Part shown: positions 1 to 42,300 of the stretch, in pieces | How positions within the stretch are numbered: position 1 is the stretch's first letter | Layout: every line of letters begins with the position of its first letter | IMG/VR virus record: IMGVR_UViG_2778261297_000006 | Location: 1-42,300 of that record | Origin: a virus | Lineage: Duplodnaviria > Heunggongvirae > Uroviricota > Caudoviricetes | DNA length: 42,300 nucleotides | Direction: 5' to 3' (one strand) | The notes under the pieces: generated by a model | Database searches by the model: none | What the model was told of the DNA's origin: nothing | What the model saw: only the letters and a program-made list of their open reading frames with translations | Position numbers and translations under genes: made by a program

Positions 1-1284
1 TTACTTCTTCGCCTCTGCAACCACTTTACTACCCACGCCGCGGTTATTGTATTCCCACATGCGGTTGTAGTTAGTGTCATTCAGATTGCGCTGTATTTCG
101 TCGTTATCATCTACGCTGCCGGTATTACCCGCAAACGGACGATTAGAGATCACCGCATCGGCCCACGGTTTAGCCGTGTTAAAACCTTCGTTGATGGCGC
201 TATCACGGATCACCACCTGACCGTTGGTATTGGCATCAACATCCAGCGAGCGGCCCAGTTGCGCCACACCATCACCGAAAGCATTGAAACGGCTGTTTAC
301 GGCGAGGAAACCGTAGTAAATGTTGGACAGCGTAGCCGGTGCAAACACATACGCTTCTTGCTGAGTACGTGAGTTCACCACGCGGAATTCGGTGTTATCG
401 AACACCACTGCGCCGCGACCAGAAACGATATCCACATCCCCTTCAATGTAGCTGTTGGTCACCAGCGTACGCGGCTGACGATTCGTTTCCAGACGGTTCT
501 GCACACCGCTGTTGGTGACAAAGAAGGTGTTCTGACGACCGAGAATGTTAACGTTGTTAATCTGTACCTGGTCACCATCAGTACGCAGTGCCACCGCCGG
601 ATGGTTACCTGCATCTACGCTATCGCCCAGCGTGTTTTCGATGGTCAGATTTTGCAGTTGCAGGCCATTGTTTTGTGACCAGAAGACCGCAGAGCAGAGA
701 ACACCGATACTGTCGCTACGTTTGCTCTGGCAGCTATCGTACATATACCACGCTGGTTTACCTGGCATATATTTGCCGCGCGGGTTGACGTCGTGACGCC
801 AGTCGGCAGGGCTCATGCCACCATCAAGGGAAAGCCCAATCTTCACATCAATCGGTTTTTCACCTGTACCGTACAGAGTAATTCCACCCGGAGCGGCAGG
901 GACATATACCGTTCCCTGATACTCACCAGGCATCACGGCAATATACTGGCGCTTGTTGGTACGCTTGATAATTGCCGCATCTACCGCCGCCTGAATCGTG
1001 GTATGCGTTACACCTTGAGTGCCCGCCGGGCCGACAACAAATTCAGGTTGCGCAGGCAGGGTAATCGGGGAAGGATTCCACGCTGCAGCACCTGGTGTCA
1101 GGGATGCAAAATAGTGTTGAGCATCGAAATTCTGCGCTTCTTTTGCCGACAGAATCGGGCGAGAAGAGGTACCAGGCGCGGTTTGATCAGAAGGACGTTG
1201 ATCGGGCGGGGTTGAGCTACAGGCGGTCAGCGTCACGCCAAAAGCCAATGCCAGCGCCAGACGGGAAACTGAAAATGTGTTCAC
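1..1284 (-). CDS. ybhC: Host lipoprotein YbhC (pectinesterase-like / acyl-CoA thioesterase family), complete 427 aa
   Basis: Full-length minus-strand ORF with an N-terminal lipoprotein signal (lipobox LTAC) and beta-helix-like NxG-rich body. Recognised from memory as the gene flanking the lambda attB site in E. coli-type chromosomes; not searched. Confidence 0.8.
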   Translation of the reverse strand: MNTFSVSRLALALAFGVTLTACSSTPPDQRPSDQTAPGTSSRPILSAKEAQNFDAQHYFASLTPGAAAWNPSPITLPAQPEFVVGPAGTQGVTHTTIQAAVDAAIIKRTNKRQYIAVMPGEYQGTVYVPAAPGGITLYGTGEKPIDVKIGLSLDGGMSPADWRHDVNPRGKYMPGKPAWYMYDSCQSKRSDSIGVLCSAVFWSQNNGLQLQNLTIENTLGDSVDAGNHPAVALRTDGDQVQINNVNILGRQNTFFVTNSGVQNRLETNRQPRTLVTNSYIEGDVDIVSGRGAVVFDNTEFRVVNSRTQQEAYVFAPATLSNIYYGFLAVNSRFNAFGDGVAQLGRSLDVDANTNGQVVIRDSAINEGFNTAKPWADAVISNRPFAGNTGSVDDNDEIQRNLNDTNYNRMWEYNNRGVGSKVVAEAKK

Positions 1285-1330
1285 AGGTTGCTCCGGGCTA
1301 TGAAATAGAAAAATGAATCCGTTGAAGCCT

Positions 1331-1345
1331 GCTTTTTTATACTAA
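1331..1345. other. attL: attL core (lambda O sequence GCTTTTTTATACTAA); P'-arm Int/IHF site region extends to about 1420
   Basis: Exact 15-bp lambda core read at 1331..1345, followed by lambda-like P'-arm sequence (cagtcactatcagtcaaaataaaatcattatttg) directly upstream of the int stop. Confidence 0.85.
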
Positions 1346-1418
1346 GTTGTCATTATAAAAAAGCATTGCTTATCAATTTGTTGCAACGAACAGGTCACTA
1401 TCAGTCAAAATAAAATCA

Positions 1419-2489
1419 TTATTTGATTTCAATTTTGTCCCACTCCCTGCCTCTGTCATCACGATACTGTGATGCCATGGTGTCCGACTTATGCCCGAGA
1501 AGATGTTGAGCAAACTTATCGCTTATCTGCTTCTCATAGAGTCTTGCAGACAAACTGCGCAACTCGTGAAAGGTAGGCGGATCCCCTTCGAAGGAAAGAC
1601 CTGATGCTTTTCGTGCGCGCATAAAATACCTTGATACTGTGCCGGATGAAAGCGGTTCACGACGAGTAGATGCAATTATGGTTTCTCCGCCAAGAATCTC
1701 TTTGCATTTATCAAGTGTTTCCTTCATTGATATCCCGAGAGCATCAACATGCAATGTTGTAGGGATGGCAATTTTTACGCCTGTTTTGCTTTGCTCGACA
1801 TAAAGATATCCATCTACGATATCAGACCATTTCATTTCGCATAAATCCCCAACTCGCTGCCCGGTAACAACAGCCAGTTCCATTGCAAGTCTGAGCCAAC
1901 ATGGTGATGATTCTGCTGCTTGATAAATTTTCAGGTATTCGTCAGCCGTAAGTCTTGATCTCCTTACCTCTGATTTTGCTGCGCGAGTGGCAGCGACCGG
2001 GTTTGTTGTTATATGGCCTTCAGCTATTGCCTCTCGGAATGCATCGCTCAGTGTTGATCTGATTAACTTGGCTGACGCCGCTTTGCCCTCGTCTATGTAT
2101 CCATTGAGCATTGCCGCAATTTCTTTTGTGGTGATGTTTTCAAGTGGAGCATCAGGCAGACCCCTCCTTATTGCTTTAATTTTGCTCATGTAATTTATGA
2201 GTGTCTTCTGCTTGATTCCTCTGCTGGCGAGGATTTTTTCGTAGCGATCAAGCCATGAATGTAACGTAACAGAATTATCACTGTTGATTCTTGCTGTCAG
2301 AGGCTTGTGTTTGTGTCCTGAAAATAACTCAATGTTTGCCTGTATTGCTTCAGTAATTGCTATCCTCCTGTCTCTGCCTAATCCGAACTCTTTACCCGTC
2401 CTTGGGTCCCTGTAGCAGTAATATCCATTGTTTCTTATATAAAGGTTAGGGGGTAAATCCCGGCGCTCATGATTTCGCCTTCTTCCCAT
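1419..2489 (-). CDS. int: Tyrosine integrase, lambda Int type (356 aa)
   Basis: 356-aa ORF beginning MGRRRNHERRDLPPNLYIRNNGYYCYRDPRTGKEFGLG, ending next to the att core; matches lambda Int by recall. Confidence 0.95.
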   Translation of the reverse strand: MGRRRNHERRDLPPNLYIRNNGYYCYRDPRTGKEFGLGRDRRIAITEAIQANIELFSGHKHKPLTARINSDNSVTLHSWLDRYEKILASRGIKQKTLINYMSKIKAIRRGLPDAPLENITTKEIAAMLNGYIDEGKAASAKLIRSTLSDAFREAIAEGHITTNPVAATRAAKSEVRRSRLTADEYLKIYQAAESSPCWLRLAMELAVVTGQRVGDLCEMKWSDIVDGYLYVEQSKTGVKIAIPTTLHVDALGISMKETLDKCKEILGGETIIASTRREPLSSGTVSRYFMRARKASGLSFEGDPPTFHELRSLSARLYEKQISDKFAQHLLGHKSDTMASQYRDDRGREWDKIEIK

Positions 2490-2685
2490 TTCTGATCCTC
2501 TTCAAAAGGCTACCTGTTACTGGTCGATTTAAGTCAACCTTTACCGCTGATTCGTGGAACAGATACTCTCTTCCATCCTTAACCGGAGGTGGGAATATCC
2601 TGCATTCCCGAACCCATCGACGAACTGTTTCAAGGCTTCTTGGGCGTCGCTGGCGAGCGTTCCACTCCTGAAGTGTCAAGTACAT
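2467..2685 (-). CDS. xis: Excisionase Xis (72 aa)
   Basis: 72-aa ORF MYLTLQEWNARQRRPRSLETVRRW..., overlapping the int start as in lambda. Confidence 0.9.
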   Translation of the reverse strand: MYLTLQEWNARQRRPRSLETVRRWVRECRIFPPPVKDGREYLFHESAVKVDLNRPVTGSLLKRIRNGKKAKS

Positions 2686-2713
2686 CGCAAAGTCTCCGCA
2701 ATTACACGCAAGA

Positions 2714-2736
2714 AAAAACCGCCATCAGGCGGTTTG
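2714..2736 (-). terminator. Intrinsic terminator-like hairpin plus U-tract upstream of xis (minus strand)
   Basis: Stem aaaccgcc/ggcggttt with a 4-nt loop; the minus-strand transcript continues with a run of six U. The stop codon of the 55-aa ORF lies in the loop. Confidence 0.5.
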
Positions 2737-2892
2737 GTGTTCTTTCAGTTCTTCAATTCGAATATTGGTTACGTCTGCATGTGCTATCTGCGCCCATATC
2801 ATCCAGTGGTCATAGCAGTCGTTGAAGTCCTCTGCTTCGATAACCCTGTTGAATGGTTCTCCATTCCATTCACCTGTGACTCGGAAGTGCAT
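2725..2892 (-). CDS. Small hypothetical protein (55 aa), below the ORF-track size cutoff
   Basis: Hand-translated as MHFRVTGEWNGEPFNRVIEAEDFNDCYDHWMIWAQIAHADVTNIRIEELKEHQTA; GGAG Shine-Dalgarno 7 nt upstream of the ATG. Confidence 0.45.
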   Translation of the reverse strand: MHFRVTGEWNGEPFNRVIEAEDFNDCYDHWMIWAQIAHADVTNIRIEELKEHQTA

Positions 2893-3050
2893 TTATCATC
2901 TCCATAAAGCAAAACTCGCCGTAGCGAGTTCAGATAAAAGAAATCCCCGCGAGTGCGAGGATTGTTATTGTCTTTTCTTCGTGCATTTGTCGCACTTTCG
3001 GCACCATCCAGATAGGCACATCCGTCCGCAATTAACACATATAGGCCACA

Positions 3051-3332
3051 TCATTTTTCCTCTTTTGGTTTATGAATCTGAATGGTCATGCCGCTTTGAG
3101 TGGTGACTACAATGACAGAACCAGGCTGAAGACTGTTAAGATTGAATGCTTCGTAAAACGAATCCAAGGCCAGCGTTTTTTTATTCTTTCGGTTCCACCA
3201 ACGCCATCCCTTGCTACAGGCTACACTGACAATCCACTGCCCACTCCTGTAAGCCATATAAAACCAGATGAGCAAAACCTGAAGGAATGCTATCCAGTCA
3301 ATAATCGTATATTTCGCGAAGGAGTCCATCAC
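3051..3332 (-). CDS. Hypothetical small membrane protein (93 aa, one predicted TM helix)
   Basis: Hydrophobic segment IIDWIAFLQVLLIWFYMAY; its start overlaps the stop of the upstream gene (operon coupling). Confidence 0.5.
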   Translation of the reverse strand: MMDSFAKYTIIDWIAFLQVLLIWFYMAYRSGQWIVSVACSKGWRWWNRKNKKTLALDSFYEAFNLNSLQPGSVIVVTTQSGMTIQIHKPKEEK

Positions 3333-4564
3333 TTCACCTCCTGCTGCGGTGCTGCTGGCATTTCACGCCAGTGCGTAACTGAGTGCGGATCCGGATATTC
3401 GGTGCCATCATCCCAGCGATTGCCATTCCACATTGCAGACCACATCTCACCGTCTTCATACATGACCATTACCGGAATTAACTTATCCGGCATTCGCTCA
3501 CTACAGCTTATCCAAGCATCCGGAGTTACCGGAGAATTGCCACCCTGAACAGTAGGCATATCCGGACCTTTGCGAATCGCCCTGGCAAGATCGATTGGGT
3601 CGTCGTACAACCAGTCACCTGTTTGCGGATGATTGGCTTCTGCCAATTGTGCAGCCCACTCCAGGCCGTCTTTGTGTCCTTGCAGATAGTCCAGCGGCAA
3701 CTCATCACGATTACTTACGGGTTCGATTTGTTCGGAATTACCGGACAACTGCATGGTACCTTCATTGGTGAGGGTACCATCTGCACCCTGAAGCATGGCG
3801 GCGCGGCAGGCATACTCAACGCCCTTAACTGCATCTGCGCAGTAGTTATAGCGATTGCATTCCACTAATTTCCGTTTGAGTTTTTCAATTGCCTGCGCGA
3901 CATCAGCCTGTATTACAGGAACTGGCGGAACGGCTGTTTGCTCTCGAACGTCATTAGTCGCTATCGGTTCTGCTGCCAACTGACTGGCATATTTGTTAAT
4001 GGTAACGATAAGCTCTTGCTCAGCCTCATCCAGACAATCACCGATACCTCGCCTGTCACCGTCAAAATCATCGAAATCGGCACGAATCTTGGCAACCTTC
4101 AGGATTGCGGACAACACCTCACTAGGAATTACCGGATAGTTGGTTGACGTTTCCGCGATTTCCCGAAAATTATTGGTTGACGAATTCTTGTTTTCCCGAA
4201 AGTTTCCGGACTGAAGCATGGCGGCGCGGCAGGCGTTCCAGCCTCTCACCTCTGCAATAGCGGCAACAGCATCAACCGTGTACATGCTAAGAGGATTAGG
4301 CATTGGTTTTTCTTCCGGTACTACTGGAACGGGGGGAGCGGCGTAGACCTCAATAATTCCATTATCAATAGGCCATTCTCCATCCTTGAGGTAGTCACTT
4401 GTGCCGTCAACTTGCTGTTCTGCAATGTGGAATGCACCTATTGGTTTTGCTTCGAGCGATGCCAGCGCAATCCGTGCCAGTTCCATTTGTTCACCACGGG
4501 TAAGCCCGTTTTCAAGCGGATTTTTAATGAACAATTCAATACGTTCTTTGGTAATAGTGCTCAT
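3329..4564 (-). CDS. DUF551-type C-terminal domain protein (411 aa), ea-region hypothetical
   Basis: C-terminal block WISCSERMPDK...VTHWREMP resembles the DUF551 domain common in enterobacterial prophages (recall); contains an internal duplicated ACRAAMLQ module. Confidence 0.65.
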   Translation of the reverse strand: MSTITKERIELFIKNPLENGLTRGEQMELARIALASLEAKPIGAFHIAEQQVDGTSDYLKDGEWPIDNGIIEVYAAPPVPVVPEEKPMPNPLSMYTVDAVAAIAEVRGWNACRAAMLQSGNFRENKNSSTNNFREIAETSTNYPVIPSEVLSAILKVAKIRADFDDFDGDRRGIGDCLDEAEQELIVTINKYASQLAAEPIATNDVREQTAVPPVPVIQADVAQAIEKLKRKLVECNRYNYCADAVKGVEYACRAAMLQGADGTLTNEGTMQLSGNSEQIEPVSNRDELPLDYLQGHKDGLEWAAQLAEANHPQTGDWLYDDPIDLARAIRKGPDMPTVQGGNSPVTPDAWISCSERMPDKLIPVMVMYEDGEMWSAMWNGNRWDDGTEYPDPHSVTHWREMPAAPQQEVK

Positions 4565-4567
4565 GGG

Positions 4568-5002
4568 TTAGTCCTCACCTTTCTGTTGCACTACCGGAAC
4601 CGATAAATCGACGCACCAGGAGATAACGCCGAATTGATCATCGTTCTGCGCTTCACCCCAAACGTAATATTTTGATCCTGGCCGACCCATTGCCGGGTCA
4701 AATACTTCTATGCCGCGTTCTGCCGTTAACGACATCAGAATCTGATGCAGGCCGCCTTTGATGTTCAGTGACGGAACGGTCAGGAAGTAAATAAACCCGT
4801 AAAGCAATTCGGCCTTGCGCTGGCTTCCGTAAAAATACGGGATTTTGTAATAATCCAGCGCGTCGTCGAGCCAGTCTGTTTTGTCGTGGAATTTCTGATG
4901 CCAGCGTTCCACTACCTCATCGACAGGTTGACCGGCAACCATTGCAACGCAGGTAGCCATGCAGGTGTTAAATGTTGGCTGCATTTGATGTTGAAGCATC
5001 AC
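4568..5002 (-). CDS. Hypothetical protein (144 aa) with conserved Cys and His that could form a papain-like dyad
   Basis: Motifs FNTCMATCVAMVAG and GGLHQILM; assignment to a peptidase fold is speculative. Confidence 0.55.
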   Translation of the reverse strand: MMLQHQMQPTFNTCMATCVAMVAGQPVDEVVERWHQKFHDKTDWLDDALDYYKIPYFYGSQRKAELLYGFIYFLTVPSLNIKGGLHQILMSLTAERGIEVFDPAMGRPGSKYYVWGEAQNDDQFGVISWCVDLSVPVVQQKGED

Positions 5003-5373
5003 TCCCCCTTACCGATGCCAGCGGCGCTAAGCTTGGTATTCACATCACCTTCAAAAATAGGCAGTACACCAATTGCAGCGGCCCAGTTTTTAGCTAACTC
5101 AGGGTCAGATGTCTCGTCGGTGTAGTCTGATGCCCGCCACCCAATCAGTCGTTTCTGACCAGGAATGTCAGAGTTTCGCTTCTCCGTTGCTTGCTCTAGA
5201 GCATTAAGAAGTGTACGTATTTCATGCTGCTGAGTAGAGATGCTTGAGTCTTTGGCTTCCAGCTCATCAAGCAGCGCCAGCACATCCCGAGTGGGGACCA
5301 TAAAGTTCGGCATGAAGTTATCTTTTGCCTTTTCTGCTGTTAGGCGCAGCGCCTGTTTGTCGATGTTTCTCAT
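4999..5373 (-). CDS. Hypothetical protein (124 aa)
   Basis: ORF with ATGA start/stop overlap to both neighbours in the early-left operon. Confidence 0.55.
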   Translation of the reverse strand: MRNIDKQALRLTAEKAKDNFMPNFMVPTRDVLALLDELEAKDSSISTQQHEIRTLLNALEQATEKRNSDIPGQKRLIGWRASDYTDETSDPELAKNWAAAIGVLPIFEGDVNTKLSAAGIGKGE

Positions 5374-6107
5374 TGGGCGGCCTCCTGGCGGTCTATGCGT
5401 TCAATTTCAGCCAGAATAAGTGCGCCAGCTTTCACCAGGTCACGGCGTGGATTTGTCGGCTTCCACCATTCTGGTGTCCACGGCCAGCCAAATGGAATGC
5501 GGTTAAATGGATGGATGGCATTCAGTACGTAGCATGAGGATGCCCACAGTAACTGCGATTTGCTGTACTGGTCATCATGCTCAGGCGTCCATCCCTCAAC
5601 TGATTGATGGCGTTGACGCTCTGCAATTACTGACTGAACGGCATTGGATAGCGATTTCACACCCTGCGCACGCACTTCAGCCAGGAAAGCATCGGTGGCT
5701 GGGGTTTCTGGAATGGCGTCTGGAATAACCTCTGAGTAGACGCGTTCCATTGCCGACTCCCATCCGTAGTAACAAGCCGAATAGCCGTCGCGCTGGTAGC
5801 CGTGGTCTTCAACTCCACATCCCATGCCCTGGTCATGGTATTCAGGCTGATTGTCGGGATTAATGCAGTATTCAATGACCGACTTCATCCCCGCATTCTC
5901 CGCTGCCAGCGCAGTGCACTTGGCCTCAAGGTTATCAATCGTGATTCCAGCAGAACGACACTCCCGCAACGCCGTTTCCAGTTTTGATTCAAGTTCACCG
6001 AACTTACGGACAAGGTATTCAGCGTTTGTTTCGTTAACCTTTAAATCTCGTGGGATGCATTTACCTTTCAGAAAACCATCCATCTCAATTAGTGACATTT
6101 GTTTCAT
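5370..6107 (-). CDS. Hypothetical early-region protein (245 aa)
   Basis: Long ORF in the operon, start coupled to the upstream stop; no recognised domain. Confidence 0.6.
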
Positions 6108-6286
6108 TTTTTCCCACTCCGAAACATCGCATTCAGATATTTGTTTTGATTCACTGACGGAAAAGCATTTCTCTTAAGCAATTCCTCTCTCGATGGCATT
6201 GGCTTTACGCGCTGGCGAATAATCATTTCTGCCGGAAGAATGCCGGGATTGTATGCAAGTCCTCTCATGGTAAATTCCTCAGTCAT
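6104..6286 (-). CDS. Small hypothetical protein (about 60 aa); the track ORF 6104..6418 trimmed to an internal start
   Basis: The ATG at 6286 overlaps the stop of the upstream ORF (ATGACTGA); the longer N-terminal extension would overlap the neighbour out of frame. Confidence 0.4.
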
Positions 6287-6572
6287 TACTGATAGCGCCA
6301 TAGCGTGAGCGGTAATTACGCAGGCGCGGGTCAATTTCAGGGAAGTGGGTATATGTGGCTTTGCGGAATGGTCGGATTGATGTCTGGTAAATTCGCTCGC
6401 GTTCTTCTTTCTCTGCAAGCCATATACAGTGACGAAATTCCTTTTCCTCTTTCGTTTCCTGCGGTAGCGACATTATCCGATCGTAGTTTTTTCTGAATTT
6501 ATCCAGCACCTCCGATACGGAATTGCCGGAACAGCGGCGCGCGTCGTCCGCACCATACAGAGGCGCTGGCAT
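6279..6572 (-). CDS. Hypothetical protein (97 aa)
   Basis: ORF in the early-left operon directly downstream of the HNH gene. Confidence 0.5.
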
Positions 6573-6585
6573 GATTTTCTCCTGA

Positions 6586-7065
6586 TTAAATTGCGTGAAT
6601 AGCGTGACGAGGGAAGGGGAGAGTTACTGGTTCCTCGTCTGGGTAGATAGGTTTGTTATGTTTGTGCCACTCGACATGACATGACTTGCAGAGCCACATC
6701 ACATCGGTTGGTTTGCTGTAGTCGCAGTGGTGCGCCTGTGGTTTACATTCTGATCCGCAGCACTCACATTGTGGTGGTCGGATTAGCTTACCGTCGCGCA
6801 AAAAATTACCCACAATGATGTGGGCTTTTCTTTTCCATGGGTTGCTCTGAATGAACCGCTTTTTGGCTGCGTTACACCGTTCTCTTCCGCGTTCCGATGA
6901 TTGATATTCTCTCCTTGCTGATACTCGATGTGGCAATCCAGCGCGTTCTTTGTCGTATTCAGCCAGGCAAGCCCGGCAAGCGGCAGTTAATCCATCTCTG
7001 GATGCTCTTCTGATTTGAAAGTCCCTTTCTTCCTTCTGTTGATGGCATCTTGAGCAGACTTTCAT
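6586..7065 (-). CDS. HNH endonuclease (159 aa)
   Basis: Cys-rich zinc-binding motifs CSRCH, CECCG and CKSCH plus the HHCDY core typical of HNH nucleases; GGAG ribosome-binding site. Confidence 0.8.
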   Translation of the reverse strand: MKVCSRCHQQKEERDFQIRRASRDGLTAACRACLAEYDKERAGLPHRVSARREYQSSERGRERCNAAKKRFIQSNPWKRKAHIIVGNFLRDGKLIRPPQCECCGSECKPQAHHCDYSKPTDVMWLCKSCHVEWHKHNKPIYPDEEPVTLPFPRHAIHAI

Positions 7066-7074
7066 ATTCAGCTC

Positions 7075-7548
7075 CTAGAACGGAATATCCGAATCGTCGA
7101 AGTTCATAGGTGGTTCGCTGTGATTCCCATGCTGCTGAGATTGCTGTCTTTGTTGCTGGCCGTTATTTCGCTGAGGTGAAGACTGTTCATTGCCTCCTTG
7201 CTTGCCACCAAGCATTTGCATGGTTCCACCAACGCCCACGATGACTTCGGTAGTGAACCGATCCTGTCCGCTTTGATCCTGCCATTTTCTTGTCCGCAAT
7301 TTGCCTTCAAGATAAACCTCAGAGCCTTTTCGCAGATATTCGCTGGCAATTTCTGCCAGTTTCCCGTTCATTACCACGCGGTGCCACTCCGTCTGCTCCT
7401 TTTGCTCTCCAGTTTGCTTATCACGCCATTGTTCTGACGTAGCAACTGTAAGGTTTGCAAATGCCGTTCCTGATGGTGAATATCTGATTTCTGGATCATG
7501 CCCAAGGCGACCAATAATGATCACCTTATTTACGCCTCTGCTTGCCAT
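7075..7548 (-). CDS. ssb: Single-stranded DNA-binding protein (157 aa)
   Basis: N-terminus [23 protein letters not shown], Gln/Gly-rich linker and acidic C-terminal tail DSDIPF. Confidence 0.9.
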
Positions 7549-8256
7549 TTATGCCGCCTGTTTTAGCTCGTTAACTCTGATGTTCATTACCTGAACGCAT
7601 TTAGCCTGCGCATCCTCATTGCCAGCCATTAATTGCCAGTCATGCTGATAACGCTCGATGAGTTTTTTCTTGTCAGTTTCTGTTGATGCATAATCGCTGA
7701 AGTCTTTCAGGATTTGTTCGCAGTCAACCGATGGAGATGTCTGGTTGGTATTTTCTGGTGATGGTTTGTTATCTGATGCTGGGATTGCCCATCCCGGCAG
7801 CGATGGAGGGAGCCAGTAAAATCCTGTTCCATCCTTCAGTTTTGCCCTGTGCCACCCCTGTTTTTTATCAAGAGATGTTTGTGCGAAACCTTCCTCAAGG
7901 TTATACAGATACCGACCGATTCCCCACTGTACGGCAGCGCGCTTCATTGCACCGGAACGACCACCTTTGACGGCTTCTACCTGCGTGTTTTCAGCAGCAT
8001 CCCATTTGGTTACCCATTCGGAATCAATCCTGATTGATATGCCGCATTCAACGCCGCCGTTGTTAGGAATATCGCGGTATTCATTGCGCCATCCTGCTTT
8101 GCCACAAACATCGTCCAGGCGTTTCATGATTGCCCGGTTCGTGACATAAGCCAGCACCATAGCCCACACTTTGCCATCGCGTGTTTTACCGCTTTGCTGT
8201 ATTCGCCATTCGATATCTTCAGGGCTGAATGGCTCATCGAATTTATTCAAATCCAT
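7549..8256 (-). CDS. erf: Single-strand annealing recombinase, Erf-like (235 aa)
   Basis: Sits immediately upstream of ssb and downstream of the kil/cIII-like genes, as erf does in P22; the C-terminal part resembles Erf by recall only. Confidence 0.6.
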   Translation of the reverse strand: MDLNKFDEPFSPEDIEWRIQQSGKTRDGKVWAMVLAYVTNRAIMKRLDDVCGKAGWRNEYRDIPNNGGVECGISIRIDSEWVTKWDAAENTQVEAVKGGRSGAMKRAAVQWGIGRYLYNLEEGFAQTSLDKKQGWHRAKLKDGTGFYWLPPSLPGWAIPASDNKPSPENTNQTSPSVDCEQILKDFSDYASTETDKKKLIERYQHDWQLMAGNEDAQAKCVQVMNIRVNELKQAA

Positions 8257-8355
8257 AAATCACCTCAGAATGGACATGGCCCAAGAAAATAACGCTGATT
8301 TAATACTTCGACTCGGGACAAATTAAGGCATACCCGCATTCCTTCGCGGTCGCCA

Positions 8356-8514
8356 TTATGTCGATACCAGAGAGCTTTTTGCGTGTACATGCGCCTCTGT
8401 AACTTGCTCTCCTTCACTGTGGTTGCAAGTGACATGAATATCTCCTTCGTTACCGATTAATTCTTTCATCTGACGAATGAATTCTTCGTCTGACCAGTTA
8501 TCTGTAAAACTCAT
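8356..8514 (-). CDS. Small protein (52 aa) at the position of P22 arf; below the track cutoff
   Basis: Hand-translated as MSFTDNWSDEEFIRQMKELIGNEGDIHVTCNHSEGEQVTEAHVHAKSSLVST; ATGA overlap with the kil-like stop. Confidence 0.3.
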   Translation of the reverse strand: MSFTDNWSDEEFIRQMKELIGNEGDIHVTCNHSEGEQVTEAHVHAKSSLVST

Positions 8515-8663
8515 TTCCTGCGATACCACGGAAGGTTGATAGCTGATTTCATTGCTTTATTTGCTTCAAGCCACATTTTGGAATCACCAATAAATCTGGC
8601 TATTACTGCTTTGTTTTGTGCAGCACGAAGCATCTGGTGATTGATGGCTATTTCATTGCGCAT
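8511..8663 (-). CDS. kil: Kil-like small protein (50 aa); below the track cutoff
   Basis: Hand-translated as MRNEIAINHQMLRAAQNKAVIARFIGDSKMW...; position just downstream of cIII and a FIGD-KM block recalled from lambda Kil. Confidence 0.4.
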   Translation of the reverse strand: MRNEIAINHQMLRAAQNKAVIARFIGDSKMWLEANKAMKSAINLPWYRRK

Positions 8664-8779
8664 AATAAGACCTCAACTCTTTTCCATCCGTCACGTAATT
8701 TACGGGTGATTCGTTCAAGTAAAGATTCATTTAGTTGGAAGGCACCCATGCGAGCGCCTCCCGCGATTGCGTAAATCAT
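8648..8779 (-). CDS. cIII: CIII-like protein (43 aa); below the track cutoff
   Basis: Hand-translated as MIYAIAGGARMGAFQLNESLLERITRKLRDGWKRVEVLLCAMK; the ESLLERITRKLRDGWKR core matches the lambda CIII signature by recall. Confidence 0.6.
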   Translation of the reverse strand: MIYAIAGGARMGAFQLNESLLERITRKLRDGWKRVEVLLCAMK

Positions 8780-8803
8780 GGGTGGTTCCTTATGTTGGTT
8801 TTA

Positions 8804-9772
8804 TTAGTAGGTTATTTTTGTTGCGAATACTTCGCCTTTTACGATGGCTGTTATGATATTTTTAGCAACATCTTCTGATGCGCCAACCTTGATAAGGTCA
8901 GCAAGTATTTTGTTATTTACTTCTTTCCGGTGAGCTTTATCCTTTGCTCTACGCTCTTCTTCTTCCTTGATTCTTTTTTCTTCTGCTATTCTGGCTTGCT
9001 CTTTTGCTTCAGCCTCGCGCCGGATTCGTTCAGCCTCCTCCTGTGCTTTTCTGCGTTCTGCTTCAATTGCTGCCTGCTTTTCTCTTTCAGCTCGTTCTGC
9101 TGCCTCTTTTGCTTCGCGCTGTGCTCGTTGCTCGGCTTCAATGCGTTCACGCTCTGCACGTTCCGCTGCGGCCTTAGCTTCTGCTTCTCGCCTTGCTGCT
9201 GCTTCAATTTCGGCTTTTGCCTTTGCTTCGGCTTCAGCTCTGGCTTTCTCTTCAGCTTCTCTTTTTAAGCGTTCTTCATGCTCTCGCTTTTCCTGCTCCG
9301 CTTTGAGTCTTGCCTCTTCTCTTTGGCGGTCAAATTCGCGATCCATCAAAATCGCTATTTCATGGTCAGACTCAATTTGCTTTGCGAGAGCTTCAGCTGC
9401 TGACTTAGCTTCTTCTTCGGCTTTAATCCGTGCCTGTTCCTCCTCATAATCAGTAAGAGGCTGGCGCGCCTTGGCTTTCAGTTCATCAAGGCGATCACGC
9501 ACTGTCTTGCGGTTAGCATCAATTAGCTTTGGAATTTCCTTCAGTTCAGCAACAAGGTCTTTGCCAAGACCATCGAGATATGTTTTCGTCTGCGCAACTT
9601 TATACGCCAGAGAAGCGATCTCCTTTCTGCCCTTTGCCGTTGTGATATCAGGCACAAAGGACATAACTTCACGTTCAACCTTTTGGAGAATTTCTTCAAT
9701 CTGGTCGGCAGACTGAAATACAGTCATTGCATTTGCTTTTTCAATAACAACTAAATCTGTTACTTCACTCAT
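8804..9772 (-). CDS. Highly charged coiled-coil / single-alpha-helix protein (322 aa from the ATG at 9772)
   Basis: About 170 residues of E/R/A/K repeats between a globular N-terminal and a short C-terminal domain; GGAGG sits 4 nt upstream of the ATG at 9772. The track's longer ORF to 9868 would span a terminator. Confidence 0.6.
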   Translation of the reverse strand: MSEVTDLVVIEKANAMTVFQSADQIEEILQKVEREVMSFVPDITTAKGRKEIASLAYKVAQTKTYLDGLGKDLVAELKEIPKLIDANRKTVRDRLDELKAKARQPLTDYEEEQARIKAEEEAKSAAEALAKQIESDHEIAILMDREFDRQREEARLKAEQEKREHEERLKREAEEKARAEAEAKAKAEIEAAARREAEAKAAAERAERERIEAEQRAQREAKEAAERAEREKQAAIEAERRKAQEEAERIRREAEAKEQARIAEEKRIKEEEERRAKDKAHRKEVNNKILADLIKVGASEDVAKNIITAIVKGEVFATKITY

Positions 9773-9784
9773 ATATCCTCCATC

Positions 9785-9814
9785 AAAAAAAATTGCCCTC
9801 ACACTGGAGGGCAA
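9785..9814 (-). terminator. Intrinsic terminator (minus strand) between the AT-rich gene and the coiled-coil gene
   Basis: Stem ttgccctc/gagggcaa with a 6-nt loop, followed on the minus-strand transcript by a run of eight U. Confidence 0.55.
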
Positions 9815-9916
9815 AGAAGATTTCCAATAATCAGAACAAGTCGGCTCCTGTTTAGTTACGAGCGACATTGCTCCGTGTATTCACTCGTTGGAATGAATAC
9901 ACGGTGCTTATTCATA

Positions 9917-10387
9917 CTAATAAAACACCCAATTTTCTGTTTCTTTGTTGTGTCCAAAGTTATATTCAATATCTGGTGTTGATGTATCAATATTCTTCAT
10001 CCCATCAACAAGAGTTGATACAACAGCCAAATCTTGTTTGATTCTCATCAAATGGTATTTCTTCCGGCGCAATAAACTTTCAATGGCAAGTTTCTTCGTC
10101 GGGAACGCAAAAGATCTTTCTGCATTTTTTGCTACTTTCTTAATTGCATATCTATTTCTCCTTTGTTTCCATTCCTGTAACCACTGATTTGGTGCTGGTT
10201 TAAAATTAACAATCCAATGCGCAGGAACCAACCATGCATAATGCTCTGTCTGATGAAAAGCTATATATTGAAGTGCGAATATTTTGATTCCATCTTCTTC
10301 AACTGTCGCTTGGAATCTCCAGAAAACAGGCATTCCATCATGTTCAGTTTCTGATTCAGGAAAAGGTACGCTCCATGATTTTGTCAT
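9917..10387 (-). CDS. Hypothetical protein (156 aa) in an AT-rich island; candidate accessory cargo
   Basis: Markedly lower GC than flanking genes by eye; followed by an 11-bp perfect inverted repeat (9873..9904) and the terminator at 9785..9814. Confidence 0.55.
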   Translation of the reverse strand: MTKSWSVPFPESETEHDGMPVFWRFQATVEEDGIKIFALQYIAFHQTEHYAWLVPAHWIVNFKPAPNQWLQEWKQRRNRYAIKKVAKNAERSFAFPTKKLAIESLLRRKKYHLMRIKQDLAVVSTLVDGMKNIDTSTPDIEYNFGHNKETENWVFY

Positions 10388-10390
10388 ATA

Positions 10391-10642
10391 TTACTCATCT
10401 CCAATGGCTTTGCTGATTGCTGACAGTGCTTTCGATACTTCATCAGGATAATGGTCATCCCAGTTTTGCTTGTATGCCTTGTTTAGCATCGCTTGCAGAG
10501 CTTCGAGCAAATCAGGAGCTGCCTCCATCAATCTCACATCACCTCGATGGATGGTTGTATCGTCAAACGTGAAATAAACCCCATCATCGTTAAATCCAGC
10601 GCCAACAACATTCCATGGCCTTTTCATTCTTCCTACTGTCAT
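10391..10642 (-). CDS. Hypothetical protein (83 aa)
   Basis: ORF in the early-left operon; no recognised domain. Confidence 0.5.
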   Translation of the reverse strand: MTVGRMKRPWNVVGAGFNDDGVYFTFDDTTIHRGDVRLMEAAPDLLEALQAMLNKAYKQNWDDHYPDEVSKALSAISKAIGDE

Positions 10643-10674
10643 TATTCACCTCTGTTGTTTATGCCAAAGCAAAT

Positions 10675-10917
10675 TTAACCATCAACAAACTCTTCTGGTA
10701 ATTTATCAACCAGTTGATGACTTATTATCAGCCATTTGCCATCCTTCGTTTCGTATGCATATTTCTGGTCTTTTATCATCATGTGTTCGGCTACTGCCCT
10801 AACTGCCTGATCGGTGACATCTTCTCTCTTTCCTACCCACATTCCTTTTTCAGTGTTTAATGTTCCTTGAAAAATACGACCACTTAATGGGCTTGCGCCC
10901 ATAGTTTTTACTCTCAT
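10675..10917 (-). CDS. Hypothetical protein (80 aa)
   Basis: ORF in the early-left operon; no recognised domain. Confidence 0.5.
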   Translation of the reverse strand: MRVKTMGASPLSGRIFQGTLNTEKGMWVGKREDVTDQAVRAVAEHMMIKDQKYAYETKDGKWLIISHQLVDKLPEEFVDG

Positions 10918-10981
10918 GTATCAGTCCTCAAATAAGTGGTTTGCTGCCAAAACAATGAACCATCCGGAAATTCCAGATAGT

Positions 10982-11206
10982 TCATAATTCACTCTTCAAT
11001 ACTTCCAGCTTACTAATCGCCGAAAGATATCCGCGCTGATAGGGCATCATCATTCCTTCGAGCTTGCCACTTCTTAACTCCTCCCTGAGCAATTGTATTG
11101 CTTGATCAATAACCTCTGCCTTAGCGTCCTTTATGGCTTGCTTTCGGGGCTTTGCTTTCTGCTTTGGCAGATTTCTCAAGCATGATGGAATGTATGTCTG
11201 ATTCAT
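10982..11206 (-). CDS. Hypothetical protein (about 74 aa) immediately downstream of N
   Basis: The ATG at 11206 lies 4 nt after the N stop codon (reading order on the minus strand); helical, Lys-rich. Confidence 0.45.
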   Translation of the reverse strand: MNQTYIPSCLRNLPKQKAKPRKQAIKDAKAEVIDQAIQLLREELRSGKLEGMMMPYQRGYLSAISKLEVLKSEL

Positions 11207-11209
11207 CAC

Positions 11210-11593
11210 TTACCTCGCCGTCAGTTGTTTTGATTTCCGGTAGCCTGCCGCGTAAATGGCTACGTTTGGAAGACATACACCAGTTTCTGGTTGCTTATGT
11301 CCAAACTCATTCGCGTACACAATGGCCGCTCGCTCCAGATTGCGTCTGTATTCTTTCTGTTGCCAGATCACGTCCTGTGCCATGAACTTAATTGGCTTAG
11401 CGTCTTCTATGCGCTCAGGCGTTTCGTGAGTACCTTTAGCCTGAATCTGCGCTCTGCTTAGAGTAGGGCGGTGTAATACTTCTGAACTTATTGCTTCTTC
11501 GCGGGCCAGTACGCCGTTAGCTAATGCCTTTGCCTTTAAACGCTCACGACGACGAGAACGTGAATTGCCTTTGAACTGAGTTCTGCGTGTCAT
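11210..11593 (-). CDS. N: Antitermination protein N (P22 gp24 type, 127 aa)
   Basis: N-terminal arginine-rich motif SRSRRRERLKAKA; first gene downstream of pL/nutL; AGGAGG ribosome-binding site. Confidence 0.7.
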   Translation of the reverse strand: MTRRTQFKGNSRSRRRERLKAKALANGVLAREEAISSEVLHRPTLSRAQIQAKGTHETPERIEDAKPIKFMAQDVIWQQKEYRRNLERAAIVYANEFGHKQPETGVCLPNVAIYAAGYRKSKQLTAR

Positions 11594-11854
11594 ATAGACC
11601 TCCTGATGAACTTTGGTGGTGTGGTGGCTGGTAGTCTAGCTCCAGCTTGTTGAGTCTCATTCGGAGGGGTATAACCGGCACCCCAGTGATTTTTCCATGC
11701 GACAACGTGCGCGTTATGGCGGCCTTATCGCCCGCGGCTCCCCATCTCGTCCACGCTATTGCTAGCGTTGGGAGCGCTTCACCGCTCAACAGTAGGTAAG
11801 CACTTGCCAGTGACTAGCTGGCTTCACCACACCCCAAAGTTCACTTTGGTTATT

Positions 11855-11869
11855 GCGCTTTGTCAGCGC
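11855..11869 (-). promoter_or_regulatory. nutL boxB hairpin (P22-type GCGCTGACAAAGCGC on the transcript)
   Basis: The plus strand reads gcgctttgtcagcgc, whose reverse complement matches the P22-type boxB; lies between OL and N. Confidence 0.6.
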
Positions 11870-11940
11870 CGTAGATTCATATTCGAATCGTTGTATATTC
11901 ACCGCCCTGGTGAGTAATGCGTCCTGCTGATGGCTTAAAG

Positions 11941-12023
11941 ATAACTTAGGTTATAGGTGTGGTCAATAACCTAATTTATATTTTATGGTAAATAAGTTAT
12001 AAGTGATGGATAACAAAGGTATT
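11941..12023. promoter_or_regulatory. OL operator cluster with pL (leftward promoter)
   Basis: ATAAC-N4-GTTAT type dyads at 11941..11954 (perfect), 11965..11979 and 12010..12023, the same half-site as in OR. Confidence 0.5.
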
Positions 12024-12152
12024 TTATTTTTGTAAATGTTGCTGATTGATTGGTGTTTGAGGGCTTGCGTGCGGGGTGAAGGTGTTACCTTTGGCTTGAT
12101 GCTTGTCTATGATGAGGATGGTTGATTGGGTGGTGAACGGCAGGAAAAGAAA

Positions 12153-12172
12153 ACCCGGCGCTGAGGCCGGGT
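12153..12172 (-). terminator. Intrinsic terminator ending the cI-side transcript (tImm-like); hairpin is symmetric and may act bidirectionally
   Basis: Stem acccggc/gccgggt with a 6-nt loop; U-rich tract follows on the minus strand directly after the stop codon of the 98-aa gene. Confidence 0.6.
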
Positions 12173-12176
12173 GTTT

Positions 12177-12473
12177 TTAGTCTTTTCTTTTGCTTAGCAT
12201 TTCGTCGATTTCTAAGTCAATACGATATTGATCTATTGCTTTTCTCTCGTTTGGGGTTGGTATTTTATACTGTTCAATTAGATCTGTTGTGTATTTTATT
12301 TCATCTAATGTTATTTTTATATCAGAGAGAATCTCTTTTATATCAATTATATGCTCTTCTTCTTTTGCGCGATTAGAGCTATGTTCAATCATTTGAGATA
12401 GCTTTTTGCTAATGCTTAGCAAAACAAAAAGAATGATGACCAAAACAACAACAAAAACTATCAGAAATTCCAT
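12177..12473 (-). CDS. AT-rich single-pass membrane protein (98 aa) in the rex-equivalent slot downstream of cI
   Basis: N-terminal TM helix EFLIVFVVVLVIILFVLLSI followed by a charged helical tail; GGAGG 6 nt upstream of the ATG; very low GC by eye; terminator immediately downstream. Confidence 0.65.
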   Translation of the reverse strand: MEFLIVFVVVLVIILFVLLSISKKLSQMIEHSSNRAKEEEHIIDIKEILSDIKITLDEIKYTTDLIEQYKIPTPNERKAIDQYRIDLEIDEMLSKRKD

Positions 12474-12513
12474 TATCCCTCCGCACTTCCGTAAGTCTTC
12501 TTCTGATTATCGG

Positions 12514-13221
12514 TTACCAACTATGAGACGACCAGAATACTCTGCCAATAATCCTTACGGTTTCATGAAATTCATCTCTATCCATTACTTCATCCGGGTA
12601 CTCTTCGCGATTTATTGATCTGATTATCACCGATGTAGGGGTGGCGATTAATGTTTTTACTCGTAACAAATCAGACTGGCAAATAGCGTAGGTTTTACCA
12701 TCTCTGATTGTGGTATCTTGCGTGTTAACACCAACAACATCGCCATCGTGAAGGGTTGGTTCCATGCTTTGCCCTACAACCCTAACTAGCTTGGCTGATC
12801 TTTCAGATACTCCCATCTTTTTCAGATAGTGCTTTCTGAAAACCAAAGAGAACTCCGATGATTCCTCTAGCTCGCAGCTACCGCTTCCAGCTGAAAGCGA
12901 AACGTTAAGAAGAGGCAACGCAACAAACTCGTCATCGTTTCTTTTAATGTCTTCCCATACCACAGCTTTTAAAGATGACTCACGGACATTGGATGGTTCT
13001 TCATGTGCACCATCCCTCATTTCACCAATACCAGAACTAAGCCATTCAGGACGCACTTTTAAAGCATTGGCTAATTCAACCATCTTGCGAGATCCGTTTG
13101 TTTTACCGGACGACATCTTCTGTATGGCTGGCTGAGATATTCCAACCATGTCAGCAAGCTGTGATTGTGATACCCCTGCTGAGCTCATGGCTGCATTTAG
13201 TCTTTCTGCGAATGTTTTCAT
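12514..13221 (-). CDS. cI: CI-type prophage repressor (HTH plus LexA-like S24 peptidase domain), about 235 aa from the internal ATG
   Basis: HTH segment SQSQLADMVGISQPAIQKM, C-terminal S24-like VGQSMEPTL block; divergent from cro across operators. Start chosen at MKTFAERL (13221), likely near-leaderless. Confidence 0.85.
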   Translation of the reverse strand: MKTFAERLNAAMSSAGVSQSQLADMVGISQPAIQKMSSGKTNGSRKMVELANALKVRPEWLSSGIGEMRDGAHEEPSNVRESSLKAVVWEDIKRNDDEFVALPLLNVSLSAGSGSCELEESSEFSLVFRKHYLKKMGVSERSAKLVRVVGQSMEPTLHDGDVVGVNTQDTTIRDGKTYAICQSDLLRVKTLIATPTSVIIRSINREEYPDEVMDRDEFHETVRIIGRVFWSSHSW

Positions 13222-13233
13222 ACCCACAAATCT

Positions 13234-13296
13234 ATAACTACGGTTATCCAAAGTAAAATAACAAAGGTTATTGCTATTTTTTATAACTTGAGTTAT
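13234..13296. promoter_or_regulatory. OR operator cluster (three dyads) with pR/pRM
   Basis: ATAACtacgGTTAT at 13234..13247, AATAACaaagGTTATT at 13257..13272 and ATAACttgaGTTAT at 13283..13296, about 24 bp centre to centre. Confidence 0.6.
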
Positions 13297-13332
13297 CTTT
13301 GGTTATAACTAATGACCACAAGAGGTATGCTC

Positions 13333-13557
13333 ATGAATTTAGTAATTCAACGAGCCTTGAAAATTGTCGGTAGCCAAAAGCGCCTTGCCGACAAGTGTGG
13401 TGTAACGCAGCCAGCAGTACACAAATGGCTGAAAGGCGGGTTGGTCTCTCCAGAGAAAGTTACCGCCATCGTTAACGCCACTGGAGGGCAGATCAAGGCT
13501 TACGAAATTCGCCCCGATTTGCCACACCTGTTTCCAAAACCGAATCAGGCAGCATAA
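13333..13557 (+). CDS. cro: Cro-like repressor (74 aa from the ATG at 13333)
   Basis: Small HTH protein divergent from cI; AAGAGG 7 nt upstream of the ATG at 13333. Confidence 0.7.
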   Translation: MNLVIQRALKIVGSQKRLADKCGVTQPAVHKWLKGGLVSPEKVTAIVNATGGQIKAYEIRPDLPHLFPKPNQAA

Positions 13558-13564
13558 GTAACAC

Positions 13565-13610
13565 CGCTCTTTTCACAATGGACATTCGTCCTACGTCGCT
13601 GACAAAGCGA
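13565..13610 (+). promoter_or_regulatory. nutR (boxA-like CGCTCTTTT plus boxB hairpin TCGCTGACAAAGCGA)
   Basis: boxA-like at 13565..13573 and boxB at 13596..13610 with the same GACAAAG loop as nutL. Confidence 0.55.
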
Positions 13611-13695
13611 GTCCCAATATATCTGACCAACTAAGGCCATATGCGTTTCCACGCATACCTTTCAGCTAAATATTCACTATTGGAAATATTAAGAA

Positions 13696-13992
13696 ATGAC
13701 ACAAGCAAGTTACAGCAAGCCAACACAGCGAGAAATTGATCGCGCTGAAACTGATTTACTCATCAACCTGTCAACGCTTACCCAGCGCGGTCTGGCAAAG
13801 ATGATTGGCTGTCATGAATCGAAGATAAGCAGAACGGACTGGAGATTTATTGCTTCGGTCTTGTGTGCTTTCGGAATGGCATCAGACATCAGTCCGATTA
13901 GCAGGGCTTTTAAGTATGCGCTTGATGAAATCACAAAGAAAAAATCCCCGGCCGCCACCGAGGATTTTAAGCAAATTGATATGCAATTCTGA
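13696..13992 (+). CDS. cII: CII-like transcriptional activator (98 aa)
   Basis: C-terminal KKKSPAATEDFKQIDMQF resembles lambda CII (KKRPAATE...QIQMEF, by recall); position after cro/nutR. Confidence 0.75.
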   Translation: MTQASYSKPTQREIDRAETDLLINLSTLTQRGLAKMIGCHESKISRTDWRFIASVLCAFGMASDISPISRAFKYALDEITKKKSPAATEDFKQIDMQF

Positions 13993-14024
13993 GGTCATTA
14001 CTGGATCAATCCACAGGAGTCATT

Positions 14025-14870
14025 ATGACAAATACAGCAAAAATACTCAACTTCGGCAGAGGTAACTTTGCCGAACAGGAGCTAAGAGTGGCTGATATCG
14101 ATGATGGTTACACCAGATTCGCTAACGAGCTGCTGGAAGCTATCGCAAGTGCCGATTTAACCGCTCGCCAGTTGAAAGTTATGCTGGCCTACGTCCGGAA
14201 AACATATGGCTTCAATAAGAAAACAGATCGAATAGCCGATGAGCAAATTGCTCAGTTAACAGGACTGTCAAGGCAGAATGTTAACAAGGCTAAAAAAGAA
14301 CTGATTTCAATGAATTGCCTGTTTATGGATGGAAATCAAATCGGTGTAAACAGGGAGGTATCTGCGTGGCAATTCAGCAAGTGTCTCCAAGTTAGCAACT
14401 TTGTCTCGAAGTTAGAGACAAAAAATGTCTCCAAATTAGAGACACTCAATGTCTCGAAGTTAGAGACACACAAAAGACATTCTTTAAAGACAAAAGAAAA
14501 TATTAATAAACCCCCTATATCCCCCAAAAAAATTTCTCAGAAGTTCGACCCGCTAGAAACAGAGTTGCCTGATTGGTTATCGGCAGAAACATGGTTGTCG
14601 TGGGTTACCTATCGCAAGGAGATAGGTAAGTCGATCAAGTCTAAGCAAAGCGTCACTCAGGCTATCAACGTTCTAAGCAGAAGTCTGGAGAAGGGATATA
14701 CACCTGAAGAAATTATAAACCAGAGCATCGCCAGTGGTTGGCAGGGGATTTTTGAACCCAAGACTCCAAAGGGGAAATCTCAACCTAGGCCGCAGCAGCG
14801 AGCTATGCAGGAAAACTTTGCCGCCAAAGATTACGGGCAAACTGAAATGCCTTCATGGGCGCAGGAGTGA
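14025..14870 (+). CDS. O: Replication initiator, lambda O type (281 aa) with internal origin
   Basis: Position after cII; four iterons inside the coding region encode the repeated VSKLET peptide; followed by an AT-rich segment. Confidence 0.8.
   Translation: MTNTAKILNFGRGNFAEQELRVADIDDGYTRFANELLEAIASADLTARQLKVMLAYVRKTYGFNKKTDRIADEQIAQLTGLSRQNVNKAKKELISMNCLFMDGNQIGVNREVSAWQFSKCLQVSNFVSKLETKNVSKLETLNVSKLETHKRHSLKTKENINKPPISPKKISQKFDPLETELPDWLSAETWLSWVTYRKEIGKSIKSKQSVTQAINVLSRSLEKGYTPEEIINQSIASGWQGIFEPKTPKGKSQPRPQQRAMQENFAAKDYGQTEMPSWAQE
14382..14468. repeat. Origin iterons (four 19-bp dyad repeats, tgtctc-N7-gagaca) inside the O-like gene
   Basis: Repeats begin at 14382, 14402, 14426 and 14450; AT-rich stretch follows at about 14470..14545. 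Confidence 0.7.
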
Positions 14871-14872
14871 AC

Positions 14873-15718
14873 ATGACGCTGGATGAAAAGATCTCCCAAC
14901 TGGAGAAAAAACTTGCAGAATTGAGTTCTCCGCCAATTGCTATCGAGCATACAGCTGTAGAAATTGGCACTGGCATCTGTGAAAAACACGGTGAGTTTGA
15001 GCAGCGTAACCGTTACTCGACTGGGCCAATTAAGTTTGCCTCAAGACCTAGCGAATGCCCGGAATGCATGGGAGATGAGCTTATTCGGCTACAGGCAGAG
15101 AAGATTAAAATCGACGAGGAATCACGTAAACGAAATGTCGATTTTTTGTTGAATAATCTTGATATTCCTGAACGATTCAAGGGTTGCACACTACAGAACT
15201 ACGAGCCAGTCAACGACGATGCAAAGAGAGTGCTCAGGGTGTGTCAGGCATACGCCAGCAAATGGCCTGAGAGGTTACAGAAAGGCGGTGGGCTGGTTAT
15301 GTGTGGAAAGCCTGGTACTGGAAAGAATCATCTTGCACTGGCTATCGCCCGGCACGCAATTACGGAACATCAAAGCTCAGCTATTTTCACAACGGCGCTG
15401 AAAATTGCCAGAGAATATAAATCAACATGGTCGAAAAACTCCACCCGCACAGAGGATGAAGTGATCCTACAGTTCACTAAACCTGACCTGCTAATTATCG
15501 ATGAGGTTGGTGTGCAGTTTGGAAGCGAGGCGGAAAAGATGATCATGTTCGAAATCATCAACACCCGCTACGAGCGCATGAAGCCAACAATCCTGATTAG
15601 CAACCAGAGCAAAGATGAACTGTCTGCATTCATTGGTGAGCGTGTTATTGACAGAATGAATGATGGCGGCGGATGCACCCTTGCGTTTACATGGGATAGT
15701 TACAGGAGCAGATCGTGA
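14873..15718 (+). CDS. DnaC-type helicase loader (AAA+ ATPase, 282 aa from the ATG at 14873)
   Basis: Walker A motif GKPGTGKNHLA and Walker B LLIIDEVG; AGGAG 6 nt upstream of the ATG. Confidence 0.85.
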   Translation: MTLDEKISQLEKKLAELSSPPIAIEHTAVEIGTGICEKHGEFEQRNRYSTGPIKFASRPSECPECMGDELIRLQAEKIKIDEESRKRNVDFLLNNLDIPERFKGCTLQNYEPVNDDAKRVLRVCQAYASKWPERLQKGGGLVMCGKPGTGKNHLALAIARHAITEHQSSAIFTTALKIAREYKSTWSKNSTRTEDEVILQFTKPDLLIIDEVGVQFGSEAEKMIMFEIINTRYERMKPTILISNQSKDELSAFIGERVIDRMNDGGGCTLAFTWDSYRSRS

Positions 15719-16005
15719 CTGGAAAAGAAATCATCCTGGAATATCTGAAAACTCATGAACAATTCTCCCCACATGAATTAGCACTGATCACCGGAATACC
15801 AAATAACAGAATCGCTCAAGCAGCAAGGCATATGGTGAAACAAGGACATTTGAGTGTTGTTGAGCGTAAGTGGAAGACGGTTATTTATGCAAAACGCAAA
15901 GTGAAGAAGGAGCCAATTAAAAGAAATCCAGATGGTACGGGGTGGGGATGTGCAAATCCAATGACGGCGTTTATTAATAGGGCGCTTATGGAGGTAAGGC
16001 AATGA
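15715..16005 (+). CDS. Hypothetical protein (96 aa), nin-like region
   Basis: GTG start overlapping the upstream stop; AGGAG ribosome-binding site. Confidence 0.5.
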   Translation: MTGKEIILEYLKTHEQFSPHELALITGIPNNRIAQAARHMVKQGHLSVVERKWKTVIYAKRKVKKEPIKRNPDGTGWGCANPMTAFINRALMEVRQ

Positions 16006-16331
16006 CCATCTACATCACTGAGCTAATAACAGGGGCCACTTACACAGTGGCCTTTTTATTTGAGGATAGAGATATGCCAAAGAAATATGACATGTATGAC
16101 TTGAGACAAATTCTTGAAGAAATGCGCGCCTACAACCCAAAGGCAGATGAGTATGGTGGGAAACACATTATACCCGGCTGGGCTGATCGTATCGAAGTTG
16201 CACTGAATCGGATGAATGCTGGCACATGCCAAAGATGCAACGGAACCGGAATGGAAGATAGCGGCGGAGTCCAACCATGGGGCGAGCCAATTCTTATTGA
16301 GTGTCAGTGTTGCGGAGGGAATCAATCGTGA
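16002..16331 (+). CDS. Hypothetical protein with Cys cluster (109 aa)
   Basis: Motifs CQRCNGTG and ECQCCGG; ATGA coupling to the upstream gene. Confidence 0.5.
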   Translation: MTIYITELITGATYTVAFLFEDRDMPKKYDMYDLRQILEEMRAYNPKADEYGGKHIIPGWADRIEVALNRMNAGTCQRCNGTGMEDSGGVQPWGEPILIECQCCGGNQS

Positions 16332-16543
16332 AAGTTAAAACAGCAGAGCTGAGCGAAAAGCAATCAAAACATCTTTTTGAGCAATGGTTTGAAAGAACAT
16401 TTCGTACGCACATTAAAGAAAGAGCGCTACCTGCGATTGAACAACGCAAGCTGATGACCATGGCATGGTTCGGGTGGAGTGAAAGAAGCCTGTTGGGCGA
16501 TGAGGTAGACATTCCCGATGAGCTGATGGAGGTGGGAGAGTGA
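16328..16543 (+). CDS. Hypothetical protein (about 71 aa, GTG start)
   Basis: GTG at 16328 overlaps the upstream stop; the track lists the longer frame from 16301. Confidence 0.4.
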   Translation: MKVKTAELSEKQSKHLFEQWFERTFRTHIKERALPAIEQRKLMTMAWFGWSERSLLGDEVDIPDELMEVGE

Positions 16544-16758
16544 CTTGCATCAGAATACCTGGCGGAATTATTACTCTGAATGATTCCTACCGACTGCGCC
16601 TTGAAGATGGAACTTGTGTCTTTATGAGTTGGCATCATTACTGCGGTCCTGAGTTTTACAGAGACAGAAGCGAGCGCAGATATATCGATGAGTGGTGGGA
16701 AAATCCGCTAATTGTCAAAGCACTCGATTGGTTTGTTGGTCGCGGTGAAAAAGCATAG
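16540..16758 (+). CDS. Hypothetical protein (72 aa, GTG start)
   Basis: Start overlaps the upstream stop. Confidence 0.45.
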   Translation: MTCIRIPGGIITLNDSYRLRLEDGTCVFMSWHHYCGPEFYRDRSERRYIDEWWENPLIVKALDWFVGRGEKA

Positions 16759-16788
16759 CAGCCAGCCTTCTGGCATGTGGAGGGGAAT

Positions 16789-17067
16789 ATGGAAGAGTCA
16801 CGGAAACAGTTTGAGCAGGAGATTAACAAAAAGTTTGGCGACCTTATCGACCAGCGTATCTGCAAAAATAGCGATGGCGATTATATGGCGTGGGATATGC
16901 AGGTAGCATGGTGGGCATGGCAGGCAAGCAGGCGGGCTATTGCGGTAAACCTCGGAAAGCCGATTTATGTGAAGCATAACGGTGACTATATCCATGCATG
17001 GCCAGCTTATAACGTTGATATAGCCATACGCGCCGCTGGTCTTACAGTAAAAGGGGACAGCAAGTGA
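16789..17067 (+). CDS. Hypothetical protein (92 aa from the ATG at 16789)
   Basis: GGAGG 5 nt upstream of the ATG. Confidence 0.5.
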   Translation: MEESRKQFEQEINKKFGDLIDQRICKNSDGDYMAWDMQVAWWAWQASRRAIAVNLGKPIYVKHNGDYIHAWPAYNVDIAIRAAGLTVKGDSK

Positions 17068-17339
17068 GCGAGTTGAAACCTTGTCCGTTTTGTGGGAGCT
17101 CTGTGAAATGGTGTGGTGAGCATGAGCATGACCCATCAGATAATCATCTTTGCGATCATATTCAATGCACAAATGAACATTGCAGGGCTGATTTTAGCTT
17201 TATCTATGGGAATGATCTTCTTCCAGATGACTGCGAAGATATGTCACCAGAAGAGATGATGGATATTTTTCGCAAAAAAGCAGTTGGTTTGTACAACCAA
17301 AGGTCCAGCCATGAAACAAACAATCTTCCTTCGAAGTAA
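17064..17339 (+). CDS. Lar-family restriction-alleviation-like protein (91 aa)
   Basis: N-terminal KPCPFCG zinc-finger signature typical of the Lar family (recall); Cys/His-rich; longer than typical Lar proteins. Confidence 0.45.
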   Translation: MSELKPCPFCGSSVKWCGEHEHDPSDNHLCDHIQCTNEHCRADFSFIYGNDLLPDDCEDMSPEEMMDIFRKKAVGLYNQRSSHETNNLPSK

Positions 17340-17664
17340 GCAGCAACAGCAGTCAGCAATAAACGCCATCCTCGCATCACCCCTCGACACCGACAAACCA
17401 GTAACCATCCGCATCTCCGACTACAAGCGCAACCTTGACCAGAACGCAAAATTTCACGCGATGCTGGCGGATATCGCACGTCAGGTTCAATGGTGCGATA
17501 AATGGTTAAAACCAGAACAATGGAAGGTTTTGTTGATCAGCGGTCATGCAGTGGCAACAAAGCAGGAAGCTGATGTTTTGCCCGGCCTTGAAGGCGAATA
17601 CGTCAACATTCGCGAAAGCAGCGCGCAGATGAGTGTGAAGCGTATGGCAAGTCTGATCGAGTAA
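17311..17664 (+). CDS. ninB: NinB (Orf family recombination protein), about 117 aa from the ATG at 17311
   Basis: Resemblance to lambda NinB by recall (LDQNAKFHAMLADIARQVQW); overlaps the end of the upstream gene. Confidence 0.75.
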   Translation: MKQTIFLRSKQQQQSAINAILASPLDTDKPVTIRISDYKRNLDQNAKFHAMLADIARQVQWCDKWLKPEQWKVLLISGHAVATKQEADVLPGLEGEYVNIRESSAQMSVKRMASLIE

Positions 17665-17955
17665 ATGGCTAATCTACGCAAAGAAGCACGTGGCAGAGAA
17701 TGCCAGGTACGTATTTACGGCATATGCAATGGCAATCCTGAAACTACAGTTCTGGCACATTACCGGATGGCTGGAATTTGCGGAACGGGAATGAAGCCGG
17801 ACGACCTGATCGGCGCATGGGCTTGTAGTGACTGCCACGCGGAGATCGACCGACGCACAAGGATTCTCGACAACAAAGACGCCAGACTTTACCACCTCGA
17901 AGGCGTGATCAGGACGCAGGCGATACTGCTGAAGGAGGGGAAGATTAAGCCATGA
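17665..17955 (+). CDS. YbcO-like DUF1364 protein (96 aa)
   Basis: 96-aa Cys/His-rich protein directly upstream of rusA, as ybcO is in the DLP12 prophage (recall). Confidence 0.55.
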   Translation: MANLRKEARGRECQVRIYGICNGNPETTVLAHYRMAGICGTGMKPDDLIGAWACSDCHAEIDRRTRILDNKDARLYHLEGVIRTQAILLKEGKIKP

Positions 17956-18314
17956 ACGAATATCAGTTTGTGCTTCCATACCCGCCGTCGGTGAACACCT
18001 ACTGGCGAAGACGGGGAAGCCAATACTACATCAGCGATAAAGGCCAGAAATACCGAAAAGACGTTCAGCAAATCATCCGCCAACTCAAGTTAGACATTTT
18101 CACCAAATCACGACTCCGCATCAAAGTCATCGCAGACGTTCCAGACTCCCGCCGCCGCGACCTCGATAACATCCTGAAAGGTTTACTCGACTCACTTATC
18201 CACGCCGGATTTGCGGAAGACGACGAGCAATTCGATGACATTCGCGTAATTCGTGGTGTGAAAGTACCAGGCGGACGGCTTGGAATAAAAATCACCGAAC
18301 TGGAGAACGTATGA
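17952..18314 (+). CDS. rusA: Holliday junction resolvase RusA (120 aa)
   Basis: Characteristic LPYPPSVN, RRRDLDN and GGRL motifs. Confidence 0.9.
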   Translation: MNEYQFVLPYPPSVNTYWRRRGSQYYISDKGQKYRKDVQQIIRQLKLDIFTKSRLRIKVIADVPDSRRRDLDNILKGLLDSLIHAGFAEDDEQFDDIRVIRGVKVPGGRLGIKITELENV

Positions 18315-18499
18315 ACGCCACAATTCAAACGATACCAGAGCTTCTTATCCAGACACGAGGCAATCAGACCGAAGTGGCGAGGATGCTTTCCTGCGCAAGA
18401 GGAACAGTGCTCAAGTACAACCGAGACAGCAAAGGCGAGCGTCACGTAATAGTTAACAGCGTCCTGATGGTCAAACAGGGCAAGAGGGGAAGACGATGA
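18311..18499 (+). CDS. ninH: NinH-like protein (62 aa)
   Basis: GNQTEVARML.C.RGTV.KY and VLMV blocks resemble lambda NinH (recall). Confidence 0.7.
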   Translation: MNATIQTIPELLIQTRGNQTEVARMLSCARGTVLKYNRDSKGERHVIVNSVLMVKQGKRGRR

Positions 18500-19119
18500 G
18501 ACTCGAAAGCGTAGCTAAATTTCATTCGCCAAAAAGCCCGATGATGAGCGACTCACCACGGGCCACGGCTTCTGACTCTCTTTCCGGTACTGATGTGATG
18601 GCTGCTATGGGGATGGCGCAATCACAAGCCGGATTCGGAATGGCTGCATTCTGCGGTAAGCATGAACTCAGCCAGAACGACAAACAAAAGGCTATCAACT
18701 ATCTGATGCAATATGCACACAAGGTATCGGGGAAATACCGTGGTGTGGCAAAGCTCGAAGGAAATACTAAGGCAAAGGTACTGCAAGTGCTCGCAACATT
18801 CGCTTATGCGGATTATTGCCGTAGTGCCGCGACGCCGGGTGCAAGATGCAGAGATTGCCACGGTACAGGTCGTGCGGTTGATATAGCAAAAACAGAGCAG
18901 TGGGGGAGAGTTGTTGAGAAAGAGTGCGGAAGATGCAAAGGAGTCGGCTATTCAAGAATGCCAGCAAGCGCTGCATATCGCGCTGTAACGATGCTAATCC
19001 CAAACCTTACTCAACCCACCTGGTCACGCACTGTTAAGCCGCTGTATGACGCTCTGGTGGTGCAATGCCACAAGGAAGAGTCAATCGCAGACAACATTTT
19101 GAATGCGGTCACACGTTAG
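18496..19119 (+). CDS. Q: Late antiterminator Q, lambda type (207 aa)
   Basis: 207 aa beginning MRLESVAKFHSPKSPMMSDS, with the Cys-rich zinc-finger region; followed by a lambda-like pR'/qut region. Confidence 0.9.
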   Translation: MRLESVAKFHSPKSPMMSDSPRATASDSLSGTDVMAAMGMAQSQAGFGMAAFCGKHELSQNDKQKAINYLMQYAHKVSGKYRGVAKLEGNTKAKVLQVLATFAYADYCRSAATPGARCRDCHGTGRAVDIAKTEQWGRVVEKECGRCKGVGYSRMPASAAYRAVTMLIPNLTQPTWSRTVKPLYDALVVQCHKEESIADNILNAVTR

Positions 19120-19161
19120 CAGCATGATTGCCACGGATGGCAACATATTAACGGCATGATA

Positions 19162-19190
19162 TTGACTTTTTGAATAAAGTTGGGTAAATT
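19162..19190 (+). promoter_or_regulatory. Late promoter pR' (-35 TTGACT, -10 TAAATT, 17-bp spacer) with overlapping qut region
   Basis: Hexamers at 19162..19167 and 19185..19190; lambda-like context immediately after Q. Confidence 0.6.
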
Positions 19191-19196
19191 TGACCA

Positions 19197-19389
19197 AACG
19201 ATGGGTTAATTCGCTCGTTGTGGTAGTGAGATAAAAAGAGGCGGCGCTTACTACCGATTCCGCCTAGTTGGTCACTTCGACGCATCGTCTGGAACTCCAA
19301 CCATCGCAGGCTGAGAGGTCTGTAAAATGCAATCCCGAAACAGTTCGCAGGTAATAGTTAGAGCCTGCATAACGGTTTCGGGATTTTTT
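19197..19389 (+). ncRNA. 6S-like short pR' transcript ending at tR'
   Basis: Interval from the predicted pR' start to the tR' hairpin, about 190 nt as in lambda; ends approximate. Confidence 0.5.
19332..19389 (+). terminator. tR' intrinsic terminator
   Basis: Arms atcccgaaac (19332..19341) and gtttcgggat (19375..19384) followed by a T-run to 19389. Confidence 0.6.
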
Positions 19390-19928
19390 ATGTCTGTGCA
19401 ACAGGTAAGAGCATTGAGCCGATAATCGTGAAGAGTCGGCGAGCCTGGTTAGCCAGTGCTCTTTCCGTTGTGGTGAATACGCAGGCTGATGCGTTAATCA
19501 GGTGAACGAGACACCCGCCGGTCCGTGATATGGCACACTGTGCCGGTCATATCTGCCGCGGTTAGGTTTACGAGGATTTCGTAAAGCTGGTCTAGGGTGA
19601 AGCCGTGAAAGCGGAGGAAGTAAAACGAGGCGTCGGTACACGCCTATCGTCATTAAGTCGGAGTTCAGCACCGACCGCCACAACCCAACCTGAGCCGTAG
19701 CCACTGGCTGTCCTGAATTCATCAGTGATAGTTATGCTGCGTCCTTCTACACATGACCTTCGTGAAAGCGGGTGGCAAGAGGTTGCGCTAACAACCTCCT
19801 GCCGTTTTGCCCGTGCATATCGTTCACGAACAAATCTGATTACTAAACACAGTAGCCTGGATTTGTTCTATCAGTAATCGACCTTATTCCTAATTAAATA
19901 GAGCAAATCCCCTTATTGGGGGTAAGAC

Positions 19929-20252
19929 ATGAAGATGCCAGAAAAACATGACCTGTTAGCCGCCATTCTCGCGGCAAAGGAACAAGGCATCGGGGCAATC
20001 CTTGCGTTTGCAATGGCGTACCTTCGCGGCAGATATAATGGCGGTGCGTTTACAAAAACAGTAATCGACGCAACGATGTGCGCCATTATCGCCTGGTTCA
20101 TTCGTGACCTTCTCGACTTCGCCGGACTAAGTAGCAATCTCGCTTATATAACGAGCGTGTTCATCGGCTACATCGGTACTGACTCGATTGGTTCGCTTAT
20201 CAAACGCTTCGCTGCTAGAAAAGCCGGAGTAGGAGATGGTGGAAATCAATAA
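19929..20252 (+). CDS. S: Holin S, lambda type (dual start Met1-Lys-Met3; 107 and 105 aa forms)
   Basis: [34 protein letters not shown]... with the dual-start motif. Confidence 0.95.
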
Positions 20253-20712
20253 TCAACGTAAGGCGTTCCTCGATATGCTGGCGTGGTCAGAGGGAACTGA
20301 TAACGGACGTCAAAAAACCAGAAATCATGGTTATGACGTCATTGTTGGCGGAGAGCTATTCACTGATTACTCCGATCACCCTCGCAAACTTGTCACGCTA
20401 AACCCCAAACTCAAATCAACAGCCGCCGGACGTTACCAGCTTCTTTCCCGTTGGTGGGATGCCTATCGTAAGCAGCTTGGCCTGAAAGACTTCTCTCCGA
20501 AAAGTCAGGACGCTGTGGCACTGCAACAGATTAAAGAGCGTGGCGCTTTACCGATGATTGATCGCGGTGATATTCGTCAGGCTATCGACCGTTGCAGCAA
20601 TATCTGGGCTTCACTGCCGGGCGCTGGTTATGGCCAGTTCGAGCATAAGGCTGACAGCCTGATTGCAAAATTCAAAGAGGCTGGCGGAACGGTCAGAGAG
20701 ATTGAGGTATGA
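20236..20712 (+). CDS. R: Endolysin R (lytic transglycosylase, 158 aa)
   Basis: [24 protein letters not shown]... matches the lambda R family; overlaps the S stop. Confidence 0.95.
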
Positions 20713-21146
20713 GCAGAGTCACCGCGATTATCTCCGCTCTGGTTATCTGCATCATCGTCTGCCTGTCATGGGCTGTTAATCATTACCGTGATAACGCCAT
20801 TACCTATAAAGAACAGCGCGATAAAGCCACGTACATCATCGCTGACATGCAGAAGCGTCAACGTGATGTAGCAGAACTCGACGCCAGATACACAAAGGAG
20901 CTTGCTGATGCTAACGCGACTATCGAAAGTCTCCGTGCTGATGTTTCTGCTGGTCGTAAGCGCCTGCAAGTCGCCGCCACCTGTGCAAAGTCAACGACCG
21001 GAGCCAGCAGCATGGGCGATGGAGAAAGCCCAAGACTTACAGCAGATGCTGAACTCAATTATTACCGTCTACGAAGCGGAATCGACAGGATAACCGCGCA
21101 GGTTAACTACTTGCAGGAATACATCAGGACGCAATGCCTTCGATGA
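20709..21146 (+). CDS. Rz: i-spanin Rz (145 aa)
   Basis: N-terminal TM helix then coiled-coil; follows R with an overlapping start. Confidence 0.9.
20902..21093 (+). CDS. Rz1: o-spanin Rz1 lipoprotein, embedded in the +1 frame of Rz
   Basis: Out-of-frame ORF entirely inside Rz, with lipobox VSAC and a Pro-rich mature region. Confidence 0.7.
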
Positions 21147-21319
21147 TAGCGATAATTTTACTCATCATCCTTCACATCTGGCTCTGTAGACAGGGTGGTG
21201 ATCACTTCTGGAGTGAATCCAGATTAAACATCTCATTGCTGATGCTTGATATTGAGCATCTGGCGCGCGGTAAGGGGCTGCGTTGAGATAAGAGCCAGTC
21301 ATTACAAATACCAGGGTTT

Positions 21320-21345
21320 AGCCTCGCATTCGCGGGGCTTTTTTA
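21320..21345 (+). terminator. Intrinsic terminator downstream of the lysis cassette
   Basis: Stem agcctcgc/gcggggct (one G-U pair) with a 4-nt loop, followed by TTTTTT. Confidence 0.55.
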
Positions 21346-21491
21346 TATCTGCAACAAACGCGCTTCACACGCGCGACTTCTGAACACAGAACCTTTCAGG
21401 ATGACCCTTGAGGATGCCGGTTTGGTGATCGGTGCCTTTCTGTGGGCCGGAATCCTGTGTGACAAGGTTCATCACTAAAAGGTAATCACTG

Positions 21492-22022
21492 ATGAAGTAC
21501 CCAACAGTTATTGTCAATGGTGTGTCCGTTCGTGTTGATGAGGATGGACGCTACAACTTAAACGATCTCCATGCAGCAGCAGTTGCAAATGGAGAGGCTA
21601 CAGAGCAACAGCGCCCAAGCCAGTTTTTGCGTAGCGCGCAGATAAAACGCTTCATAAAAGCACTGGAGGCCAAAGTGCAAAAAAGCACTTTGGAACAAAT
21701 TCAACCACTTAAAATAATCAAAGGTGGTGCAGAACCAGGTGTGTGGGGTGTTGAACTTCTGGCAATCAGATATGCAGCATGGATTAAGCCGGAATTTGAA
21801 ATCGAAGTTTATGAAGTTTTCAAAACGGTTGTCCGTCTCGGCGTTGGCGCAATGTCCCGTCTGAATAGAATCGATCACATCATCAATACTGAAACCAAAG
21901 CGATAAGCCAGTGCGCAAGCCAAATGGCTAAGTGGGGCGTTGGTGGGCGAAAAAGATTGCTTCATGTTGCACGCGAGAGAGCGGCAAATGAAGTGCAAAT
22001 GTATTTGCCCGGGATGGTGTGA
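21492..22022 (+). CDS. KilA-N domain protein (176 aa)
   Basis: N-terminal pattern (VNGVSVRVDEDGRYNLNDLH) typical of KilA-N domains (recall); lies between the lysis cassette and the packaging genes. Confidence 0.65.
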   Translation: MKYPTVIVNGVSVRVDEDGRYNLNDLHAAAVANGEATEQQRPSQFLRSAQIKRFIKALEAKVQKSTLEQIQPLKIIKGGAEPGVWGVELLAIRYAAWIKPEFEIEVYEVFKTVVRLGVGAMSRLNRIDHIINTETKAISQCASQMAKWGVGGRKRLLHVARERAANEVQMYLPGMV

Positions 22023-22278
22023 TTTCGCAGGTTAATCCAGTTTTTGCATTACGGCAGCACCGCGAAACAACCCAAGCCAGAAAGTGGGGAAATAACACTG
22101 GCAGCCACTGAAAGATGAACCTCCAGCCTTATGGCAAAAAAGATTCTTTGTGGTGGCGGACTGATGGAAAGACATCGGTTATTGCAGAGGCCATTCAATG
22201 AGTGGTCTCGACAATGGCTTATACCCTATACGGGATAACTTAATTGATATCCCTTTTAACGGATAAACGGAGCCAACA

Positions 22279-22521
22279 ATGGCAGAGATTATTCCCATGA
22301 CTGAAGAACAGAAATTCCAGTTAGAGATTTACAAACTGGTCATGAACCAGAACGCAGCAGCAGAAGAAGCATTTCAGTTCATTGGCACTGACGAACTGAA
22401 GCTTGAGCTATTCAAAATTCACTTCCAGTCAGGCGGCGCTAATTCAGATATCACGACCCGTACTATCGAAGCGGTGCGTAAATCGAAGGAAGCGTTAGAC
22501 CTGTTCACCGCTGGAGTGTGA
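22279..22521 (+). CDS. Hypothetical helical protein (80 aa)
   Basis: ORF immediately upstream of zincin-like gene A, 1 nt apart. Confidence 0.5.
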   Translation: MAEIIPMTEEQKFQLEIYKLVMNQNAAAEEAFQFIGTDELKLELFKIHFQSGGANSDITTRTIEAVRKSKEALDLFTAGV

Positions 22522-22522
22522 T

Positions 22523-22912
22523 ATGGCTAAGGCCAAATGGCACAAACTCCCGGCGTTCACCATTCCGCTGTTTCAAAGTGCACACGTCTACCTCGCAACA
22601 ACCAGAGAACAGTTTCAGCACGCTGATAAATTCCTTGGCGGCAGCGGGGATGAGAAGCCATTCAATCTTGGGCTTGCAAGCAACTATGAAAACACTGATA
22701 CGGGTGAGAGATGCTATCTGATTGGAGTATTCGATCAGCAGATCGCTACGCTCGTTCATGAGTGCGCCCACGTCTGCTTTTACGTTTGCTCTGATGTCGG
22801 CGTGACGACAAGGCCTGAAGATGCCAACGAGACGTACTGTTACATGCTGGACAGGATGGTTAATCACTTCCTGCCATTCATTCAGGAGAAACAAGATGTA
22901 TCACTGGAATAA
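22523..22912 (+). CDS. Minimal zincin-like protein A (HExxH...E, 129 aa); paralog of 37813..38178
   Basis: HECAH motif with a Glu about 20 residues downstream in ANETYCY; roughly 45% identity by eye to the second copy. Confidence 0.6.
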   Translation: MAKAKWHKLPAFTIPLFQSAHVYLATTREQFQHADKFLGGSGDEKPFNLGLASNYENTDTGERCYLIGVFDQQIATLVHECAHVCFYVCSDVGVTTRPEDANETYCYMLDRMVNHFLPFIQEKQDVSLE

Positions 22913-23090
22913 TCAATCCCCTTATTGCCAATGCCAACGCTGCCCGTGCTGCGGGAAGATTGTTAACCAATTTACTGGCAACAATTTCTTCAAGACTGGT
23001 TATGGATATGGTGTTGCGGGTAGCGTTAATTGCTCTGGGGCTGCTGCTGAAACGACATCAAACACAGGCAAGCAGGAAGGAGCTAAGTAA
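22896..23090 (+). CDS. Small Cys-rich protein (64 aa), possible zinc ribbon; overlaps the end of zincin-like gene A
   Basis: Hand-translated from the ATG at 22896 (in frame with the track ORF 22821..23090): MYHWNNQSPYCQCQRCPCCGK...; coding status uncertain. Confidence 0.3.
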   Translation: MYHWNNQSPYCQCQRCPCCGKIVNQFTGNNFFKTGYGYGVAGSVNCSGAAAETTSNTGKQEGAK

Positions 23091-23184
23091 TGGTAATCAA
23101 AGTTTGTTCATGCTCTCAGGGCTTCGACAACCCATCCAAATTCCGCGAAGAGTGGGATAAGCAAACAGAAGGGAAATAATCAAT

Positions 23185-23673
23185 ATGGCAGCACCAAAGG
23201 GCAACCGATTTTGGGAGGCCCGCAGCAGTCACGGGCGCAACCCGAAATTCGAATCGCCTGAGGTGCTGTGGGAAGCATGCTGCGAATATTTCACATGGGT
23301 GGAAGAGCATCCACTGTGGGAAATGAAAGCATTCTCGTATCAGGGTGAAGTGACGCAAGAGCCTATCGCCAAGATGCGTGCAATGACGCTCACCGGCCTA
23401 TGCCTGTTCCTCGATATAGCCGATGAAACATGGCGAAGATTTCGCGCTGACGAAGATTTTTGTGGGGTCACCACGCGAGCAGAGAAAGTCATCTACGACC
23501 AGAAATTCTCCGGCGCAGCTGCTGACCTTCTCAACGCTAATATCATCGCCCGTGATTTGGGCCTCAAAGAGCAGTCGCAAGTTGAAGACGTGACACCTGA
23601 TAAGGGAGATCGCGATAAGCGACGCTCTCGTATCAAGGAGCTATTCAACCGTGGAACTGGACGCGATTCTTGA
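23185..23673 (+). CDS. Terminase small subunit, P22 gp3 type (162 aa)
   Basis: [26 protein letters not shown]... and matching length. Confidence 0.85.
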
Positions 23674-25150
23674 TAACCTGAGCGACGAAGAGCAAATCGA
23701 ATTGCTCGAGCTACTCGAAGAAGAAGAGAACTACCGGAACACACACCTGCTATATGAATTTACGCCATACAGCAAACAGCGTGAGTTCATCGACGCCGGA
23801 CATGACTATCCAGAGCGATGTTTTATGGCTGGTAACCAGCTTGGTAAGTCATTTACTGGTGCTGCTGAAGTCGCGTTTCACCTTACCGGGCGTTATCCTG
23901 GCACAAAAGGCTATCCTGCTGATGGTAAATATGGTGGGGAGTGGAAAGGTAAGCGTTTCTATGAGCCTGTTGTCTTCTGGATTGGCGGCGAGACAAACGA
24001 GACTGTAACCAAAACGACTCAACGCATCCTGTGCGGTCGTATCGAAGAGAATGATGAGCCAGGCTACGGTTCCATACCTAAAGAAGACATCATTAGCTGG
24101 AAGAAGTCTCCTTTCTTTCCGAACCTTGTTGATCATCTTCTGGTTAAGCATCACACAGCTGATGGCGTTGAAGATGGCATTTCAATCTGCTACTTCAAAC
24201 CATACTCGCAAGGCCGTGCTCGCTGGCAGGGTGACACAATCCACGGCGTGTGGTTTGACGAAGAGCCACCATACAGCATTTATGGCGAAGGGCTTACCCG
24301 TACCAACAAATACGGGCAATTCTCAATTCTGACGTTTACCCCGCTGATGGGGATGTCTGACGTTGTTACCAAGTTCCTGAAGAATCCCAGCAAGTCGCAG
24401 AAAGTGGTCAACATGACCATCTATGACGCTGAGCACTACACAGACGAACAGAAAGAGCAAATCATCGCATCCTATCCCGAGCATGAGAGAGAGGCGCGTG
24501 CTCGCGGTATTCCTACGATGGGTAGCGGGCGAATCTTCCAGATACCGGAAGAGACGATTAAGTGTCAGCCGTTCGAGTGTCCTGATCACTTCTACGTAAT
24601 TGGCGGGATGGATTTCGGATGGGATCACCCGCAGGCGCAGGTTCAGCTTTGGTGGGATAAGGATGCAGACACAATCTACGTTTCACGCGTGTGGAAGGCG
24701 AAAGAAAAGACAGCCGTTCAGGCGTGGGGAGCCGTTAAACCATGGGCGCATAAAGTGCCAACCGCATGGCCCCATGACGGAAACCAGCACGAGAAGGGCG
24801 GCGGTGAGCAGCTCAAAGGGCAGTATGCGGACGCTGGATTTATGATGTTGCAGGAGCATGCGACATGGCCTGATGGCGGTAATGCTGTTGAGCCTGGAAT
24901 CACTGAATTGCGCGACATGATGCTAGATGGTCGCTTCAAGGTATTCAACACCTGTGAACCATTCTTTGAGGAGTTCCGCCTCTATCACCGTGATGAAAAC
25001 GGGAAAATCGTCAAGCTTAACGACGACGTGCTATCAGCCGTTCGCTATGCATACATGATGCGCCGCTTCGCCAAAATGATGCGCGACATCAAAAAACCAA
25101 AAGAGAAAAAGATACCAGCCCCAATCAGGCCCATCGCACGGAGAACTTAA
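23651..25150 (+). CDS. Terminase large subunit, P22 gp2 type (499 aa)
   Basis: Size and position match P22 gp2; GTG start overlapping the small-subunit gene. Confidence 0.9.
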
Positions 25151-27316
25151 ATGGCCGACGAAAACAGACTCAATTCCATTCTGTGTAAGTTTGACGCAGA
25201 CTGGATGGCGAGCGATGAAGCCAGAACCGAGGCGACAAATGACCTGTATTTTAGCCGAGTGTCGCAATGGGATGACTGGCTATCAAACTACACCACCCTG
25301 CAATATCGCGGACAATTCGATGTTGTCCGCCCGGTGGTCAGGAAGCTGGTCGCAGAGATGCGCCGGAACCCTATCGACGTTCTCTTCCGACCAAAAGACG
25401 GTGCTAATCCTGATGCAGCCGATGTGTTGATGGGGATGTATCGTACTGATATGCGCCATAACACGGCAAAAATTGCCGTTAACGTTGGCGTTCGTGAGCA
25501 GATAGAGTCCGGCGTTGGTGCATGGCGTCTGGTCACGCAGTACGAAGACAACGATCCAACAAGCAACAATCAGGTAATTCGACGCCTGCCAATTCATGAA
25601 GCCTGCTCACACGTCATATGGGACGCCAACAGCAAGCAGATGGATAAGAGCGACGCTAAGCACTGCACGGTGATTAACGCCTTGTCGCGCAATGGCTGGA
25701 AAGAGTTCGCAGAGGATTACGGTATTGATCCGGACACCTTGCCATCTTTCCAGAATCCGAACGATACATGGCTGTTTCCGTGGGTATCGAATGATGTCGT
25801 CTACGTCGCTGAGTATTACGAGGTCGAAGAGAAGAAAGAGAAAGTCTTCATCTACCGCGACCCGCTGACAGGTGAGCCGGTCAGCTATTACCAGCAGGAT
25901 ATCAAAGACGTCATCGACGACCTGGCTAATCGTGGATTCATTAAGGTAGCAGAGCGCAAGGTGAAGCGTCGGCGTGTGTATAAGTCGATCATCACCTGCA
26001 CGCAGATACTGAAAGACCGCGAGAAGATAGCCGGAGAGCATATTCCAATCGTTCCAGTGTATGGCGAATGGTCATTCGCTGGTGACAAGGAGTGCTACGA
26101 AGGAGTGGTAAGGCTGACGAAAGACGGTCAACGCCTTCGTAACATGATCATGTCGTTCAACGCCGATATTGTTGCTCGTTCACCGAAGAAGAAACCGACC
26201 TTCTTCCCTGAGCAAATCGAAGGCTACGAATACATGTACGGTGGAAATGATGACTATCCGTACTATCTGCAGAACAGGACCGATGAAAACGGTAACGACC
26301 TGCCGATTGGTCCAATCTCCTACATGGAAAACCCTGAAGTGCCGCAAGCCAACGCTTACATGCTTGAGGCTGCCACCAACGCAGTGAAAGAGGTGGCTAG
26401 TCTTGGTGTGGATGCGCAGGCAGCAAACTCTCAGGTCGCTTTCGATACCGTCAATCAACTGAACATGCGGGCAGACCTTGAGACATACGTGTTTCAGGAT
26501 AACCTGGCTACCGCAATGCGACGTGATGGCGAGATTTATGCCTCAATGGTCAACGATATTTATGACGTTCCTCGCCATGTAACGCTGACACTTGAAGATG
26601 GTAGCGAGAAAGACGTTCAACTCTACGCGCAAGTTGTCGATTACCAGTCCGGCAATGTGGTCACACTCAACGACATTCGCGGTCGCTATGAGTGCTATAC
26701 AGACGTTGGGCCATCCTTCCAGAGCATGAAGGAACAGAATCGCGCAGAGATTCAGGAGTTGCTAACCAAGGTTCCGCAAGGTACTCCAGAGTTCCAGATG
26801 CTGATGCTGCAATACTTCACGTTGCTTGACGGTAAAGGCGTCGAGATGATGCGAGAGTACGCGAACAAGCAACTGGTGATGATGGGGCTGAAGAAACCAG
26901 AAACACCTGAAGAGATGGAGATGGTGCAGCAGGCACAACAACAGCCGCAGCAGCCATCAGCAGAGCAAATTCAGGCGCAAGGTATCCTTCTGCAAGGTCA
27001 GGCTGAATTGCTCAAGGCAGAGAACCAACAGGCGCAGATTCAGGTTGAAGCCGCCAAGGTTGAAGCCCAAAACCAACTCAACGCCGCGAAGATTGCAGAA
27101 ATCTTCAACAATATGGACCTCGACAAGCAGGCAGAACTGCGTGAGTACCTCAAGCTCGTAGGTCAATTACAGCAACAGCGCAGCAAAGATGCTCGTGCTA
27201 ACGCTGAGCTGCTTCTTAAAGATGCAGACCAGACTCATTCACAACGCATGGATTTCGCGAATCTTATGCGTCAAGTTCAAATCCCCTCCGGCGGAGTAGC
27301 CGAGACACCTCAATAA
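25151..27316 (+). CDS. Portal protein, P22 gp1 type (721 aa)
   Basis: Size and position; Gln-rich C-terminal helical region. Confidence 0.9.
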
Positions 27317-27329
27317 GAGAGAGTTAATC

Positions 27330-28241
27330 ATGGACCAAACCACCGACATTCAGGCTTCTGAAGAATTAACCCTGCCCGGCAATCATGCAGCGGCATCTGC
27401 TGATGGCTTAGTTGTCGATAATGCCAACGACAACGCAGGTCAGGAAGAAGGCTTCGAGATTGTCCTGAAAGACGATGAGAAACCAAAACAAGACCCGGCA
27501 ACTAATGCTGAATTTGCCCGTCGCCGCATCGAACGCAAACGCCAGCGTGAGCTTGAGCAGCAGATGGAAGCGGTTAAGCGTGGAGAGTTGCCGGAGCACC
27601 TGCGGGTGAACCCTGAGTTACCAAAACAACCAGACCCTAACGATTATCTTTCCGAAGATGCACTGGCTAAGTTCGACTATGACCAGAGCCGCGCACTGGC
27701 TGCCTTCCAGCAGGCAAACAGTGAATGGCAGATCAAGGCTATGGACGCACGAAGCCAGGCTGTCGCCGAGCAGGGTCGCAAAACTCAGGAGTTCACCCAG
27801 CAATCAGCGCAATACGTCGAGGCAGCCCGTAAGCACTACGACGCAGCGGAAAAGCTCAATATCCCTGACTATCAGGAGAAAGAGGACGTATTCATGCAAC
27901 TGGTGCCGCCAGCAGTCGGTGCCGACATCATGCGCCTCTTCCCGGAGAAATCCGCCGCTCTCATGTATCACCTTGGTGCTAATCCTGAGAAAACACGCCA
28001 GTTGATGGCGATGGACGGGCAATCCGCGCTGATTGAACTCACTCGACTGTCAGAACGTTTAACTCTCAAGCCTCGAGCCAAGCCTGTTTCAGAAGCCCCG
28101 TTACCTGATGAACCCATTCAGGGACACGCTGTTGCTGCAAATATCTCTGCGATTGAAAAGCAGATGGAAGCGGCAGCAAACAAAGGGGATGTAGAGACGT
28201 ACCGCAAGCTCAAGGCGCAACTGAATAAAGGAATTCGATAA
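27330..28241 (+). CDS. Scaffolding protein, P22 gp8 type (303 aa)
   Basis: 303 aa, acidic and helical, between portal and coat. Confidence 0.85.
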
Positions 28242-29536
28242 TGGCATTAAATGAAGGTCAACTGGTCACGTATGCTCTGGATGAAATCATCGAAACCGTC
28301 CAGAACCTGACGCCAATGGCGTCAAAAGTGACAAAATACACCCCTCCGGCAGAATCCATGCAGCGTTCAAGCAACACCGTGTGGATGCCTGTTGAGCAGG
28401 AAGCGCCAACCCAGACTGGCTGGGATTTAACTGGCAACGCAACCGGGATTCTGGAACTCTCCGTGAAATGCAACATGGGCGATCCGGATAACGATTTCTT
28501 CGAGCTTCGTGCAGATGACCTGCGTGATGAGCGTTCTTACCGTCGCCGCATCCAGGCATCCGCCAAAAAACTGGCGAATAACATTGAGTCAGCGATTGCC
28601 AAACAGGCAACTGAAATGGGCTCGCTTGTTGTTCACGATACCCGCGCAATTGGTCCATCTACTGGCCTGTCTGGCTGGGATTTTGTGTCTGATGCAGAGC
28701 GCCTGATGTTCTCCCGTGAGCTAAACCGCGATATGGGCATCAGTTACTTCCTGAACCCTGACGATTACCGCAAAGCAGGCCGCAACCTGGTAGATGGTGA
28801 CATCTTCGGGCGCGTTCCTGAAGAAGCGTATCGCAACGGTACTATTCAGCGTCAGATTGCTGGCTTTGATGAAATTCTTCGCTCACCGAAACTTCCGGCA
28901 GTTACCAAGTCAACCGCTACTGGTGTAACTGTGTCTGGTGCGCAGAAGTTTAAGCCGCAGGCATACACCCTTGATACCGATGGTAACAAAGAGAACGTCG
29001 ACAACCGTGTTGCAACGGTGACCGTATCCTCCACCACCGGATTTAAGCGCGGCGACAAAATCAGCTTCACTGGTGTGAAATTCCTGTCTCAGATGGCGAA
29101 GAACGTGCTGACTGATGATGCGACTTTCTCAATCACCCGTGTGATCGATGGTACTCACATCGAAATCACGCCGAAACCGATTGCACTGGATGACGCGTCA
29201 CTGACAAAAGAAGAGAAGGCTTACGCTAACGTAAACACCTCTCTTGCTGATACCACTCCGGTAAACGTTCTGAACGTGGCAACAACCACCGCTAACGTGT
29301 TCTGGGCTGATGACTCAATCCGACTGCTGTCTCAGCCTATCCCGGTAACCCATGAGCTGTTTGCTGGCATGAAAACGTCTTCCTTCAGCATTCCTGGTAT
29401 TGGTGTTAACGGCATCTTCGCAACGCAGGGTGATATCAACACTCTGTCTGGTAAGTGCCGTATTGCTGTGTGGTATTCAGCATGTGCTGTACGACCAGAG
29501 GCAATTGGTGTTGGTCTGCCTAACCAGACCGCGTGA
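28241..29536 (+). CDS. Major coat protein, P22 gp5 type (431 aa)
   Basis: Size and position; TAATG coupling to the scaffold gene; hairpin attenuator downstream. Confidence 0.9.
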
Positions 29537-29544
29537 TAACCAGA

Positions 29545-29566
29545 GGGAGCTTCGGCTCCCTTTTCT
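29545..29566 (+). terminator. Hairpin plus T-tract attenuator after the coat gene
   Basis: gggagc-ttcg-gctccc followed by ttttct, 9 nt after the coat stop. Confidence 0.5.
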
Positions 29567-29579
29567 ATTGGAGATACCA

Positions 29580-30173
29580 ATGAGCGTAATGATTTTTCAG
29601 GCTGGCGGAGATACCAAAATCTGGGGGCGCAAGCTGAAAACGAAAACCGTTGATCCTGATGATGTAGCTGTGCACTTAGCAAATGGCTGGTATAAGCACC
29701 CTGACGATGTTCCTGATGATCCTCTTGTTGGTGATCAAATTGGGAGTGTTGGCGGAGGTGAAACTTCCCCAGTTGATATGGGCGAAGTGTCCGACGGTTA
29801 TCACACTTTTAACGAGCTTTACGCTCACCGAGTGCGCCTCTTCTCATCGCTGATGCATGCTTACGCTGAGCTTTCGTGGTGGTCTCGCAAACACAGTGAC
29901 GGTGAAGAGTGGGATGGCTGGATCATTGCTGGTATCACCACTCCAGAAGGCGAAATCACTTATCACCTACCTGTTGAAGAAATCGAGTTCCTTCCTGAAG
30001 GTACTGAGCTTGAGTTCGGGAAAGAGTGGGATGGTCATGAAGCAAATGATGTTCTTGGACGACTCCTGAGTTTGCGTCCGGCTATTGCAGAGCCAGAGCC
30101 AGAAGAAAAACAGCGTAAAAAGCCTGGTCGAAAACCTAAGGCGGCAGCAGATGAACCTGACAACGAAGGGTGA
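29580..30173 (+). CDS. Hypothetical acidic protein (about 197 aa) between coat and the gp4 homolog
   Basis: ATG at 29580 with GGAG 6 nt upstream; Lys/Pro-rich basic tail; no corresponding gene in the P22 order as I recall it. Confidence 0.5.
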
Positions 30174-30651
30174 TTTAGTCCTTGCAGCATTACGTAAGCT
30201 CGGTGTTGCATCAAATGCCACGTTAACCGATGTCGAACCGCAGTCTATGGAAGACGGCGTCAACGACCTTGAAATGATGATGGCTGAATGGCTTGGCGGT
30301 GATGTGTCACCTGGTATCAACGTTGGCTACATTTTTGCTGATGCAGATGTCGCTCCGGATCCGGGCGATGAGCACGGTTTATCAAATAACGCTATCAATG
30401 CCGTCATTTTCAACCTTGCCTGCCGCATTGCTCCGGATTATGCGCTGGAATCGTCAGCAAAACTTATAACCACTGCCAGATACGGGAAAGAGCGACTCGT
30501 CAAACTGTCTGCAATGGACAGAGCAAAAGCCGCTAAATGTAAGTCCGGTTATCCAAACCGTATGCCTGTTGGTAGCGGTAACCAGTTGGCGAAGTGGAAC
30601 GGTTGGAATTACTTCCACCGGAAGGAACCTTGCGATAACGGGAGCGAATAA
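30148..30651 (+). CDS. Head-completion / tail accessory protein, P22 gp4 type (167 aa)
   Basis: [27 protein letters not shown] pattern, size and position; start at the internal ATG at 30148. Confidence 0.7.
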
Positions 30652-32070
30652 ATGCCGATTCAGCAACTTCCGCTTATGAAAGGTGTCGGCAAAGACTTTC
30701 GAAACGCTGACTATATCGACTATCTGCCAGTGAATATGCTGGCTACACCCAAAGAAATACTCAACAGCAGCGGATATCTTCGCTCATTCCCGGGCATTGC
30801 CAAACGTTCTGATGTGAATGGTGTATCGCGCGGTGTCGAGTACAACATGGCGCAGAATGCTGTTTATCGCGTGTGTGGTGGCAAGTTGTATAATGGCGAA
30901 AGCGAGGTCGGTGATGTTGCCGGAAGTGGTCGCGTATCAATGGCGCATGGGCGAACATCTCAGGCGGTAGGCGTTAATGGTCAACTGGTCGAGTATCGCT
31001 ATGATGGCACGGTTAAAACAGTCTCAAACTGGCCTACAGACAGCGGATTCACTCAGTATGAGTTAGGTTCGGTTCGCGACATTACGCGCTTACGTGGGCG
31101 TTATGCGTGGTCAAAAGACGGAACTGATTCATGGTTTATCACTGACCTTGAAGACGAATCGCACCCTGACCGATACAGTGCGCAATATCGCGCAGAATCG
31201 CAGCCTGACGGCATCATCGGCATAGGTACATGGCGAGACTTCATCGTCTGCTTTGGTTCATCGACGATTGAATATTTTTCCCTGACAGGTGCAACCACCG
31301 TTGGTGCCGCTTTGTATGTCGCACAGCCATCGCTGATGGTGCAGAAAGGTATTGCCGGGACTTACTGCAAAACGCCGTTTGCTGATTCGTATGCGTTCAT
31401 CAGCAATCCGGCAACTGGTGCGCCGTCTGTATACATCATTGGCTCCGGTCAGGTGTCACCAATCGCCAGCGCGAGCATTGAGAAAATTCTCCGCTCCTAC
31501 ACTGCTGATGAACTGGCTGATGGTGTGATGGAGTCTCTGCGATTTGATGCGCATGAGCTGCTGATTATCCATCTTCCGCGCCATGTTCTGGTGTACGACG
31601 CATCTTCAAGCGCCAATGGTCCGCAATGGTGTGTGCTGAAAACAGGCCTGTATGACGATGTGTACCGCGCTATCGACTTCATTTACGAAGGCAATCAGAT
31701 AACGTGCGGCGATAAGCTGGAATCGGTTACTGGCAAATTGCAGTTCGATATCAGCAGCCAGTATGGGCTTCAACAGGAACACCTGCTGTTTACTCCACTG
31801 TTCAAAGCGGATAACGCCAGAGTGTTCGACCTTGAGATTGAATCGTCAACTGGCGTTGCGCAGTATGCTGACCGCCTTTTTCTCTCTGCAACCACTGACG
31901 GCATCAATTACGGGCGTGAGCAGATGATTGAGCAGAATGAACCGTTCGTTTACGACAAACGCGTTTTGTGGAAGCGAGTAGGGCGCATCAGGAAAAATGT
32001 CGGCTTCAAATTGCGCGTTATCACGAAGTCACCTGTCACTCTGTCTGGCTGCCAGATAAGGATTGAGTAA
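30652..32070 (+). CDS. Tail accessory protein, P22 gp10 type (472 aa)
   Basis: Exact size match and position. Confidence 0.8.
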
Positions 32071-32918
32071 TGGCTGATTCGAATCTCAACACCCCTGTTA
32101 TTGTGCAGGCGACGCGGCTCGATACATCAATCCTTCCACGCAATATCTTCTCGCAGTCGTATCTGCTGTACGTTATCGCACAGGGTACTGATGTTGGTAA
32201 CGTGGCGAACAAGGCCAACGAGGCCGGACAGGGCGCTTATGACGCACAAGTCAGGAACGATGAGCAGGATGTGATTCTCGCTGACCATGAGCAGCGAATT
32301 TCTGCTGCGGAAGCAACGCTTGTTAATCATGAGGAGCGAATCAGCCAGGCAGAATCAACTCTTCAGGAACATGAAACACGAATAGCGCAGAATGAAAGCG
32401 ATATTGCGTCGCTTGATACCAGAGTTCAGTCGCTGGAATCGCAGGTTTCAGACCATGAAACGCGCATCGATGCTCTGGAGTATGCCACTACTCGAAAGAA
32501 GTCAGAGGTTGTTTACTCTGGCGTATCAGTAACCATCCCGACAGCGCCGACCAACCTTGTTAGCCTGCTGAAAACGCTCACGCCGTCATCCGGGACGTTG
32601 GCACCATTCTTCGACACTGTTAACAACAAGATGGTTGTGTTCAACGAGAACAAAACCTTGTTCTTCAAGCTGTCGATCGTCGGGACGTGGCCCAGCGGAA
32701 CCGCCAACAGGTCAATGCAGCTAACCTTTTCCGGCTCTGTTCCTGACACACTGGTAAGCAGTCGTAATGCGGCGACAACAACCGACAACATCCTGTTAGC
32801 TACGTTCTTCAGCGTGGATAAAGACGGCTTTCTTGCCACAAATGGCAGCACGTTAACCATTCAGTCTAATGGTGCGGCGTTTACTGCCACAACCATCAAA
32901 ATCATTGCGGAGCAGTGA
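32070..32918 (+). CDS. Tail needle, P22 gp26 type with C-terminal knob (282 aa)
   Basis: N-terminal heptad repeats ([37 protein letters not shown]) and an extra C-terminal globular domain, as in Sf6-type needles. Confidence 0.75.
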
Positions 32919-33397
32919 TGGAAATAAAGCTCATCGATAATCCGGTGAAGCTTGCAGAATTCCTCAACAACCCGGCAAACACGGGAAATATCGTAGACAG
33001 GGGAGATAAATACTACATCAAGCCTGATGCGGTATACCTCGGCATCTACGAAGGATTAGTGCTGGCTGGCGTTCATGAAGTGCGTAACTTCTGGCATAGC
33101 GTTGTTGAATGCCATGCGGTGTACGACCCCGGATTCCGTGGTGAATATGCACTGCAAGGGCATCGATTATTCTGCAAATGGCTTCTCGAAAACTCACCAT
33201 TCCTTAACAGCATCACTATGGTTCCTGACACCACGAAATACGGACGGGCAATTATCCGTTTGCTTGGCGCTACCCGTGTTGGTCACCTTGATGATGCTTA
33301 TACCAGCAATGGAAATCCTGTAGGCATCACGATTTATCAGTTACCGCGCTCAAAATACGAGGAGCTAAAGAATGTTAATTTTCCAGATTGCCAATAA
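32918..33397 (+). CDS. Protein at the P22 gp14 position (159 aa)
   Basis: Assigned by position and size only. Confidence 0.45.
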   Translation: MEIKLIDNPVKLAEFLNNPANTGNIVDRGDKYYIKPDAVYLGIYEGLVLAGVHEVRNFWHSVVECHAVYDPGFRGEYALQGHRLFCKWLLENSPFLNSITMVPDTTKYGRAIIRLLGATRVGHLDDAYTSNGNPVGITIYQLPRSKYEELKNVNFPDCQ

Positions 33398-34025
33398 GCA
33401 CCTCAGCAAAGTTGTTTACTGCAAAGGTGGCAGTGATGGCGGTTCAAAAGCCCAGGCACGCGCAACTGAAAAAGGTATCGAATTGCAGCGTGAAATGTGG
33501 CAAACGAACATGCAAAACCTTGCACCGTTTACGCCACTCGCTCAGCAGTATGTATCACAGTTGCAGAATCTTTCCTCACTTCAGGGGCAAGGGCAGGCAC
33601 TTAACCAGTATTACAACTCCCAGCAGTACAAAGACCTTGCAGGGCAGGCTCGTTACCAGAGTCTGGCGGCAGCAGAGGCAACGGGTGGATTAGGCTCTAC
33701 AGCAACAGGAAACCAGTTAGCAGCAATCGCACCTACACTCGGTCAAAACTGGCTGTCAGGTCAGATGAACAACTACAACAATCTGGCAAATATCGGCCTT
33801 GGTGCTCTTACAGGTCAGGCAAACGCCGGACAGAACTACGCTAACAATGTCAGCCAATTGTATCAACAGCAGGCGGCAGCATCTGCGGCTAATGCGAATA
33901 AACCATCAGGATTTCAGAGTGCCTTGGGTGGAGCGGCGGCAGGTGCAGCTGCAGGTACTGCAATCATGCCTGGTTGGGGTACAGCAATTGGTGCTGGCGT
34001 CGGTCTTCTTGGTTCACTTTTTTAA
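33372..34025 (+). CDS. Ejection protein, P22 gp7 type (217 aa)
   Basis: Position; Gln/Ala/Gly-rich low-complexity body and hydrophobic C-terminus. Confidence 0.65.
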   Translation: MLIFQIANKHLSKVVYCKGGSDGGSKAQARATEKGIELQREMWQTNMQNLAPFTPLAQQYVSQLQNLSSLQGQGQALNQYYNSQQYKDLAGQARYQSLAAAEATGGLGSTATGNQLAAIAPTLGQNWLSGQMNNYNNLANIGLGALTGQANAGQNYANNVSQLYQQQAAASAANANKPSGFQSALGGAAAGAAAGTAIMPGWGTAIGAGVGLLGSLF

Positions 34026-34037
34026 TGGAGGTGTCTC

Positions 34038-35450
34038 TTGGCTACATGGCAACAGGCTGGTAATTCAGGCGCGCTTCTTGCCGGGTTAGGCGGCATGAAC
34101 TCCAACGCTCCAAGAGCAAGTGATGCAGACGCCACGCTTGCATACATTCGACAGAATAATGAGATGGAGCGTTCAGGACGTAATAACGTTGGCTTGCAGG
34201 CTTTGCAGGGCATTTCATCTGTCATGGATATGTATAAGCAGATGGATCAGCAGAAGCGGCAGCAAGAGTTTCAGCAGGCTTATGCTGATGCATATACATC
34301 TGGTGACCGCGATGCAATGCGAAAGCTGGCATCACAGTATCCTGAGCAATTTGACGCTGTAAGAAACGGCATGAAATTTGTCGATGAAGACCAGCGTTCC
34401 ACTGTCGGTACACTGGCAGCAAGTGCCAGGCTCGCAGCTTCATCTCCAGAAGCCATGATGTCATGGTTGCAGAACAACTCATCTGAGCTTACTCGTGCCG
34501 GAGTAGACCCTCTGGATGTGGCGAAAATGTATCAGCAAAATCCACAAGGTTTCACAGAGTTTGTTGATCACCTTGGAATGGCTGCACTTGGTCCAGAACA
34601 ATATTTTCAGGCGCAAGACAGAATCGTTGGGCGTGAGATTGATCGCGGAAAACTTGCAGAGACAATCCGCAGCAATCAGGCTGGTGAAGCACTTCAGGCG
34701 AGAGGGCAAAACCTTTCCTATCAGTCAGCAATGACTGGGCACAATATCGCAGCACAACGCTTGGCTCTGGATCAGCAAGAGTTCGGGTTTAAAATGCAGC
34801 AAGCGCAGGAAAAGGCTCAGCAGTTGATTAGCGAAGCACCTAAGCTGTCAGTAAACATGGAAAAAGGCATCGAGACGGCTGTAAACAATGCTACAGCATC
34901 ATCAAACTCAGCCAATTCTATGAGTGCGCTTGCTCAACAGTTCAGAGCAGAAAAACCAACGACAGGTTTGTTCGGTAACGCACAGAACATGTTCGCAAAA
35001 CTTACCGGAAGCGATACAACATTGCGTGATTTGCGCATTCGCCAAAATGCCCTTGTTAACAGTCAGGTTCTTAAATTCCTACCTCCCGGCCCAGCAACGG
35101 ATAAAGACGTTGAGATCGTTCGACAGGGTGCTCCAACTGACATGGATAACCCTGAGACGGTCGCAAGATGGCTTGATGCAATGGCAAACCTTGAGCGACG
35201 AAACGCGCAGTTTAATGAGTTTAAAGCCGAGTGGATGAGCGCGAATGGCAACCCTGGACAATCGCGTAATGGCGGTCAGATATTGGGGTTGGATGTTAAA
35301 AAAGGTGAATCATTGGGGAGTGCCGTTAAGCGGTATATGTCAATGAATACTGACGCAGCGCCAGCACAAGATTCGACACCTTCAGGAGAACCACGGAATA
35401 AGGTTGGATCATATACCTCAAAATCAGGCATTCAATTTACGGTGGAATGA
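34038..35450 (+). CDS. Ejection protein, P22 gp20 type (470 aa)
   Basis: Size and position; TTG start with GGAGG upstream. Confidence 0.7.
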   Translation: MATWQQAGNSGALLAGLGGMNSNAPRASDADATLAYIRQNNEMERSGRNNVGLQALQGISSVMDMYKQMDQQKRQQEFQQAYADAYTSGDRDAMRKLASQYPEQFDAVRNGMKFVDEDQRSTVGTLAASARLAASSPEAMMSWLQNNSSELTRAGVDPLDVAKMYQQNPQGFTEFVDHLGMAALGPEQYFQAQDRIVGREIDRGKLAETIRSNQAGEALQARGQNLSYQSAMTGHNIAAQRLALDQQEFGFKMQQAQEKAQQLISEAPKLSVNMEKGIETAVNNATASSNSANSMSALAQQFRAEKPTTGLFGNAQNMFAKLTGSDTTLRDLRIRQNALVNSQVLKFLPPGPATDKDVEIVRQGAPTDMDNPETVARWLDAMANLERRNAQFNEFKAEWMSANGNPGQSRNGGQILGLDVKKGESLGSAVKRYMSMNTDAAPAQDSTPSGEPRNKVGSYTSKSGIQFTVE

Positions 35451-37453
35451 TGAAAGTAACTGCAAACGGTAAGACATTTACCTTTCCTGATGGTACGAGC
35501 ACCGAAGATATTGGCACCGCCATTGATGAGTATTTTGCTGGTCAGTCAGCACCAACACAACAAGGTGTTCAGCAATCGCCAGCAGACAACTCACTTGCAT
35601 CAGGATATGCACAGATTGCCACTCAGCAGAAGGAAGGACTAGATCGCTCTGCTGAGCAAGGGGCTGTTTTAGGTGCTGCAATGCGCGATGCCGTTACCGG
35701 TGAAAGCCGAATGACACCAGAAATGGAGAGACTGCAAAATGTTGGGTCTGCTCCAGAGCTTAATAGCTTAAGCACTGATGCGCTGCGTGCTGGATTGGGG
35801 CAGCTATTTGGTTCAGACGCTTCACAGGAGAAAATACTGCAAAGTATTGGCGGGAAAATCCGGAAGGATGAGAAGGGAAATTCCATAGTCACCCTTCCTT
35901 CAGGGGAATATGCACTTAACAAGCCTGGTTTGTCACCGCAGGATATAACGTCATTCTTGGCAAATGCTCTTGCATTCACTCCAGCAGGTAGAGCTGCGTC
36001 TGTTGTAGGTGCAACACTAAAATCAGGCGCTACTGATTTAGCTTTACAGGGTGCCACTAAGATCGCTGGCGGTGAGAATGTTAATCCAGTTCAAACTGCA
36101 ATTTCTGCTGGTCTTGGTGGGGTACTGAAGGGTGTAGAAAACACCGCAAGCGCAGTGTCTCGTTCTGCTATGGGTAAGATTGCTCCTGAAAAACAAGCTC
36201 AGATTGACTTTGCCAAGCAGAACAACTTGCCACTGATGACAACAGATCTTGTGGAACCGGGAACAAATATTGGTAAGCAAGCACGAGCTATGGCTGAGCG
36301 AATCCCAATAGCCGGAACAGGTGGGATAAGAAATGCACAGCAAAAGGCCAGGGAAGATTTAGTTAGAACATTTAGCGATAATGTTGGTGGAATATCTGAC
36401 GCACAACTTTACCAATCAGCTACTCGTGGTCAGCAGCAATTTATTCAGGCTGCTGGCAAGCGGTACGACAGGATCATCAGTTTGATGGGGGATACTCCTG
36501 TTGACATCACTGGAACAGTGAAAGCAATTGATGAGCAGATTTCCAAGTTAACTCGCCCAGGAGTATCGCAAGACCGCTCAGCTGTTTCTGTCCTTCAACA
36601 GTTTAGAAATGACATCACCAGTGGTCCAAATAACCTGCAATTAGCTAGAGAAAACCGTACAAACTTACGTAAGCGCTTTATGGCAGCACCTGACGAGGTC
36701 GATAGAGATACGCTGGAGAAAGCTGCGCAGTCTGTTTATAACGCATACACAACAGACATGAAAAAAGCGGTTGGCGCAAAACTAGGTGCGAAGGAAGCGC
36801 AAAACATGTCGCGTGTTGATCGTTCTTGGGCAAAGTTCAACGACATGATGAGCAATACACGTGTCCAAAAAGCTATTCAGAGTGGTAAAACAACGCCAGA
36901 AGATGTCACTAAACTAGTATTCAGCCAAAGCCCAGCGGAAAGGGCGCAACTTTATCGATTGCTTGATGATAGTGGGCGTCAAAATGCTAGAGCAGCACTT
37001 GTTCAGCGTGCAATGGATAAGGCGACAAGCGATTCAGGAAAGCTTAGCGTTGAGAAGTTTATTAATGAAATGAAAAGGAATCGGAAGCAGGCTGAGACGT
37101 TCTTCAGAGGAGAGCATGGGAAACAGCTTGATGGGATAATGAAATATCTTGATTCCACTAGACAGGCAGCTACAGCTGCCGCAAGCCCACTAACAGGGCA
37201 AATGGTAGCTGGTCCAGCAGCGATGATAACAGCTCTTGCGTCTGTTACAAATCCAATGTTTGCAAAAGTTGCGGCAGTTGGAGCTGGTATCGGTATGGCT
37301 GGCAGGGGCTATGAGTCACGCGCGATGAGGAACGCATTACTAAAGTTAGCAAACACGCCAAAAGGAAGTACTGCTTATGATAGAGCGATCAGACGGGTAT
37401 CTGAAACTCTTACACCTCTAATTCAGGCTTCAAGTGAGAAAGCCCAGCAGTAA
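35447..37453 (+). CDS. Ejection protein, P22 gp16 type (668 aa)
   Basis: Position; last gene of the late block before the immI-like region. Confidence 0.7.
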   Translation: MMKVTANGKTFTFPDGTSTEDIGTAIDEYFAGQSAPTQQGVQQSPADNSLASGYAQIATQQKEGLDRSAEQGAVLGAAMRDAVTGESRMTPEMERLQNVGSAPELNSLSTDALRAGLGQLFGSDASQEKILQSIGGKIRKDEKGNSIVTLPSGEYALNKPGLSPQDITSFLANALAFTPAGRAASVVGATLKSGATDLALQGATKIAGGENVNPVQTAISAGLGGVLKGVENTASAVSRSAMGKIAPEKQAQIDFAKQNNLPLMTTDLVEPGTNIGKQARAMAERIPIAGTGGIRNAQQKAREDLVRTFSDNVGGISDAQLYQSATRGQQQFIQAAGKRYDRIISLMGDTPVDITGTVKAIDEQISKLTRPGVSQDRSAVSVLQQFRNDITSGPNNLQLARENRTNLRKRFMAAPDEVDRDTLEKAAQSVYNAYTTDMKKAVGAKLGAKEAQNMSRVDRSWAKFNDMMSNTRVQKAIQSGKTTPEDVTKLVFSQSPAERAQLYRLLDDSGRQNARAALVQRAMDKATSDSGKLSVEKFINEMKRNRKQAETFFRGEHGKQLDGIMKYLDSTRQAATAAASPLTGQMVAGPAAMITALASVTNPMFAKVAAVGAGIGMAGRGYESRAMRNALLKLANTPKGSTAYDRAIRRVSETLTPLIQASSEKAQQ

Positions 37454-37461
37454 AAAGTTGG

Positions 37462-37782
37462 TTAGCGGTTGATGGTTGCTTTTTTCGGGTCATACCATCT
37501 CGGCCATTCTTTCAGGAATGGGAATGAGTCGGGTGCGTGGTTCTTTTTGTACGATTTAAGCAGCCTTAACCGCTCAATCGCACACTCATAAACCTCTTGT
37601 TGCCCTGTAGTCATCTCGGTCCATGAAAGGTGATCCATTGATAAGACAACGTTTTCAGCTTCTTTTATGAGGGCGTTTTTATTTCTCACCGCAGCAGCAT
37701 GGCTGACAGAGCAATCCTGCCATATTCTTAAAATCCAAATAGCTAAGCAGATGAAAAAAATGGTAGATAGCGATATATACAC
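37462..37782 (-). CDS. Membrane-anchored hypothetical protein (about 106 aa from the GTG at 37782)
   Basis: AAGGAGG 5 nt upstream of the GTG; N-terminal TM helix YISLSTIFFICLAIWILRIW. The track's longer ORF to 37998 would overlap zincin-like gene B on the other strand. Confidence 0.45.
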   Translation of the reverse strand: MYISLSTIFFICLAIWILRIWQDCSVSHAAAVRNKNALIKEAENVVLSMDHLSWTEMTTGQQEVYECAIERLRLLKSYKKNHAPDSFPFLKEWPRWYDPKKATINR

Positions 37783-37812
37783 ACCAACCTCCTTAGTTTT
37801 TCGCAGGATACC

Positions 37813-38178
37813 ATGAAAAAAGTAAACATTGGAAACGTACCAAAGATGCTCGTACCGCTCTTTGAGAGCGGTACGATTGTGTTTTGCAGAGACTTTCCAG
37901 AATGGCAACGCCTGCATCAAAAACTTGGCGTGGACGTGCAGGACTCGGATGCCAACGGAGCGTCTCATACAATGAGCAGCGAGAATGGTGTTTTGCATGT
38001 GATAGGCGTGTTCAATGGCAAACTATCTACCATTGCCCATGAGTGCGCTCACATGGCATTCGATATCTGCTCAAGGGTCGGTGTTGATGTTGAACCAGGA
38101 AGAGCCAACGAGACTTACTGCTACTTAATGAGCAGGCTTGTTGAGTTCTGCGAGCGACATATCAAAAAGCCGGAGTGA
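37813..38178 (+). CDS. Minimal zincin-like protein B (HExxH...E, 121 aa); paralog of 22523..22912
   Basis: HECAHMAF and ANETYCY motifs shared with copy A; on the late-operon strand directly after the gp16 homolog. Confidence 0.6.
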   Translation: MKKVNIGNVPKMLVPLFESGTIVFCRDFPEWQRLHQKLGVDVQDSDANGASHTMSSENGVLHVIGVFNGKLSTIAHECAHMAFDICSRVGVDVEPGRANETYCYLMSRLVEFCERHIKKPE

Positions 38179-38202
38179 CCCGGCTTGATTATTACTTTTT
38201 TT
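38164..38202. terminator. Bidirectional hairpin terminator between zincin-like gene B and the convergent membrane gene
   Basis: Stem aagccgg/ccggctt flanked by an A-run on one side and a T-run on the other. Confidence 0.5.
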
Positions 38203-38416
38203 GGTATGTTAAGAATGGCAAGTCGCCAGTGTACCCCAAGCGGAAAAGCTCCAATTGCTTATCTCTTATGGATAAAAAATAATCGTTTCTTGCCTTTTTA
38301 AGCCACAACCAGCCGATCATCAAGATGAATAATATTGATATTATTGGCATCGGGGAGATCAACACCACTCCGATGAATAATGACGCTAGCAGCACCGATA
38401 AAATAGCAGAAACCAT
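38192..38416 (-). CDS. Small two-helix membrane protein (74 aa), AT-rich
   Basis: Two hydrophobic segments (SAILSVLLASLFIGVVLI and IISILFILMIGWLWL) and a basic C-terminal tail; GGGAG ribosome-binding site. Confidence 0.5.
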   Translation of the reverse strand: MVSAILSVLLASLFIGVVLISPMPIISILFILMIGWLWLKKARNDYFLSIRDKQLELFRLGYTGDLPFLTYQKK

Positions 38417-38441
38417 ACTAATCTCCCACTAAGGTAACAAT

Positions 38442-38627
38442 ATGACCATAGAAGAACGCCTGAACAACATCGAGTTGAATCAAACCCTGCTTGACCAGCG
38501 ACTTTCAGATCTTGAACTTAAAGATCTGGATGCGCAAATATCGGAAGCAGAAGCCAAGCTCTCCAGCCTAAACCACCGCAAGAAGCAAATCCGCAACAGA
38601 ATTACTCAGGGACGCGGAAGCTGTTGA
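38442..38627 (+). CDS. Possible small coiled-coil protein (61 aa); coding status uncertain
   Basis: ATG with an AAGG-type site upstream; overlaps the 3' end of the convergent 69-aa gene by 26 nt. Confidence 0.3.
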   Translation: MTIEERLNNIELNQTLLDQRLSDLELKDLDAQISEAEAKLSSLNHRKKQIRNRITQGRGSC

Positions 38628-38811
38628 GGTGGGATGCTAGGTCTCTATCGTTAAAATCAAGGCTGCTAATCATTTCATTGTAAATAGCGTTTTTATCTTC
38701 CATTGGCAGTCTTGAGTAAACCAGACACAGAGCATATTTCAGGGAGTTTAGCTCTTTCTCTAGCTCTTCCTTGCTTGATGTTTTTGACTTAATAAACTGT
38801 TTTTTATTCAT
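38602..38811 (-). CDS. Hypothetical protein (69 aa), translationally coupled downstream of mnt
   Basis: Its ATG overlaps the mnt stop codon (ATGA). Confidence 0.5.
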   Translation of the reverse strand: MNKKQFIKSKTSSKEELEKELNSLKYALCLVYSRLPMEDKNAIYNEMISSLDFNDRDLASHLNSFRVPE

Positions 38812-39044
38812 TTTGCATCCTTACCATACATGGTTTTCAGTGTTTCAATCAGCGCATCCCTGAATTTGTCAGCCTCTTTCTGAGCAAATTCATTGCTATT
38901 AAGCGATCTACCACAAACAGCATCTTCGATAATCTGTATTATTTCAGCATTCATGGAACGCTTGTTATGTTGCGCCCTGGCTTTAACCTTTGCCTTTAAC
39001 TCTTTGGAAATCCTGATATTTATTTGCGGCTCTTCGCGTGACAT
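38808..39044 (-). CDS. mnt: Mnt-like ribbon-helix-helix repressor (78 aa)
   Basis: INIRISKELKAKVKARAQHNKRSMNAEIIQIIEDAV resembles the P22 Mnt N-terminal domain (recall); divergent from arc/ant. Confidence 0.75.
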   Translation of the reverse strand: MSREEPQINIRISKELKAKVKARAQHNKRSMNAEIIQIIEDAVCGRSLNSNEFAQKEADKFRDALIETLKTMYGKDAK

Positions 39045-39097
39045 ACCACCTCCATAGCATTTTGGTGATATTACTATTGCATCACTGCGATCACAAT

Positions 39098-39114
39098 GGT
39101 ATAACGGTTATACC
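39098..39114. promoter_or_regulatory. 17-bp perfect palindrome GGTATAACGGTTATACC in the mnt/arc divergent promoter region (candidate operator)
   Basis: Perfect dyad the same length as the P22 mnt operator, immediately upstream of the arc ribosome-binding site. Confidence 0.45.
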
Positions 39115-39132
39115 AAATTGATTGGAGGTAAT

Positions 39133-39306
39133 ATGATAGTCAAGTCAGACGCACCAAAGTACCCTTTGCGCATCCCATTAGAGGTTAAGTTAGCAATCGA
39201 GAAGTCAGCGAAAGAAAATGGTCGCTCAATAAATACCGAGATGGTAATGCGGTTAGTGGATAGTTTAAGGCGGGATAGTTCTAAAGGTAATCTAGCAAAA
39301 AGTTGA
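39133..39306 (+). CDS. arc: Arc-like ribbon-helix-helix repressor (57 aa)
   Basis: [32 protein letters not shown] resembles P22 Arc (recall); GGAGG 4 nt upstream of the ATG at 39133. Confidence 0.7.
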
Positions 39307-39380
39307 AGCCCCAACTGCGGGAACAGTCAGGGCTTCGGTATCAACAAATCGGATTAGGAAATATTGACATGAAAAGTATA
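39296..39380 (-). ncRNA. Possible sar-like antisense RNA across the ant start (about 70 nt)
   Basis: Minus-strand -10 candidate TATACT (plus 39375..39380) and a minus-strand hairpin (39305..39336) plus U-run in the arc-ant spacer; boundaries approximate and the -35 is weak. Confidence 0.3.
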
Positions 39381-40247
39381 GCAAAGGCACAAAACGATTT
39401 CACCATCTTCAAATTCGGCGACAGTGAAATCCGCGTCATCAACAAATGCGGTGAGCCGTGGTTTGTAGCAAAAGATGTTTGTGATGCTTTAACCCTGACT
39501 AACTCACGCAAGGCGCTTACTGCACTTGATGACGATGAAAAGGGAGTAACTTTAAGTTACACCCTTGGTGGTGAGCAGAATCTAAGCATTGTTAGCGAAT
39601 CAGGTATGTATACATTGGTTCTGCGCTGCCGCGATGCTGTCAATAAAGGTTCGGTCCCGCACAAATTCCGCAAGTGGGTAACAGCAGAAGTTCTACCTTC
39701 AATTCGCAAACATGGCGAGTATGTGAAAGGCAAGAAAACCACTGTTGAGGAAAGAACGCCGCTACGCGATGCAGTAAACATGCTGGTAGGAAAGAAAGGA
39801 CTTCGCTATGACGATGCATACAATATGGTTCATCAGCGTTTTGGTATTGACAGCATTGATGAACTTTCAATTGAACAAATCCCGCTGGCCGTAGAGTACA
39901 TCCACAGGGTAGTGCTTGAAGGCGAGTTTATCGGCAAACAAGAGAAGAAAGCAAACGAGCTTTCTGCAAAAGAAGCAAACAGCCTTGTATGGCTATGGGA
40001 TTATGCTAACCGTTCACAGGCATTATTCCGCGAACTGTATCCGGCATTAAAACAAATTCAATCGAACTATTCCGGCAGATGCTACGACTACGGTCATGAA
40101 TTCTCGTATGTTATCGGAATGGCGAGAGACGTTTTAATAAATCACACACGAGATGTTGATATCAATGAGCCAGACGGACCAACGAATCTTTCCGCATGGA
40201 TGAGACTTAAGAATAAAGAATTGCCTCCTTCAGTACATAACTACTGA
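39369..40247 (+). CDS. ant: Antirepressor Ant (Bro-N/AntA-type N-terminal domain), 292 aa from the ATG at 39369
   Basis: N-terminal [28 protein letters not shown] motif; position after arc; terminator downstream. Confidence 0.8.
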
Positions 40248-40266
40248 CAGATAACCAACGCAACGA

Positions 40267-40289
40267 CCCAGCTTCGGCTGGGTTTTTTT
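40267..40289 (+). terminator. Intrinsic terminator after ant
   Basis: cccagc-ttcg-gctggg followed by TTTTTTT. Confidence 0.7.
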
Positions 40290-40347
40290 ATGCCCAAAAT
40301 TCACCGTAGCCATGCTGCGGCGATTCCTTGTATCTGGAGCAAATTAA

Positions 40348-42300
40348 ATGACAGACATTACAGCCAATGTTGTGGTCAGCATGCCTTCGCAACTCTTCAC
40401 TATGGCTCGTTCTTTTAAAGCCGTAGCCAATGGAAAAATTTATATCGGTAAAATTGACACTGACCCGGTAAATCCTGAAAACCAGATTCAGGTTTATGTA
40501 GAGAACGAAGATGGCTCTCACATTCCTGTTTCGCAACCAATCATCATTAACGCTGCCGGATATCCGGTATACAACGGACAGATTGCCAAGTTTGTGACTG
40601 TGCAAGGCCATTCCATGGCTGTATATGATGCGTACGGTGCGCAGCAGTTCTATTTTCCTAATGTGCGGAAGTATGACCCTGATCAATTTTCTGTATGGGC
40701 AAAAAATCATTTCAGACTTAACTTCTATTTTAAGTCTGATATTAGTTTTTCATCAGGTGGACATATTGATGATGAGCGCTATGCTGTTCTTTATGATAAC
40801 GATCCTGATGGAAACATGTATTTTTATGCCAGGAAATATATAGCAGAAGGCGGTTATGATGTTGATGCTGGAAGCCATCCAGATGATAATTGGATATGCG
40901 TTGGACTACTTAATGGCTTTAACTTAAACACCCCAGAGAACTTCGGCGCCAAACCTTATTCTGAAAGTGATTGTTTAAATGCAATTAACATGGCAATTAA
41001 AACAGGGTTTATTGAGTTAACGCCTGGTTGTACATATTTTGTTAGCGATGAAGTTGTTATCCCATCGTATTTAGTGATGGAAACAAACGGCGCAACTATT
41101 AAAGCGATGAGTGGCTATTCATGGGGTGGAAAGGCTGTAGTTCGCGCCAGCAAAAAACCAGTAGGAACATCCCCGGATCTTTCATTGCCTGAACAACAAG
41201 TTCGTGGAATTAGACACATTGGTACATTAAATATTGATGCTAACAATGTTGCGCCTTACGGTTTTTATGGTTTTGGTGTAGTTGCAGAATCTGCCACAGA
41301 CATTATATATGCTTATAATGCCACAGAAGTTGGAATTGTACTTCTTGGGAGTTGGTATCATAAAGTAAATCAATATATGGGAATTGATTGTGCAAGAGGT
41401 GTATCTTTGGCGCATGGTTTCTCCGGTGAAACCGGAGATGTAAACGTTAATGGTGTTGAATTTGGTGTCGTCGCCGCGTATAACACATCAAAATCTTTGT
41501 CCTATGGGTATGATCCGTATTCATCATCTTTAACCCCACAACTCATAGGTGCCGGTGTCACCCTCGGGCAAGGATTGGCATCAAGAATAGGAACATTAAT
41601 AGCTGAAACCACAGCAGGCGCTGGTTTAGCTACTGTTAACGCTGTTAGTTGGTCTGTTGGTTCTATGTACTTCGAAAAATGCAGTGAAGCGCTTGAAGAT
41701 AGTGCAGAGCCTGATATTGCGATATTATCAACTACAGGAAATGTCGAGGACCACGTATTTGACGTCGGTAATATCCATTTTGGCATAGGGACTGGTATAC
41801 TGCAAAGAGCGACGGCAAGTGAGTTTCTCAACATCCAATCCATATACCGTATAGACAATAAAAAAACATGGCATAGTTCTTCAAAGGCGTCTTCAAGTTT
41901 TGTAAATTTCGTAAACTATTACGTTCTCAACCCTTATGATTACGTTAAACCGGTTCAACTGACTAATGACGTAGGCAAGGATGTTATAAGTTCATCGGCA
42001 ATGCTTAACTTTAAGGATTTTTCAAATACGCCAAATATCCCATTTTTTTATACTGGCGGTGATCTTGATATTAATATAAGCATATCAGAGGGTTCGATTA
42101 TTGGGCTTGGTATTCAGGTTCAGTCTGAAGATGGAATTGAATATATAACATGCACATCATCACCGTTTTCAGCAAAGCTAACAAAAAGGAGAAATGCTTA
42201 TTCTGTTTATTGGGTATCAATGGGAACTCCAGTTCAAGCAGCTACTGGCATGGGGGCGATTATAATAACAAAACAAAAAACTTCTCAATGGCTTCGTTAG
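40348..42300 (+). CDS. Tailspike (650 aa): P22-type N-terminal head-binding domain fused to a divergent AT-rich receptor-binding domain
   Basis: N-terminal [11 protein letters not shown]...[19 protein letters not shown]...VTVQGHSMA matches the P22 gp9 head-binding domain by recall; the remainder is unrecognised; stop codon at the last 3 nt of the window. Confidence 0.85.

What the first reader, a model, noticed from the sequence alone, without database searches (positions are those of the whole stretch)
9785..10387. AT-rich early-operon gene bracketed by a perfect inverted repeat and its own terminator
The 156-aa ORF (9917..10387, minus) has much lower GC than the operon around it. It is followed by an 11-bp perfect inverted repeat (ccgtgtattca ... 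tgaatacacgg, 9873..9904) and then an intrinsic terminator (9785..9814) that would stop transcription just before the coiled-coil gene unless N-antiterminated. That is the signature of a horizontally inserted cargo gene. It lies where lambda carries ral and sieB-type host-interaction genes. The protein is not recognisable to me.
Basis: partly seen in the sequence, partly recalled or inferred. Interest (0 to 1): 0.5.

Follow-up and report, generated by a model that had tools for sequence, protein, structure and literature searches.

The report
Swappable phage gene beside PreS sRNA
The AT-rich gene is a swappable early phage gene of unknown function (the same as HK97 gp45 and 933W L0079), and the hairpin and terminator behind it belong not to the gene but to the conserved lambda small RNA PreS, so the locus is largely already known.

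Summary
The 156-aa ORF is at 9917-10387(-). It has 36.3% GC against 47.4% for the window. The 11-bp perfect inverted repeat is at 9873-9904. The intrinsic terminator is at 9793-9814, followed by eight T.

The two downstream features are not the gene's own. The 135 bp at 9773-9907 are the lambda ral-ea10 intergenic region. Sf6 annotates them as boundary sequence bsq4 plus a tL2A-homologous terminator. They encode the Hfq-dependent sRNA PreS/LPR1. The window copy differs from lambda at 1 of 86 nt and keeps 12-nt and 11-nt complementarity to the dnaN leader.

This element occurs in 2238 of 5426 complete E. coli genomes. The ORF accompanies it in only 563.

At least 17 unrelated gene families occupy the position directly upstream of the hairpin. 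They include Ral and the published abortive-infection trigger orf184. The ORF is therefore a real exchangeable cassette in the ral slot. It is 98-99% identical to HK97 gp45 and 933W L0079.

The protein is basic, under purifying selection, and confidently modelled. It has no match in Pfam or PDB. Its function is untested. I infer an early accessory protein that binds nucleic acid or a host factor.

The parts
9917..10387 (-). ORF156, a 156-aa protein identical in family to HK97 gp45, 933W L0079 and the phi24B hypothetical protein. It is an exchangeable cassette in the ral slot.
   Evidence: ORF. (phrog_1636, E 8.6e-112). (98-99% identity to 933W L0079, HK97 gp45 and phi24B). (36.3% GC). (pN 0.21 against pS 0.77-0.90; dN/dS 0.14 for the one unsaturated pair, Bas81/NX263). 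(AlphaFold2 pLDDT 95.6).
9873..9904 (-). Conserved hairpin. It is an 11-bp perfect DNA inverted repeat and a 14-bp RNA stem with a CAAC loop. It lies immediately 5' of the roughly 88-nt PreS species.
   Evidence: fold -22.4 kcal/mol; nearly invariant in 112 of 119 IMG/VR loci, and replaced by an unrelated hairpin at the same place in 7. 1563 of 1568 stem cells pair in the leftward-RNA sense, against 1345 of 1568 on the other strand.
9785..9872 (-). Homologue of the PreS/LPR1 sRNA (88-nt form). It has a 5' stem-loop whose loop is the likely processing site for the roughly 68-nt form. It also has a single-stranded seed and the tL2a terminator.
   Evidence: 1 difference in 86 nt from lambda; it is the lambda ral-ea10 intergenic region; preprint 10.1101/2024.10.31.621285; the Sf6 record annotates bsq4 and a tL2A-homologous terminator.
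9812..9838 (-). PreS seed region, sRNA positions 35-61. It is complementary to the E. coli dnaA 3' end and dnaN leader.
   Evidence: perfect complements of 11 nt (target -27..-17) and 12 nt (target -47..-36) relative to the dnaN AUG. Only 16 of 2000 shuffles give any perfect complement of 10 nt or more.
9785..9814 (-). Intrinsic terminator, the tL2a homologue and the PreS 3' end: stem 9814-9793 and U8 at 9792-9785.
   Evidence: 8 pairs, 5 G-C, loop of 6, T8. (Sf6 annotation 'homology to phage lambda; tL2A'). (the LPR1 3' end is tL2a).
9773..9784 (-). Shine-Dalgarno region (GGAGG at 9781-9777) of the next gene. It is the last part of the conserved element.
   Evidence: Homology with 933W, PA28 and lambda runs up to the start codon of the downstream gene.
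8804..9772 (-). Downstream gene: a coiled-coil protein, homologue of Sf6 gene 33, annotated 'TolA' in some records. It is one of at least 4 alternative families found after PreS.
10391..11209 (-). Three further cassettes stacked between N and ORF156: orf83 (10391-10642), a DUF7446 gene (10675-10917) and orf75 (10982-11209).
   Evidence: In one search the orf83-like and DUF7446 families are the nearest ORFs of at least 40 aa upstream of the hairpin in other phages (DUF7446 37 nt away; orf83-like 160-192 nt away). The mEp234 record describes its 83-aa ORF in this position as similar to VT2-Sap20; I did not align the window's orf83 to it.
11210..11593 (-). N antiterminator, the start of the pL operon that transcribes all of the above.
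   Evidence: PF25694 N_peptide, E 2.1e-15. The census shows the same N-terminal sequence upstream of ORF156 in 5 loci.

Best explanation
The finding is two independent modules that happen to lie side by side in the leftward early (pL) operon of a P22-like prophage integrated at att-lambda.

Module 1 (9773-9907) is backbone, not cargo. It is the lambda ral-ea10 intergenic element. It encodes the Hfq-dependent sRNA PreS/LPR1. The 3' end of PreS is the tL2a intrinsic terminator, and its seed pairs with the host dnaN leader to raise synthesis of the DNA polymerase sliding clamp and support lytic replication. That function was shown for lambda in the preprint. It is inferred here from near-identity.

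The inverted repeat is an RNA hairpin that abuts the 5' end of the roughly 88-nt PreS species. I infer that it marks the processing boundary: after cleavage that releases PreS, it would cap and stabilise the 3' end of whichever cassette mRNA lies upstream. That would let cassettes be swapped without disturbing production of the sRNA.

Module 2 (9917-10387) is an exchangeable cassette in the ral slot, one of at least 17 unrelated families found there. It has no promoter of its own. It is co-transcribed from pL with N, so it is made early in lytic growth and not in the lysogen. This is inferred from spacing and the lack of a promoter match.

The protein has a fold with no PDB counterpart. It is basic (pI 9.25), with a K/R-rich segment at residues 61-130 that contains the long helix 98-130. 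My committed guess is that it is a non-essential early accessory factor. It would bind nucleic acid or a host protein to protect or promote phage DNA transactions, as a counter-defence or host-takeover function like its slot-mates. It is not a DNA mimic.

Rough probabilities:
- Identity of module 1: 0.95.
- Cassette status of the ORF: 0.9.
- Early, pL-dependent expression: 0.8.
- Role of the hairpin as stated: 0.4.
- Molecular role of the ORF as stated: 0.35.
For: Module 1:
- 1 of 86 nt differs from lambda.
- Alignment with lambda, phage 21, Sf6, 933W, PA28, mEp234 and 683R2 is almost invariant from the hairpin to the next gene's ribosome-binding site.
- In lambda the match lies between Ea10 and Ral.
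- The Sf6 record annotates 'tL2A' homology and 'bsq4 boundary sequence'.
- The preprint places LPR1/PreS between ea10 and ral with its 3' end at tL2a. It reports roughly 88-nt and 68-nt species, Hfq dependence, lytic-only expression, dnaN activation and alaS repression.
- The window copy has 12-nt and 11-nt perfect complements to the dnaN leader.
- The element is in 2238 of 5426 E. coli genomes and 327 phage records.

Hairpin:
- The intergenic RNA folds with z = -7.0.
- From the foot of the hairpin to the last U is 86 nt in lambda.
- 7 of 119 loci carry an unrelated hairpin in the same frame.
- Pairing is better in the leftward-RNA sense: 1563 against 1345 of 1568 stem cells.

Module 2:
- Homology with 933W and others runs from the ORF's start codon through the PreS element to the next gene's start codon. 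In lambda, Sf6 and others, which lack the ORF, homology stops at about 9907. That places the joint between the ORF's stop codon and the hairpin.
- At least 17 upstream families occur in the slot, including Ral (31 loci) and ORF156 (19 loci).
- Partners on both sides vary.
- The ORF has low GC.
- No sigma-70-like site lies upstream.
- The gap to the upstream gene is 3 nt here and 8 nt after N elsewhere.
- Selection is purifying.
- The model has pLDDT 95.6.
- The protein is basic, and 59 of 64 family members have pI above 8.
- Relatives sit in early recombination, methylase or excision operons.
- Silas et al. treat the ral region as an accessory region. Its orf184, which is a cassette family in my census, triggers the gop-beta-cII abortive-infection system.
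Against: - There are no experimental data on ORF156 or any homologue. All database names are 'hypothetical'. Literature searches for L0079, HK97 gp45 and phrog_1636 found nothing relevant.
- It was not among the 200 accessory genes screened by Silas et al..
- Inferring function from slot-mates is weak. The slot also holds genes of quite different character, for example the membrane protein Sf6 gp34.
- For the hairpin, no compensatory double substitutions were seen. Three kinds of single change keep pairing and three break it. The stem is nearly invariant, so sequence-level conservation, for example as a DNA site or recombination substrate, is not excluded.
- The PreS preprint does not say how the 5' end arises.
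- My placement of the 5' end rests on band sizes from northern blots.
- Hfq binding and dnaN regulation were not, and could not be, tested for this copy.
Confidence: 0.75

Rival explanations
1. One reading: the ORF, the inverted repeat and the terminator form one autonomous inserted unit, a moron-like cargo gene that brought its own hairpin and terminator.
For: In Stx phages such as 933W, the ORF, hairpin and terminator are co-linear. They are conserved as one 617-bp block at about 97% identity. The ORF is AT-rich.
Against: The hairpin and terminator occur without the ORF in about 75% of the phage records and E. coli genomes that carry them. They occur behind at least 16 other gene families. 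Lambda itself has them behind ral. There is no promoter of its own. The joint lies at about 9907, between the stop codon and the hairpin.
Confidence: 0.04
2. ORF156 is a nucleic-acid-binding factor serving the phage's own replication, recombination or gene regulation. It might be a regulator or a DNA-end or ssDNA-associated protein, rather than a counter-defence protein.
For: The family is basic (pI median 8.97), with a K/R-rich segment at 61-130 and a long helix at 98-130. Homologues occur in virulent phages too. They sit beside ParB-like, RusA, RecE, RecT, YqaJ, SSB and replication-initiator genes. In Bas81 and NX263 it is the first gene of an operon with ParB-like and RusA genes.
Confidence: 0.3
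3. ORF156 is a prophage-expressed defence or superinfection-exclusion gene, like sieB or rexAB, that protects the lysogen.
For: It lies in the region where lambda has sieB. It is AT-rich cargo. It is common in prophages of pathogenic E. coli.
Against: There is no promoter-like site upstream, and it is tightly packed behind pL-operon genes. There is no meaningful PADLOC hit; the best is E 0.018. No hydrophobic transmembrane-like stretch is visible in the sequence (read directly). Homologues are present in virulent phages, which argues for a function in the lytic cycle.
Confidence: 0.1
4. The inverted repeat works at the DNA level or by a different RNA mechanism. It could be a palindromic protein-binding site, a hot spot for the recombination that shuffles cassettes, or an RNase III site that creates the PreS 5' end, rather than a passive 3' stabiliser.
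For: It is perfect as DNA in this window. Its sequence is almost invariant across 112 loci, with no compensatory changes. It lies exactly at a mosaic joint that Sf6 annotates as a boundary sequence. Unrelated cassettes share GAATAAGCAC just 5' of it. A 14-16-bp stem could be an RNase III substrate; this last point is from my own knowledge and was not tested.
Against: In nearly all other copies the DNA palindrome is imperfect. There is a T where the window has C, which gives a G.U pair only in the leftward RNA. The common version is 5.6 kcal/mol more stable in that RNA sense. Seven loci keep a hairpin but not its sequence.
Confidence: 0.2

Closest known systems
Lambda PreS (LPR1) sRNA with the tL2a terminator (Silverman et al., bioRxiv 10.1101/2024.10.31.621285)
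   Same: It has the same position: after the ral-slot gene and before the ea10-slot gene in the pL operon. 85 of 86 nt are identical. It has the same terminator hairpin with a U-tract and the same dnaN-complementary seed.
   Different: One substitution at the base of the terminator stem turns a U.G pair into U-A, and the U-tract is 8 rather than 6. The upstream gene is ORF156 rather than ral. Expression, Hfq binding and regulation were not tested for this copy.
HK97 gp45, 933W L0079, the phi24B hypothetical protein and PHROG 1636
   Same: It is the same protein at 98-99% amino-acid identity and the same 156-aa length. In those phages too it lies between N and the PreS element.
   Different: Nothing of substance. 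In this window three extra cassettes separate it from N, and the downstream gene is the coiled-coil Sf6 gene 33 type rather than ea10 or gp17.
Lambda Ral (PF11058), the anti-restriction protein
   Same: It occupies the identical genomic slot, directly upstream of the hairpin and PreS element. It is expressed early from pL and is non-essential accessory cargo.
   Different: There is no sequence or profile similarity. It is 156 aa against 66 aa. The ral cassette carries an additional terminator-like hairpin 5' of the conserved hairpin, and the ORF156 cassette lacks it. No anti-restriction activity is known for ORF156.
Morons of lambdoid phages (promoter-gene-terminator units; Juhala et al. 2000, from my own knowledge)
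   Same: It has atypical low GC. It shows presence/absence polymorphism among otherwise related phages. It sits between backbone genes.
   Different: It has no promoter of its own. The terminator behind it belongs to PreS. It is read as part of the early operon.
The accessory region containing ral in Silas et al. (bioRxiv 10.1101/2023.04.06.535777); orf184 of mEp213
   Same: It is in the same hypervariable slot. orf184 (AFM76385.1) belongs to a 107-aa family that my census finds 43 nt upstream of the same hairpin.
   Different: ORF156 is unrelated in sequence and was not among the 200 genes tested. The triggering of gop-beta-cII was shown for orf184 only.
Sf6 'bsq4' boundary sequence (record AF547987; Casjens et al. 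2004, from my own knowledge)
   Same: bsq4 (Sf6 24156-24268) spans the terminator to the 5' edge of the hairpin. That edge corresponds to window position 9907, the mosaic joint found here.
   Different: When bsq4 was annotated it was a conserved recombination boundary with no known product. It is now known to encode PreS.

Membership tests
PreS/LPR1 sRNA (lambda) | It lies in the pL operon between the ral-slot gene and the ea10-slot gene. | tested here: met
   The lambda match lies between the Ea10 and Ral coding sequences. The window element lies between ORF156 and the Sf6 gene 33 homologue, downstream of N.
PreS/LPR1 sRNA (lambda) | At least 92% identity to lambda LPR1 with no more than 3 gaps. 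This is the preprint's own conservation criterion. | tested here: met
   85 of 86 nt are identical and there are no internal gaps. The whole 135-bp element is 94.8% identical to lambda.
PreS/LPR1 sRNA (lambda) | The 3' end is a GC-rich hairpin with a poly-U tail, the tL2a terminator and Hfq-binding module. | tested here: met
   There is an 8-bp stem with 5 G-C pairs followed by U8. The Sf6 record labels the homologous site as tL2A.
PreS/LPR1 sRNA (lambda) | The seed is complementary to the region upstream of the dnaN start codon. | tested here: met
   There are 12-nt and 11-nt perfect complements at -47..-36 and -27..-17 of MG1655 dnaN. Only 16 of 2000 shuffles reach 10 nt.
PreS/LPR1 sRNA (lambda) | Hfq binding, lytic-cycle expression, and up-regulation of DnaN. 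| not testable with these tools
   This is experimental. It was shown only for lambda.
Moron (autonomous promoter-gene-terminator insert) | A promoter of its own upstream of the gene. | tested here: not met
   There is no sigma-70-like site on the minus strand between 10387 and 11900. The gap to the upstream ORF is 3 nt here and 8 nt after N in other phages.
Moron (autonomous promoter-gene-terminator insert) | A terminator of its own that travels with the gene. | tested here: not met
   The terminator is present without the gene in about 75% of carriers and behind at least 16 other gene families.
Moron (autonomous promoter-gene-terminator insert) | Atypical base composition, and presence/absence among related phages. 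| tested here: met
   36.3% GC against 47.4% for the window, in the lowest 1.1% of windows. The ORF is in 82 of about 327 element-bearing phage records.
HK97 gp45 / 933W L0079 family (PHROG 1636) | A full-length profile or sequence match. | tested here: met
   phrog_1636 E 8.6e-112 over residues 1-156 of 156. 98.7% identity to HK97 gp45 and 99.4% to 933W L0079.
Ral anti-restriction family (PF11058) | A match to the Ral profile. | tested here: not met
   No Pfam family matches at E up to 0.1. None of the 64 family members hits it either.
DNA-mimic anti-restriction proteins (Ocr/ArdA type) | A strongly acidic protein that mimics the DNA surface. | tested here: not met
   pI 9.25. Residues 61-130 have 17 K/R against 5 D/E. 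59 of 64 family members have pI above 8.
Known anti-phage defence proteins (PADLOC-DB) | A match to a defence-system profile. | tested here: not met
   There is only a chance-level hit, Cas1_II at E 0.018 and 12.4 bits.
Accessory region in the sense of Silas et al. | Variable gene content between conserved flanks, with known counter-defence genes among the occupants. | tested here: met
   At least 17 families lie upstream of the conserved hairpin, including Ral and the orf184 family. The paper places orf184 in the same accessory region as ral.

The most novel reading that the evidence does not exclude
The ORF156 superfamily comprises PHROGs 1636, 13631 and 25384. It has 87 cluster representatives and occurs in temperate and virulent phages of many Proteobacteria and Bacteroidota. 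It may be a new fold of basic, nucleic-acid- or host-factor-binding early protein that acts as a counter-defence or replication-protecting factor of a so far undescribed type. Separately, the hairpin 5' of PreS may be a dedicated insulator or processing element. It would fix the 5' end of the sRNA and stabilise whichever cassette mRNA lies upstream. That would explain why this joint is the preferred point of cassette exchange in lambdoid phages.
Probability: 0.25. Interest if true: 0.6.

Novelty: already known. Interest (0 to 1): 0.3.

Why it matters
The result mainly corrects an annotation. A hairpin and terminator that look like the tail of an inserted gene are in fact a conserved regulatory RNA gene. 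That sRNA reprogrammes host DNA replication, and it is carried by about 40% of complete E. coli genomes, including those with Stx prophages.

Two open points remain:
- How the PreS 5' end is made, and whether the conserved hairpin insulates it from the ever-changing upstream cassette.
- What HK97 gp45 / 933W L0079 does. It is carried by many Shiga-toxin phages, is under purifying selection, and has a confidently predicted fold with no PDB or Pfam counterpart. It sits in a slot whose characterised occupants are an anti-restriction protein and an abortive-infection trigger. It is a reasonable candidate for anti-defence screens.

Tried and rejected
Family and structure searches on ORF156:
- Pfam, NCBIfam and PADLOC scans gave nothing.
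- Pfam on all 64 family members gave nothing.
- PDB sequence and profile searches gave only chance hits with E of 0.13 or worse.
- The first AlphaFold2 run, on a 20-sequence alignment, was poor (pLDDT 61.7). It was replaced by a 64-sequence run (pLDDT 95.6).
- Foldseek against the PDB gave a best E of 0.81.
- The afdb50 library was unavailable.
- BFVD gave only uncharacterised phage proteins.
- hhalign of the family against Sf6 gp34, another occupant of the slot, showed no relationship (probability 0.6%).
- A second large homologue search with the profile returned only 'hypothetical' names.
- The search for related loci with the alignment failed because no conserved stretch was available.

RNA and literature:
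- Rfam gave no family in 7000-14000 even at E up to 1, so PreS is not in Rfam 15.
- Literature searches for L0079, HK97 gp45 and phrog_1636 found nothing relevant.
- Martinsohn et al. 2008 mentions ea10 and ral only as sites of strain construction.
- Whole-molecule RNAduplex of PreS against dnaN was uninformative: 98 of 300 shuffles did as well. It was replaced by a search for exact complements.

Ideas considered and dropped:
- A promoter for PreS inside the hairpin. No hexamer pair with plausible spacing is visible by eye in the sequence, and the scan found none.
- An analogy with integron attC sites for the cassette-plus-hairpin layout. There are no hairpins between the other stacked cassettes and no integron integrase.
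Full report
CONTEXT

The window is a P22-like prophage.
- A lambda-type attL core (GCTTTTTTATACTAA, about 1332-1346; recognised from my own knowledge of the lambda att site) lies at the left end, next to a pectinesterase-family host ORF.
- A lambda-type integrase with an arm-binding domain follows at 1419-2489.
- A P22-type tailspike head-binding domain is at 40348-42300.
- A sar RNA is at 39301-39367.
- The finding lies in the leftward early operon. On the minus strand the order is cI (12514-13251), N (11210-11593, PF25694), three small ORFs, the 156-aa ORF, a coiled-coil gene, small ORFs in the cIII/kil position (Sf6 genes 32 and 31 sit here in the homologous Sf6 map), a Rad52-family annealase and SSB.

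The ORF is at 9917-10387(-) and is 156 aa.
- Its GC content is 36.3% and its GC3 is 29.3%. The window mean is 47.4%. The ORF is in the lowest 1.1% of 471-bp windows.

The 11-bp perfect inverted repeat is at 9873-9883 and 9894-9904.
- As RNA it is a 14-bp stem with a CAAC loop, at -22.4 kcal/mol.

The terminator is an 8-bp stem at 9814-9793 followed by T8.
- The whole intergenic RNA folds far better than shuffles, with z = -7.0.
- Perfect inverted repeats of this size are about ten times more frequent in the window than in Markov simulations: 3 loci against a mean of 0.25.
- Both elements lie downstream of the gene, so they follow it rather than bracket it.

WHAT THE NON-CODING PART IS

Megablast of the region showed two nested levels of homology.
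- Stx phages (933W, H-19B, BP-4795, Min27, phi24B), HK97 and some P22-like phages match 9773-10389. That is the ORF plus everything up to the next start codon.
- Many more phages match only 9773-9907. These include lambda, phage 21, HK022, Sf6, CUS-3, HK544, VT2-Sakai and Salmonella P22-like phages.
- In complete E. coli genomes the short element is in 2238 of 5426 genomes. Both parts together are in 563.

In lambda the element is the intergenic region between ea10 and ral.
- The Sf6 record annotates it as 'terminator; homology to phage lambda; tL2A' and 'bsq4; boundary sequence'.
- An alignment of eight phages is almost invariant from the hairpin to the ribosome-binding site of the next gene. 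The flanks are unrelated.

A literature search on tL2, ral and ea10 led to Silverman et al. (bioRxiv 10.1101/2024.10.31.621285). That preprint reports the following:
- This very region encodes the Hfq-dependent sRNA LPR1, renamed PreS.
- Its 3' end is tL2a.
- It is about 88 nt and is processed to about 68 nt.
- It is made only in the lytic cycle.
- It activates dnaN translation by base-pairing upstream of the start codon, and it represses alaS.
- Deleting its seed lowers phage DNA yield and spontaneous phage release.

A 2025 review repeats this.

The window copy differs from lambda at one of 86 nt, at the base of the terminator stem.
- It contains perfect 12-nt and 11-nt complements to positions -47..-36 and -27..-17 of MG1655 dnaN. 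Only 16 of 2000 shuffles give any complement of 10 nt or more.
- PreS is not in Rfam 15.

THE HAIRPIN

In lambda, the distance from the base after the hairpin to the last U of the terminator is 86 nt. The roughly 88-nt species therefore starts at the foot of the hairpin. This is an inference from band sizes. The preprint does not say how the 5' end arises.

I examined 119 IMG/VR loci that contain an exact 43-nt PreS core.
- 112 carry the hairpin almost unchanged.
- Nearly all have a T where the window has a C. The DNA palindrome is therefore normally imperfect, while the leftward RNA keeps a G.U pair.
- Overall, 1563 of 1568 stem cells pair in the RNA sense, against 1345 of 1568 on the other strand.
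- The common version is 5.6 kcal/mol more stable in that sense.
- Three kinds of single change keep pairing and three break it. No compensatory double change was seen.
- Seven loci carry a completely different hairpin (CCTATAGCAGA-TTTRCGAG-TCTGCTATGTG, -14 kcal/mol) in the same frame. It lies between the shared GAATAAGCRCC on the 5' side and the PreS start AGCAATG on the 3' side.

A structure kept while its sequence is replaced, together with the strand asymmetry, points to a role in the pL transcript. I propose two roles. It marks the boundary at which PreS is released, and it then protects the 3' end of the upstream cassette mRNA. This is inferred, not shown. RNase III processing or a DNA-level role remain possible.

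THE ORF IS A CASSETTE IN THE RAL SLOT

For 110 loci I took the ORF of at least 40 aa that ends within 200 nt upstream of the hairpin. Clustering gave at least 17 unrelated families:
- Ral: 31 loci.
- ORF156: 19 loci, 5 of which are my reference loci.
- A family of 135-207 aa: 14 loci.
- An orf83-like family: 12 loci.
- Sf6 gp34-like: 8 loci.
- DUF7446: 4 loci.
- Others, each in fewer loci.

The sample is the first 120 hits of a scan, so these proportions are rough.

ORF156 follows at least five different N proteins, often at 8 or 58 nt. It precedes at least four different gene families beyond PreS. In this window it is the last of four stacked cassettes.

One family in the census is 'orf184' of Silas et al. 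(mEp213 AFM76385.1).
- That study places it in the same accessory region as ral.
- It shows that orf184 triggers the gop-beta-cII abortive-infection system.
- ORF156 is not among their 200 tested genes.

No sigma-70-like site precedes ORF156. It starts 3 nt after the upstream stop codon. It should therefore be transcribed from pL with N and made early in lytic growth.

Where ORF156 directly follows N, the first intrinsic terminator after pL would be tL2a. ORF156 and PreS could then be made before N acts. This is my inference.

THE PROTEIN

It is 98-99% identical to HK97 gp45, 933W L0079 and the phi24B protein. It matches phrog_1636 end to end.
- Close homologues (55-84% identity) are confined to Enterobacterales prophages, and all are named hypothetical.
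- A profile search of 1.84 billion cluster representatives found 87 proteins. Most are 130-155 aa. They share a G(I/L), HET, K..K....RFAF.T...A...L..RK..Q..HL.R.L pattern.
- None of these hits Pfam. They fall in PHROGs 1636, 13631 and 25384, all of unknown function.

With that alignment AlphaFold2 gives a confident model, with pLDDT 95.6 and pTM 0.83.
- It has three long antiparallel strands (19-55), two short helices, a short strand, a 33-residue helix (98-130) and an ordered C-terminal tail.
- BFVD finds 12 uncharacterised phage proteins at E below 1e-3. They include proteins from N4-like and other virulent phages of Erwinia, Achromobacter, Delftia, Rhizobium, Tenacibaculum and Cellulophaga.

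The protein is basic, with pI 9.25.
- Residues 61-130 carry 17 K/R against 5 D/E.
- 59 of 64 relatives have pI above 8.
- This excludes an Ocr/ArdA-type DNA mimic and favours nucleic-acid binding.

Synonymous sites are saturated (pS 0.77-0.90) while pN is 0.21-0.23. The one unsaturated pair gives dN/dS of 0.14. It is a real gene under purifying selection.

Relatives sit in early operons.
- Some lie next to xis and int, downstream of RecT.
- Some are the first gene before ParB-like and RusA genes.
- Others lie near a ParB-like gene, RecE and a replication initiator.
- Others lie near RdgC, YqaJ, SSB and cytosine DNA methylases.

VERDICT

- The gene is exchangeable cargo in the ral slot.
- The hairpin and terminator are backbone. 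They belong to the known sRNA PreS.
- The function of the protein is untested. I commit, at about 0.35, to an early accessory factor that binds nucleic acid or a host protein and serves counter-defence or protection of phage DNA transactions. The main rival, at about 0.3, is a role in the phage's own replication, recombination or regulation.
- As a finding it is largely already known. The residual interest lies in the uncharacterised fold family with no PDB counterpart, carried by many Stx phages, and in the unexplained conserved hairpin at the PreS boundary.

Noticed in passing
window 39301-39367 (-): There is a sar antisense RNA (Rfam RF00262, 71.6 bits, E 4e-13). It indicates a P22-type immI (ant) region near the tailspike gene.
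   Followed up: no
window 1-2489: This is the left prophage end. The lambda att core GCTTTTTTATACTAA lies inside a 12-bp perfect inverted repeat at 1330-1365. It is flanked by a pectinesterase-family host ORF (4-1284) and a 356-aa lambda-type integrase with an Arm-DNA-binding domain (1419-2489). The element is therefore a P22-like prophage sitting at att-lambda.
   Followed up: partly
window 12153-12473 (-): orf98 (12177-12473) has the lowest GC of the operon, 29.6%. It has an N-terminal hydrophobic helix. It lies directly downstream of cI, in the rex slot, and is followed by a bidirectional terminator at 12153-12172. It has no family hit. It is a better candidate for lysogen-expressed cargo than the gene in the finding.
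   Followed up: partly
IMG/VR loci L018, L033, L056, L071, L075, L114, L121 (region 5' of the PreS core): An unrelated hairpin (CCTATAGCAGA-TTTRCGAG-TCTGCTATGTG) replaces the usual one at exactly the same place. It lies between the conserved GAATAAGCRCC and the PreS start AGCAATG.
   Followed up: partly
window 10391-11209 (-): Three more small cassettes are stacked between N and ORF156: orf83, a DUF7446 gene and orf75. In other phages the DUF7446 family is the nearest upstream ORF, 37 nt from the PreS hairpin. The orf83-like family is the nearest ORF of at least 40 aa, 160-192 nt from it.
   Followed up: partly
IMG/VR loci, 10 nt 5' of the hairpin (corresponds to window 9905-9914): Several unrelated cassettes end with the codons GAA TAA, which lie inside the shared motif GAATAAGCAC. 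The recombination joint therefore lies within their last codon and stop codon.
   Followed up: partly
loci L138, L139, L140, L136 (DNA methylase) and L132, L133, L135 (ParB-like): Distant ORF156 homologues often have a DNA methyltransferase nearby: cytosine-type (PF00145) in three of four prophage contexts examined, and an annotated DNA methyltransferase in LIET2 (L136). Others have a ParB-like protein nearby (Bas81, NX263 and VLCpiS10a). The sample is too small to call this an association.
   Followed up: partly
window 10955-10985 (-): A 14-pair terminator-like hairpin with a weak T-tail lies between orf75 and the DUF7446 gene, inside the N-to-PreS cassette stack.
   Followed up: no
window 37850-37876: A 12-bp perfect inverted repeat (CGTACCGCTCTT/AGAGCGGTACG region) lies within or next to the minus-strand ORF 37462-37998.
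   Followed up: no

Follow-up and report, generated by a model that had tools for sequence, protein, structure and literature searches.

RNase III processing of the N leader of phage lambda has reportedly been described by Steege et al. 1987, Kameyama et al. 1991, and Wilson et al. 1997 and 2002, with cuts that we take to lie at +88/+89 and +197/+198 of the leader. Counted on the sequence, the two arms of the lambda helix comprise positions +83..+96 and +187..+201 of the pL transcript. The cut positions so assumed, when checked on the sequence, map onto this helix, flank its bulged A, and leave 2-nt 3' overhangs, which is the geometry typical of RNase III. The N mRNA of lambda is under positive regulation by RNase III (PMC9032294), and the passage of PMC5371410 that cites Steege 1987 presents the N leader as an RNase III-processed substrate. 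In addition, N protein and Nus factors bound at NutL act across a "highly structured" leader of ~200 nt to repress the translation of N (PMC5725501). A comparable arrangement has been described for the rrn operons, in which boxC forms the 5' strand of a leader-trailer helix processed by RNase III, and the modified polymerase has been proposed to bring boxC to its distant partner (PMC10250234, PMC8632103); the structure of that helix weighs more than the sequence of boxC (PMC10250234). In respect to nut sites, boxC has been defined as "an alternating GU sequence following boxB" (PMC6614797).

The window analysed here (the whole stretch of 42,300 nucleotides, IMG/VR record IMGVR_UViG_2778261297_000006) carries on its minus strand the early leftward control region of a lambdoid prophage. 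In the order of transcription, the region comprises the following features:

11938..11966, minus strand: pL-type promoter, with the -35 element TTGACC at 11966..11961 and the -10 element TATCTT at 11943..11938 (promoter scan)
11931, minus strand: A, putative transcript start, aligned with the annotated pL starts of HK106 and HK544
11913..11921, minus strand: boxA of nutL, CGCAUUACU, of the H-19B/HK97 type, aligned with the boxA annotated in HK106 (EF120461)
11874..11913, minus strand: nut spacer between boxA and boxB, containing local hairpins at 11913..11899 and at 11889..11874 (MFE and centroid folds)
11855..11869, minus strand: boxB hairpin of nutL, GCGCU-GACAA-AGCGC, GCGCUGACAAAGCGC (sequence, fold, and alignment to the annotated boxB of HK106)
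11825..11844, minus strand: 5' arm of the long-range helix, GUGAACUUUGGGGUGUGGUG, GU-rich, beginning 10 nt past boxB (sequence; fold, with pair probabilities near 1)
11627..11824, minus strand: interior cassette of 198 nt, 57% GC, with predicted multibranch hairpins (fold; comparison)
11606..11626, minus strand: 3' arm of the long-range helix, CACCACACC-A-CCAAAGUUCAU, with the bulged A at 11617 (sequence; fold; covariation)
11599..11604, minus strand: Shine-Dalgarno sequence of N, AGGAGG, with the AUG (11593) 5 nt downstream (sequence)
11210..11593, minus strand: antitermination gene N, 127 aa, of the H-19B/933W/HK97 type (open reading frame list; Pfam)

The aligned start is annotated in HK106 and HK544 as "5' nt similar to lambda pL transcript", and the 5' sequence of the leader, AUCAGCAGGACGCA, is common to the window, lambda, HK97, and P22. 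The two hairpins of the nut spacer, also found in all the H-type and Salmonella-phage leaders, are presumably the dyad symmetries described for the nut sites of H-19B. The N protein matches the Pfam family PF25694 (N_peptide) with E = 2e-15 and is 99–100% identical to the N proteins of 80 IMG/VR loci, of the Stx phages, and of HK97. The 421 nt between positions 11560 and 11980 are found with 100% identity in E. coli O19:H7 strain 730V1 (NZ_CP061764). In the GenBank annotation of the HK106 and HK544 immunity regions, pL, boxA, and boxB are marked, and the leader stretch considered here carries no feature. The N leader of the window can now be annotated with confidence as the pL start, boxA, boxB, a boxC-like 5' arm, an exchangeable interior, a 3' arm, and the ribosome-binding site.

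The helix of the N leader (11844..11825 / 11626..11606) consists of 20 base pairs, 19 of the Watson-Crick type and one G-U, with a single bulged adenine at position 11617. It is present in both the MFE and the centroid structures calculated with RNAfold for the 381-nt leader, with a mean pair probability of 0.98. The stable helix proposed by the first-pass annotation from the letters of the sequence is therefore also predicted by folding, the check that had been named for it. The 17–18 bp with one bulge which that annotation described (11842..11825 / 11627..11608) correspond to the inner 18 of the 20 pairs, and the ~200 nt of GC-rich leader said to be enclosed agree with the 198 nt of the interior. 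The boxB hairpin at 11855..11869 does lie just upstream of the helix. The 3' arm had been placed 3 nt before the AGGAGG sequence, which holds for the arm as it was drawn, but two further pairs (U-A and G-U) extend the helix to 11606 and reduce the gap to the Shine-Dalgarno sequence (11604..11599) to 1 nt.

The leader as a whole folds with a z-score of -3.8, and none of 100 shuffled sequences folds as well. The duplex energy of the arms is -34.9 kcal/mol, compared with -31.5 kcal/mol for lambda (26/28-nt arm segments). When the 45 nt proximal to the ribosome-binding site were paired with the upstream leader, an equally strong duplex was obtained in 8 of 1000 dinucleotide shuffles. The support against chance from the single sequence is moderate, and the comparative evidence is much stronger.

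Lambda, HK97, HK106, HK544, HK633, and the window have identical arm cores, CTTTGGGGTGTG (12 nt) and CACACCACCAAAG (13 nt), and in all six the cores are found at the same place, between the nutL boxB and the ribosome-binding site of N. The sequence between the cores is wholly different among the aligned phages, and the core-to-core distance is 94 nt in lambda, 108 nt in HK97 and HK106, and 204 nt in the window, HK544, and HK633. The architecture had been likened to the RNase III-processed N leader of lambda in the first reading of the sequence; the likeness goes further, since the arms themselves are homologous. Judged by the aligned sequences, the window helix is a homolog of the conserved N-leader stem of lambda and not merely a similar structure. 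Of the features that define a lambda-type N-leader RNase III site, the position between boxB and the ribosome-binding site, a helix of about two turns that closes the leader, homology of the stem including the bulged A, and compensatory change in the arms are found in this leader.

The conservation of the arms was analysed in a set of leaders from 160 IMG/VR loci with a window-type or lambda-type N, together with reference phages and six Salmonella phages. In 165 of 165 leaders, the same place is occupied by a helix that has CUUUG...CAAAG as its anchor. Beyond these, the helix is also carried by P22 and phi80. The leader of P22 gene 24 pairs as UUUGG-ACUGGCG / CGCCAGU-A-CCAAA, with the same bulged A, and the N leader of phi80 combines an interior of the HK97 type with a lower stem of its own. 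The 165 leaders contain 24 distinct arm pairs, all with duplex energies between -22 and -35 kcal/mol, and among them the window duplex is the most stable. The mean duplex energy is -29.9 kcal/mol for the cognate arms vs -18.6 kcal/mol for non-cognate combinations. The upper stem occurs in about nine different sequences (GGUGUGGUG; GGUGUGUG; UGUGUGUG; GGUGAAUGCA; GAUGCGAUG; GAUUGGAUG; GAUGUGGUG; GAAAGCG; AGUAGCGCG), each of which is complementary to its own 3' arm. Point changes are compensated: the upper stem UGUGUGUG is accompanied by a C-to-A change in the 3' arm in 15 lambda-type loci, where a G-C pair becomes U-A, and in the Salmonella phages a G-C pair becomes A-U.

For the covariation analysis, 21 bulge-containing arm pairs were aligned in register; as their interiors share no homology, the two arms of each pair were connected through a neutral GAAA linker. 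The register was set from the anchors, so that the counts lean toward the structure, a bias addressed by slid controls and by the non-cognate energies: 89.4% of the alignment cells are paired, vs 37–44% with the 3' partner slid by 1–3 columns. Double-sided changes are observed in 11 of the 22 pairs, and the covariation score is matched by none of 500 shuffles. RNAalifold, run with no structure given, independently recovered the bulge and 17 pairs, 10 of them compensatory. In nine representative full leaders the anchor C-G pair has a probability of at least 0.999.

The variation is distributed unevenly along the stem. Of the lower six base pairs (CUUUGG/CCAAAG), five are constant among the 21 arm pairs, and the remaining one differs once, by a G-C to G-U change. 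At the bulge, most leaders have A and seven loci have G, and one class has no bulged nucleotide. The pairs above the bulge vary freely, and those below it covary with the type of N (A-U in the H-type and G-C in the lambda-type leaders). The compensatory changes across many phages show that the helix is maintained by selection and not by descent alone. A near-invariant lower stem and bulge, together with a free upper stem, is the pattern that would be expected if the region of cleavage were the constrained, recognised part of the structure.

Over 196 nt, the window interior is at least 99.5% identical to those of HK544, HK633, HK446, mEp043, mEp213, Sf6, Sf101, 720R6, and Bas106, with one SNP among 11 copies of this type. 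The same slot is occupied by at least six mutually unrelated types of interior, from 38 to 196 nt in length; a common origin of the six was considered and rejected, as all the pairwise local alignments fall within the range of shuffled sequences. Types 2 and 3 each occur with both the lambda-type and the H-19B-type N, and type 2 is also found in phi80. The interior of the HK97 type is the only variable one, and a covariation test on it gave one compensatory pair.

The window leader is a mosaic of three parts: it is HK97/HK106-like from the start of transcription on, with the 5' arm included, HK544-like in the interior, and HK97/HK106-like once more in the 3' arm and onward into N. The two junctions lie inside shared arm sequences, of 18 nt (CTTTGGGGTGTGGTGAAG) and 15 nt (ACCACACCACCAAAG). 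The leaders of HK544, HK633, HK446, mEp043, mEp213, Sf6, and Sf101 have the interior and the arms of the window, but a lambda-type nutL and N. Conversely, the N leaders of HK97, HK106, 933W, and other Stx phages share the nutL, the N, and the arms with the window (the flanks are 96–98% identical), whereas their interior is unrelated to that of the window, with 108 nt between the arm cores. Of 5,426 complete E. coli genomes, 6 carry the combination seen in the window, a nutL and N of the H-19B/HK97 type with an interior of the HK544/Sf6 type, and none of the phage records searched has it. On this comparison of sequences, the interior is an exchangeable cassette that recombines within the arms. 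A tandem-leader recombinant also exists among the loci (L052).

Several scans were directed at the interior and its surroundings. A search of Rfam release 15 with positions 11000..12600, at E values up to 10, gave no match on the transcribed strand; weak matches on the plus strand near the terminator hairpin at 12153..12172 were taken as chance. The tRNA/tmRNA scan of the interior found none, and none of the three open reading frames that overlap it, an 81-aa frame on the minus strand and plus-strand frames of 50 and 52 aa, has a Pfam match. The minus-strand frame over the interior that starts with TTG is annotated as "hypothetical protein" in phage Bas106. This frame was regarded as spurious, as it has no Shine-Dalgarno sequence and its C-terminus changes with the type of the flanking N. 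No intrinsic terminator or attenuator was detected on the transcribed strand between 11600 and 11850, a weak negative, as the same scan also misses the reported weak tL0 of lambda. A motif check of HK022 gave a lone match within coding sequence, in a stretch that contains neither pL nor nun.

Taken with the lambda precedent, the sequence suggests that the helix is probably an RNase III site of the lambda type, holding nutL to the ribosome-binding site of N until the helix is cut. The transcript from pL would yield nutL first (boxA, the spacer hairpins, and boxB), followed ten nt past boxB by the GU-rich, boxC-like 5' arm, then by the 198-nt structured interior, and finally by the 3' arm, which would end 1 nt before the Shine-Dalgarno sequence. 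Pairing of the arms (about -35 kcal/mol) would loop out the interior and place boxB approximately a dozen nucleotides from the ribosome-binding site. In the intact RNA, the stem would occupy the 5' part of the 30S landing site, and the complex of N, Nus factors, and RNA polymerase at nutL would be near enough to repress N translation in cis. RNase III would then cut both strands beside the bulged A, at 11834|11833 and 11615|11614 by analogy with lambda. The cuts would free the interior, part nutL from the N message, and leave a freely translated N mRNA with an unstructured leader of 21 nt, so that the level of RNase III would set the amount of N made. It is from lambda that we infer the cleavage of the window leader, the positions of the cuts, and their effect on N translation.

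Opening the 30S site (-20 to +13) would cost 15.9 kcal/mol in the full leader vs 6.4 kcal/mol after the predicted cut. For the segment from the Shine-Dalgarno sequence to the AUG, the cost would be 4.9 kcal/mol in the full leader vs 4.0 kcal/mol after a lambda-like cut. In the folding model, the Shine-Dalgarno sequence itself is not sequestered by the helix, whose overlap with the 30S landing site is confined to the 5' part of that site. Because the cost of opening the Shine-Dalgarno to AUG segment barely changes, processing and coupling to nutL describes the proposed function better than simple masking of the ribosome-binding site. Two features of the window could modify the scheme. The predicted helix opens above into a multibranch loop, unlike the extended irregular hairpin of lambda, and this could change the reactivity toward RNase III. 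The Nus-factor requirements of the H-19B-type N differ from those of lambda N, and the autorepression through nutL in the style of lambda may therefore not transfer unchanged.

The helix could instead act as a structural clamp, uncut by RNase III in this phage, that loops out ~200 nt and sets either the N complex on nutL or the RNA 5' end beside the ribosome-binding site; or it could compact the leader against Rho loading or RNase E. Consistent with such a role, the helix draws boxB to within ~12 nt of the Shine-Dalgarno sequence, the interior is multibranched, unlike that of lambda, and the published model of N autorepression makes use of a compact, highly structured leader (PMC5725501). The rrn leader-trailer helix, where structure outweighs the sequence of boxC, points in the same direction (PMC10250234). 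The region of cleavage, however, including the bulged A, is identical in sequence to that of lambda, a documented substrate of RNase III, and the near-invariance of the lower stem and bulge, beside a freely varying upper stem, would be hard to explain from a clamp alone, as any stable helix would serve as one. A purely structural role is unlikely on these grounds, and the two roles are compatible, both being thought to operate in lambda.

The conserved arms could also exist for the benefit of what they enclose. The interior would then be the functional unit, a structured RNA of ~200 nt excised by RNase III to act in trans or as a decoy, with the arms as its processing stem, as in rrn. This type 3 interior has no diverged copies, and its identity of at least 99.5% in about 11 phages that differ in genus and morphotype, Sf6 and HK544 among them, would agree with such a role, as would the behaviour of the interiors as exchangeable cassettes and the architectural parallel with the boxC/leader-trailer helix of rrn. 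The high identity would, however, equally result from recent horizontal spread, and the scans for an Rfam family, a tRNA, and a coding signal were all negative. The prophage sRNA surveys and a review place the sRNAs elsewhere and report none from N leaders. Moreover, six unrelated interiors of 38–196 nt in one slot indicate that the slot tolerates almost anything structured, and a function of the window interior itself appears decidedly unlikely. A broader form of the idea accepts this diversity: the interiors would be cargo RNAs of ~40–200 nt, excised by RNase III like the 16S rRNA, and the conserved stem a universal docking and processing socket for recombined cargoes. By analogy with rrn such a socket is conceivable, and we consider it highly doubtful; if it were true, the cargo cassettes could function, for example, as decoys for a host RNA-binding protein or nuclease, or as trans-acting regulators.

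That the arms are DNA-level recombination linkers for swapping leader cassettes, with an incidental complementarity of the RNA, is barely credible: the mosaic junctions of the window lie precisely within arm sequences that are shared, one and the same interior is found with more than one type of nutL and N, and there is the tandem-leader recombinant L052, but a linker has no need of self-complementarity, the approximately nine upper-stem sequences all still pair, the point changes are compensated, and non-cognate arms pair poorly. The covariation of the arms largely refutes this reading, and the recombination within them is better seen as a consequence of their conservation.

With the lambda-type RNase III site as the preferred reading, the expression of N in the window prophage would be expected to be tied to host RNase III as it is in lambda. 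The comparison provides natural swap and compensatory-mutation data for a classic regulatory element. The pattern predicts which parts would be needed for recognition by RNase III (the lower six pairs and the bulged A) and which would be dispensable (the sequence of the upper stem and the interior). The element extends to the leaders of the H-19B/933W-type N in Shiga-toxin phages, in which the level of N gates the lytic cascade and hence the release of toxin. As there is seemingly no Rfam family for the element, the alignment of the arms could seed one. The comparative picture, with an invariant lower stem and bulge, a covarying upper stem, swappable interiors, and a boxC-like 5' arm, would be a modest addition to what is known.

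Further described systems can be set beside the window leader. In the nut sites of H-19B, "reducer" stem-loops were reportedly described by Neely and Friedman in 2000. The idea is the same, in that a stem removes the intervening nucleotides and brings the flanking sites together, and the window has such hairpins between boxA and boxB. The reducers of H-19B are local and lie inside the nut site, whereas the window helix is long-range, lies downstream of boxB, and abuts the ribosome-binding site.

The rrn operons, like the window, have a GU-rich boxC that follows a nut-like boxA/boxB and starts a long-range helix around a structured RNA (PMC10250234, PMC8632103, PMC6614797). In the 5' arm of the window, GGGGUGUGGUG begins 16 nt past boxB and agrees with the description of an alternating GU sequence, and by its sequence the arm fits what has been published as the boxC of nut sites. 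The rrn helix, however, encloses 1.5 kb of rRNA and serves ribosome assembly, while that of the window precedes a translated gene, and the boxC sequence of rrn (UCUGUGUGGG) differs from that of the window, so that the relation is one of analogy and not of homology. As a matter of speculation, the 5' arm of the window leader may be delivered to its partner by the polymerase, as in rrn.

The arms of the lambda N leader, CUUUGGGGUGUG / CACACC-A-CCAAAG, have the same bulged A, and, as in the window, all of the leader between them is closed off by the helix when folded by prediction. The contiguous helix comprises 20 bp in the window vs 16 bp in lambda; it starts 10 nt vs ~18 nt past boxB, and it ends 1 nt vs 7 nt before the Shine-Dalgarno sequence. 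The interior of lambda is an irregular hairpin of ~90 nt, that of the window is multibranched and 198 nt long, and no sequence similarity between them is detectable. The nutL and N of the window are of the H-19B/HK97 type, and those of lambda of its own type. The window helix is a further example of the known lambda device, with a different interior and in the context of an H-19B/HK97-type nutL and N, and its presence there is unsurprising to a specialist.

The bulged nucleotide of the long-range helix that lies between nutL boxB and the SD of N (minus strand, 11844..11825 paired with 11626..11606) is found at window position 11617, and it was compared with its counterparts in the N-leader loci L019, L055 and L081. 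The residue is A in most of the leaders compared, P22 included, and G in phi80 and in seven type-4 loci. In the class of arms reading 'GAGUAGCGCG' the bulge is missing, leaving a perfect stem of 15–16 bp. At a single locus (L064), one G is deleted from the 5' arm, which reads CTTTGGGTGTGGTG; despite this deletion, a helix of -27 kcal/mol with a 2-nt bulge is predicted.

The 196-nt interior enclosed by the arms (window 11627..11824; H91-H109) shows 99.5–100% identity across ~11 phages of different genera. Its carriers include:
P22-like phages: Sf6, Sf101
siphoviruses: HK544, HK633, HK446, mEp phages
Diverged copies of this interior were not detectable in the phage collection. Its near-identity may reflect recent spread or strong constraint.

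In L052 (IMGVR_UViG_3300045988_069239), two leaders stand in tandem ~480 nt ahead of N. The first is a complete leader of the window type that runs on into the first 13 nt of N; directly after it come, in this order, 'GCGCAATAACCAAAGTGAAC...', a leader of the HK97 type and N in full. This arrangement looks like a recombination scar joining two leader types. In the N leader of phi80 (L174, ~410 nt), an interior of the HK97 type is accompanied by a different nutL and N; 35 nt separate the end of its 3' arm from the AUG, and this gap holds an extra hairpin.

In phage Bas106 (L176 485..667, equivalent to window 11789..) a hypothetical protein of 60 aa has been annotated automatically within the N leader, in the same frame as the 81-aa ORF of the window and with a TTG start in both. 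This frame has no SD and its endpoint is set by the type of N downstream, so the protein is probably spurious as a gene.

Folding also predicts, on the minus strand, pairing of GGAC at 11921..11924 (5' end of the pL RNA, +8..+11) with G-UCU at 11596..11599, which covers the final SD base and the SD-AUG spacer. The predicted pairing probability is ~0.9 in several leaders of the H-type (H-19B/HK97-type) and of Salmonella phages, and GGA/UCC pairing is predicted in its place in lambda-type leaders. The contact may be a folding artefact, because it comprises only 3–4 bp.

The neighboring features of the window are:
12153..12172, both strands (bidirectional), terminator-like hairpin ACCCGGC...GCCGGGT
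12514..13251, minus strand, repressor of 245 aa, HTH and Peptidase_S24, TTG start
13312..13557, plus strand, Cro-like protein, top-scoring family YdaS_toxin (PF15943, E = 1.5e-17)
13565..13610, plus strand, nutR, boxA CGCTCTTTT, boxB TCGCTGACAAAGCGA

The repressor and the Cro-like protein make up the immunity pair. The nutR site is placed between cro and a cII-like gene (13696..), and its boxB is not followed by a GU-rich boxC-like sequence. The terminator-like hairpin is located between pL and a 98-aa ORF (12177..12473, minus strand), and a weak Rfam match to rnk_pseudo (E = 0.51) corresponds to it. In HK106 and HK544, the terminator annotated as 'Timm' occupies the corresponding position.

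Follow-up and report, generated by a model that had tools for sequence, protein, structure and literature searches.

In the 42,300-nt stretch of DNA analysed here (the window), the 98-residue open reading frame ORF98, which lies directly downstream of a cI-type repressor gene, is virtually certain to be a real gene under purifying selection, and comparison with related loci indicates that it travels, together with its ribosome-binding site and terminator, as a promoterless cassette inserted behind lambdoid repressors of very different sequence. Its product is predicted to be a small membrane-anchored protein of an orphan family; by analogy with other genes found in the same position, it may serve to exclude superinfecting phages from lysogens, a role that is put forward tentatively.

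ORF98 in a lambdoid immunity region

The features on which the analysis draws are collected in Table 1. The gene upstream of ORF98 is assigned as a cI-type repressor from its HTH_3 (8.5e-07) and Peptidase_S24 (1.6e-17) Pfam domains; it has an alternative TTG start at 13251, and its RefSeq annotation is as a 235-aa XRE regulator. Strain H19 carries a cI that is 99.6% identical to it, and the gene divergent from it in the window encodes a Cro-like protein. The 42.3-kb window contains five copies of the palindrome ATAAC-N4-GTTAT, where about 1.07 are expected by chance, and all five are located at OL or OR; a PL-like promoter, TTGACC-17-TATCTT, is found at 11966..11938 on the minus strand. Because the five operator palindromes are confined to the two operator regions flanking ORF98, the gene can be placed within a lambdoid immunity region, in the position that rexAB occupy in phage lambda. 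The original prediction had assigned ORF98 to this slot, and the assignment stands: the gene lies between cI and PL/N and is bracketed by the OL and OR operators.

Table 1. Positions of ORF98 and of the surrounding features in the window
Feature	Position	Strand	Basis
N antiterminator, first PL gene, far edge of the slot	11210..11593	-	Pfam N_peptide 2.1e-15; phrog_271
OL/PL: operators at 11941 and 11966, degenerate operator at 12010	11938..12023	.	palindrome and promoter matches
Intrinsic terminator (7-bp GC stem, 6-nt loop, TTTCTTTT tail)	12143..12172	-	terminator scan, folding
Transferable cassette (ribosome-binding site, ORF98 and terminator)	12150..12483	-	blastn junctions; 334 bp
ORF98 coding gene, member of PHROG 18389	12177..12473	-	ORF list, PHROG match, dN/dS, intact copies
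Conserved acidic helix-turn-helix core	12192..12344	-	codons 44-94; invariant columns, lowest pN
N-terminal transmembrane helix, then KK; predicted N-out/C-in anchor	12408..12470	-	codons 2-22; hydropathy, charge, AF2
ORF98 ribosome-binding site GGAGGG	12477..12482	-	3-4 nt 5' of the ATG
cI-type repressor (HTH and S24 autopeptidase), first gene of the operon	12514..13221	-	Pfam
OR: three ATAAC-N4-GTTAT operators between cI and cro (PRM/PR region), at 13234, 13258 and 13283	13234..13296	.	palindrome count

The same prediction had described ORF98 as starting 40 nt after the cI stop codon with a GGAGG ribosome-binding site, as being followed directly by a hairpin and U-tract terminator at 12153..12172, and as having a GC content far below that of cI and N, and each of these features was found as described. 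The cI reading frame ends TGG TAA, with the stop codon at 12514-12516; exactly 40 nt (12474-12513) separate it from the ATG of ORF98 at 12473, and ORF98 in turn ends with TAA at 12177-12179. The hairpin identified by the terminator scan (12153-12172, ACCCGGC-CTCAGC-GCCGGGT, then TTTCTTTT) begins 4 nt past this stop codon. Its folding free energy is -13.7 kcal/mol, with a z-score of only -1.97 relative to shuffled sequences, so that by itself the hairpin is modest and unremarkable. Its stem is kept, with a variable loop, in the related loci L007, L009 and L011, and a comparable hairpin with a T-run is present within about 50 nt 3' of the family gene in eight of ten distinct related loci. This terminator closes the cI-ORF98 operon. 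ORF98 has a GC content of 0.296, whereas that of cI is 0.431, that of N 0.490 and that of the whole window 0.474; its value is the lowest among all 297-nt segments (fraction at or below its value 0.0005; about 4 standard deviations under the mean). DNA as AT-rich as this may be silenced by H-NS in E. coli.

Evidence for a protein-coding gene

ORF98 is short and AT-rich, has no known domain, and is unannotated in the sole phage record that carries it, all of which would suit a functionless open reading frame that arose by chance in AT-rich spacer DNA within the immunity region. Such an origin is scarcely credible. Comparison with orthologues from Citrobacter (76-78% amino acid identity) gave dS values of 0.79-0.87 and dN values of 0.125-0.133, and hence dN/dS ratios of 0.145-0.163, or about 0.15 at a dS of about 0.85; codons 44-98 are the most constrained (pN 0.064 versus pS 0.58) and those of the linker, 27-43, the least. 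The reading frame is full length in all 31 copies compared (30 IMG/VR contigs and the window), which represent 15 alleles, and the amino acid polymorphisms among them are conservative. The profile of PHROG 18389 matches ORF98 from end to end (protein residues 1-98 against profile positions 1-98 of 98; E = 6.4e-62, 206.7 bits), homologues down to about 30% identity retain its length, architecture and position, and the gene has a strong ribosome-binding site as well as a terminator. On the basis of the dN/dS ratio, the intactness of every copy and the full-length PHROG match, there can be hardly any doubt that ORF98 is a real gene under purifying selection; the alternative of a chance reading frame is already effectively refuted by the dN/dS ratio and the conserved context.

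A promoterless cassette behind nine repressors

The neighbourhoods of ORF98 relatives were retrieved and the upstream gene on the same strand was extracted for each. In the window and eight related loci, nine different repressors with HTH and S24 domains were found each to precede a member of the ORF98 family, the intervening gap being 40 nt in the window, 15 nt in L007 and in L009, 20 nt in L012, 54 nt in L017, 12 nt in L048, 14 nt in L049, 1 nt in L050 and 0 nt in L053. Where the contig is long enough, these loci are seen to be flanked by cro, cII and O in one direction and by N in the opposite direction. The nine repressors are 20-78% identical to each other in pairwise comparisons, and the divergence of the small protein across the loci bears no relation to that of cI (Spearman 0.04): between the window and L007 the cI proteins are 26% and the small proteins 78% identical, while between L053 and L050 the corresponding values are 78% and 35%. 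Co-evolution of the ORF98 family with cI was rejected on this correlation, which implies that it is the expression slot, and not a specific repressor partner, that has been conserved.

The boundaries of the mobile unit emerge from two sets of comparisons. With the Citrobacter loci L007 and L009, whose cI genes are unrelated to that of the window, blastn detects only positions 12483..12150 as shared, at 81-82% identity; this common unit begins 10 nt before the ATG of ORF98 and includes the GGAGGG site. With E. coli prophages that have the same cI (93-99% identical; L005 and L006), homology ends at 12512, 2 nt past the cI stop codon, and restarts at 12172, the first base of the terminator stem, in L006 or at 12041, in the OL flank, in L005. 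The slot is occupied in L005 by a DUF3024 protein and a phrog_2602 member, and in L006 by members of phrog_13858 and phrog_12503, all of them unrelated to ORF98 and from families without functional annotation. A prophage whose cI is 79% identical has no co-oriented gene in the slot at all, and in one strain ORF98 is disrupted by an IS3 insertion. ORF98 is dispensable, to judge from this disruption and from the presence of other cargo, or none, behind the same or a similar cI, which fits an accessory role but does not point specifically to defence. The polymorphism of the slot behind one and the same cI and the GC content of 0.296 are hallmarks of horizontally moved accessory cargo. As far as sequence comparison can tell, the ORF98 unit is a promoterless, terminator-bearing cassette that recombines in and out of the position directly 3' of repressor genes.

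A scan for a promoter belonging to ORF98 itself returned, as the sole promoter-like match nearby, a 9/12 match inside cI, and the region contains fewer such matches than shuffled sequences, although a consensus scan is weak evidence and a promoter internal to the 3' end of cI could still exist. Given gaps of 0-54 nt and a shared unit that starts 10 nt before the ATG, transcription of ORF98 from the repressor promoters is by far the simplest explanation, and the arrangement of the genes makes it likely that ORF98 is co-transcribed with cI. Co-transcription had been considered probable in the original prediction; it is now better supported, by nine repressors, by the short gaps, and by a shared unit that leaves no room for a promoter.

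The invariable location of the family gene in a repressor operon, over nine immunity types, invites the suggestion that ORF98 tunes the lysis-lysogeny decision of the resident prophage, as 434 Hex does or as has been proposed for RexA and RexB; it might hold a regulator at the membrane, or act on FtsH/HflKC. Hex, which is co-transcribed from PRM, has a role of this kind (PMC3564112), a preprint gives RexAB a part in the lysogenic-to-lytic transition (10.1101/2021.04.19.439022), and the conserved domain of ORF98 is predicted to lie in the cytoplasm, where cI, RecA, CII and FtsH act. The small protein does not, however, co-vary with the repressor, as the identities quoted above make plain, and the distant members of the family lie outside prophage immunity regions. 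Further, since prophages with the same cI hold unrelated cargo in the slot and the one with a 79%-identical cI holds nothing co-oriented, the switch evidently does not need ORF98. Modulation of the switch is, on this evidence, distinctly unlikely to be its function.

Predicted structure and topology of the ORF98 protein

ORF98 was originally described as having one N-terminal transmembrane helix and a charged helical tail, and this description holds: the mean Kyte-Doolittle hydropathy of residues 1-19 is 3.39, and the rest of the protein is charged (14 K+R, 19 D+E) and predicted to be helical. Insertion into the inner membrane is predicted from hydropathy and charge distribution alone. The acidic two-residue stub that precedes the helix and the KK that directly follows it point to an N-out/C-in signal-anchor, and this topology would place the conserved hairpin in the cytoplasm; across the family, net charge ranges from 0 to -2 in the N-terminal stub and from 0 to +2 in the segment after the transmembrane helix. 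On these predictions it is very likely that ORF98 is anchored in the membrane, and the predicted topology is N-out/C-in with a cytoplasmic acidic hairpin. A cleavable signal peptide, with cleavage at SIS/KK, was also considered and was rejected by reasoning, there being no basic n-region, an h-region of about 20 residues, and KK at positions +1/+2.

The AF2 models of ORF98 (pLDDT about 80, pTM about 0.3; pLDDT 86-91 in the transmembrane helix) show either three helices, at residues 2-38, 45-68 and 74-96, or one long helix (2-68) followed by a second (74-97). The sequence of the conserved core is DIKxIL..IKxTLDEIKYTTDLIExYKxPTPxERKxIDQYRIDLEIxEMLS; its invariant residues include Y69, P72, D81 and E88. 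The linker and second helix have a heptad-like pattern, in which 8 of 13 a/d positions are hydrophobic, and a profile search of the PDB with the ORF98 family returned designed coiled-coil bundles and one designed transmembrane bundle; together these make oligomerisation plausible.

The long and very hydrophobic transmembrane helix, the heptad-like helix that follows it and the designed bundles recovered from the PDB could be those of a latent membrane toxin, in which the transmembrane helix would oligomerise into a pore that the acidic tail keeps shut, the whole serving as an addiction or abortive module and not as a block to entry. RexB provides, by analogy, a membrane effector in the same slot, and full-length Hex is toxic when over-expressed (PMC3564112). 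Against such a toxin, the transmembrane helix has no polar or charged residues to line a pore, no antitoxin or sensor partner is conserved alongside (a convergent phrog_3975 gene adjoins the family member in the Citrobacter loci only), and the protein is presumably made constitutively with cI without harm. A toxin is quite improbable.

A small orphan family

Profile and structure searches had been recommended for a protein that the original prediction did not recognise. ORF98 belongs to PHROG 18389, a family without an assigned function, and its RefSeq entry (WP_000394868) is labelled hypothetical protein. No match above threshold was obtained for ORF98 in Pfam, NCBIfam or PADLOC, nor in Pfam and PADLOC scans of 17 family members taken one by one, and no structural or fold relative was found in the PDB or BFVD using models with a pTM of about 0.3. 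Weak matches to DUF4446, DUF948, the ZorB/MotB transmembrane region and a phi29 p16.7-like PHROG all fall on the transmembrane-plus-helix part of family members, and were treated as compositional or architectural. Homology to a known defence or exclusion protein was not found in PADLOC, annotated PHROGs, Pfam or NCBIfam, and a literature search for WP_000394868 returned no paper that mentions the protein. At the RNA level, a scan of positions 11000-13700 against Rfam gave no RNA element, bar one chance sub-threshold match, and svsR, an sRNA at the 3' end of the cI gene of another phage, is unrelated.

Among 5,426 complete E. coli genomes, 102 (about 2%) contain ORF98 DNA, always in the chromosome; of 50,697 phage records just one does, that of the Stx1a-converting phage Stx1a_10051, in which the gene is unannotated. 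Carriers include Stx1a-converting phages and STEC (among them H19, O26:H11 and O111:H8), pig strains named as ETEC, and one ExPEC strain. In a word-indexed search of 5.8 billion proteins the only clusters recovered were from E. coli and Citrobacter. A set of 1.84 billion representative proteins, searched exhaustively with an HMMER profile, yielded only 14 family representatives, and a scan of GTDB species representatives found none. The ORF98 family is, then, a small orphan family. Its members begin with an acidic or uncharged N-terminus of 0-8 residues, followed by a hydrophobic helix of 15-22 residues, a neutral-to-basic juxtamembrane segment (often S-I-N/S-K-K-L) and a variable linker, and they share the signature (I/L)KY(T/V)TDxIExYK(L/I)Pxx(E)Rxx(I/L)Dxxxx(D/N)xE(I/V) in tails that are net acidic (-2 to -9). 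Judged by these sequence features, the membrane anchor and the acidic helical tail are conserved throughout the family. Its most distant members, from Pelagicoccus (a Verrucomicrobium) and from metagenomic contigs, do not adjoin repressors, so the fold may have a more general membrane role.

This last observation is among those that would accord with a host-physiology conversion factor, a small membrane regulator of transporters, sensor kinases or envelope stress that would resemble certain small inner-membrane proteins of E. coli and would help the lysogen in some manner unconnected with phages. An N-terminal anchor joined to a cytoplasmic coiled-coil-like helix is a generic arrangement for such regulators, the only weak sub-threshold matches that recur in several family members are those to DUF4446 and DUF948, the PDB profile matches are to designed coiled coils only, and the carriers range over the Stx1a phages and STEC, ETEC-named pig strains and ExPEC strain listed above. 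The family has, on the other hand, no core-genome homologue, as the 14 representatives among 1.84 billion proteins and the empty GTDB scan attest, and the characterised occupants of the slot that were found (rexAB, bstA, stk and hex) all act on phages. An effect of ORF98 on host physiology is therefore regarded as unlikely.

Proposed function

The role favoured here is that of an exclusion factor. ORF98 would be an accessory gene that a repressor operon has acquired as its second cistron. Since the cassette brings no promoter of its own, transcription of ORF98 would depend on PRM in lysogens and on PRE while lysogeny is being established, and its product would no longer be made once Cro shuts PRM; the orientation of PL and PR, both directed away from ORF98, likewise suggests that it is silent in lytic growth. 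The product would be a bitopic inner-membrane protein with a 2-residue periplasmic N-terminus, a single transmembrane helix, a variable helical linker and, on the cytoplasmic side, the strongly conserved acidic helix-turn-helix hairpin. The protein would be anchored in the inner membrane, probably as an oligomer, and its hairpin would bind a partner located at the membrane's inner face, either a host inner-membrane protein that serves in genome entry or one that belongs to the incoming phage; the outcome for heterologous phages would be a block to genome entry or an aborted infection. The resident prophage would be unaffected, because ORF98 would be off during its own lytic growth.

It is tempting to suggest, by analogy with the precedents of rexAB, bstA, stk and hex in the same slot, that ORF98 is a lysogen-expressed inner-membrane exclusion factor whose hairpin blocks genome entry or aborts infection; this is a serious possibility, though a tentative one. 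Rather more doubtful is an extension of the same analogy, in which the family would constitute a self-contained exclusion module, either an entry plug or a minimal one-protein Rex-like switch, with the invariant cytoplasmic hairpin (..IKYTTDxIExYKxPxxxERxxID..) as the part that acts, and would have been swapped among at least nine lambdoid immunity types, including those of Stx1a-converting phages.

Several properties of ORF98 sit less easily with an exclusion role. At 98 residues and without a partner, the protein is small for a sensor-plus-effector. Its conserved domain is predicted to be cytoplasmic, in contrast to lactococcal Sie2009 and Ltp, in which the exclusion domains are exposed externally. 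The lack of homology to known defence proteins, the lack of a structural match in the PDB or BFVD, and the occurrence of distant family members outside a repressor context belong to the same side of the account.

Exclusion genes expressed in lysogens are classically found between cI and N, and most occupants of this interval are uncharacterised, including every alternative cargo described here. An orphan membrane gene in this slot will not surprise a specialist, and ORF98 has now been defined as a 334-bp promoterless cassette, with a bounded family that has a signature and with an operon position behind nine repressors. If it does exclude phages, a very small new protein family would join the superinfection-exclusion and abortive-infection repertoire, and ORF98 could shape which phages, Stx phages included, superinfect the pathogens that carry it; should its role be to modulate induction instead, it would be relevant to the stability of Stx1 phages. 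With its conserved operon position across nine immunity types, its sharp cassette boundaries and its occurrence in Stx1a prophages, ORF98 offers a well-defined object for experiment.

Comparison with known systems

ORF98 resembles lambda rexAB in slot and orientation, lying downstream of cI with a terminator before OL/PL; in its probable expression with the repressor in lysogens; and in that a membrane component, in ORF98 a predicted one, is involved. Rex consists of two genes, for a cytoplasmic sensor and for RexB, which has four transmembrane segments, whereas between the cI stop codon and the terminator of the window there is one gene, for a 98-aa, predicted single-pass protein with one hydrophobic segment. 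PADLOC, annotated PHROGs, Pfam and NCBIfam reveal no sequence similarity between ORF98 and RexA or RexB, and no internal promoter is evident.

The original prediction had pointed out that lambdoid phages commonly keep lysogen-expressed exclusion cargo in this position, and the literature does describe the cI-to-N interval as a hotspot of mosaic diversity for lysogen-expressed accessory genes (PMC8585504, PMC7067206, PMC3564112). In BTP1, cI and bstA form one operon with a single TSS and its own Rho-independent terminator, and BstA homologues recur behind diverse prophage repressors (PMC7067206, PMC8585504). Conservation downstream of diverse repressors, of nine types for the ORF98 family, is a resemblance of context alone: BstA, which is accompanied by a cognate self-immunity element, aba, is described as localising where phage DNA is replicated, while ORF98 is a small predicted membrane protein, and PADLOC gave no defence-model match that would indicate homology to BstA (assuming that BstA models are included in PADLOC v2).

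Co-transcription with the repressor and heterologous exclusion are features common to lambda rexAB, 933W stk and 434 hex, and 434 Hex also dampens RecA-stimulated repressor cleavage (PMC3564112). Hex and Stk share with ORF98 their encoding on the repressor transcript, which for ORF98 is probable. They differ from it in that Hex, of about 17.5 kDa, has a reading frame overlapping that of cI and, in addition, stabilises the repressor, and in that Stk is a eukaryotic-like kinase; neither is described in PMC3564112 as a single-pass membrane protein, and the family libraries show no similarity of either to ORF98. Two orphan genes occupy the cI-N position in Epsilon34 (PMC2629481).

HK97 gp15, a small YebO-like inner-membrane protein, and P22 SieA are prophage-expressed inner-membrane proteins that stop genome entry and leave the outer-membrane receptor untouched (PMC3594210, PMC10883804). 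Like ORF98, the gp15 moron encodes a small protein, is deviant in its GC content and is equipped with a terminator (PMC3594210), but it lies in the tail operon, has its own promoter and has bacterial YebO homologues, whereas ORF98 has neither an evident promoter nor bacterial core homologues; annotated PHROGs and Pfam disclose no similarity of ORF98 to gp15/YebO or SieA. Measured against the definition of a moron given by Juhala and Hendrix (PMC3594210), ORF98 has the deviant GC content, the presence/absence polymorphism and the terminator of its own, but not the promoter of its own. Without homology to any of them, ORF98 appears, from its sequence context, to sit just as the accessory genes of PRM operons do, in the manner of rexAB, bstA, stk and hex.

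ORF98 and other cargo behind cI

ORF98, the predicted membrane-protein gene directly behind cI, is dispensable for prophage maintenance, because two copies of it have been disrupted in different ways. In E. coli 3CM an insertion of the IS3 family leaves an ORF98 remnant of 75 aa (protein copy P0010), while on a separate contig a deletion joins ORF98 to the downstream spacer, to give a product of 139 aa (P0002). The same slot, behind the same or a similar cI, is occupied by different orphan cargo in prophages L005, L006 and L004, and these genes are candidates for further lysogen-expressed functions.

The most distant members of the ORF98 family, at loci L051, L052, L015 and L016, have in common the motif IEKYKLPxxxE and are located outside lambdoid immunity regions, one of them behind a sigma-54-type response regulator and another behind a SHOCT-domain protein. 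The ORF98-family fold may be older than its capture by repressor operons.

Coordinates of features in the window and in related loci
Feature	Locus	Coordinates	Strand	Remarks
354-aa ORF, PL operon	window	8804-9868	-	
OL	window	11941-12023		ATAAC-N4-GTTAT operators
C-rich, G-poor spacer	window	12031-12150	- (transcribed strand)	GC skew
OR	window	13234-13296		ATAAC-N4-GTTAT operators
Cro-position gene	window	13312-13557	+	Pfam YdaS_toxin, 1.5e-17
IS3-family element within ORF98	L003 (E. coli 3CM)	4078-5508		
DUF3024/phrog_3467 protein + phrog_2602	L005	1899-2963		ORF98 slot
phrog_13858 + phrog_12503	L006	2250-2755		ORF98 slot
phrog_3946 gene	L004	2639-2848	opposite orientation	ORF98 slot
phrog_3975 gene	L007	5324-5530	convergent	68-74 aa
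phrog_3975 gene	L009	5324-5548	convergent	68-74 aa
phrog_3975 gene	L011	5324-5548	convergent	68-74 aa
Distant ORF98-family member	L051 (Pelagicoccus sp.)	4001-4351		
Distant ORF98-family members	L052, L015, L016			
Window-type cI (H66)	E. coli strain H19, NZ_AP027165.1	3180578-3181324		99.6% identity

Transcription termination downstream of ORF98

In the Citrobacter-type loci L007, L009 and L011 the ORF98 terminator is adjoined by a phrog_3975 gene, missing from the window; given this abutting convergent gene, the terminator in these loci would be bidirectional. Between the ORF98 terminator and OL of the window lies a spacer of about 120 nt whose minus strand is strongly C-rich and G-poor (GC skew +0.40 to +0.48, measured on the plus strand). 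Judged by this composition it looks like a Rho-utilisation site, which could serve as a backup for the intrinsic terminator; a search of Rfam gave no family match to the spacer.

Other genes of the window

The 354-aa ORF contains a long repetitive segment extremely rich in E/A/K/R, and a 323-aa gene at a similar position in L003, annotated as 'coiled-coil domain-containing protein', is possibly its equivalent. For the Cro-position gene, P22_Cro ranks behind the top Pfam match; the 'YdaS_toxin' label is a naming quirk, to be borne in mind when automatic annotations of this region are read.

The immunity region

E. coli strain H19 is the classical host of the Stx1 phage H-19B, and since it carries a nearly identical cI, the cI-ORF98 module may be the H-19B immunity region. 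The operator consensus deduced for this immunity type is present in three copies in OR, and in two good copies and one degenerate copy in OL, with no further match elsewhere across the 42.3-kb window. The start of cI is ambiguous: the longest ORF opens at TTG 13251 (245 aa), and the alternative is ATG 13221 (235 aa), which immediately adjoins OR. RefSeq and the operator layout favour the ATG; with a start there, the PRM transcript of the window's cI could, like that of lambda, be leaderless.

What the first reader, a model, noticed from the sequence alone, without database searches (positions are those of the whole stretch)
21347..22022. KilA-N domain protein at the lysis/packaging boundary
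A 176-aa protein with a KilA-N-type N-terminus lies after the post-lysis terminator, apparently as its own unit. As far as I recall, KilA-N domains occur both in antirepressor-like regulators and in prophage-encoded abortive-infection proteins such as BstA. This protein is shorter than those I recall. An inverted repeat GGGATA-N10-TATCCC at 22232..22253 downstream may be a regulatory site.
Basis: partly seen in the sequence, partly recalled or inferred. Interest (0 to 1): 0.45.

Follow-up and report, generated by a model that had tools for sequence, protein, structure and literature searches.

The report
KilA-N gene behind structured RNA leader
The gene is an ordinary late-operon phage DNA-binding protein and not a BstA-type defence gene, but the 135 bases in front of it fold into a conserved, apparently undescribed RNA with two long-range pairings that hides the ribosome-binding site; the same RNA also precedes phage P22's rha gene and several nuclease genes.

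Summary
The ORF at 21492-22022 (176 aa) has a KilA-N domain (Pfam E=7e-18) and follows a terminator at 21320-21345. The inverted repeat at 22232-22253 exists.

The interpretation mostly fails. The protein is not a truncated or BstA-like protein. It belongs to a widespread ~170-aa KilA-N + ORF11CD3-like family of the Bro/Rha/Ant network, already annotated as ST104 orf45. It sits in the slot that holds rha in P22 and a GIY-YIG nuclease in epsilon34.

The terminator is not the end of the lysis cassette. It travels with the gene into unrelated siphovirus tail operons, and no promoter lies behind it.

The segment 21357-21491 encodes a conserved RNA:
- a hairpin whose loop pairs with a 6-nt bulge;
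- a second long-range helix;
- a long rod that sequesters the Shine-Dalgarno sequence.

Across 80 distinct sequences, 95.9% of cells are paired (32-50% in slid controls) and 30 of 41 pairs show compensatory changes. Rfam 15 has no match. The same leader precedes Rha, P22_AR_N, HNH-AP2 and GIY-YIG genes.

The inverted repeat belongs to the next gene's upstream region and occurs independently of KilA-N.

Most likely this is a late-only, translationally gated accessory cassette. The protein's target is unknown.

The parts
21320..21345 (+). Intrinsic terminator T1 (8-bp stem, loop ATTC, T6). It travels with the cassette.
   Evidence: scan; homology with the Klebsiella and Enterobacter siphovirus loci begins at 21317/21320; a terminator lies within 110 nt upstream in 83 of 94 distinct instances, and 3 more have imperfect hairpins with a T-run.
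21359..21375 (+). Hairpin hp2 (CGCGC / loop TTCACAC / GCGCG). Loop bases 21365-21370 (TCACAC) pair with the bulge at 21457-21462.
   Evidence: The loop-bulge helix is 97.4% paired and 5 of its 6 pairs show compensatory changes. One pair occurs as GC:36, AU:31, UA:11, CG:1. This helix was not part of the covariance model.
21385..21391 (+). H1 5' arm (CACAGAA). It pairs with 21438-21444 (TTCTGTG) and crosses the rod, so it is either a pseudoknot or an alternative helix.
   Evidence: 88.8% paired, 4 of 7 pairs compensatory; 95.3% paired. One search lists variants such as CCAAGA/TCTTGG, CTCAGA/TCTGAG, CGTAGA/TCTACG and CACCGA/TCGGTG. Not modelled by the CM.
21392..21482 (+). Rod. H2a 21392-21396/21478-21482 (CCTTT/AAAGG, which is the Shine-Dalgarno). 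H2b 21400-21404/21469-21473. H2c 21406-21410/21463-21467. H3 21411-21415/21452-21456. Bulge GTGTGA 21457-21462. Inner hairpin H4 21417-21420/21429-21432. H1 3' arm 21438-21444.
   Evidence: MFE; RNAalifold; pair counts: helices 96-99.8% paired, most pairs with compensatory changes.
21492..22022 (+). KilA-N + ORF11CD3-like protein, 176 aa.
22051..22237 (+). Post-cargo segment shared by P22-like phages whatever the cargo. It belongs to the slot, not to the KilA-N cassette.
   Evidence: homology with CUS-3, epsilon34 and P22 resumes at 22051, which is 29 nt after the stop codon.
22232..22253 (.). Inverted repeat GGGATA-N10-TATCCC, extending imperfectly to 22219-22266. It lies in a 34-bp indel upstream of the DUF2560 gene (22279-22521).

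Best explanation
The region 21317-22022 is a mobile accessory cassette embedded in the late operon of a P22-like E. coli prophage. It consists of an intrinsic terminator, a ~135-nt structured leader RNA, and a gene for a small DNA-binding protein. The protein has a KilA-N/APSES-like domain plus an ORF11CD3-like helical hairpin and belongs to the Bro/Rha/Ant domain-shuffling network.

Shown:
- the domain identity and fold of the protein;
- that the cassette, terminator included, occurs co-oriented in different late-operon slots of unrelated phage types;
- that the leader is a conserved RNA structure on the + strand with two long-range pairings, and that its basal helix pairs with the Shine-Dalgarno sequence;
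- that the same leader precedes interchangeable cargo genes (KilA-N, Rha, P22_AR_N, HNH-AP2, GIY-YIG), including P22 rha.

Inferred:
- The cassette has no promoter. It is transcribed only when Q-modified RNA polymerase reads through the terminator, so expression is late and lytic, not lysogenic.
- The folded leader holds translation of the cargo low or off until some cue, still unknown, opens the basal helix. This would limit synthesis of DNA-binding or nuclease proteins that are harmful in excess.
- The protein binds DNA, probably as an oligomer through its helical hairpin. Its target and benefit are unknown.
For: Context: Q at 18496-19119, holin, endolysin and Rz at 19929-21146, terminase at 23185-25150. 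The same gene is present in ST104, SE1, PS119 and UPF_BP1 and in 73 of 5426 complete E. coli genomes.

Protein.

Mobility: homologs 86% and 70% identical lie between tail-chaperone-like and tape-measure genes of Klebsiella and Enterobacter siphovirus prophages. Homology with those loci runs from 21317/21320 to 22015.

RNA. On 80 distinct sequences, 95.9% of cells are paired against 32-50% when the partners are slid, and 30 of 41 pairs show double changes. The two tertiary helices were not in the covariance model and still covary. Roughly 100 G-U cells fit the + strand only. The leader is retained with KilA-N homologs of only 44% identity.

Other cargo with the same leader.

No promoter. Terminator adjacency.
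Against: There are no expression data. A weak or activator-dependent promoter overlapping the terminator cannot be excluded. Several relatives have TATAAT or TACAAT between hp2 and H1, which could give a second, hp2-less transcript; the window version lacks it.

An elaborate double-pseudoknot fold is more than simple SD masking needs, so a sensing, processing or trans-acting role may be the real function.

Whether H1 and the basal helix coexist or alternate is undetermined.

The window protein itself does not reach any Pfam score for ORF11CD3.

The MFE z-score of the leader alone is only -1.96.
Confidence: 0.6

Rival explanations
1. BstA-like prophage defence: the protein is made in lysogens and aborts infection by other phages.
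For: It shares a KilA-N(-like) N-terminal domain with BstA (PMC8585504). It sits in an accessory, swappable slot of a temperate phage.
Against: No match to PADLOC's BstA model, which scores true BstA at 1.9e-124. No significant sequence or profile similarity. It lacks BstA's C-terminal domain (176 aa against 307 aa). It lies in the late operon behind a terminator, with a sequestered SD and no promoter. MG40 carries both genes.
Confidence: 0.06
2. Antirepressor or inducer: a late-made Bro-network protein that inactivates repressors, or otherwise derepresses co-resident prophages or satellites.
For: The same leader and the same C-terminal module are found on proteins with the P22 antirepressor N-domain (P22_AR_N + ORF11CD3) and on Rha proteins. 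RefSeq annotates P22 rha as 'anti-repressor'. Bro-network genes are prominent in satellites (PMC10111431).
Against: The window already has a canonical immI region with the sar RNA and ant. No P22_AR, ANT or AntA domain is present in this protein. HNH and GIY-YIG nucleases under the same leader do not fit an antirepressor role.
Confidence: 0.15
3. Selfish homing-type cassette: the cargo is a sequence-specific DNA-binding or nuclease module that promotes the spread of its own cassette between phage genomes, and the leader merely limits toxicity.
For: The cargo is interchangeable with HNH_3+AP2 and GIY-YIG endonucleases in the same slot or behind the same leader. The cassette occurs at different late-operon sites in unrelated phages. 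A natural chimeric leader, L161, shows recombination inside the leader. The resemblance of the KilA-N and Bro folds to homing-endonuclease DNA-binding modules is noted in the literature (Iyer et al. 2002 from my own knowledge; PMC10111431).
Against: The KilA-N protein has no nuclease domain. Its length and sequence are well conserved across genera (67-99% identity), which suggests selection on a function of the protein.
Confidence: 0.15
4. The leader is a sensor or an actor rather than a passive mask. It could be a riboswitch for a small molecule, a self-cleaving or processing element, or a source or target of a trans-acting RNA whose variable kissing sequence acts as an address.
For: It has two covarying tertiary pairings and conserved unpaired nucleotides (UGAG, GGGC). 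The kissing pair varies among otherwise near-identical leaders (TCACAC, TCGCAC, TCTCAC). It differs between the two copies in all six loci that hold two copies.
Against: No match to any riboswitch, ribozyme, C4 or isrK model in Rfam 15. No candidate ligand. The cargo genes have no metabolic theme. Orthogonality of two copies on one polycistronic RNA is also needed simply for correct folding in cis.
Confidence: 0.2
5. The conserved palindromes are DNA sites (an operator or recombination site), not RNA.
For: hp2 is a GC-rich palindrome, CGCGC-N7-GCGCG, and cargo-swap junctions fall at or near it.
Against: The hp2 LOOP, not only its arms, covaries with a site 90 nt away. G-U pairs are frequent (one H4 pair is G-U in 54 of 71 sequences) and would be A-C mismatches on the other strand or in DNA cruciforms.
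Confidence: 0.04

Closest known systems
P22 rha (orf201) and phi80 rha, late-region genes inhibitory in IHF-deficient hosts (Henthorn & Friedman 1995, from my own knowledge; the paper could not be retrieved)
   Same: Same slot between Rz and the DUF2560/orf80 gene. Same leader RNA upstream, at L244 2005-2154 with 44.9 bits and E=2e-8. Many Rha-type cargo proteins carry the same ORF11CD3 C-terminal module, and some share the first ~8 codons (MKYPTV..NG).
   Different: The N-terminal DNA-binding domain is KilA-N, not Phage_pRha. No genetic phenotype is known for this gene.
BstA (BTP1) abortive-infection protein
   Same: A KilA-N(-like) N-terminal domain, encoded by a P22-like temperate phage.
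   Different: BstA is 307 aa with a distinct C-terminal domain. It lies in an operon with cI, is expressed in lysogens and has the aba self-immunity DNA element (PMC8585504, PMC7067206). There is no sequence or profile similarity.
ST104 orf45 and its homologs in SE1, PS119 and UPF_BP1 ('KilA-N domain-containing protein')
   Same: The same gene and flanks: 94% nucleotide identity over 21321-22225.
   Different: None of substance. Neither the leader nor a function is annotated in those records.
RNA control of Bro-network genes: P1 c4/icd-ant, P4 CI/seqA-eta, P22 sar-ant
   Same: Short complementary RNA segments that differ between related elements control translation of antirepressor or Bro-type genes (PMC10111431; sar found in this window).
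   Different: Those are antisense or processed trans-acting RNAs. Here both partners lie in one leader in an order suited to intramolecular folding. Rfam's C4, isrK and sar models do not match the leader.
SD-sequestering hairpins on T4 homing-endonuclease and late genes (I-TevI, e, soc; from my own knowledge)
   Same: Translation of nuclease or accessory genes is masked by RNA structure in read-through transcripts, and the cargo includes free-standing HNH and GIY-YIG genes.
   Different: The T4 cases are simple hairpins opened by transcripts that start inside them. This is a ~135-nt fold with two long-range pairings and no internal promoter in the window.
Morons (lambda bor/lom, HK97 gp15)
   Same: An accessory gene inserted between late genes. 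In the siphovirus relatives it occupies the chaperone/tape-measure slot, which is where HK97 gp15 lies (from my own knowledge).
   Different: Morons have their own promoter upstream and a terminator downstream. Here the terminator is upstream, no promoter is seen and no terminator follows.

Membership tests
KilA-N domain (Pfam PF04383) | Profile match above the curated cut-off | tested here: met
   64.8 bits against 23.8, E=7.3e-18, residues 9-113.
KilA-N domain (Pfam PF04383) | APSES-like alpha+beta DNA-binding fold | tested here: met
KilA-N domain (Pfam PF04383) | Binds DNA | not testable with these tools
   Needs EMSA or ChIP.
ORF11CD3 domain (PF10549) | Profile match in the C-terminal ~55 residues | tested here: inconclusive
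   No hit for the window protein at E<=1. However, 5 of 14 aligned family members match, many ~170-aa homologs carry a precomputed PF10549, and the motif S..A..M..WG..GRK..L...R....Q..LPG aligns.
BstA abortive-infection family | Match to the BstA profile (PADLOC PDLC02356) | tested here: not met
   No hit at E<=1. The positive control, BTP1 BstA, scores 1.9e-124.
BstA abortive-infection family | Two-domain ~300-aa architecture with the BstA C-terminal domain | tested here: not met
   176 aa. hhalign of the family profile against BstA gives probability 0.35%. BLASTP E=2.6.
BstA abortive-infection family | Encoded beside the prophage repressor and expressed in lysogeny | tested here: not met
   It lies in the late operon between Rz and the terminase genes. 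BstA is in the cI-bstA operon (PMC7067206). Expression itself is not testable here.
BstA abortive-infection family | Cognate aba DNA element spanning the start codon, with terminal direct repeats | tested here: not met
   Reading 21460-21530 shows no CCCGCC-type direct repeats around the ATG. The function of any such element was not tested.
Moron | Own promoter upstream and terminator downstream | tested here: not met
   No promoter-like site between 21346 and 21491 and no terminator after 22022. The terminator is upstream.
P22 rha-slot cassette (defined in this report) | Lies between the Rz and DUF2560/orf80 genes and is preceded by the terminator-hp2-leader RNA | tested here: met
Phage_pRha / antirepressor domains (PF09669, P22_AR_N, ANT, AntA) | Profile match | tested here: not met
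   Only KilA-N was found.
Known RNA families (Rfam 15, including C4, isrK, sar, riboswitches and ribozymes) | Covariance-model match to the leader | tested here: not met
   No + strand match in 21357-21491 at E<=10. No match at E<=0.1 in five other loci that hold the leader.
Riboswitch | Conserved structured aptamer joined to an SD-sequestering expression platform | tested here: met
Riboswitch | Specific ligand binding that changes the fold | not testable with these tools
   Needs in-line probing or ITC. No candidate ligand.

The most novel reading that the evidence does not exclude
The leader is a new class of regulatory RNA that gates selfish DNA-binding and nuclease genes in phage late operons. 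Its hypervariable, strictly co-varying loop-bulge pair would act as an address code. Either it is an RNA-RNA recognition system working in trans between co-infecting phages or between cassettes, in the manner of P1 c4 or P4 CI, or it is a riboswitch or ribozyme that responds to a cue of the infected cell. It would then explain how P22 rha-type genes are controlled.
Probability: 0.2. Interest if true: 0.85.

Novelty: new variant of a known kind. Interest (0 to 1): 0.6.

Why it matters
The protein is a known, already annotated family member, and filing it as defence would be wrong.

The leader matters more. It is a ~135-nt RNA with two covarying tertiary pairings, and it sits unannotated in front of rha in phage P22 and in front of hundreds of Bro-network, HNH and GIY-YIG genes in enterobacterial prophages. 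That gives a concrete, mutable handle on a question open since rha was described: how these late accessory genes are controlled and what they do.

It also corrects start codons. The annotated starts of P22 rha and of CUS-3 ECRS218_0024 lie inside the RNA.

Finally, the 'post-lysis terminator' of P22-like phages turns out to be part of a mobile cassette.

Tried and rejected
- A 25-aa ORF inside the leader (21402-21479, MTLEDAGLVIGAFLWAGILCDKVHH) was rejected. Klebsiella relatives have frame-breaking 1-nt indels and Enterobacter relatives lack its ATG.
- An antisense RNA ending at hp2 on the minus strand was rejected. The minus-strand T-run is not conserved, and the weak Rfam asX2 hit (23 bits against 70) only reflects terminator shape.
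- hp2 as a DNA operator or promoter element was rejected once its loop was found to covary with the bulge 90 nt away.
- TATAAT after hp2 as the promoter: it is present only in some relatives, has no -35, and would cut hp2 out of the RNA. Left open.
- An alternative hairpin TTCATCA/TGATGAA over the start codon is not conserved in the L007-type leaders.
- The first AF2 run on a shallow alignment gave pLDDT 48.9 and was discarded.
- The search for related loci with the divergent alignment A3 failed. The P0125 scan found nothing.
- A profile search with A3 returned only close relatives.
- No solved structure was found by sequence.
- Literature searches found nothing on this leader or this protein family's function.
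- The rha paper of 1995 is not held.

Full report
**Context**

The window is a P22-like (Lederbergvirus) prophage of E. coli. The gene order on the + strand is:
- Q-like antiterminator, 18496-19119;
- holin, 19929-20252;
- endolysin, 20236-20712;
- Rz, 20709-21146;
- the ORF in question, 21492-22022;
- a DUF2560 gene, 22279-22521;
- a 129-aa HExxH protein, 22523-22912;
- small terminase (gp3 type), 23185-23673, and large terminase, 23651-25150.

The stretch 21300-22280 is 99.6% identical to an E. coli chromosome and is complete in 73 of 5426 complete E. coli genomes. The region 21321-22225 is 94% identical to phages ST104 (orf45), SE1, PS119, MG40 and UPF_BP1, where the gene is annotated 'KilA-N domain-containing protein'.

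**The observation**

- a 176-aa ORF with a KilA-N domain (Pfam E=7.3e-18, residues 9-113);
- a terminator-like hairpin plus T6 at 21320-21345;
- GGGATA-N10-TATCCC at 22232-22253.

**The protein**

Homologs are numerous: 458 at 90% clustering in the first search, 1777 representatives at 50% clustering, and thousands with a profile. Those that align over the full length are 161-181 aa, so the short length is the family's own and not a truncation.

Beyond residue 115 the family shares the motif S..A..M..WG..GRK..L...R....Q..LPG. Five of 14 aligned members, and many database homologs, match Pfam ORF11CD3 there. The window protein itself does not.

[quoted passage not shown] 2002, from my own knowledge; PMC10111431).

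**Not BstA**

- PADLOC-DB contains a BstA model that scores BTP1 BstA at 1.9e-124. The window protein gives no PADLOC hit at E<=1.
- BLASTP (E=2.6) and hhalign (probability 0.35%) find nothing.
- BstA is 307 aa, lies in an operon with cI and is highly expressed in lysogens (PMC8585504; PMC7067206).
- Phage MG40 carries both bstA and this KilA-N gene.

**The cassette and its terminator**

Homologs 86% and 70% identical occur in Klebsiella and Enterobacter siphovirus prophages. There they sit co-oriented between a DUF6246 gene next to the tail tube and the tape-measure gene. That is a different late-operon slot in an unrelated virion type.

Homology with those loci starts at 21317/21320, the first base of the terminator hairpin, and ends at 22015. 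The 'post-lysis terminator' therefore belongs to the KilA-N cassette.

Among 94 distinct instances, 83 have a strict hairpin plus T-run within 110 nt upstream, and 3 more have imperfect ones. The terminator usually ends about 10 nt before the next conserved element. No sigma-70-like site lies between the terminator and the ATG in the window.

**The leader RNA**

The 145 nt that looked like spacer are conserved together with the gene, even where the protein is only 44% identical. The elements are:
- hairpin hp2, 21359-21375;
- H1, 21385-21391 pairing with 21438-21444;
- a long rod made of H2a, H2b, H2c and H3, with the 6-nt bulge GTGTGA (21457-21462) between H3 and H2c;
- an optional inner hairpin H4.

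H2a pairs CCTTT (21392-21396) with AAAGG (21478-21482), which is the Shine-Dalgarno sequence 9 nt before the ATG.

The hp2 loop (TCACAC, 21365-21370) is complementary to the bulge in every variant examined. The pairs seen include TCGCAC/GTGCGA, TCTCAC/GTGAGA, CCACAT/ATGTGG, CCTCAT/ATGAGG, CGCTC/GAGCG, CGCCC/GGGCG, TGCCC/GGGCA, TTCTCGT/ACGAGAA and TTCACC/GGTGAA.

I built two covariance models holding only the nested helices and aligned 104 hits, 80 of them distinct. Pair counts on that alignment gave:
- 95.9% of cells paired, against 32-50% with the 3' partners slid by 1-3 columns;
- 30 of 41 pairs with changes on both sides;
- a covariation score of 0.308, against 0.02-0.06 in the slid controls;
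- none of 500 shuffles reaching the observed value on four of the five measures (5 of 500 reached it for further pair types).

The two crossing helices were not in the models, so their columns were not fitted to pair:
- The loop-bulge helix is 97.4% paired with 5 of 6 pairs compensatory. One pair occurs as GC:36, AU:31, UA:11, CG:1.
- H1 is 95.3% paired, with AU:43, CG:16, UA:10, GC:3 at one position.

RNAalifold independently recovers hp2, H2a-c and H4, with 19 of 29 pairs compensatory. Frequent G-U pairs place the structure on the + strand RNA.

Rfam 15 has no family for it. This held in a permissive search of 21250-22300 and in five other loci that hold the leader. I found no paper describing it.

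H1's 5' arm abuts H2a, while its partner lies in the apical loop of a rod of about 20 bp. Either the rod bends so that all helices coexist, or H1 plus the kissing contact competes with the SD-masking helix. This cannot be settled here.

**The leader is a module, not a KilA-N accessory**

The same RNA precedes:
- P22 rha (L244 2005-2154), the CUS-3 Rha-like gene and the epsilon34 GIY-YIG nuclease gp68;
- an HNH_3+AP2 endonuclease directly after the late promoter and terminator of another phage (L111 621-735);
- a second HNH-AP2 gene (L086) and a 271-aa gene (L096) next to KilA-N copies.

I examined 120 viral contigs sharing the window-type 3' half of the leader. The downstream genes, by my own tally of the groups (domains), were approximately:

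| Cargo | Count (approx.) |
|---|---|
| KilA-N/ORF11CD3-like | 42 |
| Rha+ORF11CD3 | 24 |
| KilA-N+P63C | 21 |
| P22_AR_N+ORF11CD3 | 17 |
| HNH_3 endonucleases (with AP2 or a homing-endonuclease zinc loop) | 12 |
| Rha | 4 |

In P22-like phages the swapped segment runs from 21376-21513 on the left to 22050 on the right. From 22051 onward all of them are alike, whatever the cargo.

Loci with two leaders always have different kissing sequences in the two copies (6 of 6). One natural chimera, L161, has both tertiary pairings broken.

**The inverted repeat**

It extends imperfectly to 19-nt arms at 22219-22266. It lies in a 34-bp indel just upstream of the DUF2560 gene. It is present in UPF_BP1, CUS-3 (Rha-like cargo) and epsilon34 (GIY-YIG cargo), and absent from ST104 (the same KilA-N cargo) and P22. 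Its presence does not track the KilA-N gene, so it is not a good candidate for this protein's operator.

**How it most likely works**

Shown:
- the anatomy described above.

Inferred:
- Transcription reaches the cassette only from the late promoter (TTGACT-17-TAAATT at 19162-19190), by Q-modified polymerase reading through T1. Expression is therefore late and lytic.
- The folded leader masks the SD and keeps synthesis of the cargo low or conditional.
- The cargo is a DNA-binding protein that probably oligomerises through its helical hairpin.

The target and benefit are unknown. The candidates are a Rha-like effect on host or phage DNA transactions, antirepression, or selfish homing-type spread. 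The fold's complexity and the diversifying kissing pair leave room for a sensing or trans-acting role. I put that at about 0.2.

**Verdict**

The gene is a known kind and the defence reading is not supported. The finding's real content is an apparently undescribed, strongly supported structured leader RNA shared with P22 rha and with nuclease genes.

Noticed in passing
L244 (P22 NC_002371) 2005-2154; rha annotated from 2076: The annotated GTG start of P22 rha (orf201) lies inside the leader RNA. The SD-proximal ATG at 2146 (MNELIANHDFDFRQLV...) fits the N-termini of Rha-type cargo proteins and would make the protein about 178 aa. The same applies to CUS-3 ECRS218_0024 (annotated start 1824; the leader ends at an ATG near 1892).
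   Followed up: partly
window 39301-39367 (-): sar antisense RNA (Rfam RF00262, 71.6 bits) next to an ORF at 39303-40247 (314 aa). The prophage therefore has a P22-type immI/ant region of its own.
   Followed up: no
window 19331-19405: The late terminator tR' (AATCCCGAAAC...GTTTCGGGATT + T6) is followed by ATGTCTGTGCAACAGG. This resembles the flank after T1 (ATATCTGCAACAAAC). In locus L111 a leader copy sits directly after the late promoter and terminator. The cassette's 5' end may derive from a tR' region.
   Followed up: partly
L161 2516-2657: A natural chimeric leader. Its 5' part (hp2 loop TCGCAC, H1 arm CAAAGA) comes from one variant and its 3' part (bulge GTGAGA, H1 arm TCTGTG) from another, so both tertiary pairings are mismatched.
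   Followed up: partly
window 22051-22237: A ~190-nt non-coding segment after the cargo stop codon is conserved (91-97% identity) in P22, CUS-3 and epsilon34 regardless of cargo. It gives a weak Proteo-phage-1 RNA hit at 22035-22106 (17.3 bits, below the gathering score of 42). Function unknown.
   Followed up: no
window 22523-22912: A 129-aa protein (phrog_1365) with an HExxH motif and weak SprT-like and mod_HExxH matches (E 0.12 and 0.002). Possibly a small metalloprotease-like late protein.
   Followed up: no
viral loci L142, L228, L166 compared with window 21492-21520: KilA-N and Rha-type cargo proteins share their first ~8 residues (MKYPTVIVNG against MKYPTVINGLDF / MNYPTIVNGIDF). The recombination junction, or the functional end of the leader module, may therefore lie inside the first codons.
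   Followed up: no
MT774487 (phage MG40) 29538-29600 and 38350-39253: One phage carries both bstA with its aba element and this KilA-N cassette.
   Followed up: partly
L007, L091-L094, L096, L100, L105 (between hp2 and H1): Many relatives have TATAAT or TACAAT exactly between hp2 and H1. The window has CTTCTGAA there. This could be a second promoter giving an hp2-less transcript, or just an A/U-rich linker.
   Followed up: partly
(E. coli genomes): 1736 of 5426 E. coli genomes match part of 21300-22280, but only 73 match most of it. Pieces of the cassette (terminator, leader or post-cargo segment) are far more widespread than this cargo gene.
   Followed up: no

What the first reader, a model, noticed from the sequence alone, without database searches (positions are those of the whole stretch)
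22279..23090. Two paralogous minimal HExxH...E zincin-like proteins, both on the late-operon strand
The proteins at 22523..22912 (129 aa) and 37813..38178 (121 aa) share clear blocks (PLF, IGVF, HECAH, VGV, ANETYCY), about 45% identity by eye. The HExxH motif plus a Glu about 20 residues downstream is the gluzincin arrangement compressed into about 120 residues. One copy sits in a small cassette (80-aa helical protein, zincin, overlapping Cys-rich ORF) just upstream of the terminase genes; the other lies just after the last ejection gene. Both are on the late-operon strand. Two diverged copies of a putative metalloprotease at two late positions is unusual and could indicate a virion-associated or anti-host function. 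Whether the Cys-rich ORF is a separate zinc-ribbon gene is unresolved.
Basis: partly seen in the sequence, partly recalled or inferred. Interest (0 to 1): 0.6.

Follow-up and report, generated by a model that had tools for sequence, protein, structure and literature searches.

The report
Two small zincin-like phage proteins
This P22-like prophage carries two diverged copies of a small, widespread phage protein (known as Orf129 and HkcC, function unknown) whose only invariant residues are a zinc-protease-type HExxH...E motif, so it is probably a miniature metallopeptidase with an unknown target.

Summary
The ORFs at 22523..22912 (129 aa) and 37813..38178 (121 aa) are true paralogues (BLASTP 35% identity, E=2e-24, not about 45%). 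Both are on the late-gene strand.

Neither is new as a gene. Copy 1 is the Orf129 type of phage L, ST64T and ST104. Copy 2 is 100% identical in protein to HK620 HkcC and to an unannotated ORF in phage P22. The ST104 annotators had already linked the two types, and several P22-like phages carry two or three copies.

Both belong to PHROG 1365 (unknown function). The family has about 983 clusters at 50% identity and no Pfam or NCBIfam model. Across 134 diverse members, the only invariant columns are H, E and H of HExxH and a Glu, usually 20 residues downstream and usually preceded by Asn. That is thermolysin's spacing.

Best reading: an undescribed family of minimal, cytoplasmic, gluzincin-like metallohydrolases, encoded as accessory genes, substrate unknown. 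The Cys-rich ORF is probably a separate 64-aa gene (22896..23090).

The parts
22279..22521 (+). orf80-type DUF2560 gene (80 aa), immediately upstream of copy 1; its stop TGA ends 1 nt before the ATG of copy 1
   Evidence: Pfam PF10834 DUF2560 E=1.1e-43; phrog_571. A DUF2560 gene lies next to the Orf129-type gene, upstream or downstream, in about 55 of 80 related viral loci.
22523..22912 (+). Copy 1: Orf129-type minimal zincin-like protein (129 aa, 14.7 kDa, pI 5.3)
   Evidence: 61% identical to phage L/ST64T/ST104 Orf129 at the same map position. phrog_1365 E=2e-37. AF2 pLDDT 86, pTM 0.82. GGAG 7 nt upstream of the ATG.
22757..22771 (+). HExxH codons of copy 1 (H79 E80 C A H83)
   Evidence: Invariant in alignments A1 and A2; lies in predicted helix 74-92.
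22826..22840 (+). N102-E103-T-Y-C codons of copy 1: the proposed third metal ligand E103 at the N-terminus of the last helix; the family-conserved Tyr (Y107) follows at 22841..22843
   Evidence: E is invariant. The second His to Glu spacing is 20 in 181 and 19 in 45 of 244 homologues, and N precedes E in 199/244. Y107 is present in 132/137.
22896..23090 (+). Cys-rich small ORF (64 aa, CQCQRCPCC motif) overlapping the end of copy 1 by 17 nt; probably a separate gene in the slot where phage L/ST104 carry dec
   Evidence: AGGAG 7 nt upstream. Six homologues, including a 63-aa protein 64% identical with the Cys motif conserved, found in the same DUF2560-zincin-Cys cassette. Changes are biased to third codon positions in the diverged copies L019 and L050. 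No family hit. Not annotated by PGAP in E. coli N9.
37465..37788 (-). Minus-strand ORF of about 108 aa with a hydrophobic N-terminus, between the last ejection gene and copy 2, at the position of HK620 hkcB / P22 sieA
   Evidence: ORF list; HK620 and P22 annotation at the equivalent place; no Pfam hit. The start codon is uncertain.
37813..38178 (+). Copy 2: HkcC (121 aa, 13.6 kDa, pI 6.3)
   Evidence: Protein 100% identical to HK620 HkcC and to the unannotated P22 ORF; the 6 nt differences to each are all third-position and synonymous. phrog_1365 E=1.4e-39. AF2 pLDDT 94.4, pTM 0.87, same topology as copy 1.
38038..38052 (+). HExxH codons of copy 2 (H76 E77 C A H80)
   Evidence: Invariant columns of A2.
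38107..38112 (+). N99-E100 codons of copy 2 (proposed third metal ligand)
   Evidence: E100 is an invariant column of A2.
38167..38186 (.). Bidirectional terminator hairpin overlapping the hkcC stop codon
   Evidence: Terminator-like on both strands. Annotated as the bidirectional terminator tORF59A in HK620 and as t-mnt in P22.

Best explanation
Both genes encode soluble, cytoplasmic, roughly 120-residue members of one large, uncharacterised, phage-borne family (Orf129/HkcC, PHROG 1365) that has the hallmarks of a minimal gluzincin-type metallohydrolase. Shown: paralogy, strong purifying selection, family size, the invariant H-E-x-x-H ... E pattern, and the predicted beta-beta-alpha-beta-beta-alpha-alpha topology with HExxH in the penultimate helix and the Glu at the start of the last helix. 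Inferred: the two His and the downstream Glu bind one Zn2+; the HExxH Glu activates water; the conserved strand just before the active-site helix (YLIGVF) aligns an extended peptide substrate, as in other zincins; the near-invariant Tyr one turn after the Glu supports the site. Also inferred: the proteins are accessory ('moron'-type) enzymes made inside the infected cell. Copy 1 would be made from the late operon between lysis and terminase genes, and copy 2 by read-through of the immI-like region. Each would cleave a specific protein, most likely a host or host-defence protein. Two 35%-identical copies would then have different specificities. The substrate is unknown.
Confidence: 0.6

Rival explanations
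1. SprT/Wss1/Spartan-like DNA-associated protease. The proteins would remove proteins bound or crosslinked to phage DNA, for instance host nucleoid or defence proteins on concatemers before packaging, which would fit the position next to the terminase genes.
For: SprT-like (PF10263) is the only Pfam family hit recurrently, in 70/110 members at E<=1 and 18/134 at E<=0.1, best 1e-4. One homologue is named 'SprT-like family protein' by its source, and two BFVD neighbours carry that label. Several longer homologues have Lys/Arg-rich C-terminal tails that could bind nucleic acid. Copy 1 and its relatives lie just upstream of terminase.
Against: All hits are below the gathering score and cover only the HExxH helix. 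The third-ligand His of Wss1/Spartan (from memory) is absent: position +6 after the second His is Leu or Cys, and the invariant residue is a Glu at +20. hhalign against E. coli SprT (YggI) gave 7% probability, though this was a single-sequence target. The two window proteins have no basic tail and are acidic (pI 5.3 and 6.3). hkcC is not near terminase.
Confidence: 0.12
2. ImmA/IrrE (M78)-type regulatory protease that cleaves a repressor, so that hkcC would be part of the immI anti-repression circuit.
For: hkcC sits in the immI-like region beside Arc/Mnt-type repressor and antirepressor genes. One BFVD neighbour is labelled IrrE. One homologue has a Peptidase_M78 hit at E=0.099.
Against: M78 is not hit by either window protein or by 243 of 244 scanned members. 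HK620 keeps hkcC with only remnants of mnt and ant. Copy 1 and most relatives lie between lysis and terminase genes with no repressor partner. Homologues occur in virulent N4-like and T7-like phages.
Confidence: 0.06
3. Copy 2 (hkcC) is a lysogeny-expressed moron, for example a superinfection-exclusion or host-benefit function like its neighbour sieA, rather than a late lytic function.
For: [quoted passage not shown] It is bracketed by a terminator-like hairpin at 37850..37876 and a bidirectional terminator at its stop codon.
Against: No sigma-70-like promoter was found on the + strand upstream. It is co-directional with the late operon. The paralogue and most relatives are plainly inside late operons.
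Confidence: 0.15
4. A metal-dependent hydrolase or oxygenase with an HExxH motif that acts on a non-protein substrate such as a nucleotide or a signalling molecule, or a non-catalytic metal-binding adaptor.
For: A sub-threshold hit to the aKG-HExxH peptide hydroxylase domain TIGR04267 (E=0.002). No peptidase family threshold is met. No solved zincin is a close structural match.
Against: The hit covers 30 residues around HExxH only. Every other weak link is to peptidases. Invariance of the HExxH Glu (the general base in zincins) argues for catalysis.
Confidence: 0.07

Closest known systems
Phage L/ST64T Orf129 (= ST104 orf47, epsilon34 gp70) and HK620/P22 HkcC; PHROG 1365
   Same: The same genes. 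Copy 1 is 61% identical to Orf129 and sits in the same slot after DUF2560 and before dec/gene 3. Copy 2 is 100% identical in protein to HkcC.
   Different: Copy 1 is a diverged allele: its closest relatives (97-100%) are in E. coli prophages and IMG/VR contigs. The dec slot holds a Cys-rich mini-gene instead. None of these genes has a known function.
Gluzincins of the thermolysin type (MEROPS clan MA(E): HExxH plus a Glu on a following helix, as in thermolysin M4)
SprT-like / Wss1 / Spartan zincins (Pfam PF10263)
   Same: Small alpha/beta zincin core. This is the only recurrent, though sub-threshold, Pfam hit, and some sources give this name automatically.
   Different: Scores are below the gathering threshold. 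The third ligand is a Glu at +20, not a His. There is no zinc ribbon or DNA-binding domain.
Zincin-like metallopeptidase domains of phage and plasmid polyvalent proteins (Iyer et al. 2017; ArdC C-terminal domain)
   Same: The same minimal core as described there: a sheet, then an HExxH helix, then a Glu helix. They are carried by phages and proposed to act in phage-host conflict. One BFVD neighbour carries this label.
   Different: These are stand-alone single-domain proteins, not part of giant multidomain proteins. No Pfam MPTase-PolyVal hit was listed. There is no evidence of packaging or injection.
Astacin-like metzincins (myroilysin, BMP1)
   Same: Marginal profile match (E=0.01) over the whole N-terminal subdomain, including a 'KWP...VPLYGG' start and HExxH.
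   Different: The metzincin signature HExxHxxGxxH and the Met-turn are absent. The proteins are intracellular and far smaller.

Membership tests
Orf129/HkcC family (PHROG 1365) | Significant full-length match to the family profile | tested here: met
   phrog_1365 E=2.1e-37 (copy 1) and 1.4e-39 (copy 2), covering residues 1-125 and 1-121. All 134 members of A2 hit it.
Zincin superfamily (HExxH metallopeptidase core) | Conserved HExxH on a helix that follows a beta-sheet subdomain | tested here: met
   HExxH is invariant and lies in predicted helix 74-92 (copy 1) or 71-88 (copy 2), after four strands and one helix.
Zincin superfamily (HExxH metallopeptidase core) | Significant structural similarity to a solved zincin | tested here: inconclusive
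Zincin superfamily (HExxH metallopeptidase core) | The three ligands converge on one metal site; Zn is bound; peptidase activity | not testable with these tools
   Structure prediction returns no coordinates, and no biochemical data exist.
Gluzincins (clan MA(E)) | Third ligand Glu on the helix after the HExxH helix, roughly 18-30 or more residues downstream | tested here: met
   Invariant Glu 19-20 residues after the second His in 226/244 homologues, at the first residue of the last predicted helix. This is a motif-level test only.
SprT-like (PF10263) / Wss1 / Spartan | Pfam gathering score (25.6 bits) | tested here: not met
   12.7 bits, E=0.12 for copy 1 and no hit for copy 2. Best family member reaches E=1e-4.
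SprT-like (PF10263) / Wss1 / Spartan | Third zinc ligand is a His shortly after HExxH (from memory, Wss1 H125 and Spartan H130) | tested here: not met
   No conserved His after HExxH. Position +6 is Leu in 76 and Cys in 39 sequences.
ImmA/IrrE (Peptidase_M78, PF06114) | Pfam match; adjacent cognate HTH repressor | tested here: not met
   Neither window protein hits it. Only one of the scanned homologues hits it, at E=0.099. No HTH partner lies next to copy 1 or its relatives.
Polyvalent-protein MPTase | A domain embedded in a large multidomain protein; Pfam MPTase-PolyVal match | tested here: not met
   The proteins are stand-alone, 100-216 aa, with no fused Pfam domain. No such Pfam hit is listed.
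Metzincins (astacin-like) | HExxHxxGxxH/D motif and Met-turn | tested here: not met
   The consensus is HExAHxxFxxL. The marginal profile hit to myroilysin has E=0.01.
Known anti-phage defence system components (PADLOC) | Match to any PADLOC model | tested here: not met
   No hits at E<=1.

The most novel reading that the evidence does not exclude
Orf129/HkcC proteins are a widespread class of stand-alone mini-proteases that phages use to cut specific host immunity or host-takeover targets. The two 35%-identical paralogues in one genome would be specificity variants produced by an arms race. The tightly coupled Cys-rich mini-protein and/or DUF2560 would act as a partner, such as an adaptor, inhibitor or zinc chaperone. 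Because hkcC is present but unannotated in phage P22 and annotated in HK620, this could be tested directly in classic genetic systems.
Probability: 0.2. Interest if true: 0.75.

Novelty: new variant of a known kind. Interest (0 to 1): 0.4.

Why it matters
If the prediction holds, a family of about a thousand sequence clusters, present in model phages (P22, L, HK620, epsilon34), in lambdoid, N4-like, T7-like and crAss-like phages and in many enterobacterial prophages, would move from 'hypothetical protein' to 'minimal zinc peptidase'. That would be one of the smallest zincin catalytic units known, and it has no curated model in Pfam, NCBIfam or PHROGs. Proteolytic counter-defence by phages is little documented, so finding the substrate could reveal a new phage-host interaction. 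The practical consequences are modest but real. hkcC should be annotated in the P22 reference genome. 'SprT-like' labels on these proteins are unsupported at curated thresholds. The 64-aa Cys-rich gene is missed by PGAP.

Tried and rejected
1. Curated family assignment. Pfam, NCBIfam and PADLOC gave only sub-threshold or no hits.
3. hhalign of the family profile against E. coli SprT (YggI) gave 7% probability. This is uninformative because the target was a single sequence.
4. C89 or D91 as an alternative third ligand (SprT-like or metzincin-like spacing). Rejected: neither is conserved across the family.
5. Fused domains in longer homologues as functional clues. None were found, only low-complexity acidic or basic tails.
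6. DUF2560 as an obligate partner. Rejected as unproven. It is adjacent in about 55/80 close loci, in either order, but the hot spot holds only a few genes, P22 has orf80 without Orf129, and hkcC has no DUF2560 neighbour.
7. Virion association. Phage L virion proteomics lists 22 proteins, but the nine not named in the text sit in a supplement that is not held, so this stays unresolved.
8. Literature. Searches for hkcC, accession numbers and phage zincin/anti-defence terms found no functional study.
9. The antisense ORF 22505..22894 (129 aa, minus strand) is treated as a shadow of copy 1, not a gene.
10. The alternative frame 23003..23160 (hydrophobic 52 aa) in the Cys-ORF region was rejected. 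It has no Shine-Dalgarno sequence, and its sequence changes non-conservatively in L019.
11. The search for related loci with the diverse alignment A2 failed because no stretch was conserved enough. A1 was used instead.

Full report
**What the window is.** The window is a P22-like (Lederbergvirus-type) prophage or phage of an enterobacterium. The late strand carries, in order: holin, lysozyme and Rz-like lysis genes; a KilA-N gene (21492..22022); small and large terminase (23185.., 23651..); portal, scaffold and coat genes; the ejection proteins gp7 and gp20; an ORF at the gp16 position; an immI-like region; and a tailspike. The stretch 22500..23200 is 98-99.9% identical to prophages in 16 complete E. 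coli genomes.

**Check of the observation.**
- Both ORFs exist as stated.
- BLASTP of copy 1 (22523..22912, 129 aa) against copy 2 (37813..38178, 121 aa) gives 35% identity over 113 residues, E=2e-24.
- Both proteins fall in PHROG 1365, 'unknown function'.
- HExxH and a Glu exactly 20 residues after the second His are present in both.
- Copy 1 starts 1 nt after the stop of an 80-aa DUF2560 gene (Pfam E=1e-43) and has a GGAG Shine-Dalgarno sequence.
- Copy 2 is separated from the last ejection gene by a minus-strand ORF of about 108 aa. Downstream lie a minus-strand Arc-like gene, a Bro-N/P22_AR_C antirepressor and the tailspike.

**These genes are already on record.**
- Copy 1 is a 61%-identical allele of 'Orf129' of phage L and ST64T, which equals ST104 orf47 and epsilon34 gene 70. 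Those genes occupy the same slot between the DUF2560 gene and dec/gene 3.
- Copy 2 is HkcC. Its protein is 100% identical to HK620 HkcC and to an intact but unannotated ORF in phage P22. Six nucleotide differences separate the window from each, and all are synonymous third-position changes.
- The ST104 record already notes that orf47 resembles HK620 HkcC.
- Villafane et al. 2008 list hkcC as a gene of unknown function in P22's 'ant moron' (PMC2629481).
- The UAB_Phi20 genome table lists hkcC as unknown (PMC4837284).
- In the phage collection the copy-1 query matched 105 places in 92 records. SE1, ST160, Phi75, UAB_Phi20, ST-29, ST-32 and SW-70 hold two places and ST-87 three. Two copies in one P22-like genome is therefore recurrent, not unusual.

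**Family size and conservation.**
- The word-indexed search found 206 relatives.
- A profile search of 1.84 billion representatives found 983 clusters at 50% identity with E<=1e-3, and 264 with E<=1e-10. Nearly all are stand-alone proteins of 100-140 residues.
- HExxH is present in 115/120 and 132/135 of these. The exceptions are truncated, frameshifted or chimeric.
- In an alignment of 134 diverse members (mean column identity 16%), the only invariant columns are H, E and H of HExxH and the downstream Glu. Two Gly and one Tyr, four residues after the Glu, are at least 90% conserved.
- The spacing from the second His to the Glu is 20 in 181 and 19 in 45 of 244 sequences, and Asn precedes the Glu in 199.
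- From memory, thermolysin's ligands are H142, H146 and E166, with N165 before the Glu. That is the same spacing and the same N-E dipeptide.
- Cys89 of copy 1 stands where Wss1-type zincins have their third His. It is Leu in most members, so it is not a ligand.
- Neither protein has a hydrophobic segment, and both are acidic. They are therefore soluble and cytoplasmic.

**Structure.**
- AlphaFold2 with the family alignments gives confident models: copy 1 has pLDDT 86 and pTM 0.82, and HkcC has pLDDT 94 and pTM 0.87.
- Both share one topology: two short strands, a helix, a beta-hairpin, a long helix carrying HExxH, a loop of about 10 residues with a conserved Gly, and a final long helix that begins at the invariant Glu.
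- This fits the minimal zincin core described by Iyer et al. 2017: a sheet with a flanking helix, an HExxH helix, then a Glu-bearing helix (PMC5512222).
- Against predicted viral structures there are 29 matches at E<=1e-3. Almost all are uncharacterised phage proteins from very different phages: crAss-like, jumbo, N4-like, and phages of Ralstonia, Achromobacter, Acinetobacter and Eggerthella.
- The few named neighbours, some just above that cut-off, are labelled 'SprT-like', 'PolyVal metallopeptidase', 'IrrE' or 'Metalloprotease'.
- The tool returns no coordinates, so the convergence of the three ligands could not be measured.

**Family membership.**
- No curated threshold is reached.
- SprT-like (PF10263) is the only recurrent Pfam hit: 70/110 members at E<=1 and 18/134 at E<=0.1, best 1e-4. 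It covers only the HExxH helix and stays below the gathering score.
- NCBIfam gives a 30-residue sub-threshold hit to an HExxH hydroxylase domain. PADLOC gives nothing.
- A PDB profile search gives a marginal hit (E=0.01) to the astacin-like myroilysin. The alignment runs from a 'KWP...VPLYGG' N-terminus through HExxH.
- I therefore place the family in the zincin superfamily with a gluzincin-type ligand set. I do not place it in SprT/Wss1, M78, astacins or the polyvalent-protein MPTases.

**Genomic context.**
- In 80 IMG/VR loci encoding close relatives of copy 1, the gene always lies after the lysis cassette and before the terminase genes. This holds even where the terminase is of a different type.
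- The same is true of the lambdoid phage mEp044.
- In the T7-like Ralstonia phage RSB3, a distant relative follows the lysis genes at the right genome end.
- In an N4-like Klebsiella phage, it lies among small early genes.
- A DUF2560 gene is adjacent in about 55/80 loci, upstream in most and downstream in a few lineages. The hot spot holds only a few genes, P22 has orf80 without Orf129, and hkcC has no DUF2560 neighbour. A functional pairing is therefore unproven.
- hkcC ends inside a bidirectional terminator (38167..38186).
- No + strand sigma-70-like promoter was found upstream of hkcC. Late read-through is the simplest route to expression. [quoted passage not shown]

**The Cys-rich ORF.**
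- The best start is ATG 22896, with AGGAG 7 nt upstream. It gives a 64-aa protein (MYHWNNQSPYCQCQRCPCCGK...) that overlaps copy 1 by 17 nt.
- It has six homologues in 5.8 billion proteins. One is a 63-aa protein that is 64% identical, with the Cys cluster intact and a divergent C-terminal half. It sits in the same DUF2560-zincin-Cys cassette, next to a zincin 92% identical to copy 1.
- In the two most diverged DNA copies, changes are biased to third codon positions, while the alternative open frame changes non-conservatively.
- The ORF follows two different zincin alleles and can coexist with dec (L019, L050).
- It has no family match, no tblastn hit in GenBank phages, and is not called by PGAP.
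- I conclude it is probably a real, separate mini-gene occupying or preceding the dec slot. I could not test whether it binds zinc.

**Mechanism.**
- Shown: paralogy, purifying selection, family breadth, the invariant HExxH...(N)E pattern, the predicted fold and the accessory-gene positions.
- Inferred: a single Zn2+ held by the two His and the Glu; the HExxH Glu acting as general base; substrate bound along the conserved strand before the active-site helix; and action on a specific cytoplasmic protein during infection.
- The substrate is unknown. I consider a host or host-defence target the most likely class, because the family is confined to phage and prophage contexts, is variably present, lies in moron hot spots (early in N4-like phages), and is duplicated with strong divergence.
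- Rivals are listed with their tests: a SprT-like DNA-associated protease, an ImmA-like repressor protease, a lysogeny-expressed function for hkcC, and a non-peptidase HExxH enzyme.

**Verdict.** The zincin reading is reasonable and strengthened at the motif and topology level, but it is unproven structurally and biochemically. The 'unusual duplication' and 'virion-associated' ideas are not supported. The genes are long-known ORFs of unknown function, and the family is an undescribed minimal branch of a known superfamily. Interest is moderate, mainly because the family is large, lacks any curated model, and could be tested immediately in P22, HK620 or phage L.

Noticed in passing
window 37850..37876 (+), inside the 5' part of hkcC: A strong terminator-like hairpin (12-bp stem, then TTGTGTTTTG) lies within codons 13-22 of hkcC. 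RNA folding gives -24 kcal/mol, z=-4.8 against shuffles. Two of the six synonymous differences from P22/HK620 (37854, 37875) lengthen the stem in this window. Its function is unknown; it could be an attenuator or an intra-operon terminator.
   Followed up: partly
P22 reference records (NC_002371.2 13861..14226; L002 2535..2900): The hkcC ORF is intact in phage P22 and encodes a protein identical to HK620 HkcC, but it is not annotated as a CDS in the P22 reference records. Only the PsieA promoter and the t-mnt terminator are annotated there.
   Followed up: yes
window 22912..23185; loci L019, L026, L064-L088: The slot between the Orf129-type gene and gene 3 is a small hot spot. It holds dec (the head decoration gene) in phage L/ST104-type genomes, the Cys-rich mini-gene in this window, both in L019, and other small ORFs (30 and 110 aa) in L091.
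   Followed up: partly
protein P0113: An E. coli protein named 'NinF' is a chimera of a NinF-like N-terminus fused to the C-terminal half of the zincin, starting within HECAH. It is presumably a deletion in a defective prophage that joined the nin region to this gene. Several other hits are frameshifted fragments of copy-1-type genes.
   Followed up: no
proteins P0119, P0134, P0135 and mEp044_72 (L006 4001..4585): A subfamily of 173-194 aa in E. coli and lambdoid phages adds an acidic then Lys/Arg-rich C-terminal tail that ends in a conserved-looking motif (VPRVMSFKRG/W, VPRIARYKRG). There is no Pfam match. It may be a nucleic-acid-binding or partner-binding tail.
   Followed up: partly
window 22505..22894 (-): A 129-aa antisense ORF almost exactly mirrors copy 1. 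It is treated as a shadow ORF with no independent evidence.
   Followed up: no
window 37462..37998 (-): The minus-strand ORF between the last ejection gene and hkcC is open for 178 codons and overlaps the first 186 nt of hkcC. By analogy with HK620 hkcB and P22 sieA, it probably starts near 37788 (GTG), giving a protein of about 108 aa with a hydrophobic N-terminus. It is not similar to P22 sieA at the DNA level and has no Pfam hit.
   Followed up: partly
window 35447..37453 (+): The 668-aa protein at the gp16 (last ejection protein) position has no Pfam hit, whereas its neighbours gp7 and gp20 hit P22-specific families.
   Followed up: no

Follow-up and report, generated by a model that had tools for sequence, protein, structure and literature searches.

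The window, as we call the 42,300-nucleotide stretch of DNA analyzed here, carries a P22-like prophage of Escherichia coli. Comparison with the P22 record upholds what an earlier note on this DNA had said of its assembly module, namely that the order and sizes of the genes from the small terminase to gp16 match those of P22. A segment 99.6% identical to the window is present in a complete E. coli chromosome, inside a prophage adjoining intS and tRNA-Arg. The coat gene (P22-type gp5, 431 aa; 28241..29536 in the ORF list, plus strand) shares 98% DNA identity with the coat genes of the phages IME10, APC_JM3.2, and Bas106, and PGAP names its ortholog 'P22 phage major capsid protein family protein'. 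Downstream of it lies the gene that concerns us (29580..30173, plus strand; ATG at 29580, TGA at 30171-30173), which encodes a WDGH domain-containing protein of 197 aa and which we call the slot gene after its place between coat and gene 4. A GGAG Shine-Dalgarno sequence of its own (29570..29573, plus strand) can be read 6 nt before the ATG, and this start is backed by homologs that begin at the same methionine. The following gene, a gp4 homolog (head-tail adaptor, 166 aa; 30151..30651, plus strand), begins within the 3' end of the slot gene; alignment with the gp4 starts of P22 and L places its true start at ATG 30151, with an overlap of 23 nt in different frames. An overlap with the start of gene 4 is also found in P22 (17 nt), L (17 nt), and Sf6 (26 nt). 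The reading frame, its GGAG, and its overlap with gp4 are all as the earlier note had reported them. Farther along, the gp26 (tail-needle) homolog at window positions 32070-32918 encodes 282 aa; in length it equals Sf6 gene 9 (849 nt) and exceeds its P22 counterpart (702 nt, 233 aa). On account of this length, the window may pair coat and gp4 of the P22/IME10 type with a needle as long as that of Sf6.

The hairpin with T-tract that had been noticed between the coat gene and the slot gene is indeed present (29545..29569, plus strand). It comprises the stem-loop GGGAGC-UUCG-GCUCCC at 29545-29560 and TTTTCTATT at 29561-29569. The fold of this region has an energy of -19.2 kcal/mol (z = -2.5), which 5 of 200 shuffled sequences equal. 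It has the form of an intrinsic terminator, that is, a GC-rich hairpin with a U-tract directly after it, with a stem of 6-9 bp, a UUCG loop, and UUUUCUAUU. A generic consensus terminator scan did not list the hairpin at 29545-29569, in our reading probably because extended pairing of the stem can use up part of the T run, so that too few T's remain behind it. Bas106 and APC_JM3.2 have exactly this stem-loop, with a T-tract that differs by one base, although a different cassette follows in those phages. Counterparts are annotated in P22 (stem_loop 6102-6119), Sf6 ('t coat'), and HK620 ('tGP5'), and one also in L; the annotators of P22, Sf6, and HK620 likewise took it as a putative terminator or stem-loop. 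We infer that the post-coat hairpin has putative terminator or attenuator activity.

The slot gene had been taken for an extra gene relative to P22, and this proves to be wrong. The coat/gene 4 slot is filled in every canonical P22-like phage that we checked (P22, L/ST64T, ST104, Sf6, and HK620). In P22 it holds orf69 (6135-6344), which lies between genes 5 and 4, after the annotated stem-loop, and overlaps gene 4; the other occupants are orf186 of L/ST64T, ORF54 of ST104, gene 6 of Sf6, and hkbT of HK620, all of them placed after annotated stem-loops, which for the last two are the 't coat' and 'tGP5' terminators. The window ORF has the same position between coat and gene 4, a stem-loop before it, and a 3' end that runs over the start of gene 4. 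Alignment finds an N-terminal module of ~45 aa and a basic tail common to all aligned slot products and the window ORF, with ~120 extra middle residues only in the window ORF and the L/ST104 type. Judged by position and alignment, the window ORF is a long, WDGH-bearing allele of the P22 orf69 family and the ortholog of L/ST64T orf186, and by the same comparisons it is a known accessory gene and not a new insertion.

The closest relative, L/ST64T orf186 (also ST104 ORF54 and SE1 orf56), shares the slot, the stem-loop before the gene, the overlap with gene 4, and the architecture of N-terminal module, WDGH domain, and basic tail, and its product is 62-63% identical to the window protein in amino acids. 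The two differ in the linker and (EP)n region, in the tail, which in the window is of the E. coli type of IME10 and Bas106, and in their hosts, since orf186 belongs to Salmonella Lederbergvirus phages whereas the window is an E. coli prophage. P22 orf69 and the genes for 76-88 aa in IME10, APC_JM3.2, and Bas106 are short forms (phrog_1175) that occupy the same slot and have a homologous N-terminus of ~45 aa and a basic tail, but the WDGH domain is wholly absent from them; in the E. coli short forms, the tail and the flanking DNA are identical to those of the window. More distant are Sf6 gene 6 and HK620 hkbT, which resemble the window gene in following an annotated terminator, in overlapping the gene 4 homolog, in being small, and in ending with a K-R-G-R-K basic patch, but which are only ~23% identical over the N-terminal module, lack WDGH, and belong to the Sf6-type coat lineage. 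In the record of phage L, orf186 is annotated with a note that refers to Gilcrease et al. 2005, and the genome paper of this phage describes it with 'detailed function unknown' (PMC8022706). A search of the accessible literature for WDGH in this sense, PF25311, or the function of orf186 found nothing relevant. As a refutation of its reading, the earlier note had named a conserved ortholog at this position in canonical P22-like phages with a known assembly role: the ortholog is there, and no assembly role is known for it.

The product of the slot gene (22.0 kDa) is acidic, with a pI of 4.7, a net charge of -19, and a Lys/Pro-rich basic patch near its C-terminus, which agrees with the earlier description. 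Four parts can be shown: an N-terminal module of ~45 aa, the WDGH domain, an (EP)2 linker, and an AT-hook-like basic tail. The N-terminal module (aa 1-48; 29580..29723, plus strand), a β-hairpin plus a helix, is common to the short forms (P22 orf69, Bas106_0006, and weakly Sf6 gp6). It matches phrog_1175 over aa 1-44 (E = 1.9e-14), PHROG 3769 matches the whole protein (E = 4e-101), and both families are annotated as 'unknown function'. A profile search with the module returned 379 proteins, of which the best 120 are all 48-88 aa long, and found it conserved across Enterobacteriaceae prophages; residues G9, G36, W37, and P41 are near-invariant despite strong divergence of the DNA.

The WDGH domain (Pfam PF25311; aa 68-165, 29781..30074, plus strand) scores 134.8 bits against a cut-off of 27 (E = 1.3e-39) over profile positions 1-97 of 97, with the W-D-G-H motif at aa 150-153. 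In alignments of 91 and of 150 homologs, D72, H75, Y81, H83, R84, S102, H105, D107, H129, W150, D151, G152, and H153 are invariant or near-invariant, a pattern that, by inference only, would fit a ligand-binding or catalytic site better than a structural scaffold. An AlphaFold2 model built with 91 homologs (mean pLDDT 85) predicts two confident domains: residues 1-45 form the β-hairpin and helix (pLDDT 85-96 over residues 1-40), and WDGH forms a compact α/β unit (pLDDT 86-98), with a disordered linker at residues 50-63 and a tail of low confidence. This tail (30102..30173, plus strand) recurs unchanged in the E. coli short forms, and its coding sequence covers the ribosome-binding site and start of gp4. 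Tails of orthologs consist of an acidic (EP)n run of varied length followed by K-K/R-x-G-R/P-K-P-K, and two orthologs (P0034 and P0044) have the canonical AT-hook core KKRGRPxK at this position; putative DNA binding by the tail can be proposed from these motifs. WDGH was the only Pfam match in the window protein, and no Tad2, Sequestin, or Lar domain was found; NCBIfam and PADLOC searches of the window protein gave no match, and Pfam searches of the short forms and the N-terminal module gave nothing credible. Sequence-profile searches against solved structures, with the whole protein and with the N-terminal module, gave nothing relevant. Structure searches with the model found no solved protein alike, capsid, decoration, and ejection proteins included, and a BFVD structure search retrieved other WDGH proteins only.

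The slot gene is already known as a gene in databases, where 328 public contigs carry the exact protein as 'hypothetical protein' and close copies are named 'WDGH domain-containing protein' by PGAP. That it might be a chance ORF or the remnant of a pseudogene is a thought raised by the nearest genome, E. coli 19KM1803 (NZ_CP151017.1), in which PGAP calls only a 90-nt partial pseudogene (L008:20081-20674). The 197-aa ORF is intact in that genome, with two amino acid substitutions, and we reject the pseudogene reading there. For the window gene, this intact copy, the number of contigs with the exact protein, the Pfam score far above its threshold, and the existence of thousands of homologs make a chance or decayed reading frame vanishingly improbable. 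Annotation of the region in several other genomes is inconsistent, with listings either as 'hypothetical protein' or as split WDGH calls. The 90%-identity cluster of the window protein also holds many 166-aa gp4 proteins, some of them named 'recombinase RmuC'; our guess is that some protein of chimeric or frameshifted sequence ties these to the cluster of slot proteins.

Among sequenced phages, those closest to the window are IME10, APC_JM3.2, Bas106, Louie, and Dewey; they are ~98% identical to it over coat and gp4, and in all of them the slot gene encodes 76-88 aa without WDGH. DNA alignment with these short-form E. coli phages delimits a mosaic cassette (~29575..30087, plus strand) made up of the N-terminal module and WDGH. 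At the left edge, the hairpin and GGAGA still belong to a near-identical stretch that reaches to ~29574 and contains two mismatches and one 1-nt indel; the sequences then diverge from ~29575 to 30087, and identity resumes from 30088. The right boundary coincides with a hexanucleotide repeat, (GAGCCA)2, that encodes (EP)2 (30090..30101, plus strand) and varies in copy number among genomes. Slot spans in E. coli genomes change in 6-nt steps, in a short series of 333-447 nt and a long series of 695-719 nt, and APC_JM3.2 carries an expanded hexamer repeat that is annotated as repeat_region. The short-form proteins range from 72 to 88 aa in steps of 2 aa. By these comparisons, (GAGCCA)n acts as a variable-number repeat and marks the right recombination boundary, and the alignment shows the N-terminal module and WDGH to be a recombination cassette between the conserved hairpin and ribosome-binding site on one side and (GAGCCA)n on the other. 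The N-terminal module of the window protein and its counterpart in the E. coli short forms are only ~33-40% identical, and this shows that the cassette was swapped as one unit. A recent foreign origin of the cassette was considered and rejected, since its GC content (0.49-0.50) equals that of the neighboring genes.

The long, WDGH-bearing form is present in 42 of 217 E. coli genomes that match the segment, so that ~80% of the related prophages lack WDGH. P22 and the plaque-forming isolates IME10, APC_JM3.2, and Bas106 also lack it, from which it follows that WDGH is dispensable for virion assembly. The suggestion that the inserted gene is cargo therefore holds for the cassette of N-terminal module and WDGH, which is exchanged between phages ~98% identical and whose WDGH domain is missing from most relatives; it does not hold for the gene as a whole.

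The conservation of the junction itself could be explained in another way, if the hairpin, the ribosome-binding site, translation, and a stop within the start region of gene 4 were what selection maintains. The ORF would then serve as a leader or coupling frame that sets the level of gp4 downstream of the post-coat attenuator, and the peptide, WDGH included, would be a largely neutral passenger. The overlap with the start of gene 4 is kept in the window, P22, L, and Sf6, the block encoding the 3' tail is 100% identical in long and short alleles whose bodies have been exchanged, and the length of the product is very variable (61 to ~211 aa, with slippage of the hexamer repeat), all of which speaks for such a leader. 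However, the N-terminal module is conserved as a protein while its DNA has diverged strongly, and has a confident predicted fold; the K/R-G-R-K basic patch persists even in the differently sequenced Sf6-type tails; and the invariant residues of WDGH are retained in the slot context. Together, these observations argue for selection on the slot protein itself, and we consider the passenger explanation unlikely.

Two further explanations would tie the protein to the particle. According to the first, it is virion-associated, as an internal, ejected, or decoration protein; the N-terminal module or the basic tail would direct it to procapsids or packaged DNA, and the next host would receive WDGH. 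The location of the gene in the head gene cluster and its probable late expression agree with this, the AT-hook-like tail could bind DNA, and a counter-defense protein made late would be most useful if injected. Against it, the structure searches gave no resemblance to solved capsid, decoration, or ejection proteins, and the WDGH genes of other phages lie mostly in nonstructural regions. Moreover, the well-studied virions of P22, Sf6, and L have, to our knowledge, a defined list of proteins from which the products of orf69, gene 6, and orf186 are absent; the extra virion protein of L is Dec, the product of a different gene. The window protein shows no similarity to a known decoration or ejection protein, and we found nothing in support of the decoration or internal role that had been suggested for it, and a place in the virion seems improbable to us. 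According to the second, the slot protein is a nonessential assembly helper, a chaperone or timing factor for the addition of gp4 to the portal or for coat maturation, and WDGH would be an extension that it can do without. In all the P22-like phages examined, the gene keeps its place between coat and the first gene for head completion, and the conservation of the N-terminal module across Enterobacteriaceae prophages would fit such a role. The Sf6/HK620 version, however, has only ~23% identity, and WDGH is widespread outside any head module; we also know of no essential gene between coat and gene 4 in classical P22 genetics. We regard a role in assembly with considerable doubt.

The nature of WDGH is better approached through the family at large. 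A word-indexed search returned 1384 homologs, and an exhaustive HMMER search found 4470 clusters at 50% identity, counted by their representatives. Of 150 such representatives, 43 are of 150 aa or less, roughly stand-alone domains, and 68 exceed 200 aa with varied extensions; the domain is paired with many different N- and C-terminal partners. WDGH genes are found among small early or accessory genes in Klebsiella phage SJM3 and Listeria phage P100, beside NADAR in Bacillus phage Nate, and beside dUTPase in a Staphylococcus phage; in a pneumococcal phage, a WDGH gene lies between the portal gene and the next head genes. To judge from these domain pairings and neighborhoods, WDGH is a mobile accessory domain of a large, phage-borne family.

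Some of the partners have roles in countering host defenses. In the same 150 representatives, Sequestin (PF21825) is found in six, Lar in three, and MazG and DUF551 in one each; Lar is a restriction alleviation protein. One 265-aa protein (P0101) combines Tad2-like, WDGH, and Sequestin domains, all above their Pfam cut-offs. Its gene lies at 6001-6798 on a Serratia prophage contig (Logan ERR3566460) with a P22-type portal, between the lysis genes and the terminase/portal genes. This locus shows that sponge-family domains, as assigned by Pfam matches, can be encoded in the late regions of P22-like prophages. Sequestin was itself recognized as a sponge for 3'cADPR because it occurs fused to Tad2 and Acb4 (Tal et al. 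2025, bioRxiv 10.1101/2025.07.12.664507), and by the same logic WDGH, being fused to anti-defense domains, is a candidate immune-manipulating domain. Like WDGH, Tad2 (PF11195) and Sequestin are small, largely restricted to phages and prophages, often stand-alone, and also found in fusions with WDGH.

Counter-defense, also named in the earlier note, is a plausible candidate role, but the lead from the fusions is weak, for several reasons. They make up ~7% of the representatives, and the WDGH-Sequestin pairs may go back to one ancestral fusion. The window protein lacks Tad2, Sequestin, and Lar, and by Pfam it is not a member of the sponge families PF11195, PF21825, or PF13876. Neither Tad2 nor Sequestin has any similarity to WDGH in sequence or fold. 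By the criteria of Tal et al. 2025, a sponge is a short homo-oligomer with positively charged pockets between protomers; known sponges have such basic pockets, whereas WDGH is acidic (net charge -14 here, with a family mean of -6.1), and the supplementary tables of that study contain no sequence with the WDGH motif. We thus entertain only as a tentative, rather doubtful proposal that WDGH is a counter-defense module that would bind or cleave an immune or other nucleotide signal and that is plugged as a cassette into a conserved gene of the late operon of P22-like phages. It is unusual for counter-defense proteins to be expressed late, except where the system that they oppose is itself triggered late or where they are packaged; the placement of WDGH right after coat might serve against defenses that are triggered by late structural proteins.

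Taken as a whole, the reading that we prefer, and to which we give about an even chance, is that the window carries the long allele of a small coat/gene 4 gene, in which WDGH is a dispensable accessory module that possibly acts on a host function. In such a model, the slot gene would be part of the late transcript, beyond a hairpin that probably reduces or stabilizes transcript levels after coat, and would be translated from its own GGAG. Its termination inside the start region of gene 4 probably couples the translation of gp4, as suggested by the overlap that P22, L, and Sf6 have kept. The product would be a cytoplasmic accessory protein with no part in the virion or in assembly. In the most speculative step, WDGH would act in the cytoplasm on a host function, with a defense pathway or a nucleotide-type ligand as the likeliest target, as hinted at by the fusions to Tad2-like, Sequestin, and Lar domains and by the invariant His, Asp, Tyr, and Trp residues. 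A point against this preferred model is that it leaves the conserved N-terminal module and tail without explanation.

For genome annotation, it follows that the coat/gene 4 junction of P22-like phages is not gene-free and holds a conserved small gene with a swappable middle. For WDGH, which comprises more than 4000 clusters at 50% identity, some fused to anti-defense domains, the practical value lies in a lead and not in a discovery. The domain is present in the tractable phages L and ST64T, and P22 is a natural comparator without it, so that its function could be approached quickly; were the counter-defense proposal true, the significance of the WDGH cassette would rise. Among the short-form genomes, two assemblies labeled 'DH5alpha' (~4.83 Mb; H109 and H113) carry a P22-like coat/gp4 junction, which is unexpected in a K-12 derivative and suggests mislabeling or an acquired prophage.
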